In this document: positions 1 to 64,000 of the stretch, piece after piece | Layout: each line of letters opens with the position of its first letter | Numbering within the stretch: the stretch's first letter is position 1 | Assembly (NCBI RefSeq): GCF_964194025.1 | Contig: NC_134470.1 | Coordinates: forward strand, 3,472,001-3,536,000 | DNA from: Convolutriloba macropyga | Taxonomy: Eukaryota | Direction of reading: 5' to 3' | Length of the DNA: 64,000 bases | Notes under the pieces: generated by a model | Seen by the model: the letters and a program-made list of their open reading frames with translations, nothing else | What the model was told of the DNA's origin: nothing | Databases searched by the model: none | Made by a program: the position numbers and the translations under genes

Positions 1-249
1 TACTTCTGCCAGTTTGCCCAGAGTCGATTAACAAACATCCCAGTCTGTCCCTCTTCTTCGCAGCCTCATTTACATTATTGGTGAACACTGCACAGAACGT
101 CTCACATCATCAGACTGTACATACAAAGAACATAGCAAGTTTTAAAAAAATTCGAATAACTGACATCATGCTTAAGGTATTTAAAATGGCGATACTCTCA
201 AAAGCAATTCTAGCTCCAACTATACTATATATTGCTGCATTTACATGTT

Positions 250-420
250 TGCGGTGGAGTTGGAGGCGGAGGTCGGAGGCGGAGGTCGGAGGTCGGTGGA
301 GTTTGGTGGCGGAGGTCGGAGGCGGAGATCGGAGATCGCGGAGGCGGAGGCGAAGGCGGAGTTTGAAGCGAGAGTCAGAATTAGTTGTTGTGTAGTGGAA
401 GTAGTAGTAGTAGTAGTAGT
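250..420. repeat. Low-complexity GGAGGC/GGAGGTC repeats followed by a (GTA)n microsatellite
   Basis: Directly visible: ggaggcggaggtcggaggcgg... then gtagtagtagtagt at ~401-420. Confidence 0.9.
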
Positions 421-873
421 ACAAGCTTCGGGCTTCGCCCGTGGGGTGTCAATACCAGTGTTTATCAGTCTTTTTCAGTTTATCTTTTTCCAGTGTCTGA
501 ATATTAGACTCAACGGTCTTCATGTGTGTTTTCCAGATTTGATTGAAAATTGTTTTTTGCTGTCTGTTTGTGAATTGTATGCGTCTGTGTATTGTTTGCT
601 AATCGAAAACGAAAAGTCAAATTGGACATTCATGAGTCCGTTATCACATGTGTTGATGCGTCGCCGGTGCCACTCCTCCTCATAGACCCCTTGATAGATT
701 TTTGCCACGGGTACGTGGATCTCGTTAAAGTTATTTCAGTGGACGATCATGTTGCAATGGAAAGAAAACGAGCTGCCGTTAATGGCATTGGAAGCTAAGG
801 AAATTTATCTCCTTACGCGCCATGTTGCTCGTATACTCGAAAGGACCATTACCCGTAAATGTTGTCCCCGCGC

Positions 874-912
<39 letters not shown>

Positions 913-934
913 GAGAGAAAGAGAGAGAGAGAGA
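421..934 (-). mobile_element. Possible non-autonomous Helitron-like element bounded by microsatellites
   Basis: On the minus strand it begins in (TC)n (881-934) and ends with a GC hairpin CGGGC-GAA-GCCCG (429-441) a few nt before CTTG/T, one mismatch from the Helitron CTAG/T end. No coding capacity seen. Confidence 0.35.
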
Positions 935-954
935 ATTGCGGCGTGTAAACAATC

Positions 955-1077
955 TGCTCAGGTTGAGGACATGCGGTTATTATAGTTGCGCATATAGAAG
1001 ACATGCGGTAATTATCGCTGCGCATATAGAGGACATGCGGTAATTAGAGCTGCTCAGATTGAAAGCATGCGGTAATT
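955..1077. repeat. ~32-bp minisatellite, about 4 copies
   Basis: Unit gaggacatgcggtaattatagctgcgcatata recurs with substitutions. Confidence 0.85.
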
Positions 1078-1424
1078 TGCTATGCTAAGATAAAAGCAGA
1101 CGGATGAGTCACTTTAAGTTTTACAGCCAGACTGTAAATAGAAAAATATGACATTAACAGATTCATGCTCAGTGTAAAAATCCAGCTTGTTTTTTTTTTC
1201 ATGGTTCAGCTGTGAAATTTTATGACAAATAGGTCCTGGCTAACAATTCGCGGTTTTTTTAGATTATTTTGTTATCTAATTATTTTCCTTTTTCGCTAGT
1301 CCTTGATTCATTTCCCGTCTAATTATAAGACTTGATCACTTTTTAAATTCCATTTTTTTCTCAATTCAATACTAAATTCTCTTTTCTTCGCGAAACAAAT
1401 TGAAACAATCTATACAAATTTAAA

Positions 1425-2277
1425 CTAGTTACTGTACAATTTTTTAGGAGTCATAAAAGCGCCGATAACTCCAAGTGCCACAAATATCAACGTCACTGTA
1501 GTTACGTAATCTTGATTCTCCTTAGCCAGAAACTGAGTTAGGTATGGAATAGCTGGCAAGTACAGGAACATGATGAAATTAGCCAAGCCGAACATCGTAC
1601 TTCGGACTTTGGTGGGTAGCAAAGCCGAAAGCCCGACTAGCATAATAACTTGTCCGGGTTCGATTGCAACTCGAGAAATCGTCACGAGTGACAAAGCCCA
1701 TTCGAGGGTCGGGCAAAGATACAAAAAACAAAGAAGGAAAAACGCTAACCCGTACGCTAATAAATTTGAAGTTCTCACGGATAAATTGTACTTCAATGCC
1801 GGAATCAGCACAAATGAGGGAACACATTCGGCTAATTGGATGTAGATCAATTTGAGGTAATCTGATGTTTGTAAATAATAATTCGAATTTCGTTCACCCC
1901 CACAGTAAGAATTTTCGTCTCCGTCTTTGAAGATAAGTTCTGTTCTCACAAAACCCAAACCGTACCCAATGTATTTAGACGCAATTCCAATGGCTAATAT
2001 GCAAAGAAATCCTCGCGTAATGTCTGGATCGCTTATTGCTATCTTAATTTTTTGGATAAAGGAAGTTTGTTTCTCCGAATCTCCGCTTTCGGTTTCTTGG
2101 ATTAGTTTTAAATTTTCGGGAAGTGTTTTCCCGTTCATTTTTGCCATTCGTTGTAAAGTCTTCAATGCTCTTTCCGTGTTTCCTTTGTTGACTAAATACC
2201 GAGGTGATTCCTCCAGAAAAAGAAAGGCGAGGGGAATGAAAACAAGGAATGGGGTAGCGCAGGCTAGAAGATAGTAT
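1425..2277 (-). CDS. SV2/SVOP-like MFS transporter, exon 3 of 3
   Basis: Acceptor ttttcag at 2278. Reads WR-YYLLAC...LEESPRYL (PESPR motif), 'LLPTKVRSTMFG' and TM helices, TAG at 1425-1427. Spliced CDS is 493+163+853=1509 nt, 502 aa. Confidence 0.9.
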
Positions 2278-2449
2278 CTGAAAAGGAGAAAAAAGTTAAA
2301 AAGTTGATAATAGTTTAAACTAAAAAATTAACTTCGTTTGAAAAATTGATTGATTTTTTAAAAGAAATGGCAGAATGTTTAATGGATTAGCTTCAAGCGT
2401 GTGTGTGTGTGTATGGGGGGGGGTCGTTGTGTATTTTATATTTACATAC

Positions 2450-2612
2450 CTCCAAATATTCTCAGTTTCCTCGTCCAGGATAAAAATGGCCATAATGACT
2501 GGAAAAAGTCGACCAACTGCAGCCCCGAATCCATTTCCACTTACAAAGCCAATGTATCTGTACTCTGGTGCTAAATACTCGTAGTAGAACGGAATCATCA
2601 AACTGTACACAC
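2450..2612 (-). CDS. SV2/SVOP-like MFS transporter, exon 2 of 3
   Basis: Acceptor tttcag at 2613 and donor AG/GTATGT at 2449. Phases 1 and 2 match the flanking exons. Contains 'YYEYLAPEYR' (ExxPxxxR motif). Confidence 0.9.
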
Positions 2613-5369
2613 CTGAAATTTTATCAGAACTGATACAGAGTCGACTCCGTGGGAAAATGGTAAACTTTGAAGCAAATTTGAACTAAAATCGCTTATTGTA
2701 ACTAATTTTCACACTCGTTTACAACTTTAATGCTAAAACGTGGGCTGTGAAGGTACGTGACATCATCTATTACTTATACTCGATTTTTCCGACATTGACA
2801 ACGTAATGTGGTTAATTTCATTTCGAAATGATGAAATGAAATAAACCACATTGCAAAGTTTAGTCAATTTAGAATTACATTACGTCTCCATTTTTGAGTT
2901 AAAACTTCTTTATTCATTTTAACAACATTTTGAATAATTTCAATAAACTTTTTTTTATAAGTTTTTATTTTTTTTAAATTCGCTTTTAATTTTTTACTCC
3001 TCTTTTTATATACTCCAACTTATCAGAGGTGAGAGCTATTGCAATCTCACGCGTGGTGTTCTGCCGACTGATAGTTCTTCTGGCTTTAATGAAGTTTGTT
3101 ATTTTAAAATTGTTTGGAGAGGCACAATGTAAGGGGCTAGGAGTTTATCATAAAAAGTTTGCGTTAAGCTTATTAAAAGGTTAAAATAAGTTATTTCAAA
3201 AGTCAATTATTCGATACCACCTCATAGACAACCATTTGTGGAGAATTTTTTCTTTGGTTTTTCCGTGTTGGAGAAATTTTTGTATTTCAACTTCCGTATT
3301 CTGTGTCAAATTTGTGTAACTAATCATTCAACAAAATTTAATTGAATTTAATTCAATTGGGATTGTATAATAATATATTAAAGTAAATGTCAATTTCTAT
3401 AGACTGTAGACAATGTAATTTTACTAATCAGACTAAGGTCCCTGCTCCATAAAAAGCATTCATGTTAATTTGTAAGATTAGGGAATTTCTTACATTTAAG
3501 GAATGTTATTTTTTCTGGAAGCGTTTTAAGTAAAGTTTATATTGATACGATTAATTGGCCACTCAAACAGAAAGACAATTTTTTGAATGATTAATCCCTG
3601 AAACAATCCCAGCATTTTTTTCCTATAGTTTCACGAAAAATTCAGCTATGCAGTTTCAAACTAAACATTGATTTGATTGAGCTAAAATCTGTTTGATTGA
3701 ACCATGACACTCTTTTTGAAGTTTGTGTCGATGATGTATTTACACCCACAAGGGAGGTTGAGTTAACTGGACAGGACTGGACAGCTACTCACTAGCTGGC
3801 AGGTTGCAAATGGTGTGTTCAGTTACCAATCCATCATTCCGTCCACAGATACGGACGAAAAGGAAATATGAACAGGGCATTGAAATTCGAATGGATCTCG
3901 ATTAATTGGATCGACAAACAAAATATGATAATGATTATTATAAACGATGAGGCAGAAATTGAGACCAATAAATGCAAACTACGGGAGATAAACTAAATTT
4001 AAGAGAGGTCGACTGCTGAAAAGATCATTTGCTATTACCATTTGTTTTTAGATGAAAAAGATTTTAATAAAAACACCAGACATTCAGTTTTTATCTTTGT
4101 GATCTTTATCACATAAACGTCACTTCTTTTAGATGATAATAATTTGATTCCCTGATAGCAATTTTTCGTTTTTGTTAAATTGATATCTTGTCCAGCTTTT
4201 ATATACCTCTATGAACAAAATTTACTGTTTCCTGTTATTTTTTTCCAAAAAAGTCAGCAAACTCAAGAGGATATTTTCGCCCTTGAGACATCATGCCCAG
4301 TCCTAAATCAGGATTCTAGGAAACGCTGACCCTAAAAAGTCAAAAGTGAAATTAATACTGTTCAGTTTTTTCAGTGCGATGAAACATTATTCTCTGAATT
4401 TTTTTCTTGTCAGAATAAAAAATTGACGATATCAGATTATGGCCGTAGCATTATCCAAGAATTGAAATTCTATGATTCAGCGCTGATTCACTCTGGGACT
4501 AAGATCCGGGTACATAGTTTCAGCCCAATATAGTTATTTCGTCAGTGAATTTTTAGTGAAAGGGCCCTATAAAAAACAAGCGCGAGTAACAACGCTTTCA
4601 CCAATTTGAGTCCTGCTATAACAGCAAAGGAATGCTCTGCGGCGTGTACATTCTTTTCGACGAAACCATTTGTTTAGAATTTTTCTACTTTAGCCAATTA
4701 GTTCGAATGTTGGCCACGCAAGCAAGATTTCCAAATTGGAGATATCTTTCCTTTAATTATTTTCCGTAAAACATTTCATTTGATTTTTTGCCTACTTGAT
4801 GACCTATGGAGCATCGATTTCAGATTTTTTTTTGAATTGATCTGGATTATTTCTGGAAATATTTTTCCAGTTGCGCAGTTACAATGGAAATATTTTAACT
4901 TCCTGCGAAAAATGTTTTGCACATTAACTGAATCGAACTTCAGACCAAGCCTTTTTTAATAGACAGCTAAGCGTAAATCAAAAAAACAAATACTTGATTC
5001 AGGAAATTGGGTCAATTTTTAACGCACTGATCACAGCCAGAAAAGATCTCTTAACTAAGATTGTGAAATTTCTTTGATTTTTTCCTTCGGTAGAGAAAGT
5101 TGCTGCCTCAGAACTCTTTTTCAAACCAGTTCCTTCTACCTTCATTGGTTTTACTTAAACTTTCCTTAATTGTAGTAACTCTTGAAAAATTGGCAAAAAT
5201 GGAACTCGAGGAATTATTTGGTTGTGAACACGCAGCTTTTATTTTTTCATAATTAAATCTCTTTTCTTCGTAGGCGTCTTAATCGAAAACAATCCCATCA
5301 ATAGTGAATGCTATTCTTTGTTTTAGAGAAAAACTAAGACGACCCTTTTGTACCATTTGTGCTGTGGGT

Positions 5370-5832
5370 CCCAGTTTGAGGTGCCAGACGGAAGTGCCCT
5401 CTGATCAGACCCAAGTCCCACGCACACGGTGTGTTTCCACACCAAAATTACAGGGTCTGGAATTTTTTTCGGGCGCACAATACTATGATCAGAGGTCACT
5501 TCGATCTGGGAATGCTCTGATCAGAGGTCACTTCCGGACGGAGGGTCATGGTCTGATCAGAGGCCATTTCAATCTGGCTTGGTGTGAGCAGAGGCGGATT
5601 CAAGCGCACAATGGTCTGATCAGGAGTAATGTTGAGCGCACAATCCTCTGGACAATGGTCTGATTTTAGCCTGATCAGAGGTCACTTCCGTCTGTAAAGG
5701 TCTGATCAGAGACAGTTTTGAGCGCACTCCGAGCGCACAAGCTATTTCGAGCGCACTTCAGCCTGATCAGTCGACACCTTGGCGTGGGATGGTCTGATAA
5801 GATGTCACTTCCGGATGGCACCTCAACCTGGG
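5370..5832. mobile_element. MITE / non-autonomous CMC(EnSpm)-type DNA transposon in intron 1 of the transporter
   Basis: ~27-bp TIRs CCCAGtTTGAGGTGCCAgaCGGAAGTG ... CACTTCCGgaTGGCACCTCAAcCTGGG. 2-bp TSD GT on both sides. Interior filled with TCTGATCAGAGGTCACTTC repeats. Confidence 0.85.
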
Positions 5833-5906
5833 GTGATGTGGCTCAATTTTAATGAGGCAAAAAAATGATTTACAAATGGCCGCCGGCCGTGACGAGAATC
5901 ACTAAC

Positions 5907-6399
5907 CTCCTGCAAGCGAGTAAATGAGCCTGAATGCTATCAACCAACCCACTGTAGGCGCTATTGCACACATAATAGCCCAAAACAGAACCCAACAGTG
6001 ACTCAAAATCAACGCCGGCCTCCTTCCAATTTTGTCCGCAATTGCACCCCACAAAACATAACCCACAGCAAAACCCGCAAACGACGCGGCCCCCATGGCC
6101 GACTCGAGTGACGAAGTCAACTCGAACTCTACGTAAAGACGAGTTGACAAAATGGGCATTAGCGAAGTTTCAGAAACTTCCGAGAAGAACCCGAAGAATA
6201 GAATCGTCATCATTAGATACTGCGATTTGCCCAGACCGATTGCTTCTATGATTTGGGTCGTCGTATAAGGCCCGTCTTCCGAAAGTAGTTCGAATGAGGG
6301 TTCGTCAGTTTTGGGTTCCGGTTTGTTGCTTATAGAGCCATAAGGGGTCATTTCGTCGGGTTCGCTCAAAAGTTCTCTGGTCGGTTCTTCGCCAGACAT
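5907..6399 (-). CDS. SV2/SVOP-like MFS transporter, exon 1 of 3
   Basis: ATG at 6399 (MSGEEPT...). IEAIGLGKSQ and MFS motif A 'GAIADKIGRR', hydrophobic helices. Donor GGAG/GTTAGT at 5906, phase 1. Confidence 0.9.
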
Positions 6400-7413
6400 T
6401 ATGATAATGAGATAAAATAAAAATAAAAGAAATACTATAACAATTTTGTTCAGAATTGGAGTTTCGGTTTCTCTCTTGATTAAGTTCTCAATTTTCACGT
6501 AGATTAGCTATAGCAATTCATCATTAAAACGAATTGTAAAATGAATTACAATTGTAAAACGTAAATTTTTTTATGCAAAAGTTTGCCACCAACTAATGAT
6601 TTTGAACTAAGTTGTCGGTTTTTACGAGTATGAAGAAGATTGGCGCTGATTTTTCAACTAAATCTATTTTTATTTAAGTTAACTCTAGTAACTTATTTTA
6701 TAATTGTCCTCAGAGCTTTCGAATAAAGTTTAATATACCTTTATCGTTTCGAGCAACGCATAATCATATTATATAAATATTCTGTATAACCAATTATTTT
6801 TGTCTTTTAAGTTCGTTTAACTTGAGTTTTTATAAATCAAGTTCAAACGAGTACGTACAAGATGTTTTGCCTTGTTCCAGTTTAGTTTCAGCAAAAGTCA
6901 GTTATGGTGATTTTTTTGGTTTAATTTACACCAGCTATGTTGATGATGTTCTATAGAGCCCGAAAAATTACAGTAAACACCACATTTTTCAAACTTTTTT
7001 CGCGAAAAATTGAATGAAAATAATACCTATTTTGTATTCTGAGGAGTTCTACCCCTTTACCACTATGATCTGGTCGACAAGTAAAGATTTGTTTCAATGA
7101 AATGCGACGATTCCTAAATTCTACACAAGGTTTTCAGGATGCCCAAATTTGAATGATAACCAGAAGTATTAATTTTTACATCCTGGTTTGACAATCATGC
7201 AAAACTCGGTTGCCATACAATATCATATATGATTTGTATATGGTGGTGGTAATAATTAAAGATCACACGGGGTTTTTATTCTGGGTAAACAACAACCACA
7301 AAGTTACCAATCGCGTCATCTGAGGTAAATTAGATTGATAATTGATGTCTGGATGATGAATTTCACGAGATTGAGTTATGCCATCAAGTATAACCAAAAT
7401 TGACTTTAAATAG

Positions 7414-7634
7414 ACAAAATTGGACTTTAAATTGTTCCTTCTAATTCAATTTTTCTCTTTTTTAAATGCTTTCATATAGGATTTTAACAAAATTGGACTT
7501 TAAATTGTTCTTTCTAATTCAATTTTTCTCTTTTTTATAAATGCTTTCATATAGGAGTTTAACAAAAATGGACTTTAAATTGTTCTTTCTAATTCAATTT
7601 TCCTCTTTTATAAATGCTTTCATATAGGAGTTTT
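7414..7634. repeat. ~73-bp tandem repeat, 3 copies
   Basis: acaaaattggactttaaattgttctttctaattcaattttt...aaatgctttcatatagga repeated three times. Confidence 0.9.
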
Positions 7635-8472
7635 TTGCAAAGTAGTTTTGTTCTACTGTCAAATAAGTTGAAAACAAAATTTTCCCGATCCGATCTTCAA
7701 TATTTCTTCAAAATTGCTTTCGGTTAAATGTTTTTTTAAACTGACATTTAATGAATTTTTAAGTTAAAGACCTTTGTTTGCGCGGAAACTGTACTAATTT
7801 TGATTTAAAACAATTATTTTCAACGAGCAGAAATTCAAAATATGAAACAAAATCTAGAATACGAAAAACAATATTTTTACTAAATTAGCACTAGAATCAA
7901 TTAGTTGCATTATATGTGTAGAGTAAATTTATTTTAAATCAAAATGTGCTGAGTGTTTTGCAAAAAAAATTACTCGCTTGAAAAAGTTATCTGGCAACAA
8001 GTATAAAAAGCTCTAAAACCTTTCCCTTGTTGATAAACATTGTAATTAACGCTGCGGAGAAAAATGAATTGCCAATGGAAATTTAATTGGTCAAAAAACA
8101 AGCGTTTTCCAACTTTGTGTTTTTCGTCAGGTTTACTTAAAAGTACATTATACTTTGTACTTTATACTTTTATACTTATAAAAAGTTTACAAAGTAATTT
8201 AACTTGTCATTGACTACATGCATCTAATTTTCGAAATTATTTCGGTTAGAATTGAACTTACAACATTTTATCTTGATACAACCAATAACTTCTAATCTTT
8301 AGTCCAGAGTTTTAAAAACTTCTGGGTACTTTGTTTCCAATTTCTGAAAAGGAGTTTTAACCCCAGTCATATCCTTTGTTAGCCCTCAGTTGTCGGTGTC
8401 CACGAAATTTTGAATTAACATGTAGAAAAACAGTTTTTGAATTTCCAAAGTCAAACTTTTCGCAGTTGAACA

Positions 8473-8918
8473 TGTCGTACACAAACAATATTGTGTACTT
8501 GAACTTGCAGTGCGAATCATAATTAAAATTTATGTTTCGTTTATTCATTGGGCAAGTGCACTTAACGATGTTTTGTAAATGAATTTGCTTAGCGAATCGT
8601 CTGCCTGACACTTGTCTATTTTACTCAGATAGTAAAGTACGGTTGACAAGAAATAAGATAAATTAAGTAACTGTTCTCGAATTGAAAAACTAAGAGAATG
8701 AAAAGTTATAACAGTTAGCAACTCAGAAGTCATAACTAAATGTGAACACATAATTCCCAGAGCGGGAATTTGGGCAACAGACATAATGTGTGAATTAAAA
8801 TTGGTAGACACTGAACTTAAAATGACTTTATGATACGGCCTTCAAGATTAGGTACAGCATTAAATAAGTACATCGTATAATAGTTTTACTGCACCAAACA
8901 AAATGATTATGTACAACA
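8473..8918 (-). repeat. 3' LTR of element C
   Basis: TGTTGTAC...GTACGACA on the minus strand, preceded by PPT AAAATGGAGAAA (8919-8930). Homologous to 15105-15549 with many substitutions. Confidence 0.92.
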
Positions 8919-9074
8919 TTTCTCCATTTTTATTGAAAATTAAAATTGCATAATATGGAATTTAATATGGTAATATGGTATTTAATAATTATTCACCGGT
9001 TTAATAGATATCAACAATATATTTACTGGTTATCACAGCTAGTCAAAAGTAATAAAATATGGAGTTTTAAACAT

Positions 9075-12000
9075 TCAGAGTTCTGTTTGCATATCCTCCT
9101 CATCAAATATTCGCTCATCTGGAAAACTCTGATCTGCTGGCCGAATGCCGGGGTCAGTAGGCGATACCTCTTCTATGACTGGCGAGGGGATTGGATTTGG
9201 AATTGGCTCTACTCGAATCGCAGTGTCCAAAATCGTTTGTATCGCTGAAGGCTGTACAGACGCTACGTCACCTGCACGGCGTTTCCTGCGGGTTTGAATC
9301 TTCATTATCACACACGTAATAGTTCGGGCTCTTTCGTGTCCTTTTTGTTGTACGCAGGCGAAATTGGCGCAATGCTTCTACTGTTGCCAAAGTAGAGGGT
9401 ATAATTAATTCCGAAATTTGGCCTGTTGGGGGAGGTGCTATTATTACTTCAGAAGTAATATTTTGTTGATCGGGATTGATTTCTGATTGCGATGATGTCT
9501 CGGGCGGTTCGAGGTTGTGCCGGCACTTTTGGCATTCGTACCCGCAATGCGCCAGCAAAATTCGATTTGTTCGATGAGACTCAACTTCCCGTGTCACGCT
9601 TACGATGTTTCATCTTTCAGTCGTCTTTCTGAATTCGCGTGAATTCTTTTGTATGGCTCAGACTTTTGGCCTCCGTTGATTTTTCGTGTACACGTGGCCC
9701 TCTACGATTTACATATTCCATCAATTGCGTTTTTCTCTCATCGTGGGTGCCGAATTTGGCGATATCACTATTCCTGACAGTGACTTCCAGCTTCCCAGAT
9801 TCACGAATCACTGATGTATACTGGTCAGTCTTTTGCACCACAGATCCTGGGGCTAACATTTCGTAAAGCCCGTCGAGGTTCTTTTTCGAGCGTCTATTGG
9901 GATGTTTCTTACGAGCGATATTGAGTTGCACTGTGTGTTCCTTGAGGGGTATGGGACGATGTTCTTTTGTTGTGTGCAGGAAACGTGACTCATTGTCGCC
10001 TGCAAGTCGTTCGCGGAAATAAGCGTCCTTTGTGGCCTTGCACATATTCTCTTCATTTTTATCGTCACTACGATTTTTCTCCCAATGTTCTTCTGGTAAC
10101 AACTCATTGGGTGTGACCGTCTCTTAGTCTAAATAAACATTTGAAATTTTTTTAGAACTTAAATCAGAAGATTGTTGTTTAGTATTTATGTTGCTAAGCG
10201 GAGTATTGGCTTGTCGCCCAAAGTGTGATTCGAATGGCGAAAGTTTAGTAGTTTTATGTTTACATATGCGGAGCTGGTAGATGATTGATTTAATTGCCGC
10301 TTTAATGGTGAACGATTTTAATTCTTTATTTGCTTCTTTTATACATGCGAAGCGTTGTTTATTTGTACTAATGAATCGTTCTACTAAACCTATTGCTCGA
10401 TGATCGTTTGCTGGAGCTAGTATTAGAGTGATACTATTTTTAGTACAGTTTTTTGGTTCCCTATGAGGCAGCGAGCTTGATCTATTCGTAATGCGAGAGG
10501 AACTCCATGAATATTTATATAATTATCTAAAAATTTAATGACATTGGAAGCATTTGCATTATCAGAAATTTCAGCAGAAGGATATTTGGAAAATCTATCA
10601 ATACATGTTAAAGTGTAAGTTTCACGGTCTCTCTCATTATTTATAGGTCCTGCATAGTCTTTTTGTATCTCTTGGTTTGAGACTATACATGGTTTATGAG
10701 CTTGAGATTCCTTTGCAGGAAATATAGATTTTAAATTTTTACCAATGTCAGTGCAAGATTTGCACTCTATTGCTCGGACCAAGAGGTCGCGGTTCATGTA
10801 TGGCCACCAGCAATGCTGGGCCATACACACCATCCCCCAGCTACCCGGGTGACTTGCGTGAAGGTCTTCAATAAGTGCAACCTTTAGGGCGCTGGGGATT
10901 GCCACCTTCTCGTCCATGCACACACAACCACTGCTTACGTGCAGGTCCCGCCATCAGCTGTGCAGGTAGATGTTCAATGCTTTTAAGCGTTACTCGTCAG
11001 AGCGGATGATGCAGTCCCTGACTTCTTTGAGCACTGCATCTTTGCTCGTTAGGGATGCTATTAGTCCTTCATTAAAGACCTTGCCAACTACTTTTCAAAG
11101 GAGAGGACTTGAGGGCTATCGGTGAGCGGGGTGCTGATGATTGAATGCAATGAGGTTTGGCGAGGCCTGTTTGGGGTTGCATTGTCCGTGAAAGAAATGC
11201 GCGGTGAAGTTCGGCTTGAACGATTTGAGGTTGATTTGTCTTTCATTGCGGACACTTGTTGGCTCATTTTTGATGAGATTGTTGAGTTTTCAATGTAACT
11301 AATTGAAGAAGAGGAAGACAACTGAATTTCAGAGAGAGTTTGGGCAAAAAGCGACTTTCTGTTGTTTACCAATTGGGCACGTGAATTATTTAAGCTATGT
11401 GACTTTTGAGTGCTAATTAGGGGAGAAATTTGAGGCTTATTTGTGATTGACAAGTTAAAGTGTCTTAATTCAGTGAATTTATGCTGGTTTCGGAAAGCGA
11501 TTGACGCCTTTCCGGTGTTTTGTGTCTTAAAAAGTGCTATTTGAGGCTCAATTTGTAGTGGTGTATTTATAGTATTTGTATTATGCGACACGAGTTTGGA
11601 TTTAATTTAGTGATTACTAGTGTGAGTTGCAAATAAGGCATTTGAGTTATGCGAAATATATGACTGGTTAAATAAGAGAGGATCATGCCCGGCGAGTGTT
11701 AATTTATTATGAGTAAAGCGTACTCGCGGATCAAAATCACAATCAAAAATATTATGATTGGGAGTATTTGATTTCAAAGTATGAATCTCCTGGGCAAATG
11801 CTAATTGATTTTGAGTCAAATGTACTCGCGTTGCGAGAGTGCTATCAAATTTTGTACAATTAATGTGGGTGCAATTTTGATTTGGCTATGTTTGGCGAGT
11901 TTTGAATTATTTTGAGTTAAACGTACGCGCATTGCATGTTCACTATCCGAATTAATAGTGTTAGGAGGGAGCAGATTGGAATGATATATTCGCGTAGCGA

Positions 12001-15000
12001 ATGCTGAATTATTTTTTGTTAAGCGTACGCGCGTTGCGGGGTCACTAATAAAAATAGGATTACGTTTCATGGGTAATTTTGAACTAGTTTTTTGCGGAGC
12101 GATTGACGTATTGTCTTTTATTAACAATTTAGGCTTAGCGAAATTTATATTCAATACTTGTTTTGTATATGTGTTAGAAAAACTTTTTGCCGGTTGATAA
12201 AGGTTGAGGGATATATAATCGACATGTCCCATCTTTGAGCCTGGCAAATGTTCTACTTTAAACTGATAGGGTAAAAGTCGATCAACCCATCGTGATAAAC
12301 GACTTATAGTTTTTGCTTGGTCTGTGTTCTTTTAAAATTGCAAGAAGAGCTCGATGATCAGTTATGATAGAAAATTCTTTGCCATAAAGGTTATTTTCAA
12401 TATATTCTATGCAACAAACCACTCCAAGGAGTTCAAGTTCATTGATGCTATTACGTTCTTCATTACTATTTAAAACTCTAGATGCAAAAGAAATCGGTTT
12501 CCAACCATTGACTGTCAATTGTTCTAATGCTGCTCCAAGGCCAGGGAGAGAAGCATCACATTTTATACGTGTTTCGAGTTGCGAATTATAGGGAATGTTT
12601 TCTGTGTGATTCGCGATTCGTGTTTTTTAGAGCATTAAAATGTTTAATGTGTTCGTCAGTCCAGATGTATTTTGTAGATTTACGAAGAAGGGGTCTTAGA
12701 GGATGGCAAAGTTGAGCTAGATTGGGAATAAATTTACTAATATAATGCTCCGAACCAAGGAATGAGCGTAACTTTTTAAGTGTTTTAGGTGGTTGCAATG
12801 AAACGATTGCCGAAGTTTTAGTTTCTAGAGGTGTTGTCCCTGATTGGGTAATATTATATCCCAACCATGAAATTTCTTGCTTCGCGAAATGACATTTAGG
12901 AAGATTGATACGAAGATTACTAGCGTCCAGTTTTTTTAAGCAATCTACTACAAGATCAAAATGATCCTCTTCTGAACCTTTGCTTACAATCAATATGTCG
13001 TCCAAAAAAGTGTTTTTAAGACCAATTAAGTTATAATCCATCGCCTTCTTAAACTCTGCAGGCATGTCTGTAAGTCCATAAAACCCTTTTCTAAATCGGT
13101 ATGTGCCTGTCTTGTCGCCTGGACGATATTAAAATTAAAATGTTTGGCTGTGTCAGGGTAACGATTCATTTGGCTATACGCGTAATTTAGGTCTATAGTA
13201 GAGAAATAGATTTTTTCCGCTGGTTCTGTTTTTTAATTTTGAATATTTGGCATTTGATACTTATTTGTATGTATGGATTTGTTAAGAATTCTAGAATCCA
13301 AGGCTAATTTTATTATTTGGTCGCTTTTAACTGTAATAACTATAGGGGAAAAATATTGATCAGAGCAATTATCAAGTTTTTCTATGTGTCCTTCTTTAAG
13401 AAGATTTTTAATTTCACTATTTACTCGGTCTTGTAATTATTGGGTACTCTTCTACCCTTTTGATTTTTGGGTTGGAAATTTTTGTGAAATTTAGATTTAA
13501 CTATGTGAATTATTGATCTGCCAATGCGTTAGATAAGTTGAGGAAAATGATTTGCTATGAGTGTTTAAAATGGGCACTGAGTTGTGATAGTGTTGACCAT
13601 ACTACCTTCATTTGAACAAAGAGTTTGAGTGATTGAAATTTCAAGGACTTCAAATAAGTCTCTGCTAATCAGTGGTTTCAGTCCGTCTTGAACAACCACA
13701 AATTCGGCGTCTTCGATCCGCCACCCATTACTTTCTATCGGCGCTTGCATCATTCCAATGACAGACATTGGTTCATTAGCAAAGGTCTTGAGTTCTTGAG
13801 CAGGTGCTGTTGTCAGCCATCGTGCAAGAATAGAATTGTTGACTACTTTTGTAGCAAGAGATTCATTCAAAATGCTACAAACGCTGCCGGAGTCAATGAG
13901 AAGTCCTACTTTAGTGTTTCCGATCTGTGAAGTTGTATTCTTGGAATCGATTTGATTTTTGTTACTAGCAATGCTAGCTAAAATGTTATCATCGGAACTA
14001 TCATAGTTGAATTCACATTGAGGATTGTAATTTGCATTTTGGATCGCATTGACAGACTGTTTAATTGTAGTTTCCTCCATTGAGTTAACATTAGAACGAG
14101 TGGGCTTAGTGGATGAAGACTTCCGCTTACGGCATACTCATGAAAAGTGATTATGTAAACCACAATTATCGCACGTCCTGCCTTTTGCATTACCTTTACT
14201 CTTGTGATTTGCTGACCAAGTCAGGCCACAATTACGGCATAGTTGGTTCGACTGTCGAATAGAAGTTGAGATATTTGGCCGTTGATTTGATTGGCGAAAA
14301 GGCCGTTGTGGAATTATAGCATTGACATTCGAATTGGGTTGTGTGTTTGAAATCTGTAACTGATTCCGTTGTCCGAGTTCCATTCTTACGACCAAACGTA
14401 AGGCTTGGGGCGGTTCGAGAGTTTCTGTAAGTAATTCTTTTGAATTTCGGGATTTTGCATACTTGCAATGAAAAGATCTCTGATCGGTGTATCTTTTCTT
14501 GATTTCCAAGATCATAATTCCAGAACAATTCTTTCAATTTGCCAAAGAGATGTTCAATGGATTCCCCTTCTACTGTTTGGTAGTGAGGAGCATGTACCTA
14601 TCAAAGGTTATGTTTCGCTGATGAATGAATGTAGATTCCATGATATTCCAAAGCTCCACTGTTGTCAGTATGTCCCTCTTGAGATGCGGGTTTCTGCTAC
14701 ATATGATGCGTCTTCCTTCGGTGTACAAACTGAGATATAGCATTGATACAGTCTTACGGTCTGCCTGTGTCCATGGCTTGTCTCCACACATGATCCCAAT
14801 CTCCATCTGTTTCTGACATCGAATTTCCCAGTTCATTTTCAATTGCGCATTTCTTGCTAGTCGTTCTCGTTCCGATTGAGCTGAGGAACCTGTTATTTTA
14901 TTCTCGTAAATCGGTTCTAATGGTAGTTGAACACTTTCGGGCTTTGATTCAAGCAAAATGTCTAATGCAATGTTCTCCTTCGCAAGAAGAGCCAGTTTTG

Positions 15001-15105
15001 CCTGCATCTGCCATATCTCCCACTTCAACGGAGGGTCTGCACTCGGTTTTCCCCAGAAAGGCTCGATGCCGAGTGGGTTCGTTTTTGCTTTGCTGTTTGC
15101 GCCAT
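9075..15105 (-). pseudogene. Fragmented gag-pol of element C
   Basis: Gag (IEPFWGKP, CxxC knuckles), protease LIDSGS (13565-14080), RT 'FLDD' (12586-13065), RNase H 'ELELLGVV/TDHRAL' (12282-12518), integrase HHCC and core (10423-10923). Many stops and frameshifts. Collinear with element A. Confidence 0.93.
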
Positions 15106-15549
15106 GTCGTACACAAACAATATTGTGTACTTGAACTTGCAGTGCCAATCAAAATTAAAATTTATGGTTCGTTTATTTTTGTGGCAAGTGAATTTAACAC
15201 TGTTTTGCAAATGAATTCGCTTAGCGAATCGTCTGCCTGACACTTGTCTATTTTACTCAGATAGTAAAATACGGCTGATAAGGAATAAGATAAATTAGGC
15301 AACTATTCAGAGATGGAAAACAAAGAGAAAGAAAATTTAGAACAGTTAGCAACTGAGAAATCATAACTAAATGTTAACACATAAATCCAAGAGCGGGAAT
15401 TTGGGCAACAGACATAATGTGTGAAATAAAAGTGGTAGACACTGAACTTAAAATGAATTTATGATACTGCCTTCAAGATTAGGTACAACATTAAATAAGT
15501 ACATCGTATAATAATTTTACTGCAACAAATAAAATGATTATGTACAACC
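15105..15549 (-). repeat. 5' LTR of element C
   Basis: Homologous to 8473-8918, first base mutated (GG for TG). Followed by PBS-like TGGCGCAAACAGCA (15104-15091). Confidence 0.92.
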
Positions 15550-18500
15550 GAACAAATAATTTTATATTAATTCTCACCCCCAGCACTTACCGCGCGTATT
15601 TAGTTTCAATTTTAGCTTTTTCGAGTAGAGCGCTTCAATTGTCATTAGTTTTTCAAACCCGCAACATGGATCATTTAGGTCCTACTCGATATTATGCGCT
15701 GGCTGTACCACAACATTCAGCAAGGTGTTGTTCCACCGCAGAATCGTTATTTTGATCAGCGAAATTTCTAGTCGTAACAAAAAGTCTGTTTTCGCCAACG
15801 AGAATTAGAATTACATCCATTACCTGTAGCCTCATATACCCCATGCGGTTTCAGAATTCAATTAAATAAGATGATATCAGAATGGACAAGAAGGTTTTTA
15901 ACTTTCTTGTCGTGAAAATGAGTTGAATAGCACGCAGTGTTTTCATTCTACTCACAAAATTTTGATTGACGTTTCCTATGTATTAAACAAAAAACATCGG
16001 CTCATGCACATTTTTTAGAACTGTGTTTGTGTTGAGATGTTGTTCAGTTTTGCTGCTGTTGCTCATTGACAATACTGGATGGCCACTCAGGCCAATACAG
16101 TGTTTTTCCAGAGCTCTTGATTTTCATCAAGGGCGATAACAAAACTTTTCCAATCACTCTTTGCATTAAATTCCTATGCATGGTCCCTTGAATCACTTTT
16201 TTATTTTGTGGCGGCGCACTGCAATGGCAATTGAAGATTTTTGTTAACCAGATCTATTTGCTTCTATCATTAATGTATGTTTTAACCATCAAGATAAGTA
16301 GTAATCATAATTAAGTATAACCAAGATGAAGAAAAACGAATAATTGTTTGAATAAAATCTGGATGTTTAATTTTTTTGAGCATAAGAACTAAGTTTGCCT
16401 CCTTCTAAGCGACTAAGCAATTGGTTTTTGAAAGTATAATCATTCACATGATATCACGAATTCGAGACAATCTGATCAAAATTTCGTGCTTTTAATATCT
16501 AGCACGGTGATAATTTTTACATGTAAAATAAAATTCAATATGACTGAGAACCCAAGTGTATTGTTTCTTCTCAAATTGTTGTTGCTCAATGCATGCGACA
16601 AAAACTGGACAATTTCTAATATAGAATCGCAGAGTCATTTTGGTCAGTGCTAACAAAATTTGGTCAAGTGTTGCCCCTACGTTCATTTAAGCGCTAAACT
16701 TTGCGATAATTTTAAAAAGTCTTCGGAGTGCTCCTTGGTTGGTGTATAAACTATGCTCTTTTAGAGAAAAATGAATTCAAATGAACTGAAAAAAATTATC
16801 ATCAAGCGTTTATATTTGAAGCCAAATTATTTAACAAACATTTGTTTACAAAAACTTGTTTGTAATTATAAGCAAAAGAAAAAGATAAAAAAAAATTGCT
16901 GGTATATTTTTTAGCTTAAAACATTCTATTCAGAAATAATTTTGGGATTTAAATTTAACTTTAACGGAGGCATTCCCCATTAACTTTGGGATATTTAATT
17001 AATATCAGCTTTTTTTTAAAAAAAAAAACCCATCAAGGAAAACATTTAATTAATGGCGGTCGTTGGTACTTATGCGCTGCAATAACTGATCGAATAGAGA
17101 AAGATCTTTTTGATTTTCCACTGAAAAATTTAAAAACTTTTTTTAGAAGTGTGAGGTAAACTTTCGAAAAATTTTTATGCAAAGTTTACTTGAAACAATT
17201 TATGAGAAACGTAGTTTTGAAACTTACGTTGCAAACAATATGTCCCTGAAAATGTAGATTTTTAGTTCAATTGTTAACAAAAATGCTGACAGATTTGGAT
17301 TCAGTATATTGGAAAATTACAACCCAATTTTAAAAACCGTGATCGCAAGTATTTCGAGAATCGAAATTTTCAGAGGCATGCCCGATTAAGTTTAGGTTAT
17401 GTAAAAAATTTCAGTTTTTGCAAATAGATGGTGATCACATGAAAACATTGTAAATTCTCCTAAAATGTAGCAATATCAAATATCGAATTAAGTGTCATAT
17501 TTACGATCCAATCCGACAGAATTTTTCAGTTTCACAGAGATTGTTGTCTGCTCCTCTTTTTTATGAGTTCACTTTCTGATTTTATTGTCTATCTTGCAGT
17601 GCTCATTGGCGATGCGGCCACAGATGGCAAGAATTGACCTCTGACCTCTTCCCTTCTCGTGTTGCCCGCAAAACTCAGAAATTCTTCCAAGTTGTTGGTC
17701 GAGTCGCCGAGTTGTTTCTCCATCTGATAATAATCAAAAGAAGGAGGCTCGGTAATGTGCGTTCGCACATAAAGTTCTGACCCCGTTCATCTACATTTTT
17801 CACTTAAAGAGATAAAAAAACAAACATATCAACATATCGTTCAACAAACTACTAAATGAATAAAACAATCTACATTAAAGGGCCGATGAGACCCGTGACT
17901 ACCATCAAATGACTACCAGAAAATACGGCTATAAAAACCAGACCATAACTTGTTCATTGTCCATTTTTTGAAAACCATTAATAAACCAAATCAAAGTGGC
18001 ATCGGATAAAACCTATACTAAAATAAATTAACCTGTACTTCATCAGAAAAAAAGGGGTCTATTCCTCAATGCAACTTGGTAACAAGTCAACAAGAAATAA
18101 GCAAAAGGGCAAAGTTTAACAAAACGTTGCCTTTTTGTTGAAAAGAAATAATGTGAAACTGATTAGAAACAGTATACATCAAATGACATCATTGAGAGAT
18201 TATTTTATCCTTCCACAGAGAGCAGCTGAGACTTTTCATTTTCAAGGTTATGAAATACGACTACAAAAAGAACAACAAACACAGGCAGGAAATTTGCACG
18301 AAAAAATTACCACGAAATAATTTGCTGGAAAACCATGTCCCAGCCAATTAAACATTAAACATCTGAAAAATTGATTTCGTTTTTTAATCGACCAGAAAAC
18401 CGCCCAGTATTGTGATACTGTAAAAAGAAAACAAAAATATACAAAAATAAGCAAATATGCAAAATTCACGAAAATAAAATTTTTTGAAATTCGGTTGTAC

Positions 18501-19249
18501 TAAGAAGAAAAACCATTTGAAGAAAATAAAACCGTAAAAGAGCAATTTTACTTCAATGGATACGACATGTGACTTGTCTAAGGAGATGCTAAGCTAAAAA
18601 TTATAAAAATTAGACTGTAAAGTGAGAAAAAACCCAAACCAGAACAAAATGGGATAAGTTGAAGAAAACTTTTATTTTTTTATGAACAAATTTTATTTTA
18701 AAGTGAAAAAAACTTTTAGCTATATACCGATATCAGTTAATAAGTTCATTCATTTATCCATAGTTGTCTATTAAGACCTTTAATTACCCAAAATTTGGCA
18801 TACAACATCAAAAATTAACAACAAAACATGCAAAATTGAAAAAAAACTCTAACAAAGTCTGCAAGAGAACGGTGTGGCCGCACTTGAAACCATATGTTAT
18901 GGAAACAATACATACGTTTAGTTAGCATTTCTGTAACGTGTTTTCCAGTTAGATTGTTAAGTAAAGTAGAAATTTACCAAAAGCTTGTATGAAAACTCGT
19001 AATATCAAAACCAAGAAACCGTCCTTAAAAAACAATCCAACACAAAATTATAAATTAGTTTGAATTCAATAAGAAAGTAAGTTTGACTTGTACGTACTGA
19101 GATCAATCTAACAGTTGACAAAATATTATTAAAAAATTTTAAGTTCAAAAACACTGAATTTCCTTAAAACAAATACATTCAATGACATAAGAGACGTTAA
19201 GTAGCAACCGAATGCACATAGAAAGTTCTTTTACACTTTTTTAAAGAAG

Positions 19250-19390
19250 CCTTGTGGGTCTTTGAATGGTGAGACTTAGTAATCAGACTGCAAAAATAAT
19301 AACAATTGAAGGAAAAACACAAGAATTAAGTTAAAGTTTACTAAAATTCGTCTTTAAAGCCGTAAAGACCATTATATTCTCTAAATACAA
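19250..19390. repeat. Dispersed repeat; inverted copy at ~25860-26000
   Basis: agactgcaaaaataataacaattgaaggaaaaacacaagaa here matches the reverse complement of ttcttgtgcttgccttcaactgttattattttttgcagtct at ~25930-25970. Confidence 0.65.
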
Positions 19391-20959
19391 ACTACGTCTA
19401 CACTCGGCATTAATTTCACATAATTAAGGGTTTTGATCAATGGTGCTGTGCATAAAAAAAATTGTGGGAAATTAACATAAAAAACAAAAGAAAAATTTTT
19501 TGCAAAAAGGCAGCACCAAAATAAAAATTAAAAAAATTCTGATTGTAAGAAACTATGACAATATCAAACCTTTCCCTGATTATGCCTCGCATCCAACAAA
19601 CTCATCAAGTGTTCCAACTATTTGCAAATTAGACCAATTGTGGAGCGGAATAATTTGATTTTTTTAAAAAAAAATAAGGCTTTTTGTATAATTATCGACC
19701 TAAATTTGTAAAAAAAAAAAAATAGCAAAATTTTAATTCCAAAAGATTTTTATCGAGCGCCGAGTTTCAACTGGCTTGTTTTTGAAATTTGAAGAGATTG
19801 TGTCAGAGATTTTTAGGTCTCTGTTTTCGGCAAATTTAAACAAAGTGGACCGAAAAAGCATGTTTTTTTCAAATTTTGAAGGAAAAAGTCAAAGAAGGAA
19901 AAAGTCTTTTAGCCAAAGAGAGTGCAATCAAACAATTCAGCAACGCTTCTCTATCGCTACCGTTTTTTGCAGTATTAATAGCACTCTGCCGTTAAACATT
20001 TTATCACATTCTTTATAATATTAGCATAATTGTGCCAAATTTTAGCAAAAATTACTGAAAATGTGAATAAAACTGTCGAATATTCACAAAATTTAAACCT
20101 CAATAACTCCCTGTAAAAGACAAAATTTGAAACAATCTTTTTAATTCCATATTCTGGGATGTACGTGCTTTTTAATGATACCACTCACAACTCTCTACGA
20201 TCGGCCAAAATTGTCTGAGCAAAAAAACCCATTTGAGTATATAGTTCCTCCCTCCCCACTAAAGGGGGGGGGGGGGTTCGGAACAATAAAGGAGATTTGA
20301 TAATCAATCTGCTGAGTTTAATTGATGTGTATTCTATAAATGTCTCTTAAGTGCTTTAATCACTCCCTAGTTGAGCCTTTACTTCATGAAAAACTTATCT
20401 ATTCAAAGCGAGGGGCGGGCCAAATATCGACAATAATTACACACGTTCGAGTGCACCAGTTTAAGTCTGGACAAATTTTCTAAATAAGTAGAGCCTAATT
20501 CTATGCGCGGGTCAAGGCAAAAAATTTTTGAAAATTTTTGGGAAAGACTGAATTTTTTCATAGAGGAGCGTCATGCGGGGTTCTTCGAGACAATTATAAT
20601 AGGCCAACTCACGCCTGCAGGAGTATAAATTTCTGTTCGTTTTTCCATATGATTACATTCGTTTTCATATTTCCACGCAACAAGAAATCATAGCTGAAGT
20701 AATGCTTGCATGCAGTTATTTTCTCTTCTGTGGGCTACATTTCCGACACAAAGCACAGTTGAAAAATTCGCGAACCTTTAAATGTTGATTATAAGAACAA
20801 CAAAATGCATTCGCTATAAAATTGATGACATGTAGAAATGTCGAATAAGTCTTTGGTCGAGCCAAAATCGAGAACAAAATTATGTATCGGGGACAAAATT
20901 TACAAGCTTGAATTACGACGCAGTTCAACGCCGAGGACAGTCTTTTTTTATTTCCAGTC

Positions 20960-21993
20960 AAAATTCAGGAAATCTTTTTTAGGTTGAGGTCAGTCTTTTC
21001 ATAAATCAAGCCTTAACTACGGTCGTTCTGTTCGGAGTTACGTAACATAACATAGCATTTTATTACTCCTATTTATATCAGTATTGTTACAACCAACATA
21101 AGAAAAATCCACATAAAATATCTTCTCTCGAGTTGGGGGTGTTAGAATTGGGGGTGTTCTAACACACCCGGTTGCTTTTAAAGTGGGGGTGTTAGAATAT
21201 CGATCAAACTATAGTCCTGAAACTTCCAGAAAATTCATAGAAAAAAGTTTAACTTTCCAGATTACCAAGACAGGAGCAAGTTGATTTTAATCACAAAGTT
21301 TATATAAATGAATTGTCAGGAAATGGTGCTTAGAATCAATATTCGGTTCAAATTGGTGAATCTAGATAACTATTCTTAGAATGAGATTATTTGATGTAAA
21401 ATCTTCCCAGCATGTATTGAATGATTATGATACCAGCGGAAATGTGAACAAATTCTTAGAAAAGTTTAAATGCATACCATCTACGGTACCCCTGCGAGTT
21501 TTTTCTGGGAAACTTGCTGAAGCAAACCATATTGGGTAACCCTTGCGACCCCCACTGTAAATCATGGTGCTCAGATTAGTTTTGCATCTTGACTTTCTCG
21601 CACTGATAATGGGTATCTATACAGTTGATATTTGAGCCTTTTTCGTCCCCAAAATCAAATCACAATCGAGATCTAATAATCAGATCCCTCCTGTAAATAT
21701 TTAAATTTTACTGTAAAATATCATTTTGTTATTCTCTCATTTCGAGGAACTAATTTTTTCTACTTAGTTAAAAACGCCTTTTATTCCTCTTGCAAAAACC
21801 CATAACCCAACACAGTTAAAATTCATGAAATCTTTTTTATGTTGAGGTCAGTCTTTTCATAAATCAAGCCTTAACTAGGGTCGTTCTGTTCGGATTTACG
21901 TAACATAATTTAGCATTTTAATACTCCTATTTATATCAGTATTATTGCAAGCAACATAAGAATAATCCGCTCTTAAATGTCTTCGCTTGAGTT
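20960..21993. repeat. ~175-bp diverged direct repeat (20960-21134 and 21818-21993)
   Basis: Shared core gttgaggtcagtcttttcataaatcaagccttaacta.ggtcgttctgttcgga.ttacgtaacataa. Confidence 0.85.
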
Positions 21994-22894
21994 CAAAATA
22001 GATTTGATGACTAACCCCACTTAAATTTGGCCTGATTTAGTCGTAGAAGCCTTACTGTGACTGATTTCAACTTGTATAGTTCTCTGCGCTGTATTTCTGG
22101 GCCAATCTTCCGTGTTCTGTTTCCACCCAAAGCTTAGTAGGAGCAATATATTTACGCCCCCAAGTGAATGCTCTTTTGTAACGTTCTATTGCAGCGCATC
22201 ATTTTAAACTCAGGATCATATAAAAACATTCTTTCGACAAACTAGAAGAAAAAGTTTTATAAGTCTTATGATCTGGTTGCTCATCATTTCCAGGACTTAA
22301 ACTATACTACAAGGGGTGTTTTGCAAACGTACCTGCGCTAGCTTCACTTTGAATTCTTTAAGAAATGATGACTGAGTAACGAAGGCACTTGCAACTCTGT
22401 CACTGAAGGGATCTAAACAATCGCAAGTTTACAAAAAAAATGATGGTGTCTATCCTTTTGTGAAGTATCAATCAAAGTTGTTTTTTTAAACTCTTTTTGT
22501 AGTACGTAAAAGGCAACAACTCAAAATGATCATGCGTTACAATTTCGTTCTAACAGCTTTAAAAGCATCATAAATAACTACAAAATCATCCAATATTTTT
22601 CATAATAAATGGTTGTAACATCAATTATCAATTTTGGCCAGATATATTTTCTAGAATATTTTGTGAAAATTCAGTTTTGCTCTTTTTAAATTTTAAATCA
22701 GGTCACGGGACAAAGAACTATTTGGAGCTGAAACTTTTCCAGAAAATCGATCCGTTTCTGACCACTCCGTTAGTTTCGTGTTAATATAACATGAAATACT
22801 CTGGCTTGATTAATATTCATTTTTTAAAAAAAAATTGCGATGTATTGGGAGATAGAAGTATACTTGGGTTGAGGATGGAGTGGAAAAGTTGTAA

Positions 22895-23640
22895 GTAAAG
22901 AACGGAATTTGAGCGGACAGTTTAGCAGAATTCGCTAAAAGCCCTTACATTTTTTTGACAAGAATGAGCGAAAATTGAGCGGAATAAAACTGCAAGAAAT
23001 GAGCGGAATTTGAGCCGAAAAAAGGCAAGAACTCAGCAAAGGCTGAACCGAATAGAAAAGCAAGAAATGAGCGGAAATTTAGCGGAATCAAAAATGCGAT
23101 AAATGAGCGGAAATTGAGGGGAATCAAAAAACGCTAATTAAAAGCCGTTGAGACTTCAAAAAAAGCGCAATAGAGCCTATAACCAAATTTAAGAGCCTAT
23201 AGCTATATTATAGAGCCTATACTATACTATAGAGCCTGGAAACGTATCTTGTCTTATGCAAGAACAAATATTCTTGAATTTAGAATGTACTATGTTATAT
23301 ACTTATTGTTTCATCCGTTGCTTGTTTTTATTTTTGTTCCAATCAAACTTCTGCTCGAGTCAAAGTTCACTCCTTTTTGGTTTTCTATTCCGCCCAAAAT
23401 CCGCTCGTTCGTCGTATTTTTCCCAAGTGTGTAGATTCTGCCAAGTGGAAACTTTAAGACAACCTTTCAACAAAAAAAATTTTTCTCGAGGGCTTTTAAG
23501 AACCAAAGCTCCTTTTTTTCCCAATCAATTTTCCGTCGTATTTTTCCCAATCAAATTCGCTAATTTCTCTCATCTTTCTTCAGCAGTTCCGCTGATTCTG
23601 GTCAAATTCTGTTCATTCCGGTAATCTCTTAAACGTTTTT
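22895..23640. repeat. Degenerate foldback-like array (GAGCGGAA units, central TAGAGCCTA repeats, TTCCGC units)
   Basis: Purine-rich aatgagcggaa(a)tt units at 22895-23130, four agagcct units at 23171-23240, pyrimidine-rich complementary units at ~23390-23620. Confidence 0.5.
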
Positions 23641-24587
23641 CAGCGGACTTCTTGGCTCTAGTGAGGAAAAAACCTCGAAATTTATTTTTTTTTATTTTTT
23701 GAGTAATATTGTTTGGATTTGACTGTGTACATAAGAACTGTAGTTTATTTCTTTCATTTTTCACATGTTTTAATATAGTATAGGATTTAACTGAATGGAG
23801 GTTGATGATTGCATGCATACTCTAATAGACACCATTTTATTCTGCTTTGAAATGAGTTTGTATTGGCAACTAAAATACGCGTTTTGCAAACAAAATAATT
23901 AAAAATAACCAAAATGTGTTTGAAGCGCAAGTTTCATTTTAAAACAATAAAGGCATGCAAATTAGGCGACAACTATACTCATTAGATTTCACTTATAAAA
24001 TTGATTCAGTTTCACAAAATGCCAAAAAGTCATCTTGTGGAATCGGGCGACCAATTTAGTGTGCCTAGGTTCCACGAAAAAAAGATCTAAGGTGCGTAAA
24101 GGACCAAATTACAGTTTTTCTGTGCTCACAAAGGCTGGCTCGACAAGCACCTTATCTCAGCAGTTTCAAAAATTAAGTTGAATAATTGTTGGAAAATTTT
24201 GCGGAAAAATGGATTTCTTAATTTTTTGAAGCAGTCAGATTTTCTTTGTTTCTGCCAGGTGGAAACTTTAAGAAAACCTTTCAACAAAAAAGTTATGCTC
24301 AAGGGCTTTTAAAAACCAAAGTTTATGTCTATTTCTGCTAACATATCGGTGTGGTCTCAGCGTTATGCCCAAGTTCTAAGTATACCATTTTTTTTGGCAT
24401 TACTTTGTTTTCCTGAAGAATGGCTTTACTGAACATATAAACCTCATCGTACCTTACATATATATCTGTCGTCAAATGGTGAAAAAAATGAGAAAAATTT
24501 TGAAATGATTTGTAAAAAAAATCGTGTAGAAAAAATGGGCTGTGAGCTAGTATAAATTAAAATTATTTTGATTTTTTTGATTTTGAC

Positions 24588-24753
24588 CTCTGATAGCGAT
24601 TTTGATATTTTTGTAGTTTGCATCTTGTAACACCCTCGGTCTGACCTCTCCAGTGACCACATCCAGTTCGAACTGATCAAATTGGAACTGCTGGTAGTAG
24701 ACAAAGAAACCCACAAATAGCTCCCCTATTCCACAATCATTCTTACTCTTCAC
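24588..24753 (-). CDS. Probable exon of a terminal nucleotidyltransferase (TENT/TUTase), PAP-associated domain
   Basis: Acceptor tgtttag at 24754. 'NDCGIGELFVGFFVYYQQFQFDQFELDV' resembles the N..SLGELL.GFF.YY..FDF consensus of Cid1/GLD-2/TUT PAP-associated domains. Candidate donor AG/GTCAAA at 24587 is uncertain. Confidence 0.65.
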
Positions 24754-24799
24754 CTAAACATAGAATCGATATATCGTTCGTGAATGTTTTCAAAAATAA

Positions 24800-24970
24800 T
24801 TCGTAATCAAGATTAGGAACCCAGATTGGTTGGGTCCGTGACTGAAGCGGGCTCTATTCTGACATCTTAAGAGGGTGTTAGCTGGTGCACCTAATACGAA
24901 AATGGACCAATACTGGATTCAAACCAGCATCTCGCACCTACAATGCTAGTGTGCTAACCATTACTTGAAA
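24800..24970 (-). mobile_element. tRNA-derived SINE head / tRNA pseudogene
   Basis: Minus strand shows A-box-like AGTAATGGTTAGCAC and B-box-like GGTTTGAATCC at tRNA spacing (~24965-24915). No clean cloverleaf; extent of the body is uncertain. Confidence 0.45.
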
Positions 24971-25509
24971 AACGCTCGTGCAAATCTCAGAATGCCAGAT
25001 CTTAGCATTACCAGCTTTTAGAATGTCTGATCTTCCTTTATACAAAAATAGTTCTTAAAATACTCAATTATGTAAAAATGTGCTTTTCATTTAAATTTTA
25101 TATTACAGTTGTTGAAAACATTCCCACTAAATGAGCACCATCTGTTTCATCTGACATCATTTTTATTGAGCTATCAACACGCTCCTTTATATACATCTGC
25201 ATACGAATTGAAATATGAGGAGCAGCGGGGTTATACTCCTCGCCCTTTACTGTCCGACTTTCTTGAAAATTGGCATAGATATTGACCTGCAATATCAACA
25301 CTTCATGCAAAAATTATGTCGAGAGAAGTTCCATAGAATTTCGGTTCCAATTCTTTTTGCACTTCAATCCATCTTCTCCAGAGGTTTTCCAAGCATTGGA
25401 GTTTTTCACAAATCGTTTCCGCAAGTGTTGTATCCTCATCCGCCATTCTTTATTGAGGAAAGTTAACCCTTTTTTATTTGAAAAAAAAAACAACAAAAAA
25501 ATTGAATAA

Positions 25510-25709
25510 NNNNNNNNNNNNNNNNNNNNNNNNNNNNNNNNNNNNNNNNNNNNNNNNNNNNNNNNNNNNNNNNNNNNNNNNNNNNNNNNNNNNNNNNNNN
25601 NNNNNNNNNNNNNNNNNNNNNNNNNNNNNNNNNNNNNNNNNNNNNNNNNNNNNNNNNNNNNNNNNNNNNNNNNNNNNNNNNNNNNNNNNNNNNNNNNNNN
25701 NNNNNNNNN
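25510..25709. other. Assembly gap (200 N)
   Basis: Run of N. Confidence 1.
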
Positions 25710-26386
25710 AGAATCTTTTAACTTTTATTTTGGTGCAGCCTTTTTTTTCAATAATTTTTTGCTTTTATTGTCTTTTTAATGTTAATTACTGATTTAATAT
25801 TCAATACTCGGTTCTATTTGTGACAGCTCCCATTTACTTAAAATTGAGGCCAAACTTAGTTATAGTATGTTTTCTGAGATACTAATGGATTTTATGTCTT
25901 TGAAAAAGAGTAAGAGTAAACTTTGACTGTTCTTGTGCTTGCCTTCAACTGTTATTATTTTTTGCAGTCTCAATGATAGTTCGAACCAATCAAAGATCCC
26001 AATGGCTAAATAAAGAGGTGTAGGTGAACCTCTGCATTGCATTCTGTAGTTATCTAGTGTCCATTATGGAATTGAATATATTTAATTTAAGAAAATTAAA
26101 GTGATTTCTTTGGCTTGGCAATTTTTTTCTTATATCTGTCAACTTTCAGCATGCTTTCAGTAAAAACAGCTAAGACTTTCTTTCATATGAGATACCAACA
26201 AATGTTTTTGGCGGATATTGTTTCAATAAAAGCCGCTTCTTGGTTTTGGTACTACGAGTTTTCAAACAAAAATTTGAAATTTCTGTGCATAATTGCCCAT
26301 TTTTGCTGTCCCTTCTGTTTCACTTTTCTCTGTTAAAAGTCGCAATACTTAACAATCTAACATAAGAAAGCCGTTGAAAAATTTGT

Positions 26387-26392
<6 letters not shown>

Positions 26393-26432
<40 letters not shown>

Positions 26433-26585
26433 TCAATTACAAATTTGTTATTTTTTGTTATCGTATGCCAAATATTGGGTAAAAAAAGGTCTCAATACTC
26501 AACAATGCATTTTCAAATGGTGTTGTTATTTTTTGTTATCGTATGCCAAATATTGGGTAAAAAAAGGTCTCAATACTCAACAATG
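26393..26585. repeat. (TA)n microsatellite and ~62-bp direct duplication next to a gap
   Basis: tgttattttttgttatcgtatgccaaatattgggtaaaaaaaggtctcaatactcaacaatg occurs twice (26445-26507, 26524-26585). Confidence 0.9.
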
Positions 26586-26608
26586 NNNNNNNNNNNNNNN
26601 NNNNNNNN
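26586..26608. other. Assembly gap (23 N)
   Basis: Run of N. Confidence 1.
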
Positions 26609-26625
26609 TTTGGTTACAACTTACT

Positions 26626-27120
26626 TGTCATACGGCAATGGATACCCTTCATGTATCCAAATCCGTATTTTAAACTAATTTATTGTTGTATGTTCCTTTT
26701 GAAGGGCGAATGCCATTTTTAGTTCAGTGCTATATACTTCCTCCCATATTTAGCAGTTAAGTCTGTTCATCCCGTCTGTACCGGATATATACTCATTCAC
26801 GTTGTAAACAAATCAAACTTTGCTTCCTTTCTGTATGATTAAAACCTGAACAAACTTTCTTTCATAATCTGTATTATCATTAACTTTCATTCTCCAATTT
26901 GTAGCGCTAACGCTCAGTTCAATTTAATCCTTGCAAAATACCTCTCGTTTTAACTGAGTAGTTCAGTTAGAGTCAATCGCACCGCGATTGCCAAATCTAG
27001 AAAGGCTTTAGTTGAAAGTAACAACTAAATCGTCCATTCGCGACGCAAGTGCCTATCTCAGTACTTACAAAGCCACATTTGCGATTCAATTGACTATACT
27101 CCTTGTGTATGAGTATAACA
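26626..27120 (+). repeat. 5' LTR of element A (495 bp)
   Basis: TG...CA termini; differs from 33130-33622 by about 3 substitutions and a 2-bp indel by eye. Confidence 0.97.
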
Positions 27121-30100
27121 TGGCGCAGTCAGCATCGGACTCAAAGAAAACACCACTCCATATAGAAGCATTCTGGGAGAAACCGACAGCAACACCTTCC
27201 CTGACGTGGATCAAATGGACGCAGCAGTGGAAATTGGCCCTACTTCCTAAGGAAGGGATCCAATTGGATACTCTGTTGAGTGATCCACCAGCAACAGTGA
27301 CATACCCGCCTGAGCCTACCTATGAAGCACCGGTAGAGAATCACACACAGGCAACGGAAAGAGATCGTAAAGTCCGAAACCAACAATTGAAAGTCAATTG
27401 GCAAAATCGTTGTGCAAAGATTGAAGAAATCGGGATCCTCTGTGGTGACAAGCCATGGGGAATTTGTGAACAGAAGACAATATCATTGCTATATCTAAGC
27501 ATTGGCACAGAGGGGCGACGGATCTTCAAGAGCAAGTACCCTCACTTTCAGATCGAAAAACAACCTTTTAAAGATTTGTGGCGAGCAATGGAGGACTCAT
27601 TCACAAAGGTTCGTAATATAACTTACGATCGCTTCGTTTTCTACTCGTGTAAACAACAAAAAAGGAGAATCGGTAGAAAGTTTCTACGGCCGTCTCATAG
27701 AATTGGCGGAAAATTGTAATCTTGGTAGTGAAGAAACTACACTCATTCGTGATGCATTCATATTAAATATGCTTGATCACGAAACTCAGAAAGAGTTGTT
27801 GAAGGAAACAGTAGACCCACCAAAAGCATTGGAAATCGCCATACAAATGGAAATGGGAGCACAGAACCAGCAGAAAATTAACCAAAACTTGATGTCAGGT
27901 AATACTTCAGTGAATTACATCAATAATAACTCAATGAGCAATCGCAACGCGAATGGACCTTCCACAAAGCGAGACTCCACTCGCTACGCATCTATCCCAA
28001 AAAACTACCAATATACGAGTATTTGTATGGATTGTGGTCTTCGCTGGAGCCACAACCATAAGCAGATTTGTCCCGCGAATGGAAAAAAATGCCATAATTG
28101 TGGTTTTATGGGTCATTTCGCTAGAAAATGTCGAAAAACAAAACTGCCACAGCTTCCAATTCCGAAAACTCAAAAATCAAATGTAAACCAAATCGATCAG
28201 ACGCCGGAAAAAAGTGATGATGAAGAATCAGTAAACTATATCACGAGCTATCAACAATTGTACGACCAGGTGTACGATTCAAACTATGATAGCGACTCTG
28301 ACGACTACGTAGCAGCGATTTCTTCGGATTCAGTTCATCAATTAGAACCATTAAACGTGGAAGTGCAAATAGGAGAAATACAAAAATCTGCTATGATTGA
28401 CTCTGGAAGTGCTGTGAGTATCATCACACAAAGTTTAGCAAACAAAGTCCTACGATCTACAAACTCAGCTAAATGGATAAAATCGACGGAAAAAAGGAAT
28501 TTGAAAACTTTTTCCAATGAGCCGATCAAGGTCATCGGACACTTGGAGACCACAGTAGCCTACAATCAATGGCAAGACAAATCAGCAATATTGACTGTGG
28601 TAGATGATGGACACAAAAATATCATTGGACGAGATCTGTTCACTACTTTGGGACTTGCAGTTGTCCAACAACAACCAGAAACTGGTAAATGTGTTTATAA
28701 CATCAATAATCCTACATGTAAAATTAAAGAGTCAATCGCGACGCAATTTCCACATCTAGTATCGAGAATTGGTTTATCTAAAACACATGTAGCAAAGTCA
28801 AAGTTTCATCAAACGTTCACAGCAAAGCATCAAAAAGGTCGACGTGTTCCGATAAATCTTCAACCTAGAGTATCAAGCGAATTAGAAAGACTACAGATTG
28901 AGGGTCATATCGAAAAACTATCTAGTTGCTCTGACGAACACTTCATCTCCCCGATTGTAATTACAGTAAAAAAAGATCAGTCGATAAAACTCGCATTAGA
29001 TTCAAAAGTATTAAATAAAGCAATACATAAAAACAAATACCAAATGCCTAATATTGAAATGTTAATTGACACCATATCACAACATCTCACAGATACACAA
29101 AATGGTCAACAAGCATATTTCACCACATTAGATCTCAAATATGCATACAGTCAATTAAAACTACATCACGATACAGCAAAACACTGTAATTTTAACATCA
29201 TATGTGGAGAATCTACAGGTACATATAGATTCAAAACTGGTTTTTATGGACTTACAGATATGCCGGCAGAGTTTCAAAAAGCCATGGATTATACTCTCAT
29301 TGGTTTACAAAACACATACTGTTTCTTAGACGATATTATAATCGTTAGTACCGGCACTGAAGCAGATCATTTAGCCTACGTCCACAAATGTCTAAAAAAA
29401 TTAGATGACGATAACTTGAGAATTAACCTCCAGAAATGTCATTTCGCTAAATCTGAAATAGAATGGCTCGGTTACAAATTTACACAGACTGGGATATCAC
29501 CTTTAGAAAGCAAAACAGCCGCAATCTTAACAATACCACCACCAACAACATTAAAACGCCTTAGATCATTTCTCGGGTCAGTACATTAAATTGGCAAATT
29601 TATACCTCACTTAGCACAACTATGTCATCCACTTAGACCACTACTGAAGAAATCAGTAAAATTCATATGGACAGACGAACATACTAAACATTTTAATCAG
29701 AATAAAGAAAAAATAGCAAATAGTACAGAAAATAGCCATTACAACCCTAAACTGGATGTTCGTGTAAAATGTGATGCCTCCCGTTCAGGATTGGGGGCAG
29801 CATTGGAACAAAATACACCGGATGGTTGGAAACCAATAGCCTTCGCGTCGCGATTCCTCAATTCAACGGAAGAACGCTACAGCGTCAACGAATTGGAACT
29901 ATTGGGGATAGTTTGGTCAATCGATTATTTTAAATACTACTTATACGGAAAAAACTTTACGGTAGTAACAGACCACAGAGCCCTATTGTCAATACTTAAA
30001 GAACACCGATCAAATAAGTCATACAATAGTCGACTGTCTCGATGGATAGATAGATTGCTACCGTACAATTTCACGATTGAGCATATGCCAGGTGCAAAAA

Positions 30101-32997
30101 TGGGACTCGTTGATTACATTTCTAGAAACCCTTTTGCAAGAGCTAAAAAGATATCTACATACGACGAGCACTTTGTTGTAGCAACAATTTCTAAGATCCG
30201 TGATTCAATGAAACATTTAATTACCAATAGACAAACTACAACTACAAAATTTATAAACATATTAAAGTTGAATTTGCCTTCACCAAAAGTTACACAACCA
30301 TTTGCATCGCGATTAACCATATCAAAAAGCAATAATTCAACTAATTGTGATATAGCATCCGCATCGCAATTAACCAGTTCACCACTGAAACCTCCATTCG
30401 CACCGCAATTAACACATGCTAATTCTAAATTTAATCCGTATTCTGTACATCCATTTGCGCCGCAAATGCCACCTAAATTTACAAAATTACAATTTGTACC
30501 AAATCACTGTAAAGTAAATAATTCACATTCCATTAACAAATTCGCTGCAAAAGAGGTGCAAATTGTAGACAGTAAAGAATGTGAACAATCTGAACAATTA
30601 TCCTTAATACAGCCTATTAATGGTAATAAGTCAAGTAATACACCTAACAACACTAAATTAAGCGCGAAAACACAAATCCACAAATATAAATACCACTCAC
30701 CCAAAAATAACTCGCTTTTTGCCCAAATTCTGCCTAAGAAACACTGCTTTGTGAATAAACTCAATAAACCTTTCATCTCAAATAATTCCATAAATAGTCT
30801 CAGCACGATGTCAAAAGCTAAAGCAACCCGTTCGAAATCGACTCCTACTAAAGCAAGAGTAACGTTCTCCAACACAACACCCTCAACACCCGAATCAAAT
30901 GCAACAACTCATACTGAAACCCCAACTGGTAGTATGATAGACGAAGCTGAGGACATAATGTTCACCGAGACCCTAAACAAGGTGTTCAGTAGGAAATTTC
31001 TAGCAATACTGACTGGAAAAGACGCGATATTGAAAGAAGTAAGGGACTGTGTACTTCGAAATGATGCAGAACGACTACAAGAAATCAGTCCCTACCTCTT
31101 CTCATATTGGAGAGATCTTAGTGTGAAGCACGGGTGTGTCTGTCTAGACGAAAGAATTGCGATCCCAAAGTCCATTAAAGATGCGGTGTTGGAGGACATA
31201 CACTCCACACACCCAGGCAGTTTCGCTATGCTTTCCTTAGCTCAAAATATCTGGTGGCCTTACATCCACAGAGACATTCTGGCAAAGGCCAGTGAGTGCA
31301 AAGCTTGCACAGATATTGGTAAGAATCTAAAATCAGTGATTTCGCACCGCAAATGGACACCTCTACCTAAATGTAGTGAACCAAATGACGAAATACAATT
31401 AGATTTTGGCGGCCCAATTCTAAATGAGAAAGGAATAGAACAATATTTCCTTACTAGTATAGATAGATACTCTAAATATCCTACAGCAGAAATAGTAAAT
31501 AACGCATCAGGTCCAAATGTAATCAAATTCTTAAATAATTATATATATCATCATGGAGTGCCTAGAACTATTAGATTAGACCAAGCTAGATGTTTTACAG
31601 AAGTTTTAAAGAAATCTGAAACATTTTGTACCGAAAACAATATTACACCTATTTATGCACCTGCAAATGACCATAGAGCAATAGGATTAGTAGAACGTAT
31701 CATTCAAACAATTAAACGACAATTAGCTTGCATGAAATCACAGTTAAATAAGAAATTTATTTTAGAAAATTCACTCAAAGCAATAATACAACGACTTCGT
31801 ATATCAAAACAAAAAACAATTACAACCACACCCTTTGAGGCACATTTCGGTAGAAAATGTAACACACCTATATAAAATATTACAACTAAATCTGATAGTA
31901 AAAATCTCAACTATAATGCAATAATAAATTACTATTTAGACGAGGATACAATCCCAGGTCGTTCCTATCTCACAGATGAACAGTGGGCAGATACAGCTCT
32001 TTGTTCCGATACGGAAATTGAGCGAGTCATTTGCGCCGCAAGTACCCGCGCAAGAACGGAACAAGAGAAAAGGAAAGATGGGGAAGAGCGTTTTATAAAG
32101 CCAGATGTCATTCACCGTGCAATTCCCTGCTCTGAAAGAAGCGTACAAGTGAAGTTGGCCCGAAAAATACATGAAAACCAGCGCCAAAAGAAAAACTTGG
32201 ACGGCCTCTACGAAGTATTAGCACCTGGCAGTACAGTGTGCAAAATAAGCCCAACGACGAGCGTCATCAAAGAACCCTCCAAACCTGAAGTACGGGTCAG
32301 AAATTCTGACATCGCCAAATTTGGAACGCGGGCCGAACGGGAAACAACTTTAGCACAGTACATAGACAGACGCCCAAAGAAACTAAACGAAAAAACTCTC
32401 GAACAAAAAATTCAACAGCATAAACGAGATCTTTTTCGAAAAAATACTGGAGAGAAAAAGATAAAGCGAAACAGAAAAAACACAGGCGATGTAAGTGTCA
32501 TTTCGTCGGCACGATCCTGTATATCTACAGCTAGCAATGTCGCAAGATCATTGAAAATGAGAGTACCAAAAAGAAACCCGAAATACGATGAGGCATTCAA
32601 AAATCGACCCGACCTTACACAAATATTAAATTTTAGTCCAATCGCGCCGCAAATGGTATCATCTGATATAGCAGGGCCATCTGGAACGCAAACAACCTCC
32701 TCGACTCAAAAACAACCTACACCCATCTTGAGAAAGACTTCGAAACGCAAAATCACGGTCAGCGATACATCGGATTAGGATACGTCTTCTATTAGAAAAA
32801 GCAAAATGACACTGAAGAAAAAATCCCAAAAATCGCAAACAATTGTCGAAAAAGTTCGTAACACAGAAGGTTACACTGATTACCAAGACACTGGCATTGC
32901 GGGAGGATCAAATCAAGAAGATGAGTACTCGCAAAACCAACCAAGGGAGATGACAGTTCTCCAGGCCGAAAATGCTGAAAATAGCGACAGCGAGTAA
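27120..32997 (+). pseudogene. gag-pol polyprotein of element A (single ORF with 1 frameshift and 3 premature stops)
   Basis: ORFs at 27703, 29791, 32149 and 32806 share one frame. An extra A in the A-run at ~27658-27663 breaks QQKGESVESFYGRL. Two Cys knuckles, protease MIDSGS, RT CFLDD, RNase H CDAS/ELELLG/TDH, integrase HHCC plus D,D,E (QLDF, RLDQ, GLVER). Stops at 29587, 31873 and 32776. Confidence 0.95.
27121..27134 (+). promoter_or_regulatory. Primer-binding site, tRNA-Ser-like
   Basis: TGGCGCAGTCAGCA directly after the LTR, complementary to the 3' end (...UGCUGACUGCGCCA) typical of invertebrate tRNA-Ser. Confidence 0.8.
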
Positions 32998-33129
32998 TCT
33001 TCGATAAAGAAACTTTCATAAACTTCTATTTTATCTATTATTTAATATTTTATTACTTACTAACCGGTGAATATTTATTAGTTTTCTGATTTTAATTTAG
33101 TAAATTAATTTTTCCTCAAGAGGGGGAAA

Positions 33130-33622
33130 TGTCATACGGCAATGGATACCCTTCATGTATCCATATCCGTATTTTAAACTAATTTATTGTTGTATGTTCC
33201 TTTTGAAGGGCGAATGCCATTTTTAGTTCAGTGCTATATACTTCCTCCCATATTTAGCAGTTAAGTCTGTTCATCCCGTCTGTACCGGATATATACTCAT
33301 TCACGTTGTAAACAAATCAAACTTTGCTTCCTTTCTGTATGATTAAAACCTGAACAAACTTTCTTTCATAATCTGTATTATCATTAACTTTCATTCTCCA
33401 ATTTGTAGCGCTAACGCTCAGTTCAATTTAATCCTTGCAAAATACCTCTCGTTTTAACTGAGTAGTTCAGTTAGAGTCAATCACACCGCGATTGCCAAAT
33501 CTAGAAAGGCTTTAGTTGAAAGTAACAACTAAATCGTCCATTCGCGACGCAAGTGCCTATCTCAGTACTCACAAAGCCATTTGCGATTCAATTGACTATA
33601 CTCCTTGTGTATGAGTATAACA
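33130..33622 (+). repeat. 3' LTR of element A, shared with the following partial copy
   Basis: Follows the PPT, matches the 5' LTR, and is immediately followed by PBS and gag again. Confidence 0.97.
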
Positions 33623-34506
33623 TGGCGCAGTCAGCATCGGACTCAAAGAAAACACCACTCCATATAGAAGCATTCTGGGAGAAACCGACAGCAACACCTT
33701 CCCTGACGTGGATCAAATGGACGCAGCAGTGGAAATTGGCCCTACTTCCTAAGGAAGGGATCCAATTGGATACTCTGTTGAGTGATCCACCAGCAACAGT
33801 GACATACCCGCCTGAGCCTACCTATGAAGCACCGGTAGAGAATCACACACAGGCAACGGAAAGAGATCGTAAAGTCCGAAACCAACAATTGAAAGTCAAT
33901 TGGCAAAATCGTTGTGCAAAGATTGAAGAAATCGGGATCCTCTGTGGTGACAAGCCATGGGGAATTTGTGAACAGAAGACAATATCATTGCTATATCTAA
34001 GCATTGGCACAGAGGGGCGACGGATCTTCAAGAGCAAGTACCCTCACTTTCAGATCGAAAAACAACCTTTTAAAGATTTGTGGCGAGCAATGGAGGACTC
34101 ATTCACAAAGGTTCGTAATATAACTTACGATCGCTTCGTTTTCTACTCGTGTAAACAACAAAAAAGGAGAATCGGTAGAAAGTTTCTACGGCCGTCTCAT
34201 AGAATTGGCGGAAAATTGTAATCTTGGTAGTGAAGAAACTACACTCATTCGTGATGCATTCATATTAAATATGCTTGATCACGAAACTCAGAAAGAGTTG
34301 TTGAAGGAAACAGTAGACCCACCAAAAGCATTGGAAATCGCCATACAAATGGAAATGGGAGCACAGAACCAGCAGAAAATTAACCAAAACTTGATGTCAG
34401 GTAATACTTCAGTGAATTACATCAATAATAACTCAATGAGCAATCGCAACGCGAATGGACCTTCCACAAAGCGAGACTCCACTCGCTACGCATCTATCCC
34501 AAAAAA
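33622..34506 (+). pseudogene. Second, truncated PBS-gag copy of element A
   Basis: Apparently identical to 27120-28004 including the same frameshift; breaks at ...ATCTATCCCAAAAAA. Confidence 0.95.
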
Positions 34507-34520
34507 CCGTATGACAAACA

Positions 34521-35077
34521 AGGCACAAGAAAAACGCTCAGAGAGATTTGCTAGTATGAAAAGCAGTGGTTCGTCAAACAAGTTAGTCATAGTTGAGAGA
34601 CGAAGTTGACACGCGAAGAGTGTTTAAAAACGATCAATCAATCTTTCTGATTAGCTTAAATTACCTTGACTTAGTGGAATCGGGATTCTTCCAACTGTTG
34701 AAAGTTGTTTATGATTCTTAATTTTGAATAACAGGAGAAAATTTTACTGTGTTCATTAATTCTCTACTTCGTAATTACTTATTCTGGGGATAACCCTTAG
34801 CTTCAATTCATCGGTGGAAAGAACCGATATTTACTTGGTTGTTTTAATAACTACAACTCAAAGAATTATTATTTCCATTACTTGGAAAAGAAATTAAATA
34901 TTGCGTGCAATAAATATCTTAAATACAGCTTTGAGCGAGCACAGGGGACAATAGTCTATACTAAATTGTCAGATGGACTCACTTTTCTCTGAAGAACCTT
35001 TCAAACTTGATAGAGTTTTGGGCGCCAGCCAGTCCCCAGCTAGAAGCCTTCTAACGATAAAAGTACAAAATTCTACA
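34521..35077 (+). repeat. 5' LTR remnant (3' portion) of element B
   Basis: Homologous to 48711-49294 (aggcacaagaaaaacgct...aaaattctaca) with scattered substitutions and a ~21-bp indel. Confidence 0.93.
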
Positions 35078-35078
35078 G

Positions 35079-35097
35079 TGGCGCTCCTGGGTGGGCT
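35079..35097 (+). promoter_or_regulatory. Primer-binding site, tRNA-Asn-like
   Basis: TGGCGCTCCTGGGTGGGCT 1 nt after the LTR, resembling the complement of the eukaryotic tRNA-Asn 3' end (...AGCCCACCCAGG..GCCA). Confidence 0.7.
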
Positions 35098-35376
35098 TTC
35101 TGACAGATTAAAATAGATTAGTTTTTACGAGTTTGGGTCTCAATCCAAGGTGTGTACAACATACTTCCTCAAAATGGATTCAATACTCGCCCAAAGAAGC
35201 AAAGAACACCTATCTGAATTGCCGAGTACAAATCAAATAACTCAAACCAGAAGTCGGGCTGATAGATTAAGAGAACTACCCAGACTCCGGCGAGATTATG
35301 AAGTACGAAAAGAAGTGCATTCGCAAAAATTAGAAGAACACTCTAGTTTAAGTGGTTAAGCAATTACATAACGAAA

Positions 35377-36528
35377 ATGGCGTTGCAAACGGAAGATATA
35401 CAACGATTTGCCCATTCAGCCATTCAAGCTGCGGACGCACTGAATAGTCAAGGACTGCAAGGGCCAGGTGCACACCAACCTGACTGTTTTCCTAATCCGA
35501 TATACAAAATTTGGGTGGATTGGAAAAAACATTTTGTATGCATTGCGGAGTCGACTCGTTGGGATGAAGAACAAGCAATGGCTTGTGTCCCAACCTGCCT
35601 CACAGGCTGGGCCCTTGACGAATGCACTGCAATGCCCAACCACTTTCGAGAACAGGAATATGGGCATCCGGCACCTACTCTGGAGCGATTGTTTGAATAC
35701 TTAGACCCTCGAATGATGCGATTTCGAAACCAACGAACTGCTCGAGCCGAGTTCAAAAACTTTATTCAAGGTGAAAAGGAACGAAATCAGGATTTTTCAA
35801 GGAGAATACGGTCCATCGGGGAGGTAGCAAACCATAACATGAATGCTGCAACCCGTGGCGATATGAACCGTGAACAGTTTATCGATGGACTCTATGACGC
35901 TGAAATCTAAGAATTTCTACTTAGAGAAGATCCCCAAAACTTCTCGGCTGCTATAAATAGGGCACTGAGCCTTGATAGTGTAGCACGTAATTCTTGTATG
36001 CAACAGCGACGAAGGTTAGCGTCATTGTGATCAGTTGTTGAAGACCCCGTTGAGACTCAGAGATATACTCAGAGTAATGAGATGATGCAGAGAGGCAAGG
36101 CATCAAGAGTGTTCGCAACTGCGGAGAATTCTACGGATCTTTCGGGGTCTGTCAATGCTAAGATTGATCAACTAGTAAACAGTTAGGCCGAGTTTATGAA
36201 GAATATGTCAAATATGATGAGCAAATTCGTGACTTCAGTAATTCCGAAGCAATATGAAGTCTCACATAGTGAAAATAAACCAAAACAGGAAAGCGACGAG
36301 AAACGTCTGTACAATCCTTATCCGCCTGGTAGCCGTTACGGTCAACAATTCATCAGTTCCAAACCAAACAATGCCCAGTACAGTGGTGGACCAGCTCAAA
36401 AAAACAGCCTCGGCAGACGATTAGGAGCTGCGGGAAGGCAGTGTTTCCAATGTGGCCAGGAAGGTTATTTTGTTAAGGATTGCCCTGAGCGCCAAAACCA
36501 ACAACAGACCGGTCCTTTTAACTACTAG
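35377..36528 (+). pseudogene. gag of element B
   Basis: Capsid-like W..W..HF..IA...W and QGEKE MHR-like segment, degenerate knuckle CFQCGQEGYFVKDC, in-frame stops, TAG at 36526. Confidence 0.85.
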
Positions 36529-36574
36529 AGGCCGGGAGGGCCACAGTTTTTCGTAAAGAGGCTCTATCCCGGCC
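36516..36574 (+). promoter_or_regulatory. -1 ribosomal frameshift signal between gag and pol (mutated slippery site plus stem-loop)
   Basis: T TTT AAC in the gag phase, one change from canonical T TTA AAC. 7-nt spacer, then stem GGCCGGGA (36530-36537)/TCCCGGCC (36567-36574) with inner GGGCC/GGCTC. The -1 frame is open for ~49 codons afterwards. Confidence 0.7.
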
Positions 36575-36689
36575 GAATTCAAAGCAAATAGACAAAAAGA
36601 CAACATTAAAGCATATTTTGAAGCAAGAAAAATTAAATTTTGCGACGGAAAGGCCAAACAACAGCACGTAGCACAAATACAACCGCCAT

Positions 36690-39600
36690 AGATGATGAGA
36701 AAAAGTTTGATTCGTCGGATTTTGATGAAGGTTCTGAAGCAGCCGTGGTTGATGGCATAGTGAATGACTCGATAATTTTGGATGACTCGACACGGAAATG
36801 ACTCGACACGGAAAAATTGATTGGTACGGGGGCATCAACAAATATAATGCAAGCAGAAAAACTCTTCAGCTCTGATCGTTTTGCGAGAAATATCCCATAT
36901 AAAGGCCGCTTAGAGTCAGCCGATGGAAAGACCATAAATGTTCTTGGTCGCGCAATATTGGAGTTAAAGCTGGGTTCTATATGCGTGGAAATACACCTTC
37001 TAGTGTTGCAGAACTTGAAGCCTCAGATGATACTTGGCCTCAAGGAAATGAAACGCCATGGTTGTACAATTGACTTTAGATCAAACGAAATGTGGACAGG
37101 CAGCAAAGAAAGTTAGGCGGTGGTAATGCGCATGGTTTCTCTGACCTCAGTTGGCAGCTACCGTTAGTGTCGCGAAACTGAAATTGACCTGTCAATGCAA
37201 GATACAAAGCTTGTCAACGATCATCAGCTGAAGGCAGTCACTGGCGCTAGTCCCAAAGAAAACGACCATCTGATGGCAGCGCAACACTTTAGAAAAACAC
37301 AGGTCAAAGATTCAGAAAGCAATTCTCTAAGTGAAACCGAAGATGAGGAATGGACAGACACTGATAATGAGGTTGGGAACTGGGTTACTTACACAGTCTA
37401 TAAAGCCCAAGATCATCCCACTCTAGACCAGGAAGTTGATCAAATTTTGAAATTATCTGCACCGGGCGTTTCTGGTGTTGCTCTCGATCGGCTGAGAACA
37501 CTAGTGCGAGAATATCGGTATGTATTTGCGTTGAAAAGCAATGAACTTGGATGCACCGACATTGTTCTGCATCAAATTAAAACAGGTGATACCCCACCCA
37601 TCAAAAAACATCCACACCGTATTTCGCCGGCCAAGATACCTATTATCCAAGAAGAACTCAAGAGCATGCTGGAGAAGGGAGTCATTCAGTCTTCATAGAG
37701 CCCCTACAGCGCTCCTATTGTGCTTCAGAAGAAAAAATATGATAGCTGGAGATTCTGCGTAGACTACCGCAACCTTAACGATGTTACGGTGAAAGACGCC
37801 TTTCCTATACCAAAAATAGATCTGAGTTTCGATGCTTTGAGGGGAGCGAAATTTTGTTCTCTCGAATTAGCAAGTGGCTACTGGCAGGTACCGGTTGTAC
37901 CAGAGGATAGACAGAAAACAGTTTTCGTCAAACCTGATGCTGGGCTGTATGAATACATTAAAATGCCTTTTCTATCTAATGCCCCCGGATCCTTTCAAAG
38001 GCTTATGAACAATCTTTTCAAAGATCACCTCTGGAAGTGGGTTCTAATTTTTCTTGATGATGTTTTGGCGTACGATTGGACTGAGGAAGAACACTTCAAA
38101 CACATTGAAGTTATATTCAATCTGTTGCGAGCAGCAAGTTTGAAACTGAAGCCTAGGAAATGCAGACTTCTTCAGCAGCAAGTTGTATACCTCAGTCATG
38201 TTATCGATAAAGATGGAGCTCGACCAGACCCTTAAAATGTTGCTGTTGTCAGAGAATGGCCAGAACCAAAAACCGTTAAACAAGTACGGTCATTCGTTGG
38301 ATTTTGCAATTACTATCGGCGCTTTGTGAAAGACTTTGCACAAATTGCTCGTCCTTTACATGCATTAACAAATAAAAAAGCTCGATTTGAGTGAACTAAC
38401 AAATAAAAATGCTCGATTTTGCAATCACTATCGGCGCTTTGTGAAAGACTTTGCACAAATTGCTCGTCCCTTACATGAATTAACAAATAAAAATGCTCGA
38501 TTTGACTCCCTGTTGTCAAATGGCATTCGATCGACTGCGTCTCGAACTAGCTACAGCATATGTCCTACAGTTCCCTCGGTATGACTGCCCCTTTATCATT
38601 GACACAGATGCAAGCAACGTATAAGCAACGTCAGTCTGGGTTCAGTACTTTCAAATTTCATTGATGGCGTGGAACATCCTATAGTATTTGCAAGTAGGAG
38701 CCTGAGTAAGACCGAAACTATGTACTCTACAACGAAGCGGGAATCCCTGGTGGTAGTTCAGGCTTTGAAATGGTTCAAACATTATATATGGGGACTCAGC
38801 TTTGTCATACGTACAGATCATGCCAGCTTAAAATGGTTATTCAGGCAAAATGCAGACGGCATGACGTTCAGAATGCTCCAACATTTGCAAGAGTTCAATT
38901 ACAAAATTGTTCATCGCGCGGGCAACAAACATGCCAATGCGAATGGGTTCTCTCGGATGACGGAAGAAGAGCCTGAATGAGAGCCGGGCGAAAAAGAACA
39001 AGTAACGGTGCAGTGTCCTGAACCTCAAGAAATCAAAGAAGCCCTAAAAAGAGTTCGTGAACGTTGTGCTATGGTTGACGCTATCACAGAAACCATAGAT
39101 GACGAAAATGAAGAGGGGGTCGCTATAACATGGACTCGCAAGACTCAGATATAGAACGGTTGCAGCAGGAAGACGAGGCAATCAGCCGTATTTTGTACTG
39201 GGCACCAACAGGATCAGAAAGTAGCTGCTCGCCTCTGGGCCCTAACTTAATTTCAAAAGAACAGGCAGTTCACCATGGACCTGAAGTAGTAGCCTACTGG
39301 TCACGGTGGTCAGAGCTTGTTCTTAAGAATCAAGTTTTGTACAGGAAGTCGTATCAACCAGAGAAGAACGAACCGCATTTGCAGCTGATTGTACCTGTTT
39401 CTTGCAGAAAAAAAATTTTAGATCAACTTCACACTTCCCCAGTGAGTGGAGGTCATTTCAAAATAGAAAGAACACTATTGCGAATAAGGCAGAGATTCTG
39501 GTGGCCCTTCATGAGGCGTGACATTGAGAAAAAAACTTCTTGGTGTCTTCCATGTGCAGCTCGGACCACGGCAGGCAGGCAACGTACCGCATAATTAAGT

Positions 39601-40900
39601 CCCTTCGAAGTTGGTATTCGCTTTCACACGGTTGCTGCTGATATACTATGACCAGTTACACTAGCCGCACGGTCAAGAGCGAAGTAAATTCTTGTTATGA
39701 AGGATTTGTTCACAAAACATGCAATCAGTGTTCCACTTGTTGTAACCTAAGCAAAAGATGTGGCGAAAGAAATTGTAGAATGCTGGGTCCTTAATTTTGT
39801 CGTGCCCGATGTACTTCACACAGACCAACGAAAAAACTTTGGGATTGACTTGATTAAAGAAATCTGTAAATTGCTTAAAATGGACGAAGCAAGAACTTCT
39901 CCGTATTACTCTCAGGGAAATGTTCAAGTGGAACAACTTATCCGTGTAATTGCCGATGTTCTCTCAAAATATTGCGCCAAAAACCATCGAGATTGGGACA
40001 CAATGCTGCCTTATGTCAATTTTGTCTATAATACGACTATTCATAGGACGACAGGAGCCACTCCGTTTAGTCTCGTCTATGGACAGGAGTGCCAATATCC
40101 TATTGATCTGTTCTACCCGAAGCCTCACCATCAAGAAAAGACCCAGAACGAGTTTGTTGACTGGCTCGATAGGCAATTTAGGGAGGCCCATTCTCATGCA
40201 CGGGAGTTTTTGGGAGTAAATCAAAACCGACAAAAAAATCACTTTCATAAGGAAGTTTCTGGAAAACCATACGAAGTCGATGACGAAGTGTGGGTTTTCT
40301 CAAAACATAAAGCTAAATCAAAAAAATTCTTTCTTCCGTGGGAGGGACTTTACATTGTCCTTGAGAGAACTTCGAAAGTTAACAACAAAGTTAGTAAACC
40401 CCAAAAGCGTGATAAATGGCTTATCCTCCACTACAAACTCCTCAAACCATTCGTGGAAGGGGAACCGAAAACGAGCGAGCGTAGAGCCACACCGTTTTGT
40501 TCCACGAATTTTTATGAGGAACCACTAAAAATTGACGAGTGGGAGCAATTGGATCCGGACCCAATTCCCCGGCCGCCAATATTGGTGGCAAGAAATCGGA
40601 TACAAGTCCCGCAGCCAGCCGTGCAACAGGAAAATGAACTAATCAACAGTCCTATAGTCGAACAGCCAGCTGATCAATTGGGCGATCAGGTCGCCCCGGA
40701 TACAAATAGCCGTGAAAATGATCCGGAATACCAAGGACATTTGGTTCAAAGGCAGTTGGAGTCTCCCAGCGTCGGGTACAGCAGATCTCCAGACGCAGAG
40801 GTTGAACAAACAACACGACCGATTAACCAGAATTAAGTGGAAGAACCCGTTGCGCTACGCCGATCGACAACGATCCGAGCACCGGTCATACGACTGGGAA
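36690..40900 (+). pseudogene. pol of element B (PR-RT-RH-IN), fragmented
   Basis: Protease LIGTGAS (DTG mutated), RT WRFCVDYRNLN / FLDD, RNase H RTDHASLKW, integrase LH..GGH..C..C, HTDQ, YNTTIHRTTGATPF, and GPY/F-like WEGLY. Confidence 0.93.
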
Positions 40901-41000
40901 TCGATGAATAAACACTTTTTCCTCGTTTACTTAAATTCGTTACCCGGATCCCTCTTCCTTGCTTTTTATGAATCGCAAGGCTTTGGTCGGATTTGAATGA

Positions 41001-41025
41001 CCTAATTTAACGTTTTTTCTTTTAG
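41001..41025 (+). promoter_or_regulatory. Putative env splice acceptor
   Basis: Branch-like CTAAT, polypyrimidine tract and TTTTAG at 41025. The env frame is open from 41027 through a hydrophobic signal-like stretch. Confidence 0.65.
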
Positions 41026-41026
41026 A

Positions 41027-43402
41027 GTTAACGCGGTCACGACAGGAAAAACGGACAGATTTCTGACTCTGAGGCTACTCTTCCTATTTCCCATGCTGAG
41101 ATGTGCTATCTGTTTAACTACTAACCATACAGCTGGCGCAGTCTTCACAACGGAAAACCCTGTCATCATTGCGAGTGCGCTGGAATCAACCTGGGTATTG
41201 GTGCCACTACCAGTCCTACCTGCCCTCAACTTAACATCTCTGGACATTGCTTTCCAGGAATTCCAATACGAATTTGCAATGCGATGGAAGAAGCATCATG
41301 GACGGTTTTGCAAAAACTTTTTTACCACTAAAGTTTTGATGAATACGACATATCTTGCACTGAAGGGATTGGAATAGGAAATGCTAGAAATTGATATTGT
41401 TTGTACTGAAATGTGGGAAAGGGCTGCAACATAATTAAATGGAACAGAATCAGTCTTGTCGAGGTCAAAGCGATTCGTCAAACCGCTGCTAGGTGGGATA
41501 GCTGCTGCTATTGCCCTTGCGCCAGTCCGAAAAGCTTGTTTTTGTCAGTACTTCTCTTTCTTCGGATTGTGTTGCGGTGCAGACTTGGATAGACTTGGTA
41601 AAGAGACAGCATTTCTGGACGGAGCGGTACCAACACTCGCTCCTGAATCAGGGGAACGAGTCCACCTGCTGGGCCACTCATTAATCAAAACTCAAGGGCA
41701 ATTGAAGATGATCATTCATAATTCTAATGACAACTTCCATAAGATCAGGAATGTTTTGGGAGAGCTTATCAATAACACCAACATTGGAGTAACACATTGG
41801 GGGGCCTGCTACAACAACAGACAGAAATCAGCAGTGGTCGCTGCTCAGTTTAATATGGGAATGACAAACTTCACCCAAACTATGCTTGCTTTGAGAGCAG
41901 AATGGGTGGCATTCAAAGTCGGACTTCACAATTTTGGCTACATCCTAGATGACGCATTGAGTAGTTTAGCTCGGGGCTATATTCCAGCAACACTCGTACC
42001 TTCAAAAGTTTTGCGACAAGTTCTTAACGGGCTCAAAGTTGACAGGATGCAGGAAGCTATACCCCGTTCTGATTTAATGACCTATTACGGCTTTGAACTA
42101 GTAGAGTCAACAGTATTTACAGAAACAGCCGTAAATGTCCTGATAAACGTGCCTGTACACCACACTAACGGATTTCATAAAGTTTATCGCGCAGTTCCAG
42201 TACCTCAACCAATTGAAGACGGTTCGACAGCGACACGATACAGTTTCTCGCGAAGTTACTTATTGATATCGGAAAGAAAAGATAAATTTGCCGAAGTTAT
42301 GGAGGAGAAACTCATTTCACATTGTAGCGGCAGTAATCGTCTTAAACTGTGTCTAAAACTTTTTTCAATGTCACGAAGTGGAGAATCTACGTGCCTTTCT
42401 AGTCTGTTTTTCGACTTGCAAACATCAGTTCTAAAATTTTGTGCACAGCAGGGTGTAGCCCTACCGGAAGAACCTTACGCGGAGTACTTGGACGACTCAA
42501 CCCACTTGGTTTACTCGCGATCCAGCGACTACAGACTACTCAACTACAGCTCACAAGCCTTCGATACTGGAGAGTGGATCTGCGGCTGCAAAAGTTGCCT
42601 AATTCGATCACCTTGCAAAGGACGTATAGAGGACCCCAGTGGTAGTTTGGTATTGTATCCGGACCCAAGAATTTGCCAGTACGAGACCGGACTTGTTGTA
42701 AGGATTCAACAACACCCCTTACTGCGGACTTTGTTCGGTGAATTGCACGAAATGGAGGCACAACTAGCTGGAATGAAAATCCCAGATGTGTTTCGCGAGG
42801 AAGCTCCCAGTCAAATGCTGGAGACTTTACGTTTGAACTTGGTTGATCTACCCAAAGGAATTGTAGATGAAGAAGCTATGAAAACCATCGCGAAACCTTT
42901 TGCACAAGGAAATATCAATCAGCATGCACCATTCCACTGGCGGGCTTACCACAGTGGACCTGTCAGCTGGTTTGTATGGTTTGTATTAGCTGCAATCTTA
43001 GTAGTTGCACTCTGGATGATGTACACAGGACTCTGCCGAGTTATAGTGAACAAAGCGTGTATCGAAGGGAATACGGCTGGTACTCAGACGAGTCCGAGAG
43101 CCAGAAGGAGTAGATACAATTGTTGGGAGCGCCTACTAAGAGGAGATGCGGGTTTGAGTGGACAAGGGCCGATGAATTTCAGAATGATTGATCGCATTCG
43201 AGTGCAACCTTACTCTGAACGCGACGGGATGGAATCAACTCAATTGGAAGACGACCTTGATGACTCTTTCATTTCGACACCTCATCACCCCCGGATCCAG
43301 TGGCAAAACGCAGAGGAGCAGGGACTACCGAGAGAAGTTGGCGTGCGTCAAGATTTTATAAACTGTAGAAGGGAAGGGAAGAGTGAGCCGATGACAGCGT
43401 AA
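41027..43402 (+). pseudogene. env: Envelope (class I fusion, baculovirus F / errantivirus env-like) glycoprotein with two in-frame stops
   Basis: ORFs 41093-41377 and 41456-43402 are in one frame. Signal-like FLTLRLLFLFPMLRCAIC, furin site RSKR then fusion peptide FVKPLLGGIAAAIALA, heptad region, 'LARGYIPATLVP', 'LINVP', 'YRAVPVP', Cys-rich ectodomain, TM WFVWFVLAAILVVALWMMY, long cytoplasmic tail. Confidence 0.88.
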
Positions 43403-43789
43403 ACTGTTAGTTATCAACTTCTATTTATTTATCTTTTGCCGATCTTATTAAGAAAAGTGCTTTAGTTGGTTCTATTACCCCTTTAACTGTAACTAGGAAA
43501 ATTAACTTTTATCTTACATTTATTCATGAGTAGTGTTCCGGTGCTTTCATTTATATACTCATTTGTTCAGTTACACAATTGTATGGTGTACTCGACAAAT
43601 CCCGATACCAATAAGATTTAACTTGCGCACTAAGGCTGAGCGAAATTGAGGTCGGCAAACAGTTCAACTCGCAGGATAAACAAGCAAATGCCTAAATAGA
43701 TAAGAAAAACACGTGAAAATTGAGTTGTCTAGCTGACCCAGAAAACAAATCATACTGCCCTCAGTAACTTTCAAAGCTAAGTACCAAAA

Positions 43790-44344
43790 ATGAGTGGCAC
43801 ACACTTCGAGTGGCACTGCTTCACTCTTGGCCGTCTTTTTAAACTTAGAGATGTCAAAGATACATGGAGCGGTCATTTGGTGGATCTCATAGATGGGAAC
43901 GTAGTTTTTTTGGAAGTTGGGGAACCAGAGTTCTACTCCTTTCTTTCGATTCCCTGGTCAACAGCACCACGACTACTTATCGAGGCGGGGACTAACGATT
44001 AAGTGGAGGATAGAAAACCGGAGGATAATTCAGATACCCCCGACCAAGACTACTCAGTAGAAGAAAACTCATTCCAAGTAAAACACTCCCTCCATCGCCC
44101 TCTAGCTCCAAATGAATTAATAGAAATCATTATTCGACCGGTAGAACGCGAAGAAGCGGATACGTCGGTGGAAATAAACAGGGTTCTCTCTGACTCCACG
44201 GCAGCGGAGCCAGATTCTGAACAAGATATTAGCGACGAAGGTGGACCTGAGATGCCTCCTTTCTACGCACGACGGGACAATCGAGAAGGTGAAATTGAAT
44301 GGGAAGATGTTAGCAGCGACGAATTAACCGACAATTATATTTAA
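43790..44344 (+). pseudogene. Accessory ORF of element B, ~184 aa with acidic C-terminal half, one internal stop
   Basis: ORFs 43790-44002 and 44003-44344 are contiguous in one frame separated by a single TAA. Protein-like composition; function unknown. Confidence 0.6.
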
Positions 44345-44975
44345 CCGATCGTTCCAACTTAAGCGGGCAAAACGTGTCTCTATTTGAATTTGTTATCTAG
44401 GAAGTAATTAGTACATTTAGCCACAAAACCAGAGATCAAAATCAGCGCCTATCAAAGCTATAACCCCGAAAGAACAACATTTCCATCATGGTTCTTATAT
44501 TTTGGGAGTTCAAAGTTCTAGATTGGGTTGTCGTCTTCCAGCGGGTACAATTTTGCGAGGATAGTTTTGTTATTTTACAACTGGAAGACGAAAACGAATT
44601 TTTGCTTTTACTGGATAGTGCGGCGGGCAAATAAGTTAAGTCGGCTACGTTATCTAACTGGGTCAAGCCTTTGACGAATGAACCGTTACCAGCATTCCAA
44701 TCAATACTATATTCTCCTTGTTTGAAGGATGTGTCCACGCAAACGGAAAAGAAGAATATCACTTGGACGCCAGCGATGTGGGAAAAACAAATAAATAAAG
44801 TAGTATATGGACTTCGTGCTAACAGGGTTGAACTCTGCCGTTTCCTGATAACTTTTATACAAAGCTTACTATAGTTATAATTATACACTCAGTTTGTAGA
44901 GTATTAATTAAAGTAGCAACAGCATAGAAAAAAAGGGGGTTTGAGGATAGAATTACAAGTTTAAATAACTCAAAC

Positions 44976-45394
44976 TCAGTTTTCGTCTACCACCCACCAG
45001 TTCTGCCAATCTTGCGGCGTCGAGAAAGGCCACGGCCTTTCAATGATGGTGGGTGGTACGAAGGCTATTGCATCGTACACCGGCTTTTTGAGGGCGCTGA
45101 TAGCGTGGGTACATTGAAAAAAGACGGGAGGAGTTGGCCTCATCCGCACCAATTCCTCATCCCACCGCTGCAGCTCCCGCACAAAGTCCCGGTGATCCGA
45201 AGATTCTGGCTCAACTTCGACGCTTTCGCCGCTTTGCTTGAAGACGACCATTCTGGAAACACTGGGGTTTATGGCCCTTATCCGGTCCAGATTGACGAAC
45301 GTGAAACCGACCGCCACATCATTCTGGAATCGGACAGGGTACTCCCCAAATCCAGCAATTGCCGTCGACAAGCTACTTATAGTTGATTGAGGAC
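44976..45394 (-). CDS. Antisense accessory ORF/exon of element B, unknown function
   Basis: GC-elevated open frame of ~139 codons ending ...PQDWQNWWVVDEN. No in-frame ATG at its start, but a tgtttttag acceptor at ~45395 suggests a spliced terminal exon. Confidence 0.5.
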
Positions 45395-45896
45395 TAAAAA
45401 CACACTTATGTCTAAATGAACATATATAATATATACAAACTTATTTAATCATAACAGGATTTGGAAGAATAGGAAAACAGATTTTTTTGTGAATTGATTT
45501 ACTATCTAGACAATTAGAACTGAGGCGTTGAGTTGTAGAAGATCACTGGAATCAATTGTGGGTGTTATTTTGTTCTGGAAGAACGACGATTGAGGCTGCT
45601 AAAGCTCACAGGAAAACCATGTAGAAATTGAAAAAAAAGAACTGTCAACGCACAAAAAAAATTTATTATATAAAATACCTTTCTAATTGGCTGGTGCGGA
45701 TAGATACAAGGGGAGAAAAAAAAATTTTTCAAGCACTTGACGGCCGACAGGACGGTTAATCAATTTCTTAAATGGAACAAAATTTAAGTTTAAATAAGTT
45801 CAAATTAAACACCACCACAAACTTTGTAGAACCAGGCGAAAATTAACCTACACTTAGAGCAACTTTCTCAAAGATTATTCGGGGGAATAATGATGC

Positions 45897-45908
45897 AGAA
45901 GGGAAGGG
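45897..45908 (+). promoter_or_regulatory. Polypurine tract of element B
   Basis: AGAAGGGAAGGG directly abutting TGTAGAATTT. Confidence 0.7.
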
Positions 45909-46400
45909 TGTAGAATTTAGTTCCTGCGTAGTTTATTGACACCTTTGTTAGTCGCAACTTTAACTTTCACAATCAGAACTTTTGCGGGTAAAATAAAGAG
46001 GTCCGAATTTTGACAAGTCTCAAATACAAATATGCGTCTTTACATTAGGACTAATGAAACACACACTTCGGACTCAAATAACTTGTTCTAACAAAGATAA
46101 GACCAAATTAGCACACGAATGACCAACAATACCAAAAGTGGAGTTTTGCACGGCAAATAACACCTGATAAGAGGCACACAAAATTGTGGCGCGATTTGGG
46201 CCAAGGCAAATAAGAGTTGGAAAATCTCGAGGTCATTCACATTAAAACTTAGCCCGTGGAAACTACAAACAAAGGAAATCAATTTATTGTCCTTATTTTT
46301 TCATTAAAAACTGAACTTAGCTAACTGCTATTATTGGCCTTGCTCCATATTGGCCTTGCTCCATACCCTTATTCGTCAGGCTTTAATATCTTGTAGCACT

Positions 46401-46816
46401 ATGGACAACAAAATCCTAAAGGCACGATATGGAAAGGCCCCAATAAAACTACCTCCAGTGGCTGGCAAAACGCCCTGGGCAGAGCACATTCGAAACTTCA
46501 AGACGAAGGCAAAGAGGCGAACAAAAAACGGCAAGTCTAACAAGGGAAAAAAGACCCTCGCAGCGAAACAAAACCGGCAGCCACAGCAATAAAGCGAGCA
46601 ACAACAGCCACCAAACGATCAACAACAGCAGCAATGCGAACAACAACAGCAACGCGAACAACAGCATCAACCAGCTTGTGATAGCGACTTGTCCAAAGAC
46701 GAAAGAGCCGAGCAACAAGCGCTATTGGAAATAAAGAAGAGAGTGCAAATCGAGCGTCCATATGCAGTGTAAAAGCAAACTTTAATTTAATTAGATATCT
46801 GTCATGTGTGTGCTAG
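46401..46816 (+). pseudogene. Small basic (K/R-rich) plus Gln-rich ORF with one internal TAA, within the inferred LTR
   Basis: ATG at 46401 MDNKILKARYGK...KTKAKRRTKNGK. TAA at 46590 lies amid CAA/CAG codons and the frame continues SEQQQPPNDQQQQQ... to TAG at 46814. AATAAA at ~46826. Confidence 0.55.
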
Positions 46817-46860
46817 TCCGGTTTAATAAATGATGTCGTCGAAATTGAACAATTTACCCC

Positions 46861-47754
46861 TCATTTTTTTGGCTTAACACGAGTAACAATAAAACAATGC
46901 ATTGTTCCACCGCTCAGGCCGGCCTTTAAGTAAATTCCTCCTCTATTTGGGCCCACTTTGTTTCCAGTGTAACAATCCCAGTGGGCTTGCTCGATTTCAT
47001 CGGTCTCATAAAACATATAAATATTAGTTCTAAAGGTTCGGGCTAGCATTCTCAAATCTGTTGTTGTAACGAAATTAAGATCATCTGGGCCATTAATAAG
47101 AGGGGCAGCGCCCATCAGTTTTAATAAGTGGCGGTCCGGGCCTTCTTTTTGTAAAGAACGAATTATCTCTTCATTTTTTCCGCCTTGATTACGGTTTCCG
47201 GTCAGAATTGTGCTAAGTGCAGCGCACACGCAATTGTAATCGGGATCAATAGTGTCCACAGTTTTAGGGATAAAAGAAATAGGATCTAACGAAGGGGCGT
47301 TCTTGAAGCAATTGTTTTCCAGTAACGGCCTTTTGTTAATAACTAGGCCTAATTCATAACAAATTCTATCCAGTGTAAGGCGAGAAGCATGAACTAAGGG
47401 ACCGGTAAAACGGCGATGAGTAAATTTTTCATTGCAATAATCGCAGTTACGTACTATTTCTCGAACGATAGGCTGGGCTCCCTGGACATCGTAAGATTGT
47501 TTAACAAGCCGTTCGAGCTTAACTGCTTTAATATGCTCGTGGTCTCGATGTAACTTTTGTATGATAATTTTTGCATTCCTGGAATGCAACACTTTAAATC
47601 CAGTCTTTTTATTAATAAAAATTAGTTTTGGTTTGCAAAGCCGACTGCATAATTGTTTAAAATTGTGCCTTTTCAGTTGATTAAAACTGACATCTAGTGG
47701 AAATGATCCACGGCGATGAAATTTGAGAATAGACTGATATAATTGGAAATCCAT
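46861..47754 (-). CDS. Integrase-type H2C2 zinc finger fused to an OTU-like cysteine protease (297 aa), antisense within element B
   Basis: Uninterrupted ATG-TGA ORF. N-terminal LYQSILKFHRRGSFP, then LHRDHEH...VREIVRNCDYC. C-terminal IDPDYNCVCAALS (cf. DGNCLFRALS), TTTDLRMLARTFRTNIYMF, and IYLKAGLSGGTMHCFIV (His loop). Confidence 0.75.
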   Translation of the reverse strand: MDFQLYQSILKFHRRGSFPLDVSFNQLKRHNFKQLCSRLCKPKLIFINKKTGFKVLHSRNAKIIIQKLHRDHEHIKAVKLERLVKQSYDVQGAQPIVREIVRNCDYCNEKFTHRRFTGPLVHASRLTLDRICYELGLVINKRPLLENNCFKNAPSLDPISFIPKTVDTIDPDYNCVCAALSTILTGNRNQGGKNEEIIRSLQKEGPDRHLLKLMGAAPLINGPDDLNFVTTTDLRMLARTFRTNIYMFYETDEIEQAHWDCYTGNKVGPNRGGIYLKAGLSGGTMHCFIVTRVKPKK

Positions 47755-49474
47755 TGGCGCTCTAAGTTAGTAGGTAAATAAAAGCTAGTAGGAATTAAGG
47801 TTTAATGAATTTGGTAGTTTGTGATTTGCTAGTTTTCTGGTATTTGCGTAAGTTCATTGAGCAAACAAGAAATGGTGTGCATACTATTTCCTTTACTGAG
47901 TTATCAGAGCATGATATATCGATCTGCTACTCTCTGGTACGGCTTCAGGGTTCCCAATTGCTTCAAACTAAGCGTCTAGAATTTCACCACCCCCCGCAAG
48001 TCTTGAAAACCCTACTTCCTCAAGTCCGATAACCATGAAATTTTAACTGATCACTCTTAGGACAATTCCTTACACATTGAAGAAAACAACGGGCTTTTTC
48101 CGGTACCCAAAACCGTTCTTTTGGCCTTTGAAGTAAAACAAAAAAAATAGATGAAAGGCGAATTTCTTATACTCATTTGAAAGAAACGACACTTTTTCTA
48201 GAGTCAAAACATTTTACCAAGGCGTCGTTCAGAGTGGAAAGTTGAGATAAATTACCTGTCAATTCCAAAGTATTAGCACTGAGACTGTTCTACAAGGGAG
48301 TAAGGGACAGAAAGAGCTAAGGTTTCTTTTTCCTTTTTTTGATGACTCTAAGGAAATGGTTAAAATTTTGTTTAAAACGGAACACTTCTCCAGCCTAAAT
48401 GGGAAACAAAGGTATCATAGTTTAAATTGGATGCGTATCCGTTACTTAGGGAGGAAAAAAAAGCAAGCGCGCGAAAATTTGCACACATATTGCTCAGCAT
48501 GAAACATGGATTGTGCCATATTCTGAAATTATCAAACCGAGTTAAACAAGCAACTCCGGTCATCTCGAACAAACATTCACATAAGAAAGGTGGCATCTTG
48601 TGATTGACCTTCCACGCCCACTATAACACTTAGACGTTAGGTCAGAATGTTCTAAAAGGAACGACACGTTACTTTTTGCTGATAAAAAACTGATCAGGTT
48701 GAGTACCCTTAGGCACAAGAAAAACGCTGAGAGAGAGATTTGCTAATCTGAAAAGCAGTGGTTCGTCAAACAAGTTAGTCATTGTTGAGAGACGAAGTTG
48801 ACACGCGAGTTCAACTTTCTTAGGTAAAAAAGAGTGTTTAAAAACGATTAATCGATCTTTCTGATTAGCTTAAATTACCTTGACTTAGTGGAATCGGGAT
48901 TCTTCCAACTGTTGTAAGTTGTTTATGATTCTTAATTTTGAATAACAGGAGAAAATTTTATTGTGTTCATTAATTCTCTACTTCGTAATTACTTATTCTG
49001 GGGATAACCCTAAGCTTCAATTCATCGGTGCAAAGAATCGATATATACTTGGTTGTTTTAATAACTACATTTCAAAGAATTATTATTTCCATTATTTGGA
49101 AAAGAAATTAATTATTGCGCGCATCAAATTTCTTTTATATACAGCTTTGAGAGAGCACAGTGGACAATAGTCTATACTTAATTGTCAGACGGACTCACTT
49201 TTCTTCGAATAACCTTTAAAACTTGATAGAGTTTTGGGCGCTAGCCGGTCCCCAGCTAGAAGCCTTCTGACGATAAAAAATACAAAATTCTACAATATAT
49301 ATATATGTATATATATAACCGAGGGTTAGGTACGAGTTTACAATAACGCTTTTTTATCCCTTGAGAAGGGTCAATAACCCAAAAAAGATCAGGTTTTTAT
49401 TGGGGCGAGGTTCCAATTTTGAATCGGGTCCTAGTTGCTTTTGGAGAGCTAATAAGCAGTAATCAACACCCCAC

Positions 49475-49705
49475 CTTGATTAGCCAGAATGTCTGCGGCT
49501 AAAGAAAGCTCTTTTGCATCCAGTGGTCGTTGGTTTGGAGTGATAAGAGTCAAATCTACATCTGTCCAGTCAAATGCCAATTCGGAACACGATGAGCCAA
49601 CTAGAGCCACGTCCACGTCTAAAAAATCATTAAGTTTTAGGGATTTTTCTAGCAAACTCAAAAGTGTTGATAAATTCATAGAGAAATAGTTATTAACAAT
49701 TTTTT
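49475..49705 (-). CDS. Probable exon of a terminal nucleotidyltransferase (TENT/TUTase), catalytic NTase motif
   Basis: 'VALVGSSCSELAFDWTDVDLTL' fits the Pol-beta-type hG[GS]x9-13DhDh signature. Acceptor ttttttag at 49706, donor AAG/GTGGGG at 49474, frame open throughout. Confidence 0.7.
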
Positions 49706-50949
49706 CTAAAAAATTAATAAAAAATTAATAATTTTTAATCACTAATTTAAAAAAATCTGAAATAAGCGCCTTTTACTTGACTAATGAACAAAACTAATCT
49801 CAACCGAAAAATGGCACCAAAAGCGTGCTCAACTGAAATAGCTTAATAAATTACTTAAGAAAACAGCTTGTCTTTAGCTTGACGCAAATTTTTTACTCTG
49901 TTCCACCCAATTTGTCATGCAAGACTTTTGTTGCCCTTAAATTATTCTCATTGGAATTCTGTTCGATCCAAATTATCATGCCCGATGTTTGGTTGACTCA
50001 AATTGGTCTCTTTTAGAATTTGGTTCCACACAAAATTTTCAGCTCAAATTTTGCTGGACTAAAAATACTGAGTTACAAAAATTGTGCTTAGCTCTTGTCG
50101 AACCAAGAGTCCAGGAACAGTCTATTTTTTGTCAGTCTGCTTTTTGGCCTCGAAATTCTTGCATGCAAATTTCTTACTCACTAATTCTTAAACTTAATCA
50201 GCAATCAGCAATTATGCTCTTTCATCTGTATTAATTTTCAATTCCGAAAACTACTAATCAATAATTAATCATTTTGAAAGAGAACTCAGCTGAAAAACGC
50301 AACATTTTTATCACGGCTATTGGATTGAAGGCCATTACGCTCGACCGAATGGAAAAAAATTGGATAAATTCTGTCCCGCCCCTTCTAGCCTAGGGGTCAT
50401 ATAACTTTTACAACCCTAGGCGCACGTGCTATTTTAAATAGAAACGTGCTATGCTACAATATATAAACTGTATTTGGCTGGCATCAAAAAAAATTTTTTT
50501 TGTGGGGGGGGGGCGAAGCAGAATGAGTCCAAAAAATTTGTCCACTATATCTAACCCTTCAAACGTTATCGCGATATGGGAAAAAGTTTAATCTTTCACA
50601 TACAACAATTTGAAAGTATTTGACTTCTATGACAGAAGTTTTTTATTGATTGGGCGCAGAAATGATCACGCTAGGGGTCTGTCAAGTCATGGCCAGAAGT
50701 TAAATATTTGGGCTTGTCCTTGAGTTTTTTTCCCCAATTGAAATCCTGTTTAGCGAGGTGACCTCAGTCTAGAACTCGACCCATGAAAAGACCATTACAG
50801 ACCACAAATGGTATGAATAGACCATGATGGAGTCAAAACAGTTTAAAAAGTCTAGATCTGGAGTTCAAATGTCCCCGGACGACAGTAGATAACAACGAAG
50901 AGTAATCAGAATGGCATCCCAAAAATAGAAAAACAAGTTTGTTGTCGTG

Positions 50950-51770
50950 ACACTTGATTGATACAGTACTCAACTCTCGGATCCAGGAAAAAATGTGTGT
51001 ATTTGGCTTTTTTCTTTTTATGAGATCAAGAAGATTTATTTCCTATTTGACAGCGCAAACATCTGATAAAAACGAGTATGTTAGGCGTACTTTTTTGGAA
51101 AGGAATTTCCCTCGCTTAAAGGATCTCAGTAGCCTTGACATTAGTTTTCGGTTGAGATCTTTTGCAAAATTTGGTTTTTCACATTACCAAGAGGCGCCTC
51201 AATTGATGATCTGTACATATTGTACTTTCTGCAAGCTAGTGAACCGTTTTTATGTGGTGAATTGTCTCTACAGCAGAGCAATGATTAGCAGCAAGTATGA
51301 AGAGAAATGCAGAAAGATGACTGCCTAGCCTAGCTCCATGTTGACGCACAATTGAATTAGAAAATAAGTCATTGACCATAATAATTGCTTTCGTTTCTTC
51401 AAAAACTTGTTCTTATTGCAAATTTTGTATATTCGTCAAATACAATGTTATCAAGAAGAGCGAATGTTTTTATACCGGTCGATTTTGTTGAAAGCTTTTG
51501 AAAAATTAAAGGTTACAATGCATTTAGTTGCTTATGGGCAGTGCAAAAGGTTTTCCATGCTGTATGAGTCTGTCTTCTTCTCAGATAAGCGTGCTGATAT
51601 TGACCTGCTACCTCTTCGGGAATCATTAAAAATTCTTGCGAATAAGATGTGTAATAAGTTTCTTAGATCATTGTTTAGCAAGCTGATATTACTAAAATTA
51701 TCAACAGATATTGGATTTTCTTTTCGGGTAGAAGTTTCAAGATTTGTTGTTCAAGCAATTTGTTGATTTT
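50950..51770 (-). mobile_element. Highly degenerate L1/Tx1-like LINE reverse-transcriptase fragment
   Basis: Manual minus-strand translation gives KENPISVDNFSNISLLNNDLRNLLHILFARI, NFSKAFNKIDRY and HGARLGSHLSAFLFILA in the order of the RT motifs RPISLLNxD, DFxKAFD and GVRQGxPLSPxLF. Confidence 0.7.
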
Positions 51771-52315
51771 CTGGAACTATTTCTTTTACACTATTATTGA
51801 AAACCTTTTGACGCTTTGGAGTAATCTCTTCTTTTATTATCTTGCGAAATATTTATTTCATACCATTTGGTTCCTGAGAGCTCACTGTATTTAACTTTCA
51901 TTTGCTTTTATTAATTCTTCACTTTAGTGATTTGCGCCTTCTGTTGTAGAGAGTAAACAAAAATATGTTTAGCTTAATTAAGAAAAATATTCATAAATAT
52001 AGATGTTCCTGCATAATGTTTTCGGCCTTCATGATTTGGGTCAAAGTCTCATCTTTGTTTAGTAATACACAAATACCGAAAAAATATTTTAAATTTTTTT
52101 TTGTAATGGCCGCTTATTGAATACTGAGAAACGAGAAAGTGGTTCTTACTCGCAGAAATACAATTACAGCATGAGAACATAAATAATATTTCTGCTTCCT
52201 ACAATCGGAAACATGAATAAAATTTCTTATCGCTCCTTAAAAAATGTCTTGTAAATACATCTTGTGCATGGGTGTACTTGTTGTTTTTTCTAGTCTTGTT
52301 GTTGTTGTTTACTAC

Positions 52316-52430
52316 CTTGGAATTGTTGTTTGAACTCCCTCTTGAGAGCAGCTGCCAGACCCTGTTTGAGAGCAAATACTGGCCCACTCTGTCTGTATGT
52401 GGACACTAAGTCCTTCAGTTCATTCGTCAT
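52316..52430 (-). CDS. Candidate upstream exon, possibly of the TENT-like gene
   Basis: ggtgccag/ATG...MTNELKDLVSTYRQSGPVFALKQGLAAALKREFKQQFQ G/GTAGTA. Its phase-1 end joins in frame to the exon at 49705. Confidence 0.45.
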
Positions 52431-52612
52431 CTGGCACCAAAAAATAAACACTCAAATTGTTAATGATCTGAAAATTTTTTTTCAATTAAACAGTTGTATC
52501 AAATAGCTTTCAATTTGTATTGATAATAAATTAAAGTCCCGAACCGAAATGATCGATATTTACGTCAAAAATAAACGACTTAAGGAATATAACCAAAAAT
52601 GAAAATATAACC

Positions 52613-52858
52613 AGATGGTTAAACATATAAACCGTCTCTCATAAATTGATGGTAGTTAAATAAATCTGTAAATATAGTATTACATATTCGATGCAAAATT
52701 ATTTCATCATTTTGTTTTTTGCATTAGAGATTAAAATGATGAAATTTTAAAAAAAGACTTTACAATGATAAATTTAAATTTCGTCGAATACAAATACATT
52801 TACAGATTTATTGAAGTACTATCAACTTATTGGAGAAGATGTAAATATTGAACCATCT
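52613..52858. repeat. Degenerate inverted repeat (old MITE-like foldback)
   Basis: agatggtt...ttgatggtagttaaataaatctgtaaat pairs with atttacagatttattgaagtactatcaa...aaccatct. Confidence 0.6.
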
Positions 52859-54835
52859 TTTCTAATTCTTTATGTTTGGAATCCAAAAAAATCTGAATAT
52901 CTCAGGCAGAACTAATCTCTGATTAGAGTATCCCAAACCAAAATGCTGTCTGATTAACGTATCCCAGAAATTTAAATTATCTATGATCACGGCATCCGAG
53001 ATCAGAGCGTACTCGGATCGATTTTCGCTGGACGGCCGCTATTTAATTCAAGCTGCCGCTATTTTGTTCCATTACTGATCAAGTTAACATGTGACCAGAC
53101 TTCCATGACAAAATTTTCCAGGCAGAAATTTGGGCGTATCTTATCAGATTGATGTTTTTGCATTTTAAATTTTTATTTATAAATTTTATCTTATGTAAGC
53201 TATACGCTCTAAAAACATAGCTGATGGAAAGAGGGTTGTTTGAGCTATACCTTCTAGTTCCTTTCAACCGCGATGTATCCGTTTTTCGACAACTAGTTTA
53301 TCCGAAGAAATCAATATTCCTTAAGTTTTGTTTCAAAAAGTTGCCTATTGGTAATACGGTAATACTATAGTATATCTCTGCATTCCGTTTTTGAAAACAA
53401 CCCGGAGAAAAGTAACACCTAATTTTAGGTAGGACCAGAACAACAAAGAAAAAATTTCACCCTCAAAGTAAACCACCGCATGTCTCTCAAAAGGCTTCTT
53501 TTTATTTGGCTCATTTGGTCACTCCTTGCGACCCATTGGACTCCACTATCACAACCGAATAAATTAGTAGGGCCGAATTTCATCTTAAATACGGTGGTTT
53601 ATTTCTGTGGAGGTTTATTTCAGTGGGGTTATATTGCCGTGAGGGTTTTTTCGTATAATGGTTTTTTCGTGGGTTTTCAGTTTCTAGATCATTTTTGTAT
53701 CCACATAACGAAATGAGAAAAATTAATAGTAACAAATTCACAGAACTAAACCTGGGTACAATTTTTTTTATTGAAATAGAGTTCAATTTAGAATCAATTA
53801 TCAAATGGAAATTATCAAATGGAAATTATTTAGAATCAATTAACTACTTGGAAAATGATTTCTCGTTTTCTCACCACTGCAACCATTTCATGGAATAGCT
53901 TTATTGTTTGCAAGGATTTTGTTTTTTTTTTGCAAAAAGTTAAGAGTTGTTGAAAAAAGTTTAGGACCTTTTCCATCCCTCTCCCGTATATTGCGGTATA
54001 TTATGCAAACCCCATAGTACAGAACACGTGTTGTTGCATTATTAGCAAGTGGTAAATCATTATGAAAAAATATGACACGTGCGCTTTGAGTTTGTATGTA
54101 GCAGGGGGGGGGGGGCGCAGACGGAAACGCGTCAGTGCCTTTTGATCGATTGCTAAGAGAATGGGGCCACCTCGCGATAGGTTCCCTAATTGACAAGACC
54201 GAACATAAACAACAAAAAAATTTCCAAGAAATCTTCGATATGTTTGGTTTTAAACGTATTCGGCATTTTCGAGTCCGAATGTAGGAAAGATTCGGTATTG
54301 TCGTTTTTAGACGCAAGAGAGATTCTTTAAGTCCGGTTTTAGAAGATTCGGTTTGTTCAATATTTAACCGTAAGAGATTGTTGGTATGTTTTGTATTTAA
54401 ACACAAGACATTGTCGGTATGTTTAGTGTTTAAACGTGAGAGGTCTGTTCGGAGACCTCAAATTTTTGGTTTTTCCATTGAAAGTTTTGATTTTACTGTT
54501 TATAATGTAGTGAAACGTTATGATAGCCTTCTTTTTGCAGGAATTTTAAACGTTCTTTAAACTTAGAAAAATTCGGGAAAAATGTGCACAATAATTGAAA
54601 TTTCTTTAGCTGGTTCTCAAAATTAATTGAACGACTAAAAACTCCTTGGTTGATTTCAAAACTAATTGAACGACTAAAAAGTCCTTGGTTGATTGTGAAT
54701 TCAAAAATGTAACATAATTGTTGAACCTTGAAGAGAATGCTGTTGGTTAATTCACATTCACTGAATTTTGGCATATTTTTTAAAAAATTTTTGACGGTTG
54801 ATTACGCTTGACACTGAACAAGCCGACCGTTAAAA

Positions 54836-54950
54836 GAGATTCGTTATTGATGAGAGAAGTACCAAGAAATTCTCTCTTCTGAGTTTTAATCTGCGGTTAA
54901 AACCCAGAAGATAGAATTTTGTGGTATTTCTCTCAACAATACCGAATCTC
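54836..54950. repeat. Long hairpin with ~54-bp arms and 7-nt loop, inside a larger foldback array (~54230-55075)
   Basis: gagattcgttattgatgagagaagtaccaagaaattctctcttctgagttttaa-tctgcgg-ttaaaacccagaagatagaattttgtggtatttctctcaacaataccgaatctc. Confidence 0.85.
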
Positions 54951-55541
54951 TAACGTTTAAAAAACAACGATACCGAATCTTGCTTATGTTAAATAACAAA
55001 CAAAAACCATGATGCCAACTTAAAAAATCGTGTTAACTTTTATCGTTTTTGGCTAGAAAAACGACGATGCCGACTATTTCTTCAGTTTAAAAACCGAAAA
55101 TTTCGCGAATAGGGTTATGCTGAAAATCAGAATTGTTGATAAAAATAGCATTTGCTTGATAGGCCGAATTCTTAATTTATGTATTATAAATGTAATGATA
55201 CACGTCTTTTGACACGATATTATATCTGATAATAGAACTATTGCGTTTTTGAAAAAGTTCTTTGTTAGACTGTGTCTCAACATTTAACAGATTGCTGTTC
55301 CTTTGTTCATTTAATTAGACATTAACAGCGAAGTTTAACATGTGAACTAACCATATCGAAGTTTCGGTCATTTCCATACATGGCTTTTATTCTCCAATTG
55401 ACAGGTGCTTTCTTCCCTTTCTTCCCTCTTTTCTTCCCCTTTTTCCCTTTCTTTCCTTGCTTTCCTGAAAAAAGAATTTAAATTTTTAGTTTAAATTATT
55501 GTGAAATATTTAAGGGCTTTCTCCATAATAACCCCCCCTTC

Positions 55542-55680
55542 NNNNNNNNNNNNNNNNNNNNNNNNNNNNNNNNNNNNNNNNNNNNNNNNNNNNNNNNNNN
55601 NNNNNNNNNNNNNNNNNNNNNNNNNNNNNNNNNNNNNNNNNNNNNNNNNNNNNNNNNNNNNNNNNNNNNNNNNNNNNNNN
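55542..55680. other. Assembly gap (139 N)
   Basis: Run of N. Confidence 1.
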
Positions 55681-58600
55681 AACACCCTATGAGAGAATGA
55701 ATAAATACAAGAAGAAAGTTGTTCTAAAAAACCTATTCGATGGCAAATGACATCTGAAATCTGACTTTTTATGTTCCTGCACTTTGATTATATCTTGCGT
55801 TTTGCAAAATTCTAAAAAAAATTAAAATCGCTTTCGTTTAACTATGTTGACTGGCATGAAAATATCTACTCATTAACATTTTAAAGTTGCTGTTTTTTTA
55901 GAAATTGTTCAGCCAAAATCTTAAGATCTTTAGTCAATCTTAAAAATCTTAAGCCAAATAAACAATTAAATGCAAATTTATCGACATGAGAAACAAATAT
56001 TCTTGATTGCTTATATTATAATTAAATTCTTGAATGAATTTGCAACAAACTCATTACGATCTTTAGATGGACAGGTGTTCAAAACCGAAATTTAATTTTA
56101 TTACTAGCTAACCTTTTCTCCCTTTTCTGCTTTTTTTGGAGGTCATACTTTTCGTACCTCCTCCTTTTTTCCCTTTATTTCCCATTCTGTTCAAACAATA
56201 ATTTTAATAACTGTGCAACTTTTTAAGCTAAGACATCATACTAATTTTGAAAAAAAAACATTATATTCTAAAAGAATTATTATTCTACGCAAGCATCAAA
56301 GATTTATTGTATCAAATTTTGATTGTTGTTTTTAACTCGCGCTCGAATTTGCAAAAAGTATGTATGCAATGTTGTATTAGTAAGTATTACACGTTATAAG
56401 CGTAAAAATATATTAAACAACAAAACATGCACAAAGTTATCAGTTTAAATCAGATGAGCAGTTCAAATAGTCAGTCCAAAAACTTTGAACAGAAATTTGA
56501 ACAATAAATTGATTTAAAAAAGGTTGTTTATCAACAACAACAACAACAACAATCTAGTCAACGATGAACGATTATTTCAAAAGATGTTAAATTAAGAGAC
56601 CAAAAATCCTTGTAAAAAGATGCTTCGAAATTTTTTGCAGCATAAATTGATCATTCAACTAAACTGAGCATGTTCGAGCATGATCAGCAAAAGAAAAGAG
56701 AAAAAGTTTCCACAATTTCTATTTGTACAAATACACAATTTAAAATTTTGACGAAAAAAAAAATACATTTATGTTTCCCAAAATGAGCGTTTAAACGCAT
56801 CATTACGCGGCCCAAATACGAAAAGCAGATATCAAAAAATTACCAAAATATTAACGTTTTCTGGAAACGAGTGACAATACTTTGTAATCGTTTTTCATTT
56901 CGTGTAACATTTTACACGCTGTAAATTACTGTCTCGAAATCTGTCGATATTTTTATTATATGGTGGAAATACAAAGCACTTTGTAGCAAGTAATCATAGA
57001 TAAATGTACCCAATCTCAAGTAGGTTAAGTGAATTTGAGTTATGCTTTACGTTTAGCCCAAGCAATTTACAATAAACAATTTGCTTATGCTCGTGCGAAT
57101 CTGTGTGTAGCACAAAATGTTCCAAAATACCACGCAAGGTTGCAAAAGGAACTTATAAAATCTGTCAGCAAAACCGTTGTGGGTATTCGAAACCAATTTA
57201 TATCCATCGGAGAAAATTACTTGTAGTGTTTGATCCAAATAATAAACCGCCTTCTTTTGGCAGAAAAAACGAAAAATTTTCACATTCTAGAAAAATAAGT
57301 GTAGTTCAATTTGAAACAGATAGACTTTTTTCTGGACTTAGCTAAGGCCGCAATTTGTAGCAAATATAGGGTAAGTTTTCTAAATTTCATGTTTCAATTT
57401 TTAACATTTTAAGCAACCAACCCGCTCAAACTAGCTTCCTAATTCTTTCTATCACTTACAAACATACCACACACATTACATAAACTCACACAAATGCGTA
57501 CTTTCAGACAAGCACACACACAAACACCCACAAACACAAATAGAAGTGAATACACCAAAAAAACTTACATTTTTTTTGGTGTTTGATCTTTGTTCAAGTC
57601 CACCACCGTTCGTAAAAGTTCTGATTCGTTTCCAGTAAAACCAAGCGTGGACTTCGTGGACCAAGCTTTTCGAAAATTTTCGTCTTTTTTGATGTTTTAT
57701 GAGAATAATGGGTCAACTTGTTCTTCTAAAATCTCGTAGATGATTTATTATAAAAATGGAAACCTAGATTTATGGTTTTTTGAAGCGGACATTTAAAACC
57801 TCAATTAGTAGCAAAAATAAGGTGGATTTCTGACAGTTTTTGCTAATTGCCTCTATTTGTCTCTAACATTTGAAAAAGCTATTTCTCTCAGAACTACTCT
57901 CTTTATCTTTGTCTATCTTACGAACACATACCACGCAGTTTAATTGCGCACAGACATTTGTACACCCACACAAGCAGATACACACCGTCACTGAAATTCA
58001 AACCTGGACACCAAAAAGAAACAATTTTAAGAGCTCCTCTCAAGCACCTGTGTTTTACCTAAGTCTCGTCACAATTGAAATAAGACTAAACTAATTTTTG
58101 AAAATTAAGGTGTGCGCTTCTTGAGGCTTTGTTTTATCGGCAATCATTTTAAAAAAGCTTTGCTTTAACGAAATATTAAATTTCAATAATTATTTTGATA
58201 ACTGAAATGAAAAGAGAACTCCTATTTCCTCTAGCAGAAGCAAAGTTTGTTCATATGAGTTTCACAATAAAACAATTTTGGTTCCGTAACAAACATAATG
58301 TCACAAAGACACGAAAATATCAGTTTATAAGTTGGAAGAGCAATTTCAAAAAGGAAAGAAAAATAATTTTCTTATAATTTTCGAAAATAATATGTATAAC
58401 ATTTTGATTAAATAATTAAACCTGGCGATTCTCAACTCTTAAATTCTTCCCTACTTCACGTTTCTAGAGGGGAATAATTCGAACAATCTTTTCTGACAAT
58501 ATAAAGAATTCAAACATACAAAAAATATATAAGAAAAGTTTTCCATCTTTAATTTTCAGTTATGATTTTGCTTGATTTGACGTTCATTCCTTGAGACTGG

Positions 58601-60379
58601 TGTTTTACGTCTCTAAAGTTTTGAGACTTATGAGATGGTTAGCAGCGTTGAAGACGAAGACTTCTGGGGAAAATTACTCAATTTCAACATCATTCTTCCG
58701 CCTTATTTCACATTCTCAAAATTGATTTTTGCAATTTTGGGTGATCTAATTGCCTTCGATTTTCCATAAAAAATTTTTAATACAGAGAAAACGCTGTTCA
58801 AACATTTTCTCTATAACCATCAGAATACATATAGACGGCTAAAAATGTTTTTTAAACTAATTTTTAGATAATAGGACAAACTAATTGATATTTTTTGGAA
58901 ATTTTTGGTTAATGAATCTATATTATTTATTTTTAGTCTTAAAACTGTAAGGCAATAGCATTACTGGTACCAAATCTCCATTTAAAATCTAACTAAATTC
59001 ACATCAATGTCTGCCGTTGGTTTTATCCTCAGTTTCAACGAAGACCTGTGACCCCCTGCACCCATACCCCGAGTAAAAAGTGTTTTCCTTAAGTGTCCTT
59101 AAGTGTTCCTTAAATTTTCCATCTTTTCTTCGAATATTAGAGATTCCCCCTTTTCAACTCTTTGATAAATTATTAAATAAATCAAAACTAGATCCTGAGG
59201 GCTACAGAATGGTGTCTTTCTTTTTTCTCTACGGTGCGTAAACAAAAGGTTAAAGCTTGACTGAAGAAAAAACCCGGCTCCCAAATATATCCCCCATTTT
59301 TGAAAAAATATTGGAACAGTAAAAGATAAAAAATAGTCTGGGATAAATTTCGCAGATATATTTAGTAATTATTTATTAATAGTTAGAGCGTTAATTAATA
59401 TAATTTTTCAGTTCAATGGTTATAATGGCTGTAGCTTGTAGTTGTCAAAAAACGTCTAATTTAACTTAAAAATAGACAAATATCAAATATTATGGCTGTT
59501 AGTAACGTGTTTTGGCTTTTCCTATAGTTTTTTGCTAGCATAGAATATAGAATAATAGTATATTTTACATTTTTGCTTTATTTCAATTCTCCTGTAGTCA
59601 AGAGAAGCAGTAAAAAAATAGAATAATCACCAGAGTAACCATTTCAACCTCGATAAAAGTTGGATGGTTAAGGGCGCTGCGGAGATATTTCTGAAAATCA
59701 TCTCAACTAAATTTTACAACTCTATGTTGCTGGGAATGTTTCTGAGTTAGATAATTCTGATAGTTGGAAAAAACCTATTTCTTTTGTGGCTGCTCCATTA
59801 CAGAACATTATCAGTTGACGAGTGACGAGGAAACATTTAGTTATAGAACAACTTTTTGCTCGAATTCCTGCAATACAATTCTGATTGTTGATTCATTATT
59901 ATCTCCACAGAGTTTTTATGACGCCAGTTGTAAATTATCCGGTTTTTTATAGCACTTTACTATATACCAAAACAAAACCTGCGTCTGCGGGAACTAAAAG
60001 AATAATTCGAAATTTCAACTTAAATTCTCGAAATAAGCGCATTTCGAGTTAAAACCAATTAAACTGCATAGGTAAATATTCGAAGCAATTTGAATTATTT
60101 GTATAATGTTTTTCTTTGCCGTTTGTTCCATGTCAAATTGACTGACAGAATTTTCGAATTGCTCTATGGAATTAACAACTTAGCAGCATTATTTAGATAA
60201 CTAATCATCATAAACGTCCTTCGCTCATATTTTTATTGCAACAGGATTTCGAATTTAGCATCCTCCAACTTCTCATCATAAGTTCAACGGATTGGATTAT
60301 TTTCCCTCCGTTAACAATGGCTTGTTTTGGGTTTCCAAAACTTCTCTAAAATATAGCCAATTGAGTTTGAATCAATTAG

Positions 60380-63228
60380 GTGACAATATCACCACTTCTA
60401 CTGAAAAAAGTGGTGACATCGATATAAACCCGGGACCAATTTTGCCATACGCACTTATGATGAAAGAGTTAGAATTATTTGATTCCAGAATAAAAATTCT
60501 ACATCAAAACGCCAGAAGTTTAGCTGGACAACATTTGCTGTTGAAAGAACTCATTCAAGACATTGGTCACAACTGCATATGTGCGTTTAGTGAAACATGG
60601 TCGTCACAAAATCATCCACAAAAATTTTGGCATGTAGCTAAGCAAAAATTTGACAGCTTTCGAAAAGATCGCATCCAAACAACAAAAATAAAAGGTGGTG
60701 TTATTATAATGTATATTCAGAAATTTTTAAAACCTCGTCTCCGCGATGATCTCAACTGCTTTCCGGATACAAATTTTGAAAGTTTATGGGTTGAGTTGAG
60801 CATACAAAAAACAAAAAAAGAAATGCTTACTAAATTTATCATAATGTCCCCCCAAAAAACTTGTAACTATGGTTTTGGAAAAATTGGTCCTGGCAATCGA
60901 TCTTGCTACAGCTGACAAAAAATCTGTCATACTTGCTGGAGATTACAACTTAAACTATTTTGCAAAACGCGACAGATGTCTGCTACAATCTGCAATTTCT
61001 CCATTTGATCTTAAACCATCGAATATTGATACAGCCACAAGAATGACTAACTCTTCTTCAACTCTTATTGATTACATTATAACAGACGATTACGAAACAG
61101 GTATAGTAGCGGATACAATTTGGAAAAATGATCCTTTTGCAACAACCACAGTTCTTAAATCTGTGATGCTAAAATCAAAAACAACAAAATAAAAGTTTTT
61201 TGACAAAAAAACTATTCAGCTATAGCGTTCCGAAATTTTATTGAAAATTCAGACTGGGGACACTTTTACGGTGCAGTAATGGGAGATATGATTTTATTAG
61301 AATTTCAAAAAAAATATTGAACGGGCATTAGCACTATATGCTAAAATTAAAGCCTGTTATATTAGAAAAGACAAACAAAAGTTTTTGCTTCAAGAAAAGT
61401 GGCTATGCGAGAAAACAAAAAAAAACAATTTTCAAGAATTAGCGATGACGAAACTAAAAACGATTTATTTCGTCAAAAGGAAAAACAACTTCTCTCAAGA
61501 TTTGTGGTGTTAAACCGTGAAAAAGCCAGGTGGAACTTCATTCAAGATATTCGTAATAAAGAAAAGACTCAAACAAGAATTCAGTCTTTATTAAACAGTT
61601 TTGATAATAAGATAACAAAGCCTATAGAAATTGCAAATCTTCTAAATTAAACATTTTCCACTTTAGGAGAATTTATTGGCTTACAACAAACAAAAAACAT
61701 TCTTCCTAAAACTTCTCCGAGAAAATGTTTCAAACTCCGATATATAACAGCCAAGGAAACAAATGTGCTCATAGATTCATTGAATACATTTAAACCACTC
61801 AGTCCTTCAAAAATATCAGCTTGGGCAATAAAATATGCTACAGCATTAGCAGAACCACTATTTTATCCAATTATTCAGTTCATTACAGAAGGAAAATTTC
61901 CAGAAGAACATAGAAAAGCTTGTCTAACTCCACGCTTCAAAAAAGGAAATACCGAAAACCCACTCACTTATAGACCTGTTTATGTCACTTCTGCTATGTC
62001 AAATTTTTTGGAAAGGCGTTTTGTTCACAGATCACAAATTTCCTAGAAAGCGAGCAATTATTGTCTTATAGTCAATTTGGTTATAGAAAACAAATTTCAA
62101 CAATTGGTGCTATCCTGAAATCGAAAGAACAAATAAGGTTAAAACTCAACAAAAAAATGTTACAGGTGCGTTTTTAGTTCTTTCAAAGGCGTTTGATTCT
62201 ATAAACCACAAAATATTGTTACGGAGACTTTAATATATAGGTTGGACGAACATGCTACCAATTTAATAGACAATTATTTGAGTGAAAGATCTTAAAGAAT
62301 TGTCCTACATGGAATTGAATCAGATTGGATAAATTTGATGAAAGGGGTTCTACAAGGTACTATTTTAGGACCTCTATTATCTAACATTTACGTCAACGAT
62401 TTAGCAAAGATTGTAGAAAAAGATTGCACTGTCGTCCAGTATGCAGACAAATCTTTTCTTTTACATCCGACACTGATGAAATATCGTCAAAAACAAAACT
62501 TGAACATAACAGCTCAAAATTTATCAATTTTTTTTTTGCAGAGTCCCAGTTTATAGTGAACAAACAAAAAACAGAATATATTGTGTTCAGCACCGGGAAG
62601 AGGTTAACAAATACTGTTCTGAATATCGACAACGAAAGAATCAGAATCAAATAGTGTGAAGCATCTTGGCGTAATTATTGATAGCAAACCAAAACTTGAT
62701 GGAGAAGTGAAAAAGATTCTTCAGAGAATGGCTTGTGGAATAAAGGTTTTGAATACACTAAGTAAAAGTTAACCAGAGAAAACGAAAATCTTATTGCTTA
62801 ATGCAATAGTGATAAGTCATCTACATTATTCCGCTTTAATTTTGATAGGGTTGCAAAGATAATTACTCACAACTTTAGAAAAACAATTGAATTGGGGAAT
62901 AAAAACCATTTTTAATAGGAGAAAATGCAATCACAGATCTCAAGATTCGCAACAAAATATTACCAGTCTCTTTTCTCTTGAAATATCATTGCTCAAAATA
63001 TTTTTTTTTCGCTCACTCAGCAACGATCTTCCAGCATTTAAAATTGTACCTCTCTCTACCATGAGAATAAAACAACATGACAGGCCAAAAAAAATAACAT
63101 TCGATATAGGAAAGAACAATAAGTTTTTAACTGATTCTTTTATTGCACAAGTCATTCCAATTTATAATAGTCTGCCTTCTAATATTAGACTGAAGACAAC
63201 ATCGAAAGCTTCCTTAAAAAAGATTTGA
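60380..63228 (+). mobile_element. Degenerate non-LTR retrotransposon (CR1/L2-group LINE) ORF2: 2A-like peptide, APE endonuclease, RT
   Basis: SGDIDINPGP; APE motifs HQNARSL, SETW, RKDR..GG, AGDYNLN, TLIDYI; RT motifs YRPV, KAFDSINH, GVLQGTILGPLL, QYAD; many stops and frameshifts. Confidence 0.92.
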
Positions 63229-63619
63229 AAGAATATTTTTGGAAAGATTTTTTGAAGGACTGCTATGAAAGATGATACTGAGAGCATTAGATTTTCATTT
63301 TTTTAAATCTCCATGATGTACATATAAAATTGGGAGAACTTTTTATAATCGCATTTTAGACTTTTTTTAAATAATGTAATGTCACATTTTAGTTGGGTAA
63401 TTTAAAGATTTCATAATTTTACATAAAGTTATCCTTAACTTTACATTGCCTCTTCTACCACTTGTTCTTTATTCTAATCTGTACCAGAAGGATTTAACAA
63501 TGTTCTCTTTTTTTATTAGTGTCAGAAAGCTTGAGTACTAGTTAAAAATACGCCATGTTGCGGAATTTTGTTTCGTGAGACATGGATAGGAATGGCAATT
63601 AAATTGTGAAACTCGTGTC

Positions 63620-63736
63620 CGGACAAAACAGTCCCATACAAAATAGTCCCAGAGAAAAGAGTCCTAATTTGAAAATTGGTCCCAGACAAAACAGTCCCAA
63701 CAAACAGACAAAACAATCCCCGTCAAAATAATCCCA
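63620..63736. repeat. Short ~15-bp tandem units (ACAAAACAGTCCC)
   Basis: About 6 degenerate copies visible. Confidence 0.7.
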
Positions 63737-64000
63737 CAATTCTAAATATTGTTAACCAACGCATTAGTTAACAAAATCGCGCGCATAAAGAAGGACTATC
63801 CAAGAACAAACAACAAGGTTGGAACAGTAATACAAATTGGTTAATACAAATCATCCATCGCTACCAAACAAGTACCAGCCTTAGAAAATGATTGATTTTT
63901 TGAGTGGCTGCAGTTAAAATATCCAGCTCTAGCAGATGTTGCTTTTGTTATTGTGATCCTTTATTTTCTGTATTTCAGTTCGTTAATTTTCTATCAACAA

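Follow-up and report, generated by a model that had tools for sequence, protein, structure and literature searches.

The complex retroviruses of vertebrates are marked out by accessory, LTR-encoded and antisense genes: sag of MMTV and nef of HIV lie in U3, and HBZ of HTLV-1 is read antisense from the 3΄ LTR. Invertebrate env-bearing Ty3/gypsy elements have been described with gag, pol and env. In a survey of 1512 such elements ('ancient errantiviruses'), the column for the primer-binding site (PBS) has Asn 6 times, and the insect errantiviruses (gypsy, ZAM and Idefix clades) are given a tRNA-Ser, -Lys or -Leu primer (PMC13524379). A term search of the text and supplements of that paper returned neither an acoel host nor accessory genes. 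The bdelloid LTR retrotransposons, as described in PMC5408684, carry one ORF3 per element, which is env, GDSL or DEDDy.

In this work, we have analysed a window of 64,000 nucleotides of genomic DNA from the acoel worm Convolutriloba macropyga. Positions 34521 to 49294 are a decayed, 5΄-truncated copy of a multicopy Ty3/gypsy family, here called family A. Its architecture is, almost certainly, that of an env-bearing Ty3/gypsy element with gag, pol, env and extra genes on both strands; these number three to five, and three are better backed than the other two. The features, by position in the window, are:

26626..34507, plus strand: unrelated env-less Ty3/gypsy neighbour (LTR, internal region, LTR, partial internal region)
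34521..35077, plus strand: truncated 5΄ LTR, the terminal 557 bp of a 3.4-kb LTR, matching the 3΄ LTR terminus at 524/557 positions (94.1%, ungapped)
35079..35097, plus strand: PBS, 19 nt, complementary to the 3΄ end of host tRNA-Asn(GTT)
35377..36528, plus strand: gag, 383 codons, CCHC knuckle at the C-terminus, 3 in-frame stops in this copy
36477..40911, plus strand: pol, PR-RT-RNase H-integrase, overlapping the end of gag
41039..43402, plus strand: env, about 776 codons; this copy lacks the start codon and has 2 in-frame stops
43790..44344, plus strand: ORF-A, 185 aa, acidic tail, no family, 1 stop in this copy
44488..44790, plus strand: ORF-B, about 102 aa, weakly supported, 1 stop in this copy
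44976..45380, minus strand: ORF-C, about 135 aa, no family; this copy lacks the start codon
45897..45908, plus strand: polypurine tract (PPT), directly 5΄ of the LTR start
45909..49294, plus strand: whole 3΄ LTR, 3386 bp, TGTAGAA...TTCTACA
46401..46772, plus strand: ORF-D, basic/Gln-rich, about 117 aa, within the LTR, 1 stop in this copy
46861..47754, minus strand: ORF-E, 297 aa, within the LTR, open in this copy, Cys175/His286

Family A has the hallmarks of Metaviridae: TG...CA LTR ends, a short target site duplication (TSD), a PBS and a PPT. Its LTR is about 3.4 kb long, the two LTRs of a copy are 96–100% identical, and 14 of 20 loci show an exact 5-bp TSD; the insertions are recent and the element has been recently active. 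An initial reading of the window made without database searches (the sequence-only reading) had proposed a 17–18 kb element, primed by tRNA-Asn, representing a lineage of complex env-bearing Metaviridae with an accessory cassette. The nine copies with both LTRs whole measure 17,210–17,550 bp, the PBS pairs with host tRNA-Asn, as it does in sister families B, C and D, and not with the tRNA-Ser, -Lys or -Leu of insect errantiviruses, and the lineage itself, at about 17.5 kb, is supported. The 3΄ LTR of the window copy aligns end to end with both LTRs of full copies and with solo LTRs. Its 5΄ LTR is truncated at 34521, where it adjoins a partial copy of the unrelated element at 26626..34507, so the left TSD cannot be checked. 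The best named relatives of family A pol are Ty3/gypsy. A quick RT tree, drawn without curated insect errantivirus, Gmr1/Osvaldo, Cer and Tor reference elements, places families A to C inside a clade (SH-aLRT 98) made up mostly of unnamed proteins, with 412-named and erranti-like proteins outside it and the neighbouring element far away.

That gag, pol (PR-RT-RH-IN) and env are present is borne out by domain matches and reading frames. Selection was measured as omega on variants shared among family A copies, which are not phylogenetically independent. Six of 11 copies keep the gag frame open (omega 0.02), and another family A copy has a TTTAAAC heptamer upstream of the gag stop. Pol has 1429 codons in open copies (omega 0.20), where the Ty3/gypsy-type order PR-RT-RNase H-integrase is found above Pfam cut-offs; the window copy is interrupted by many stops and frameshifts and carries a duplication of 115 bp. 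Env (omega 0.11) has a signal peptide, an RSKR furin site, a hydrophobic fusion-peptide-like segment, a TM segment and 8 sequons, and by these features counts as the third-ORF envelope-like glycoprotein that defines an errantivirus in the operational sense of PMC13524379. Baculo_F was weakly matched in 5 of 18 Env homologues (E up to 0.1, best 8e-4), the query itself falling below cut-off; a PDB search with the env profile gave nothing under E 0.2, and a viral-contig scan with env confirmed none of 40 pattern matches. The proposal that env is spliced from internal exons failed, as it is a single ORF whose codons 1–745 are uninterrupted in 7 of 13 aligned copies, which rules out a splitting intron. 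In all four families an AG lies 0–14 nt 5΄ of the env start.

In the window copy, about 5.9 kb separate the env stop from the end of the element. The sequence-only reading had this length right; 3.4 kb of it is the 3΄ LTR and only 2.5 kb is internal. Since the 3΄ LTR spans 45909–49294, the basic/Gln-rich ORF-D and the minus-strand H2C2-OTU ORF-E, both correctly recognised, sit inside the LTR. The region is neither variable nor a set of nested insertions: all 15 other copies, from 12 loci, are collinear through it, which at 12/12 argues against nesting, and no internal TSDs or terminal repeats were seen within it.

Checking ORF conservation across family A copies revealed purifying selection on ORF-A (open in 10/13 copies; omega 0.19, p 1e-5), ORF-C (8/13; 0.15, p 6e-4) and ORF-E (0.20, p 2e-10), at values similar to pol, whereas non-coding U3 gave values near or over 1. 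These three ORFs are, by such comparisons, very likely coding. Family B has a homologue of ORF-A (shuffle p 2e-4), and the acidic ORF previously read at 44003–44344 is real, but is only the 3΄ part of ORF-A, cut off by its one stop. The signals of ORF-B (open in 9/13; omega 0.36, p 0.09) and ORF-D (10/13; 0.43, p 0.04) fail multiple testing, and part of each signal is shared by mirror frames. The similarity of ORF-B to that family B ORF has p 0.047 and to ORF-A p 0.21; ORF-B may be a remote paralogue of ORF-A's N-terminal domain. ORF-C is antisense and convergent with ORF-B, in keeping with the convergent pairs noticed earlier; it had no usable match in the ESM Atlas, and the antisense ORFs in families B and C showed no homology to it. 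It is the survivor among the antisense internal ORFs or exons proposed: frame 43664–43957 is neutral (omega 1.10), and frame 44442–44888, open in only 3/13 copies, mirrors ORF-B and is better read as sense. Also rejected as genes were the plus frame over ORF-C (no ATG, open in 5/13) and an 81-codon ORF-F in the LTR (omega 1.04).

The structure model of ORF-E (pLDDT 90.8) joins an integrase-N-terminal-like (H2C2) domain to an OTU fold. Among the matches listed by Foldseek against the PDB, 33 of 35 are OTU-fold proteases (best E 3e-4), with viral and human OTU domains at the top and the MLV integrase N-terminal domain lower down. Fold E-values are modest. In the model, Cys175 starts helix 175–185 and His286 lies on strand 284–295; both align with a Pfam-confirmed OTU protein and are retained in most of the distant homologues. 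No third (Asp/Asn) triad residue is evident, the His+2 position being hydrophobic in families A and C. ORF-E is below both Pfam cut-offs, OTU (PF02338, 0 of 14 members) and H2C2, and has no rve match, H2C2 running into OTU within 297 aa. No inverted repeat of at least 40 nt flanks it, the ESM Atlas gave no usable match, and PDB sequence searches with the OTU profile, and with the family C protein ORF-D΄, gave nothing significant. ORF-E is probably an active OTU protease. It has no stop at 6 of 9 apparent solo-LTR loci, and within family A its pS is 0.20–0.22 versus 0.03 for pol. Both ORF-D and ORF-E have omega below 1, with no sign of positive selection. Family A's own ORF-D was rejected as an H3 mimic, its H3 likeness being insignificant (shuffle p 0.05 and 0.15), and homology between it and ORF-D΄ was not detectable (p 0.36–0.76).

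Accessory content varies among families A to D. An antisense ORF-E lies within the LTR in three of the four (A, C and D, 26–36% identity). The pair is not essential, because family B has been recently active without ORF-D and ORF-E and some family C copies lack ORF-D΄. In family C, ORF-E΄ has a GT-AG intron of variable length between conserved exons, whose site and phase recur in a RefSeq host gene model. Four read runs of unknown kind over the family C LTR show no joint at the intron, the reads being apparently cut at a repeat there. ORF-D΄, the positional counterpart of ORF-D, opens with the histone H3 N-terminus, MARTK[NQ]T: the MARTK start is present in 17/17 frames examined, occurs elsewhere among 3387 Met starts only in host H3, and at this true N-terminus 6–7 of the first 9 residues match H3. 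Between family C subfamilies, dS is at least 1.5 for D΄/E΄ versus 0.09–0.16 for pol/env, a divergence at least 10-fold greater. Three distinct cassette types exist in family C, each in several recent insertions with near-identical backbones, and their flanks are 86–94% identical. A single-copy host gene is an ORF-E homologue that lacks both catalytic residues and is possibly a domesticated descendant.

We propose that the genomic RNA would be primed by tRNA-Asn, that Gag-Pol would arise by a -1 frameshift, and Env from a subgenomic RNA spliced upstream of the env start. ORF-C and ORF-E may be read off antisense transcripts initiated in the LTR, which would allow the family C intron to survive reverse transcription. 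ORF-E may act as a deubiquitinase tethered to DNA or chromatin by its integrase-N-terminal-like half, stripping ubiquitin marks or rescuing element proteins, and ORF-D as its basic nuclear partner, the family C version being a putative H3-tail decoy for chromatin readers or writers. Location in the LTR would double the pair at each integration, leave it in solo LTRs and let it be swapped as a module between backbones. Taken whole, the explanation that the accessory genes are under purifying selection and that the LTR-borne pair counters host silencing is the one towards which we lean, with some confidence; for the counter-defence role by itself the sequence evidence leaves the balance about even.

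The accessory genes could also be real and ORF-E serve the element's own integration, as a YPYY-H2C2-OTU module of Ginger1 type, captured by the element, through which DNA repair is recruited or tuned. Ginger1 transposases join YPYY, H2C2, DDE and OTU, often with introns, and a repair role has been proposed for them (PMC2836005); ORF-E resembles such a protein minus the DDE core. Integration housekeeping, however, does not predict cassette alleles at least 10 times older than their backbone, an H3-tail-like partner, or the absence of ORF-E from the active family B, and we consider this reading rather unlikely. Far less credible is a post-env region of passenger DNA, made up of functionless fragments that were nested or captured. 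In favour of this, most accessory ORFs belong to no known family, ORF-B and ORF-D have weak selection signals and the accessory content differs between families; but the 15 collinear copies, free of visible internal TSDs and terminal repeats, the omega of 0.15–0.20 in three ORFs and the ORF-E Cys/His retained at saturated dS speak against it, and for ORF-A, C and E these sequence data largely refute it.

The deep divergence of the LTR cassettes is a separate matter. It could stem from one-off recombination with unsampled sister families instead of selection acting repeatedly for alternative alleles. Genomes packaged together routinely undergo template switching, and related pol, env and ORF-E-like proteins exist outside this genome; the three cassette types, each on near-identical backbones in several recent insertions and between flanks of 86–94% identity, are less easily explained in this way. 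We give recombination a substantial chance, somewhat short of even. More doubtful, and offered tentatively, is the fullest version of the counter-silencing reading: an acoel lineage of complex enveloped Ty3/gypsy elements that would have acquired, independently of vertebrate retroviruses, an exchangeable LTR anti-silencing module with an H3-tail decoy and an OTU deubiquitinase tethered by its integrase domain, a spliced antisense transcript and ancient alleles, while the host would have domesticated a catalytically dead copy as its counter-measure.

Our results suggest a separate origin of the complex layout within Metaviridae, in a host phylum not listed in the 1512-element survey, as far as its searched text goes (PMC13524379). 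They offer candidates for the conflict between an animal retrotransposon and chromatin silencing, namely a predicted OTU enzyme and, in family C, a putative H3-tail mimic, and a route by which whole genes may be scattered through the host genome via solo LTRs, with one possible domesticated descendant. A literature search, with subscription papers and bioRxiv supplements outside its scope, found no account of this arrangement.

By analogy, the layout may be likened to that of complex vertebrate retroviruses, with accessory genes that follow env, lie in the LTR and run antisense, but the pol of the acoel element is of Ty3/gypsy type and not of Retroviridae. The predicted OTU fold of ORF-E recalls viral OTU deubiquitinases (nairovirus L and others), which, unlike it, are not located in a retroelement LTR. 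As with the ARSK histone mimic of influenza NS1 (PMC6028506), an H3 N-terminal motif is found in a small viral protein, although in the putative mimic ORF-D΄ it is at the true N-terminus and within a retroelement LTR. ORF-E shares with the Ginger1 transposase, as described in PMC2836005, a YPYY-like and H2C2 N-terminus, an OTU C-terminus and introns, but has neither DDE core nor terminal inverted repeats and is carried within an LTR. Plant Retand, in the account of PMC11963269, likewise has a long region from pol to the 3΄ LTR and conserved antisense ORFs of presumed regulatory role; it differs in its plant hosts, its TRP28 domain, its ORFs outside the LTR and its lack of env. The bdelloid elements (PMC5408684) are also invertebrate Ty3/gypsy elements that captured enzymatic extra ORFs, whereas the acoel element has env plus several ORFs, antisense and LTR-internal. 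With the ancient errantiviruses described in PMC13524379, the acoel elements share the gag-pol-env order, LTRs, a tRNA PBS and an Env that has a furin site, a hydrophobic peptide and a TM, and are set apart from them by gene-bearing LTRs of 3.4–3.8 kb and as many as five additional ORFs across the two strands.

Our results show that the element at 34521-49294 of the window (C3:3472001-3536000) belongs to an unusual env-bearing Ty3/gypsy family (family A) with a gene set like that of complex retroviruses, an architecture that is well supported, the expression and functions of the genes being predictions from sequence. When window positions 43400-48700 were used to query the host genome (43 matches, from 35 scored of 511 candidates), at least ten other copies covered the query fully and at least five further copies did so apart from a single deletion of about 180 bp. 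As four copies sit in one tandem array, these 15 copies represent 12 other loci. About 20 more matches start at query position 2510, window position 45909, and the LTR boundary was therefore placed there:

45909-49294, 3' LTR, 3386 bp, TGTAGAA...TTCTACA, directly preceded by a polypurine tract

The 5.9 kb assigned by the sequence-only reading to the region after env does contain ORFs, but 3386 bp of it are the 3' LTR, and the basic ORF-D and the H2C2-OTU ORF-E lie inside that LTR.

Self-comparison of the window revealed a 557-bp repeat at 34521-35077 and 48711-49294. The first 2.8 kb of the 5' LTR are missing, and its remainder adjoins a second, incomplete copy of an unrelated Ty3/gypsy element without env (26626-34507). 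We consider the family A copy an older, decayed insertion, since its LTR pieces match each other at 94.1% (ungapped) and it shares about 92% identity with other family A copies. The neighbour consists of an LTR, an internal region, a second LTR and part of an internal region, with a 1380-bp repeat at 99.6% identity; a short filler, from a deletion or an assembly join, connects it to the truncated LTR. A second LTR-like pair (8471-8917 and 15103-15548; 91% identical, 6.6 kb apart) encloses a region resembling this neighbour on the opposite strand.

Nine family A copies with both LTRs whole measure 17,210-17,550 bp, within the 17-18 kb expected. Recent movement of the family is indicated by LTR pairs of 96-100% identity and by exact 5-bp TSDs at 14 of the 20 loci examined. 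The anticipated tRNA-Asn primer is borne out by a PBS of 19 nt complementary to the 3' end of host tRNA-Asn(GTT); five of the six genomic matches retrieved for that end are called tRNA-Asn. Gag has 383 aa and a CCHC motif, and pol (1429 codons) codes for PR, RT, RNase H and integrase; their overlap at a TTTAAAC heptamer suggests that Gag-Pol would be made by a -1 frameshift. The env gene, previously read as internally spliced, is a single ORF of about 776 codons that encodes a signal peptide, an RSKR site, a hydrophobic peptide and a TM, and its codons 1-745 are open in 7/13 copies; Baculo_F matches 5 of 18 env homologues, weakly. An AG lies 0-14 nt upstream of the env start in family A and in all three sister families described below, a position that would fit expression from a spliced subgenomic RNA. 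The tandem array (C2:17258283-17309232, L023-L028) comprises four family A units with five common LTRs and a 5-bp TSD at both ends; the same 2.2-kb deletion in each unit joins pol and env into a single frame of 1513 codons.

For selection analysis, 13 natural copies were aligned and variants present in at least two copies were classed in all six frames.

Omega of family A frames (shared variants, 13 copies)
gag: 0.02
pol: 0.20
env: 0.11
ORF-A (+), internal: 0.19, p 1e-5; open 10/13
ORF-B (+), internal: 0.36, p 0.09; open 9/13; fails multiple-test correction
ORF-C (-), internal: 0.15, p 6e-4; open 8/13
ORF-D (+), in LTR: 0.43, p 0.04; open 10/13; fails multiple-test correction
ORF-E (-), in LTR: 0.20, p 2e-10; open 10/13

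Accessory genes on both strands are thus upheld for ORF-A, ORF-C and ORF-E (omega 0.15-0.20, from copies that are related and with mirror frames that share part of the signal, though containing stops). Singleton variants are nearer neutrality (0.5-0.8), and no frame was significant in a non-coding U3 stretch. The antisense frame at 43664-43957 is neutral (1.10) and was rejected. So were an 81-codon ORF-F, also neutral (1.04), and the frame that mirrors ORF-B on the minus strand, which is open in just 3/13 copies. ORF-A and ORF-B face ORF-C in the 2.5-kb internal part, and ORF-D faces ORF-E within the LTR. The interval that separates the stops of the convergent frames ORF-D and ORF-E (46782-46830) contains the conserved motifs ATTAAA (minus, 13/13 copies) and AATAAA (plus, 12/13), possibly facing polyadenylation signals, in which case genomic RNA would need read-through there.

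Protein searches uncovered three further env-bearing families, with the same PBS:

Family B: 11.9 kb, 1.15-kb LTRs; ORF-A homologue (p 2e-4), one antisense ORF, no ORF-E
Family C: about 17.5 kb, 3.3-4.0-kb LTRs; two internal ORFs under purifying selection (omega 0.10-0.15)
Family D: 16.3 kb, 3.7-kb LTRs; one copy examined

In a quick RT tree (124 of 125 rows, families A, B and C in and family D out, no curated references), the three belong to one clade of 28 rows (SH-aLRT 98), most of whose proteins are unnamed and which is separate from matches named 412-like or erranti-like. Two pol relatives of this clade, P0132 and P0133, have a GDSL domain; one of them is listed under a bacterial MAG, whose bin probably contains animal DNA.

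ORF-E homologues (26-36% identity) lie antisense in the LTRs of families C and D. In family C the homologue is interrupted by an intron (AG|GTAAG...AG, about 60-78 nt). This intron differs between copies in length and sequence, sometimes by a number of nucleotides not divisible by three, whereas the exons are conserved. Retroelement introns can survive only if they lie on the strand complementary to the genomic RNA, and the family C intron therefore supports the existence of a genuine antisense gene that is spliced. With the confident ORF-E structure model (pLDDT 90.8), Foldseek retrieved from PDB almost nothing but OTU domains, such as nairovirus OTUs and those of OTUD1, 3 and 5 (best E 3e-4); the N-terminal domain of MLV integrase ranked 44th and 50th, and a viral structure library agrees with the OTU result. 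Among 1.84 billion representatives, a profile search found 55 matches. Some of these have the same two-domain build, and another match is a Pfam-confirmed OTU protein (E 3.5e-4) to whose catalytic residues Cys175 and His286 align. Pfam OTU itself matched no ORF-E member, and no third triad residue is evident in ORF-E. The lineage probably extends to other genomes, since the best host matches of at least one ORF-E homologue (P0048) and one related env (P0103) reach only 32% and 50%. ORF-E-like, env and pol relatives are perhaps co-located on contigs of another assembly (P0048 with the P0104 cluster, P0103 with the P0122 cluster), which weakly hints at the same layout outside the host genome.

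The host also has a single-copy ORF-E homologue, the RefSeq gene model LOC142351752 (C13:16567360-16578691, L091-L092), whose predicted product XP_075260017.1 from Convolutriloba macropyga matches the genome at 99-100% in two exons. Its intron of about 10.4 kb shares site and phase with that of family C, with which the homologue groups weakly (85/46); Ser and Lys replace the catalytic Cys and His, and gag, pol and env found no match in the 50 kb examined around it. The simplest reading would be domestication from an LTR, and the product may be a pseudo-enzyme.

ORF-D' and ORF-E', the family C counterparts of the LTR-borne frames, are deeply diverged. ORF-D' starts with MARTK(N/Q/S)T in 17/17 frames, host H3 with MARTKQT, and among 3387 Met starts no other begins with MARTK (chance from composition, about 3e-5 per ORF). 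The motif is retained via synonymous changes in three subfamilies, with ORF-D' proteins just 40-44% identical (for example L042:3961-4287, L040:4399-4779 and L045:8222-8557, three deeply diverged alleles). A later ATGG/TGG motif resembles H3 residues 31-34; two family C copies examined have no ORF-D'. Family A ORF-D has no detectable kinship to ORF-D' and its H3 likeness is not significant, which limits the mimic claim to family C. Between subfamilies, dS is 0.09-0.16 in pol/env vs 1.5 to saturated in D'/E' (omega 0.07-0.23 where computable), with flanks 86-94% identical, so that the pair behaves like an exchangeable module of long standing. The trend is also present, more weakly, in family A. 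The family C cassette occurs as three old alleles (L040-L049, L052-L056, L070-L077) on backbones with dS near 0.1.

What would the LTR-borne genes do? Ty3/gypsy replication biology is established, and the replication steps of these elements would follow it. The predicted OTU fold, the H3 N-terminal motif and the unusually deep allelic divergence point the same way, and we propose that the LTR-borne genes may counter host silencing. The main rival explanation is that ORF-E serves the element's own integration; the Ginger1 transposase (PMC2836005) has a build like that of ORF-E, which lacks Ginger1's DDE core.

Extra ORFs are carried by bdelloid elements (PMC5408684) and antisense ORFs by plant Retand elements (PMC11963269). 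Term searches found no acoel and no accessory genes in the text parts and supplements covered of a metazoan errantivirus survey (PMC13524379), and no small, accessory or additional ORFs in PMC12992720. Among the papers listed by literature keyword searches, with subscription papers and bioRxiv supplements outside their scope, none describes a Ty3/gypsy element whose LTR encodes an OTU protein or a mimic of H3. Influenza NS1 has an H3 N-terminal motif (PMC6028506), as occurs in family C ORF-D'. Viral deubiquitinases have the OTU fold that is predicted for ORF-E. The gene layout of family A presumably resembles that of MMTV sag, HIV nef and HTLV-1 HBZ.

Follow-up and report, generated by a model that had tools for sequence, protein, structure and literature searches.

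A giant LTR of a Ty3/Gypsy retrotransposon in Convolutriloba macropyga carries a conserved antisense gene for a predicted OTU-fold cysteine protease

The window analyzed here is a 64,000-nt stretch of the Convolutriloba macropyga genome (GCF_964194025.1, NC_134470.1, positions 3,472,001-3,536,000, forward strand), and positions 45909-49294 within it form the 3' LTR of a Ty3/Gypsy retrotransposon that bears an env-like gene. The element, which lies on the plus strand, begins with a remnant of its 5' LTR (34521..35077, the last ~560 bp, identified by a self-BLAST match to 48711-49294) that differs from the 3' LTR in 33 of 557 aligned columns. The remainder of the 5' LTR is absent, the remnant adjoins a unit (33130-34507) that is truncated and belongs to an unrelated element, and 45909-48700 has no second self-BLAST match within the 64-kb window. 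The loss of most of the 5' LTR is the sole reason why the window copy looks odd. The PBS (35079..35096) is complementary to the 3' end of the host tRNA-Asn(GTT); the tRNA-end pattern has 16 matches in the genome, and all four fetched loci are tRNA-Asn(GTT) genes according to ARAGORN.

Five plus-strand genes, all broken in the window copy, follow the PBS: gag (35377..36525; 88% to the gag of a young copy by tblastn), pol (37027..40908; PR-RT-RH-IN, from Pfam domain order and the match to the young copy), an env-like gene (41042..43358), the acidic, 185-aa orf4 (43790..44335), and the ~100-aa orf5 (44488..44787), which precedes the PPT. The young-copy gag contains zf-CCHC and a weak Retrotrans_gag match in Pfam. 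The closest solved relative of pol is Ty3 (E 1.5e-113; best retrovirus, E 5.6e-42), and the PR-RT-RH-IN order together with the Ty3-type RT places the element in Ty3/Gypsy (Metaviridae); RT is about 45-54% identical to named relatives, and an RT tree with 6 rows gave no lineage assignment. The env-like gene encodes a basic cleavage-type motif ahead of a hydrophobic stretch and matches Pfam Baculo_F weakly (E 0.03 and 0.0056; 15.8 bits vs a cut-off of 24.1), with no relative among solved structures; a baculovirus-F-related env is characteristic of errantiviruses, the env-bearing Gypsy elements of insects. The dN/dS of env is 0.26-0.29 in young copies; the values are 0.09-0.10 (p about 1e-7) for orf4, which has no match in Pfam, and 0.20-0.27 (p 0.04-0.12) for orf5. 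An ORF resembling orf5 also precedes the PPT in a distant family, T (see below).

An earlier note on this DNA had derived a 3386-bp 3' LTR (45909..49294, plus strand) from a purine run next to an inverted terminus. The run is present as described: the PPT AGAAGGGAAGGG (45897..45908, plus strand) is followed immediately by the first 10 bp of the LTR, TGTAGAATTT (45909-45918), of which AAATTCTACA (49285-49294), at the opposite terminus, is a perfect reverse complement. The plus strand of the window contains a single TGTAGAATTT, and AAATTCTACA is found four times, one of these ending the 5' LTR remnant (35068-35077) just before the PBS. Inverted LTR termini after a PPT, reported in the note for other elements of the window, are found in the element at 26626-34507, whose LTR starts with TGTCATA after a purine run and ends with TATAACA (6/7 inverted match). 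The PPT plus LTR-start pattern has 16 sites in the genome vs 0 for the control.

Because a 10-bp inverted repeat by itself is weak evidence, the LTR call rests on genome copies. In a search with the LTR as the query, in which 40 of 857 candidates were scored and 42 matches were returned, at least 36 matches, including the window's own copy, cover query positions 1-3386. Among 30 fetched loci, both 10-bp termini are exact in 26, and the flanks identify 10 3' LTRs (PPT upstream), 8 5' LTRs (PBS downstream), 9 solo LTRs, and 3 LTRs that tandemly arrayed elements share. The paired LTRs of relatives in the same genome are 3.35-3.39 kb each and about 14 kb apart, with a perfect 5-bp TSD in 6 of 6 pairs; the solo LTRs are 3.1-3.4 kb long, with 5-bp TSDs that are perfect in four of the nine, have one mismatch in three, and two mismatches in two. 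These pairs and solos bear out the 3386-bp LTR. They also refute the reading, now almost certainly wrong, of an LTR of about 700 bp starting at 48599, with the OTU gene described below as a single internal gene. Repetition inside the window does extend over only about 580 bp, as that reading would have it, but this repeat is short because the 5' LTR is truncated, and no ~700-bp LTR starting near 48599 was found among the 30 best matches or the 19 sampled sites combining an LTR end and a PBS.

Two convergent genes had been proposed inside this LTR. The minus-strand gene, ORF-B (46861..47754, 297 aa), is open in the window and in 22 of the 30 fetched copies, and this part of the proposal holds; the plus-strand gene, ORF-A (46401..46772), is open in 20 of the 30 but carries an in-frame stop (46590-46592) in the window copy. 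ORF-B resides in both LTRs and in the solos, so that, as anticipated, each insertion carries two copies of the gene and solo LTRs spread it further. Reads from four sequencing runs, none of them listed as RNA, cover 30 of 30 bins of a young copy and show no junction attributable to splicing.

ORF-B is under purifying selection. Its dN/dS is 0.19-0.20 (p<1e-9), next to 0.20-0.28 for pol, and spans 0.07-0.25 across measurable comparisons; between subfamilies of family S, synonymous sites are near saturation, and the OTU exon is still 65-71% identical. In families S and T, a phase-2 GT-AG intron interrupts ORF-B at the same codon. In a DNA search, 62 nt was the commonest intron length (21/28, with 28 of 30 loci scored), so the frame continues only if the intron is spliced, and stop-codon read-through of the split ORF-B of family S was rejected; the multiple-of-three lengths obtained in 15 of 15 cases reflect the bias of the protein search. 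A branch-point and 3' splice-site-like sequence (47762..47778, minus strand) lies 7 nt before the ORF-B ATG, a 24-nt stretch at this site is identical in 20 of the 29 copies with a locatable start, and an acceptor-like AG precedes ORF-B in families S and T too. These motifs point to a putative 5'-UTR intron before the ORF-B start.

The ORF-B product combines an H2C2-type zinc finger (about 47416-47559, minus strand) with an OTU-fold domain (about 46864-47307, minus strand). This H2C2-OTU assignment, made in the earlier note from the sequence, is upheld by fold and profile comparison, although Pfam PF02338 misses the domain (no match in ORF-B, 0 of 33 members above the cut-off). A first structure prediction from 12 near-identical copies was unusable (pLDDT 35); the predicted model used has a pLDDT of 85.6. 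With this model, the best Foldseek match is OTUD3 (E 1e-4) and all six matches at E<=0.001 are OTUs; VIA-align against 48,161 chains gave 16 matches at Z>=8, all of them OTUs (best Z 12.3, rmsd 3.4, 125 aligned). The best structural matches are 12-18% identical to ORF-B, and the fold matches include nairovirus vOTU, human OTUD1 and OTUD3, and TYMV PRO. The ORF-B profile matches the Pfam-positive OTU domains of the same genome (P 93.5%, E 2.3e-7), in an alignment that puts Cys175 (codon 47230-47232, minus strand) and His286 (codon 46897-46899) on the Cys and His of these domains; in the predicted model and the alignment, the Cys opens the first helix and the His the last strand. Of the rows that cover them in a 33-row ORF-B alignment, 21 of 23 keep the Cys and 24 of 28 the His. 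Searches of PDB sequence profiles yielded a single weak match, an L-protein fragment at E 0.24 and 0.73, and the N-terminal domain has a weak H2C2 match below the cut-off (E 2.9e-4). Atlas look-alikes, useful as leads only, include OTU in 19% of the rank-3 cluster for ORF-B and H2C2 clusters for its N-terminal domain. A predicted complex of ORF-B with host ubiquitin, computed without an alignment, scored 0.02 and counts neither for nor against an interaction.

In OTUs, Asp, Asn or Glu two residues past the His is the usual third residue of the triad. Host OTUs are acidic at this position, whereas none of 29 ORF-B rows has Asp, Asn or Glu there; only 6 of 23 rows have an Asp three residues before the Cys, and the Trp-Gly-Gly loop conserved in host OTUs is replaced. 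With the third catalytic residue missing, ORF-B is therefore classed as an OTU-fold dyad protease and not as a canonical OTU. Modelling predicts an OTU fold with Cys175 and His286 in catalytic register, and a deubiquitinase-type enzyme. A rather unlikely alternative is that ORF-B is a functional accessory protein other than a deubiquitinase, its OTU fold being used for binding or for proteolysis of some other substrate, and its zinc finger making it an integrase cofactor or regulator. The absent third residue and the variable upstream Asp fit this alternative, as do the weak alignment of the H2C2 ligands with the integrase of the element (P 0.8%, E 0.07) and a role of transposon OTU domains in post-integration repair, suggested in PMC2836005. 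Against it, the Cys and His are the best-kept residues among relatives of about 25-45% identity, and the fold matches include an OTU-like viral protease. That protease, TYMV PRO, works with a catalytic dyad.

The likely source of the cassette is a DNA-transposon protein built like those of Ginger1 or Helitrons. Ginger1 transposases are described as joining a YPYY motif, H2C2, DDE and OTU and as having introns (PMC2836005). The three Pfam-positive OTU loci of this genome that were checked lie in or beside Helitron Rep/helicase ORFs, and the ORF-B OTU with its preceding helix matches these Helitron-borne OTUs. ORF-B has no rve match, no DDE core and no GPY/F, its H2C2-to-OTU linker is about 40 residues long, and no longer, DDE-containing parents of the OTU domain appeared among 8000 scored candidates, which is weak evidence. 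The idea that the element's own integrase gave rise to the zinc finger is unsupported, given the weak ligand alignment cited above. Both the resemblance to a Ginger1 transposase minus its DDE core and the Helitron-like OTU and helix would also suit a passive, hitch-hiking relic of a DNA transposon inserted in an ancestral LTR. As to function, this reading, to which we give very little credence, is refuted because ORF-B is under selection, as the dN/dS values and the S-subfamily OTU exon show; the open frames, and the intron and catalytic pair preserved across families, likewise speak against it. Its origin part may be true.

ORF-A encodes a protein with a basic N-terminal half, a Gln-rich middle and an acidic end (117 aa in young copies), with an acceptor-like AG (46395-46396) just 5' of it. 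Its dN/dS is about 0.3, from few sites (p 0.025 and 0.21). In family S, the ORF-A N-terminus matches residues 1-7 of host H3 at 7/7, 6/7 and 6/7 positions. This H3-like start is absent in family T, and H3 mimicry by the window's own ORF-A is unsupported (1/7; 295 of 5000 shuffles attain the local score). Homology between the ORF-A of the window family and that of family S was not detected, as 141-644 of 1000 shuffles score as well.

ORF-B is present in both LTRs of four distant families, namely the window family (W), S, T and F37, which is gag-only and non-autonomous, and the Cys-His pair is preserved across these four; two related non-autonomous families lack ORF-B and have been copied recently. 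This genome does not encode P0025, an outside homolog (best 39%). The cargo is far more diverged than gag, pol and env, which suggests cassette exchange by recombination. An ORF-B-free family with a 2.6-kb LTR, F26, shares two non-coding blocks with the window LTR (about 47955-48140 and 48525-48740, plus strand; 93% and 78% identity; approximate positions, transferred from another copy, L017). These blocks are candidates for the core promoter or enhancer. The cargo genes stand 5' of them, and the shared blocks all fall within the last 1.33 kb of the LTR, so that the cassette most likely resides in U3. An improbable alternative has transcription start in the first 300-500 bp, with ORF-A in R, polyadenylation at the AATAAA sites that closely follow ORF-A, and ORF-B within an extremely long U5. 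In 3 of 3 W copies, AATAAA does come directly behind ORF-A, at about 905-985 of the LTR, CCAAT-like and TATA-like motifs shortly precede the family S ORF-A ATG in 2 of 3 subfamilies, and sense-strand AATAAA or ATTAAA is missing from the final 1.5 kb of the W LTR; however, such hexamers are common in AT-rich DNA, the blocks shared with the cargo-free F26 lie at the other end, and this arrangement would require ~3-kb strong-stop DNA and polyA read-through in the 5' LTR.

On balance, we favor the interpretation that this Ty3/Gypsy LTR carries a conserved antisense gene whose predicted product, a cysteine protease of OTU fold, likely shields the element from its host by stripping off ubiquitin or a ubiquitin-like tag. 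An antisense promoter within the LTR would drive ORF-B as a spliced Pol II mRNA of its own, and because the gene faces backwards, its introns would survive reverse transcription of the genomic RNA. The integrase-type zinc finger, lacking a DDE core, could steer the protein to the element's integration complex or DNA, where the protease would reverse ubiquitin marks used for silencing or degradation. We propose that ORF-B acts in trans, which would let some non-autonomous relatives do without it; ORF-A is likely another small factor, directed to chromatin. A broader scenario, possible but speculative, is that the LTR is a swappable and self-contained counter-defense cassette, combining an active deubiquitinase on its own chromatin or integration complex with, in one family, an H3-tail decoy. 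This cassette would be expressed from full elements and solos and borrowed by non-autonomous parasites, with ancient divergent alleles on near-identical backbones kept by an arms race with host silencing.

In the usual view, LTRs are regulatory DNA, and solo LTRs are scars without coding content. The LTR described here holds a selected, intron-bearing gene for a predicted enzyme, and dozens of solo LTRs may therefore be extra gene copies; every insertion and each leftover solo LTR would copy a likely ubiquitin-removing enzyme. Such a gene would escape Pfam scans as well as LTR finders that impose short length limits. Since there is a standard assay for the ORF-B fold, counter-silencing enzymes in animal LTR retrotransposons become directly testable. 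The literature covered, which leaves out most subscription journals and Repbase Reports, yielded no paper describing an OTU gene or H3-tail mimic located within an LTR.

Retroviral genes in or overlapping U3 include nef of HIV/SIV, sag of MMTV and bel2/bet of foamy viruses. As in these cases, ORF-B is an accessory gene within an LTR that is duplicated with each integration; however, those are sense-strand genes of Retroviridae, whereas ORF-B is antisense, wholly inside the LTR of a Ty3/Gypsy carrier, a predicted enzyme, and has its own intron in sister families. LTRs of 3-4 kb have a precedent in plants, where they reach about 5 kb; the portion of PMC6317226 available puts the size down to large LTRs and non-coding expansion and mentions no LTR-encoded genes. 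Conserved antisense accessory genes in most copies are also known from plant elements and HTLV-1 HBZ (as cited in PMC7264820 and PMC11963269, consulted in part). Those of Retand, Grande and RIRE2 occur a single time in each element, after pol and ahead of the 3' LTR; TRP28 and Smc are among the domains that they encode, and a review gives their origin as unknown. The Grande ORF has its own promoter, and most antisense accessory ORFs of retrotransposons lack an assignable function (PMC7264820). ORF-B differs in its presence in both LTRs and its recognizable protease fold. It shares fold and Cys-His register with the OTUs of Helitron Rep/helicases, Polinton and adintovirus PolB (PMC8502044, in part), vOTU and OTUD1/OTUD3, but these are domains of replication proteins or host enzymes, whereas ORF-B is a stand-alone LTR gene without the acidic third residue. 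VANC21 and VANC6, described in PMC6719617 as anti-silencing factors of plant DNA transposons, are unrelated to ORF-B; a possible analogy is that of an element-encoded trans counter to silencing. In architecture, ORF-B resembles Ginger1 in its YPYY-like and H2C2 N-terminus, C-terminal OTU and introns, but, unlike the 500-800-aa Ginger1 proteins (PMC2836005), it is 297 aa long, lacks the DDE core and GPY/F, and rides in an LTR.

The earlier note had placed a giant LTR of 3386 bp at positions 45909-49294 of the window, and its landmarks are all present: the polypurine tract (PPT, 45897-45908), the left end TGTAGAATTT (45909-45918) and the reverse complement of that end at 49285-49294. The long LTR is not directly visible in the window because self-comparison yields 34521-35077 as the sole repeat of the end of this stretch. 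When the window's own genome (1.18 Gb) was searched with the LTR and the best 40 of 857 candidates were scored, 42 matches were listed, at least 36 of which span all 3386 bp. Among 30 LTR loci with examined flanks, a PPT lies upstream of 10, 8 have a PBS (primer-binding site) downstream, both accompany 3, and neither was seen at 9. All six 5'/3' LTR pairs with both ends examined share a perfect 5-bp target-site duplication (TSD), and nine solo LTRs have TSDs that are perfect (four) or carry one or two mismatches (five). Thus, the paired ~3.4-kb LTRs and the solo LTRs with TSDs expected under the giant-LTR proposal were both found, establishing an LTR length of 3.3-3.4 kb, the duplication of the LTR and the existence of solo LTRs. 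Over about 3360 sites, five of the six pairs have 0-7 differences (the sixth has 133), and the family, denoted W, was therefore active very recently.

The three loci with both PPT and PBS (L025, L027 and L030) belong to a tandem array (G000:C2:17258283-17309231) that holds five LTRs around four internal regions and has a period of about 11.9 kb; its internal regions are about 8.5 kb, compared with 10.5 kb in full copies, so the repeat unit is internally deleted.

In young copies, the LTRs enclose gag, pol, env, orf4 and orf5. The pol domain order is PR-RT-RH-IN, with Ty3 as the best solved relative; the PBS matches the host tRNA-Asn(GTT); and env produced a sub-threshold Baculo_F match and nothing stronger, so that the element is only a possible errantivirus. 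The copy in the window belongs to the older part of the family and has decayed, with broken internal ORFs, a 5' LTR cut down to about 560 bp and 33 differences between its LTRs over 557 aligned columns; its pol contains a 91-bp tandem duplication (38300-38505). The env-to-PPT interval holds the accessory orf4 (43790-44335) and orf5 (44488-44787), of which orf4 lacks a Pfam match and, at a dN/dS of about 0.1, experiences tighter purifying selection than pol does. An unrelated Gypsy element occupies 26626-34507, and its 1380-bp start (LTR plus gag) recurs at 99.6%; this repeat stops 13 bp short of the 5' LTR remnant, where the junction reflects either a deletion or an assembly join. A third, degraded LTR element lies at 8471-15548 on the minus strand (~447-bp LTRs, 90.6% identical). 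Elsewhere in the genome, a small element (L037:9186 to L038; G000:C15:5531186-5533700) shares the first ten bases of its ~750-bp LTRs with the studied element and otherwise has no DNA similarity to the large LTRs; it also contains a PBS-like site and a gag-like ORF of 189 aa.

The antisense LTR gene, ORF-B (46861-47754, minus strand; 297 aa), is intact in the window copy and in 22 of 30 copies. Pfam detected a sub-threshold Integrase_H2C2 match at residues 66-113 and no OTU domain. The search against 1.84 billion representative sequences gave 67 matches, the distant ones sharing Asn-Cys near residue 175 and a His near 286. The C-terminal domain, modeled from 33 aligned sequences (pLDDT 85.6), is predicted to adopt the OTU fold: Foldseek ranked OTUD3 first (E 1e-4), with OTUs accounting for all six matches at E<=0.001, and VIA-align against 48,161 chains returned 16 matches with Z>=8, all OTUs (top Z 12.3). 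Independently of the predicted model, the ORF-B family profile matched that of seven Pfam-positive OTU domains of the same genome over 160 columns (P 93.5%, E 2.3e-7). Cys175 and His286 align to their Cys and His, and the helix preceding the domain is also shared; all three inspected loci among the seven are Helitron-type. Full catalytic competence is argued against by the residue at His+2 (acidic or Asn in 0 of 29 aligned rows), the variable Asp preceding the catalytic Cys (6 of 23 rows) and substitution of the Trp-Gly-Gly loop found in the genome's OTUs. ORF-B, with its conserved Cys-His, is under selection: dN/dS between two young subfamilies is 0.19-0.20 (p<1e-9), compared with 0.20-0.28 for pol and 0.26-0.29 for env. 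The value of 1.06 between two old copies of one subfamily is expected from post-insertion decay.

Protein searches identified ORF-B relatives elsewhere in the genome at 25-41% identity; the carriers are a clan rather than a single family. Two sister gag-pol-env families with the W-type PBS, S (three subfamilies; LTRs of 3.75-3.83 kb, pairs 98.4-99.8% identical) and T (3.09 kb, 99.5%), hold antisense ORF-B in both LTRs. In F37 (LTRs of 3.4-4.0 kb), the interior contains only a gag-like ORF; a young copy with a TSD and 99.87% identical LTRs retains in both an open 300-aa ORF-B with its Cys and His, and two older copies have damaged ORF-B. F26 (LTRs of 2.6 kb) and F10 (1.0-1.5 kb) encode a gag-like ORF with no pol match, and no ORF-B was seen in either, though they share the LTR end and PBS with W. 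At least three non-autonomous gag-like-ORF families (F26, F37, F10) are represented among L107-L125, L127-L140 and L168-L170, and have in common the final ~80 bp of their LTRs as well as the tRNA-Asn PBS; the LTR-end-plus-PBS pattern has 93 exact genomic matches versus 16 for the W-family PPT-plus-LTR-start pattern. P0025, a distant ORF-B homolog, is not encoded in the C. macropyga genome.

In S and T, a GT...AG segment (60-75 nt in S) interrupts ORF-B at an identical codon and phase; it is absent from W and F37. In 30 S-subfamily loci picked for their DNA similarity, the segment measures 62 nt in 21 of the 28 that could be scored, so that the exons are in frame only once spliced. W, S and T all have an acceptor-like site directly upstream of the ORF-B ATG. 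An intron of an antisense gene stays in the genomic RNA, which accounts for its survival. Nothing else argues as well as this apparent intron for separate transcription of ORF-B as a gene of its own.

The cargo, that is, the ORF-A/ORF-B region, appears older than the backbone. In W, ORF-B dS is 0.22 between elements with pol dS of 0.024-0.027; in S, cargo dS is >1.4 or saturated, compared with 0.10-0.13 for env and the integrase end, and the LTR is about 90% identical over its initial ~300 bp and final ~1900 bp, compared with 65-70% in the middle. From these sequence comparisons, the simplest reading is cassette exchange by recombination, possibly combined with selection for diversity. Non-coding blocks common to W and the cargo-free F26 sit in the last 1.33 kb of the LTR. 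This is consistent with a core promoter located 3' of the cargo and makes U3 the cargo's probable location. A possible alternative is an R/U5 location, in favor of which are AATAAA hexamers downstream of ORF-A and promoter-like motifs upstream of ORF-A in S.

The sense ORF-A (46401-46772), convergent with ORF-B, encodes 117 aa in W (open in 20 of 30), 108-134 aa in S and 82 aa in T, with a basic front and an acidic end in all three; homology between the W and S versions was not detectable. Three S alleles are 40-48% identical to one another, with synonymous sites near saturation. Their first 7 residues match host histone H3 at 7, 6 and 6 positions, and over the first 45 residues the H3 match was equaled in 22, 175 and 540 of 5000 shuffles by local alignment, which ignores N-terminal position. 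The W match was not significant (295 of 5000), so the putative H3 mimicry is limited to S, where ORF-A is a candidate histone-tail decoy. In S LTRs (L039/L040, L033/L034, L036; e.g. L040:8208-8534, minus strand), the H3-like start is accompanied by a Thr-Gly-Gly motif further along ORF-A.

We propose that ORF-B would be expressed antisense, spliced and supplied in trans, and, targeted by its zinc-finger domain, may act as a protease countering ubiquitin-dependent silencing or degradation. It thus gives an enzyme prediction open to direct testing. Genome protein searches found no direct parent of ORF-B; Helitron OTUs of this genome resemble its OTU part. L085-L091, L097 and L141 contain Helitron-type ORFs, about 2500 aa long, that start with a Pfam-positive N-terminal OTU domain, and Helitron_like_N and PIF1 were confirmed in one.

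Genes located in U3 include nef and sag. We found no report, in the literature searched, of an OTU gene or H3 mimic within an LTR. Published accounts describe LTRs of up to about 5 kb (PMC6317226), plant elements with antisense accessory ORFs lying between pol and the 3' LTR (PMC7264820, PMC11963269), and OTU domains in Ginger1, Helitrons and Polintons (PMC2836005, PMC8502044). The architecture of ORF-B is similar to that of a Ginger1 transposase (PMC2836005), minus the DDE core.

What the first reader, a model, noticed from the sequence alone, without database searches (positions are those of the whole stretch)
46861..47754. Retrovirus-like element carries an intact antisense gene: integrase-type zinc finger fused to an OTU-like deubiquitinase
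Seen: a 297-aa uninterrupted ORF antisense to element B, although gag and pol of the same element are riddled with stops. It has an H-x3-H...C-x2-C integrase-type finger and a C-terminal domain with OTU-like Cys-loop (D-Y-N-C-x-x-x-A-L-S), central helix/strand (DLRMLARTFRTNIY) and His-loop (IYL...H). Established: OTU proteases are deubiquitinases used for immune evasion by nairoviruses and arteriviruses. Ginger1 DNA transposases have a YPYY + H2C2 N-terminus and sometimes OTU C-termini. Inference: this is a captured, DDE-less Ginger1-like or chimeric gene repurposed as an accessory anti-host or anti-silencing deubiquitinase of an env-bearing Gypsy element. I do not know this architecture to be described.
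Basis: partly seen in the sequence, partly recalled or inferred. Interest (0 to 1): 0.92.

Follow-up and report, generated by a model that had tools for sequence, protein, structure and literature searches.

The report
OTU-like gene inside giant LTRs
A family of retrovirus-like mobile elements carries, inside each of its unusually long (3.4 kb) terminal repeats and on the opposite strand to gag-pol, a conserved gene whose protein joins an integrase-type zinc-finger domain to an OTU-type (deubiquitinase-like) protease fold; I found no description of this arrangement.

Summary
The 297-aa ORF at 46861-47754(-) is real. None of 2000 shuffles of the surrounding 3.4 kb reaches that length. The C-terminal half matches only OTU proteases in the PDB, and the N-terminal part matches the N-terminal domain of murine leukaemia virus integrase. 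No sequence profile detects OTU. The location needs correcting. The gene is not in the element's internal region but lies wholly inside a 3386-bp 3' LTR (45909-49294). This LTR has TG..CA ends and a polypurine tract just upstream. Related contigs hold full-length elements with two such LTRs, each carrying the gene, and solo LTRs with 5-bp target duplications that also keep it. Copies from different subfamilies give dN/dS of 0.28-0.49. A relative with 28% identity sits at the same place in a diverged element from another assembly. It is therefore a selected accessory gene of the element, not a nested Ginger transposon. Deubiquitinase activity and any anti-host role remain inferences. The window copy is a decayed relic: gag and pol are broken and the 5' LTR is truncated. 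All relatives come from unnamed ENA or Logan assemblies, and the host is unknown.

The parts
34521..35077 (+). Remnant of the 5' LTR: only its last 557 bp. The first ~2.8 kb, which would hold a second copy of the gene, is missing.
   Evidence: It matches 48711-49294 of the 3' LTR at 89.7%. In the intact relative L005 the homologous LTR continues for 3.3 kb.
35079..35096 (+). Primer-binding-site-like sequence starting TGG, one base after the LTR end.
   Evidence: Read directly. The same 18-mer follows the 5' LTR in L005, L012 and the diverged element L007.
35377..36525 (+). gag, broken: 3 in-frame stops and no frame change.
   Evidence: tblastn of the intact 383-aa gag of L005 gives 86.7% identity with full coverage. 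There is a weak zf-CCHC match.
36480..40908 (+). pol (protease, RT, RNase H, integrase), broken: about 17 in-frame stops and at least 4 frame changes, including one short tandem duplication.
   Evidence: tblastn of the intact 1428-aa pol of L005 gives 83.5% identity. Pfam finds RVT_1, RT_RNaseH and Integrase_H2C2 on the pieces.
41456..43402 (+). ORF3, intact at 648 aa. It is an env-like candidate with one C-terminal hydrophobic helix and 18 Cys.
   Evidence: It has homologues of 600-794 aa at 46-92% identity. Six of 12 family members match Pfam Baculo_F below threshold, best E 8.2e-4, window copy 0.029. The AlphaFold2 model was unusable at pLDDT 44.
45897..45908 (+). Polypurine tract immediately 5' of the 3' LTR.
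   Evidence: Read directly. The same tract abuts the LTR in L013 and L014.
45909..49294 (+). 3' LTR, 3386 bp, with ends TGTAGAATTT...AAATTCTACA.
   Evidence: Homology to ten related loci starts and stops exactly here. Paired LTRs 98.8% identical flank gag-pol-ORF3 on contig ctg33985. Solo copies carry 5-bp target duplications.
46861..47754 (-). The finding: an intact 297-aa gene inside the LTR, antisense to gag-pol.
   Evidence: There are 297-aa homologues at 85-87% identity, one cluster of which has 63 members. dN/dS is 0.28-0.49 between subfamilies.
47350..47754 (-). Residues 1-135: integrase N-terminal-domain-like region (an N-terminal extension plus the HHCC finger). The finger, H69 to C107, is encoded at 47434-47550.
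   Evidence: Pfam Integrase_H2C2. Foldseek matches the MLV integrase N-terminal domain 4nzg_A and 3nnq_A, target-normalised TM-score (TMt) 0.56-0.59. Conservation.
46864..47307 (-). Residues 150-297: OTU-fold cysteine-protease-like domain. C175 sits at the N-terminus of helix 175-185 and H286 in the C-terminal strand 284-295.
   Evidence: AlphaFold2 pLDDT 91.4. The 34 best Foldseek PDB hits are all OTU proteases. Conservation.
46781..46786 (-). ATTAAA on the gene's strand, 75 nt after its stop, conserved in all six aligned LTRs. Candidate polyadenylation signal; inferred only.

Best explanation
SHOWN. The ORF is a genuine, selected accessory gene of a family of Ty3/Gypsy-type, probably env-carrying, LTR retroelements. 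It lies wholly inside their exceptionally long LTR (about 3.4 kb) on the strand opposite to gag-pol. A complete element therefore carries two copies, and every solo LTR left by LTR-LTR recombination keeps one. The protein has two domains: an integrase N-terminal-domain-like module (N-terminal extension plus HHCC zinc finger, no DDE core) and an OTU-fold module. The OTU-fold module has a conserved Cys at the start of a helix and a conserved His in a C-terminal strand. INFERRED. The gene is transcribed from a promoter inside the LTR and ends at a conserved ATTAAA shortly after the stop. The protein is an active ubiquitin or ubiquitin-like protease. Its integrase-like domain docks onto the element's own integrase, preintegration complex or LTR DNA ends. 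There it would remove ubiquitin-type marks that would otherwise send element proteins to degradation or to host restriction. The same two parts sit in a single polypeptide in Ginger1 transposases (integrase plus C-terminal OTU). The window copy itself is a decayed relic whose gene is still open.
For: LTR anatomy. Homology of ten related loci to the window begins and ends exactly at 45909 and 49294, with TG..CA inverted termini. A polypurine tract abuts 45909 and a TGG-starting primer-binding site follows 35077. Contig ctg33985 has two 3.2-3.3-kb LTRs 98.8% identical, each with the gene (P0092, P0093), flanking an intact gag (383 aa), pol (1428 aa) and ORF3 on the other strand. L012, L013 and L014 show the same layout. 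Solo LTRs carry perfect 5-bp target duplications in L001, L003, L010 and L011.

Selection. dN/dS is 0.28-0.49 between subfamilies (Fisher p 1e-8 to 3e-3) and about 0.7-1.07 within the closest trio. Full-length relatives at 25-35% identity keep the same motifs. P0041, at 28% identity and from another assembly, lies antisense in the 5' LTR of a diverged element with the same primer-binding site.

Fold. AlphaFold2 gives pLDDT 91.4. Foldseek PDB ranks 1-34 are all OTU proteases (nairovirus OTUs, OTUD3, OTUD1, OTUD5/DUBA, Cezanne), with probability 0.97-1.00 and TMt 0.31-0.63. The MLV integrase N-terminal domain matches the N-terminal part. BFVD gives nairovirus L OTU regions and retroviral Pol fragments. 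C175, H286 and the HHCC residues are conserved.

Precedent. An integrase fused to a C-terminal OTU domain is documented in Ginger1 transposases (PMC2836005).
Against: No sequence profile recognises OTU. Pfam gave none among 35 members. PDB profile searches of the whole family and of the domain alone gave nothing. NCBIfam and PHROGs gave nothing. Foldseek E-values are modest (1e-4 to 1e-2), and the tools gave no residue-level superposition, so alignment of C175 and H286 with the OTU catalytic dyad is not shown. A third catalytic residue is not evident: the acidic residue three positions before the Cys is not conserved (8/23). There is no evidence of transcription, translation or activity. The N-terminal domain shows no BLASTP similarity to the element's own integrase, so docking onto that integrase is conjecture. 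For the window copy, dN/dS against its closest relatives is about 1, so nothing shows selection on this particular copy.
Confidence: 0.55

Rival explanations
1. Regulatory decoy. The protein acts mainly through its integrase-like N-terminal domain as a catalytically dead competitor that damps or times integration, giving copy-number self-control. The OTU fold serves only as a ubiquitin-binding or scaffold module without protease activity.
For: The integrase N-terminal domain is present without a DDE core. dN/dS in the N-terminal half is as low as or lower than in the OTU half (0.24-0.40 versus 0.29-0.73). No OTU sequence profile matches and no clear third catalytic residue is present.
Against: The candidate nucleophile C175 (21/23), the preceding N174 (20/23) and H286 (18/21) are among the best-conserved positions of the family across 20-35% identity. 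This is hard to explain for an inactive fold. The zinc-ligand position C107 is lost more often (18/23) than the protease positions.
Confidence: 0.15
2. A protease with another substrate. The OTU-fold domain cleaves something other than ubiquitin chains, such as a ubiquitin-like modifier (SUMO or ISG15-like), an element polyprotein or a host factor. This would parallel some viral OTU-fold proteases that also process polyproteins.
For: The fold and the dyad-like residues are as above. The family is far from canonical OTU sequences, so specificity may differ. Ulp1-type or OTU-type proteases alternate in Ginger1 transposases (PMC2836005).
Against: Nothing in the data points to a particular alternative substrate. 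The best structural neighbours are all ubiquitin or ISG15 proteases.
Confidence: 0.12
3. A hitch-hiking relic. The ORF is the remnant of a Ginger1-like or host gene that landed in an ancestral LTR and is copied passively with the LTR, with no function for the element.
For: The architecture resembles a Ginger1 transposase minus its DDE core (PMC2836005). The window copy evolves neutrally relative to its closest relatives.
Against: dN/dS is well below 1 between subfamilies. The reading frame is open at 297 aa in many copies, including young elements. The gene is retained at the same LTR position in an element whose gene is only 28% identical. The start codon and motifs are conserved down to about 20-25% identity. 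The gene has no TIRs or target duplication of its own; the TG..CA ends and duplications belong to the whole 3.4-kb LTR.
Confidence: 0.05
4. A host gene. The ORF is a domesticated single-copy host gene that merely lies next to retroelement debris.
For: More distant relatives (L008, L009) have no gag or pol within 10 kb.
Against: The close family is multi-copy. One cluster at 90% identity has 63 members, and dozens of fragment clusters exist. The copies examined are always embedded in the same LTR, with differing flanks and target duplications.
Confidence: 0.03

Closest known systems
Ginger1 DNA transposases with a C-terminal OTU domain (Bao, Kapitonov and Jurka 2010, PMC2836005)
   Same: Both combine a Gypsy-integrase-type N-terminus (a region upstream of the finger plus an H2C2 finger) with a C-terminal OTU-type cysteine protease. 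Element termini start TGT in both.
   Different: Ginger1 proteins contain the DDE core and the GPY/F motif. Their elements have 40-270-bp TIRs and 4-bp CCGG or CCGT target duplications, and their OTU domain is recognised by the Pfam OTU model. Here there is no DDE or GPY/F, because only about 40 residues lie between the finger and the OTU fold. The gene sits inside an LTR with 5-bp AT-rich duplications, and Pfam OTU does not match. Direct sequence comparison was not possible with the tools.
OTU-like protease domains of animal Helitrons and Helentrons (PMC6431247, PMC4067079)
   Same: Both are OTU-type cysteine proteases carried by a mobile element as an extra domain of unknown role.
   Different: In Helitrons the domain is part of the large Rep/helicase protein of a rolling-circle DNA transposon. 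Here it is a separate small protein of a retroelement.
Antisense additional ORFs of plant Ty3/Gypsy elements: Retand TRP28, Grande, RIRE2 (PMC11963269)
   Same: Both are family-wide conserved genes antisense to gag-pol near the 3' end of a Gypsy element, thought to be accessory or regulatory.
   Different: The plant genes lie in the internal pol-to-3'LTR region, not in the LTR, and encode TRP28 or other DNA-binding-type domains. None encodes an OTU or integrase-like protein.
Retroviral accessory genes that use the LTR: the HTLV-1 antisense gene HBZ (cited in PMC11963269) and the MMTV superantigen gene in the LTR U3 region (my own knowledge, not checked here)
   Same: Both offer precedents for an antisense accessory gene driven from the 3' LTR and for a coding sequence inside an LTR.
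   Different: HBZ is encoded mainly in the internal region, and sag is on the sense strand. Neither is a protease or integrase-like. Here the whole gene is antisense and inside the LTR.
Viral OTU proteases: nairovirus L-protein OTU domains (PDB 6dx1, 3phw and others) and cellular OTUD1, OTUD3 and OTUD5 (PDB 4bop, 4bou, 3tmp)
   Same: These are the best structural neighbours of the C-terminal domain.
   Different: Sequence identity is only 9-17% and no profile-level sequence match exists. Those viral domains are part of RNA-virus polymerase proteins. Activity here is untested.
Envelope-carrying Ty3/gypsy elements of metazoans, errantivirus-like (PMC13524379)
   Same: Both have a gag-pol-ORF3 layout with a tRNA primer-binding site. 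ORF3 has weak Baculovirus-F-type similarity, and F-type is one of the env types that paper reports.
   Different: That survey does not mention OTU, antisense genes or genes within LTRs. Its LTR search extended only 3 kb beyond gag and env, so giant LTRs may have been clipped.

Membership tests
OTU cysteine protease superfamily (Pfam PF02338) | OTU three-dimensional fold | tested here: met
   The AlphaFold2 model has pLDDT 91.4. Foldseek PDB ranks 1-34 are all OTU proteases, probability 0.97-1.00, about 140-180 aligned columns for most, TMt 0.31-0.63. BFVD gives nairovirus OTU regions.
OTU cysteine protease superfamily (Pfam PF02338) | Match to the family's sequence profile | tested here: not met
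   Pfam OTU gave no hit at E<=10 for the window protein and none at E<=0.01 among 35 members. PDB profile searches gave no OTU chain at E<=10.
OTU cysteine protease superfamily (Pfam PF02338) | Catalytic Cys at the N-terminus of a helix and catalytic His in a C-terminal beta-strand | tested here: inconclusive
   C175 (21/23) opens helix 175-185 and H286 (18/21) lies in strand 284-295, as expected. The tools give neither coordinates nor residue-level superposition, so equivalence to the OTU dyad is not shown. No conserved third residue was identified.
OTU cysteine protease superfamily (Pfam PF02338) | Ubiquitin or ubiquitin-like isopeptidase activity | not testable with these tools
   No biochemical data are available.
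Retroelement integrase N-terminal zinc-binding domain (Pfam Integrase_H2C2, PF17921) | HHCC ligand pattern and profile match | tested here: met
   H69 20/21, H74 21/22, C104 24/24 and C107 18/23. The window protein scores 21.4 bits, below the 25.5-bit cut-off, but 11 of 35 members match, best E 4.4e-7. The fold matches the MLV integrase N-terminal domain 4nzg and 3nnq.
Integrase or DDE transposase (functional enzyme) | DDE catalytic core (Pfam rve) | tested here: not met
   There is no rve match. Only about 40 residues separate C107 from the OTU domain, so it is not an integrase.
Ginger1 DNA transposon (criteria of PMC2836005) | Terminal inverted repeats of 40-270 bp | tested here: not met
   The mobile unit has only about 10-nt inverted termini (TGTAGAATTT...AAATTCTACA). 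It occurs as direct repeats around gag-pol, so it is an LTR.
Ginger1 DNA transposon (criteria of PMC2836005) | 4-bp CCGG or CCGT target site duplication | tested here: not met
   The duplications are 5 bp and varied: ATAAT, AATTC, TTTGC and GGTAT.
Ginger1 DNA transposon (criteria of PMC2836005) | Transposase with YPYY motif, H2C2, DDE and GPY/F, plus a C-terminal OTU or Ulp1 domain | tested here: not met
   H2C2 and the OTU fold are present, while DDE and GPY/F are absent. The YPYY motif could not be judged without comparator sequences; conserved Y6 (16/22) and P19 (14/19) are compatible with it.
Ty3/Gypsy LTR retrotransposon (host element) | Paired LTRs with TG..CA ends, primer-binding site, polypurine tract, 5-bp target duplication, and pol order protease-RT-RNase H-integrase | tested here: met
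Envelope-carrying Ty3/gypsy (errantivirus-like) | A third ORF encoding a recognisable viral fusion glycoprotein | tested here: inconclusive
   ORF3 is conserved, with a C-terminal hydrophobic helix and 18 Cys. Baculo_F matches are below threshold in 6 of 12 members, best E 8.2e-4. The structure model was too poor to search.
Antisense additional ORFs of Gypsy elements (plant Retand, Grande, RIRE2 type) | Antisense gene located in the internal pol-to-3'LTR region | tested here: not met
   The gene is antisense but lies inside the LTR, 953 bp from the LTR's 5' end and 1540 bp from its 3' end.

The most novel reading that the evidence does not exclude
The LTR of this retroelement lineage is itself a gene carrier. 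It houses an antisense, self-contained expression unit for an active deubiquitinase that an integrase-mimicking domain targets to the element's integration machinery. Because the unit is in the LTR, it is duplicated in each element and survives as a dispersed set of trans-acting copies in solo LTRs after the rest of the element is lost. This would be a retroelement counter-defence or stabilisation strategy not described before. It would also be a split version of the Ginger1 integrase-OTU fusion, linking the two element classes.
Probability: 0.3. Interest if true: 0.9.

Novelty: new variant of a known kind. Interest (0 to 1): 0.78.

Why it matters
Accessory genes of LTR retroelements are rare outside retroviruses, and their functions are mostly unknown. 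This one has a readable architecture, an integrase-type docking domain plus an OTU-type protease fold. That points to ubiquitin-pathway manipulation by a retrotransposon, a strategy otherwise known from RNA and large DNA viruses. Its position inside the LTR is unusual: it doubles the gene dose per element and leaves potentially expressible copies in solo LTRs, which are normally regarded as purely regulatory debris. It also offers a second, independent pairing of a Gypsy-type integrase module with OTU, alongside Ginger1. This bears on why transposons using this integrase type repeatedly recruit ubiquitin-like proteases. All family members found are unannotated ORFs in ENA or Logan assemblies, so the family appears to be missing from protein databases.

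Tried and rejected
Sequence-profile detection of OTU failed everywhere. This covers Pfam on the window protein and on 35 relatives, PDB phmmer and hmmsearch with the protein, the family profile and a domain-only profile, and NCBIfam and PHROGs.

BLASTP of the ORF against the element family's own intact pol found nothing, so the gene is not a recent copy of the element's integrase.

A profile-profile comparison of the family with integrase N-terminal regions failed in the tool. When I ran it with hhalign, it gave the same high score against a reversed control, so I discarded it.

Searches for relatives gave little. IMG/VR viral contigs had none.

I rejected the nested DNA transposon reading. 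The TG..CA ends and target duplications belong to the whole 3.4-kb LTR, which is a direct repeat around gag-pol.

I rejected hypermutation as the cause of the gag-pol stops, because the substitution spectrum shows no directional bias.

The AlphaFold2 model of ORF3 had pLDDT 44, too poor for a fold search.

The host and the primer tRNA could not be identified. There are no tRNA genes in the window or loci, no Rfam match in the window, no names on any homologue, and no supplement text held for the errantivirus survey.

Comparison with Ginger1 or Helitron OTU sequences was not possible, because no tool fetches them by accession.

Slips, declared as required:
- The script printed tblastn segment bounds by frame for ORF3 in related loci. 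That amounts to places of frame changes in relatives. I did not reuse or repeat them, and later scripts print only counts and outer bounds.
Full report
OBSERVATION. The 297-aa ATG-to-stop ORF at 46861-47754 on the minus strand is present as described. It is not a chance ORF: 0 of 2000 mononucleotide shuffles of the 3.4-kb unit that holds it reach 297 aa, and the maximum was 185. The element around it is a Ty3/Gypsy-type LTR element on the plus strand. Its ORF pieces match zf-CCHC, RVT_1, RT_RNaseH, Integrase_H2C2 and Integrase_p58_C.

Measured against intact relatives, gag (35377-36525) has 3 in-frame stops. Pol (36480-40908) has about 17 in-frame stops and at least 4 frame changes. A 648-aa ORF3 (41456-43402) and the 297-aa ORF are open.

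WHERE THE GENE REALLY LIES. Related contigs show otherwise.

Proteins 85-87% identical and 297-299 aa long occur many times in ENA assembly ERZ25071359; one 90% cluster has 63 members. In ten fetched loci the DNA homology to the window begins and ends at exactly the same two points, 45909 and 49294, whatever the flanks. This 3.4-kb unit has the following properties.
- It starts TGTAGAATTT and ends AAATTCTACA.
- In L001, L003, L010 and L011 it stands alone, flanked by perfect 5-bp duplications (ATAAT, AATTC, TTTGC, GGTAT). In L002 the match is 4 of 5. These are solo LTRs.
- On contig ctg33985 two copies 98.8% identical lie 13.9 kb apart. Each holds the gene (P0092 297 aa, P0093 310 aa). Between them, on the other strand, are an intact 383-aa gag, a 1428-aa pol (protease, RT, RNase H, H2C2, rve, p58_C) and ORF3.
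- L012 (a 5' LTR next to gag, pol and a 676-aa ORF3) and L013 and L014 (3' LTRs next to ORF3 and pol) repeat the picture.

In the window, a polypurine tract (45897-45908) abuts 45909. A TGG-starting primer-binding-site-like 18-mer (35079-35096) follows the short upstream repeat. The window element is therefore made of three parts.
- A 5' LTR cut down to its last 557 bp (34521-35077).
- An internal region (35078-45908).
- A complete 3386-bp 3' LTR (45909-49294).

The gene lies wholly inside the LTR, 953 bp from its 5' end and 1540 bp from its 3' end, antisense to gag-pol. Upstream of the truncation lies another Gypsy-like element.

IS IT A SELECTED GENE? Nei-Gojobori dN/dS among six copies is 0.28-0.49 between subfamilies, with Fisher p from 1e-8 to 3e-3. 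It is 0.7-1.07 (not significant) within the closest trio: window, L002 and L003. This is the usual pattern for a transposon gene: constraint along the active lineages and neutral decay after insertion. Both halves of the protein show it.

An exhaustive profile-free search found full-length relatives at 25-35% identity with a conserved start and conserved motifs. One of them, P0041 (28% identity, assembly ERZ25074608), lies antisense in the roughly 3.1-kb 5' LTR of an element whose gag is 37% and pol 55% identical to the window family. That element uses the same primer-binding site. More distant relatives (L006, L008) sit in about 3-kb units with similar ..TTCTACA ends. For L008 and L009 no gag or pol lies within 10 kb.

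For the window copy alone the evidence is weak. At the rate of stops per difference seen in its gag-pol (20 stops per 410 differences from L005), the ORF's 67 differences would predict about 3.3 stops, giving a Poisson P(0) of about 0.04. ORF3's 109 differences would predict about 5.3, giving P(0) of about 0.005 (my calculation). The substitution spectrum shows no hypermutation. Why both non-gag-pol genes stay open in a copy with a wrecked gag-pol is unexplained.

WHAT THE PROTEIN IS. Sequence profiles give only a sub-threshold Integrase_H2C2 match for the window protein (E 2.8e-4), strengthened by 11 of 35 relatives (best E 4.4e-7). No library gives OTU.

With the 35-sequence alignment, AlphaFold2 gives a confident model: pLDDT 91.4, pTM 0.71. 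Foldseek against the PDB returns OTU proteases at all of ranks 1-34. They include nairovirus OTU domains, OTUD3 (TMt 0.63), OTUD1, OTUD5/DUBA and Cezanne; A20 and a Wolbachia OTU follow lower in the list. For the N-terminal part it returns the N-terminal domain of murine leukaemia virus integrase, TMt 0.56-0.59. The viral library agrees.

The best-conserved positions are as follows.
- The finger residues H69, H74, C104 and C107.
- A G-P-x-x-H motif at 118-122.
- N174 and C175 at the start of helix 175-185.
- T232, D233, R235, A238 and R239.
- H286 in the last strand.

A Cys opening a helix and a His in a C-terminal strand is what a papain-like or OTU dyad looks like. I could not obtain a residue-level superposition. 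There is no room for a DDE core. The N-terminal domain is not a recent copy of the element's own integrase.

HOW IT PROBABLY WORKS. Shown: it is an LTR-borne, antisense, selected gene for an integrase-N-terminal-domain-like plus OTU-fold protein. Inferred: it has its own promoter within the LTR and terminates at the ATTAAA conserved 75 nt after the stop. Also inferred: it has ubiquitin or ubiquitin-like protease activity, and its integrase-like domain targets it to the integration machinery or to LTR DNA. There it would protect element proteins from ubiquitin-dependent turnover or restriction.

The rivals are a catalytically silent integrase decoy, a protease with another substrate, and a passive hitch-hiker. 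The first two are not excluded. The third is contradicted by the selection and conservation data.

COMPARISON WITH WHAT IS KNOWN. Ginger1 transposases combine a Gypsy-type integrase with a C-terminal OTU or Ulp1 domain (PMC2836005). This protein looks like such a transposase without its DDE and GPY/F parts. However, the mobile unit fails the Ginger1 criteria that could be tested (TIR length, CCGG duplication), and an evolutionary link could not be tested.

OTU domains also occur in Helitrons (PMC6431247). Antisense accessory ORFs are known in plant Gypsy elements, but in the internal region and with other domains (PMC11963269). A recent survey of env-carrying Ty3/gypsy elements across metazoans mentions neither OTU nor antisense or LTR-borne genes (PMC13524379). 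Full-text searches found no report of an OTU gene in an LTR retroelement. The library searched is limited to open-access papers and preprints.

ORF3 family members give sub-threshold Baculovirus-F matches, and the structure model was unusable.

VERDICT. I rate it a new variant of a known kind, with interest 0.78. The main uncertainties are activity, expression, origin and host identity.

Noticed in passing
window 41456-43402 (+): ORF3 of the same decayed element is fully open at 648 aa, although gag and pol carry about 20 stops between them. At the gag-pol rate about 5 stops would be expected (P about 0.005). It has a C-terminal hydrophobic helix, 18 Cys and weak Baculovirus-F-type similarity.
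   Followed up: partly
window 27012-34520 (+): A second Gypsy-like element (zf-CCHC, RVT_1, RT_RNaseH, H2C2 and rve, with long open pieces of 628 and 694 aa) abuts the truncated 5' LTR directly. The junction at 34521 may mark the deletion or recombination that removed 2.8 kb of the LTR.
   Followed up: partly
window 9617-15148 (-): Remnants of a third retroelement on the minus strand (RVT_1, Integrase_H2C2, rve). The window is largely a retroelement graveyard, and no tRNA or Rfam family was found anywhere in it.
   Followed up: partly
window 46583-46671; relatives L001, L004, L005, L011 and L013 at 10984-11337 (-) and L014 at 8420-8773 (-): Just beyond the gene's stop the LTR holds an 18-21-nt tandem repeat array. 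In six relatives a 117-aa ORF is called there on the element-sense strand. It may be low-complexity noise or a second small LTR ORF.
   Followed up: no
L002 versus L003: The left flanks are 99.6% identical, but the solo LTR and the DNA to its right are only 94% identical. This looks like two haplotypes or duplicates with uneven divergence. A BEL/Pao-type element (Pao_retrotransp) lies next to the LTR.
   Followed up: no
L006 7793-13932: In another assembly (ERZ25878734) two roughly 3-kb LTR-like units lie in tandem, 94% identical. Each has a distant copy of the gene (P0078, P0121), and the gene's stop is only about 20 nt from the unit's end.
   Followed up: partly
L009 16786-20723 (-): Next to a very distant family member (P0130) lies a gene of more than 1300 aa whose only match is a weak Endonuclease_7 hit. 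It is not gag or pol, and the kind of element is unknown.
   Followed up: no
window 52613-52858: An inverted repeat with 64-nt arms, 80% complementary and 118 nt apart. It may be a small foldback or MITE-like element.
   Followed up: no
window 34521-35077 versus 48711-49294: The 5' LTR remnant is less similar to its own 3' LTR (89.7%) than the 3' LTR is to solo LTRs elsewhere (L003 91.9%, L002 90.6%). This hints that the window element is recombinant or that its two ends have different histories.
   Followed up: no
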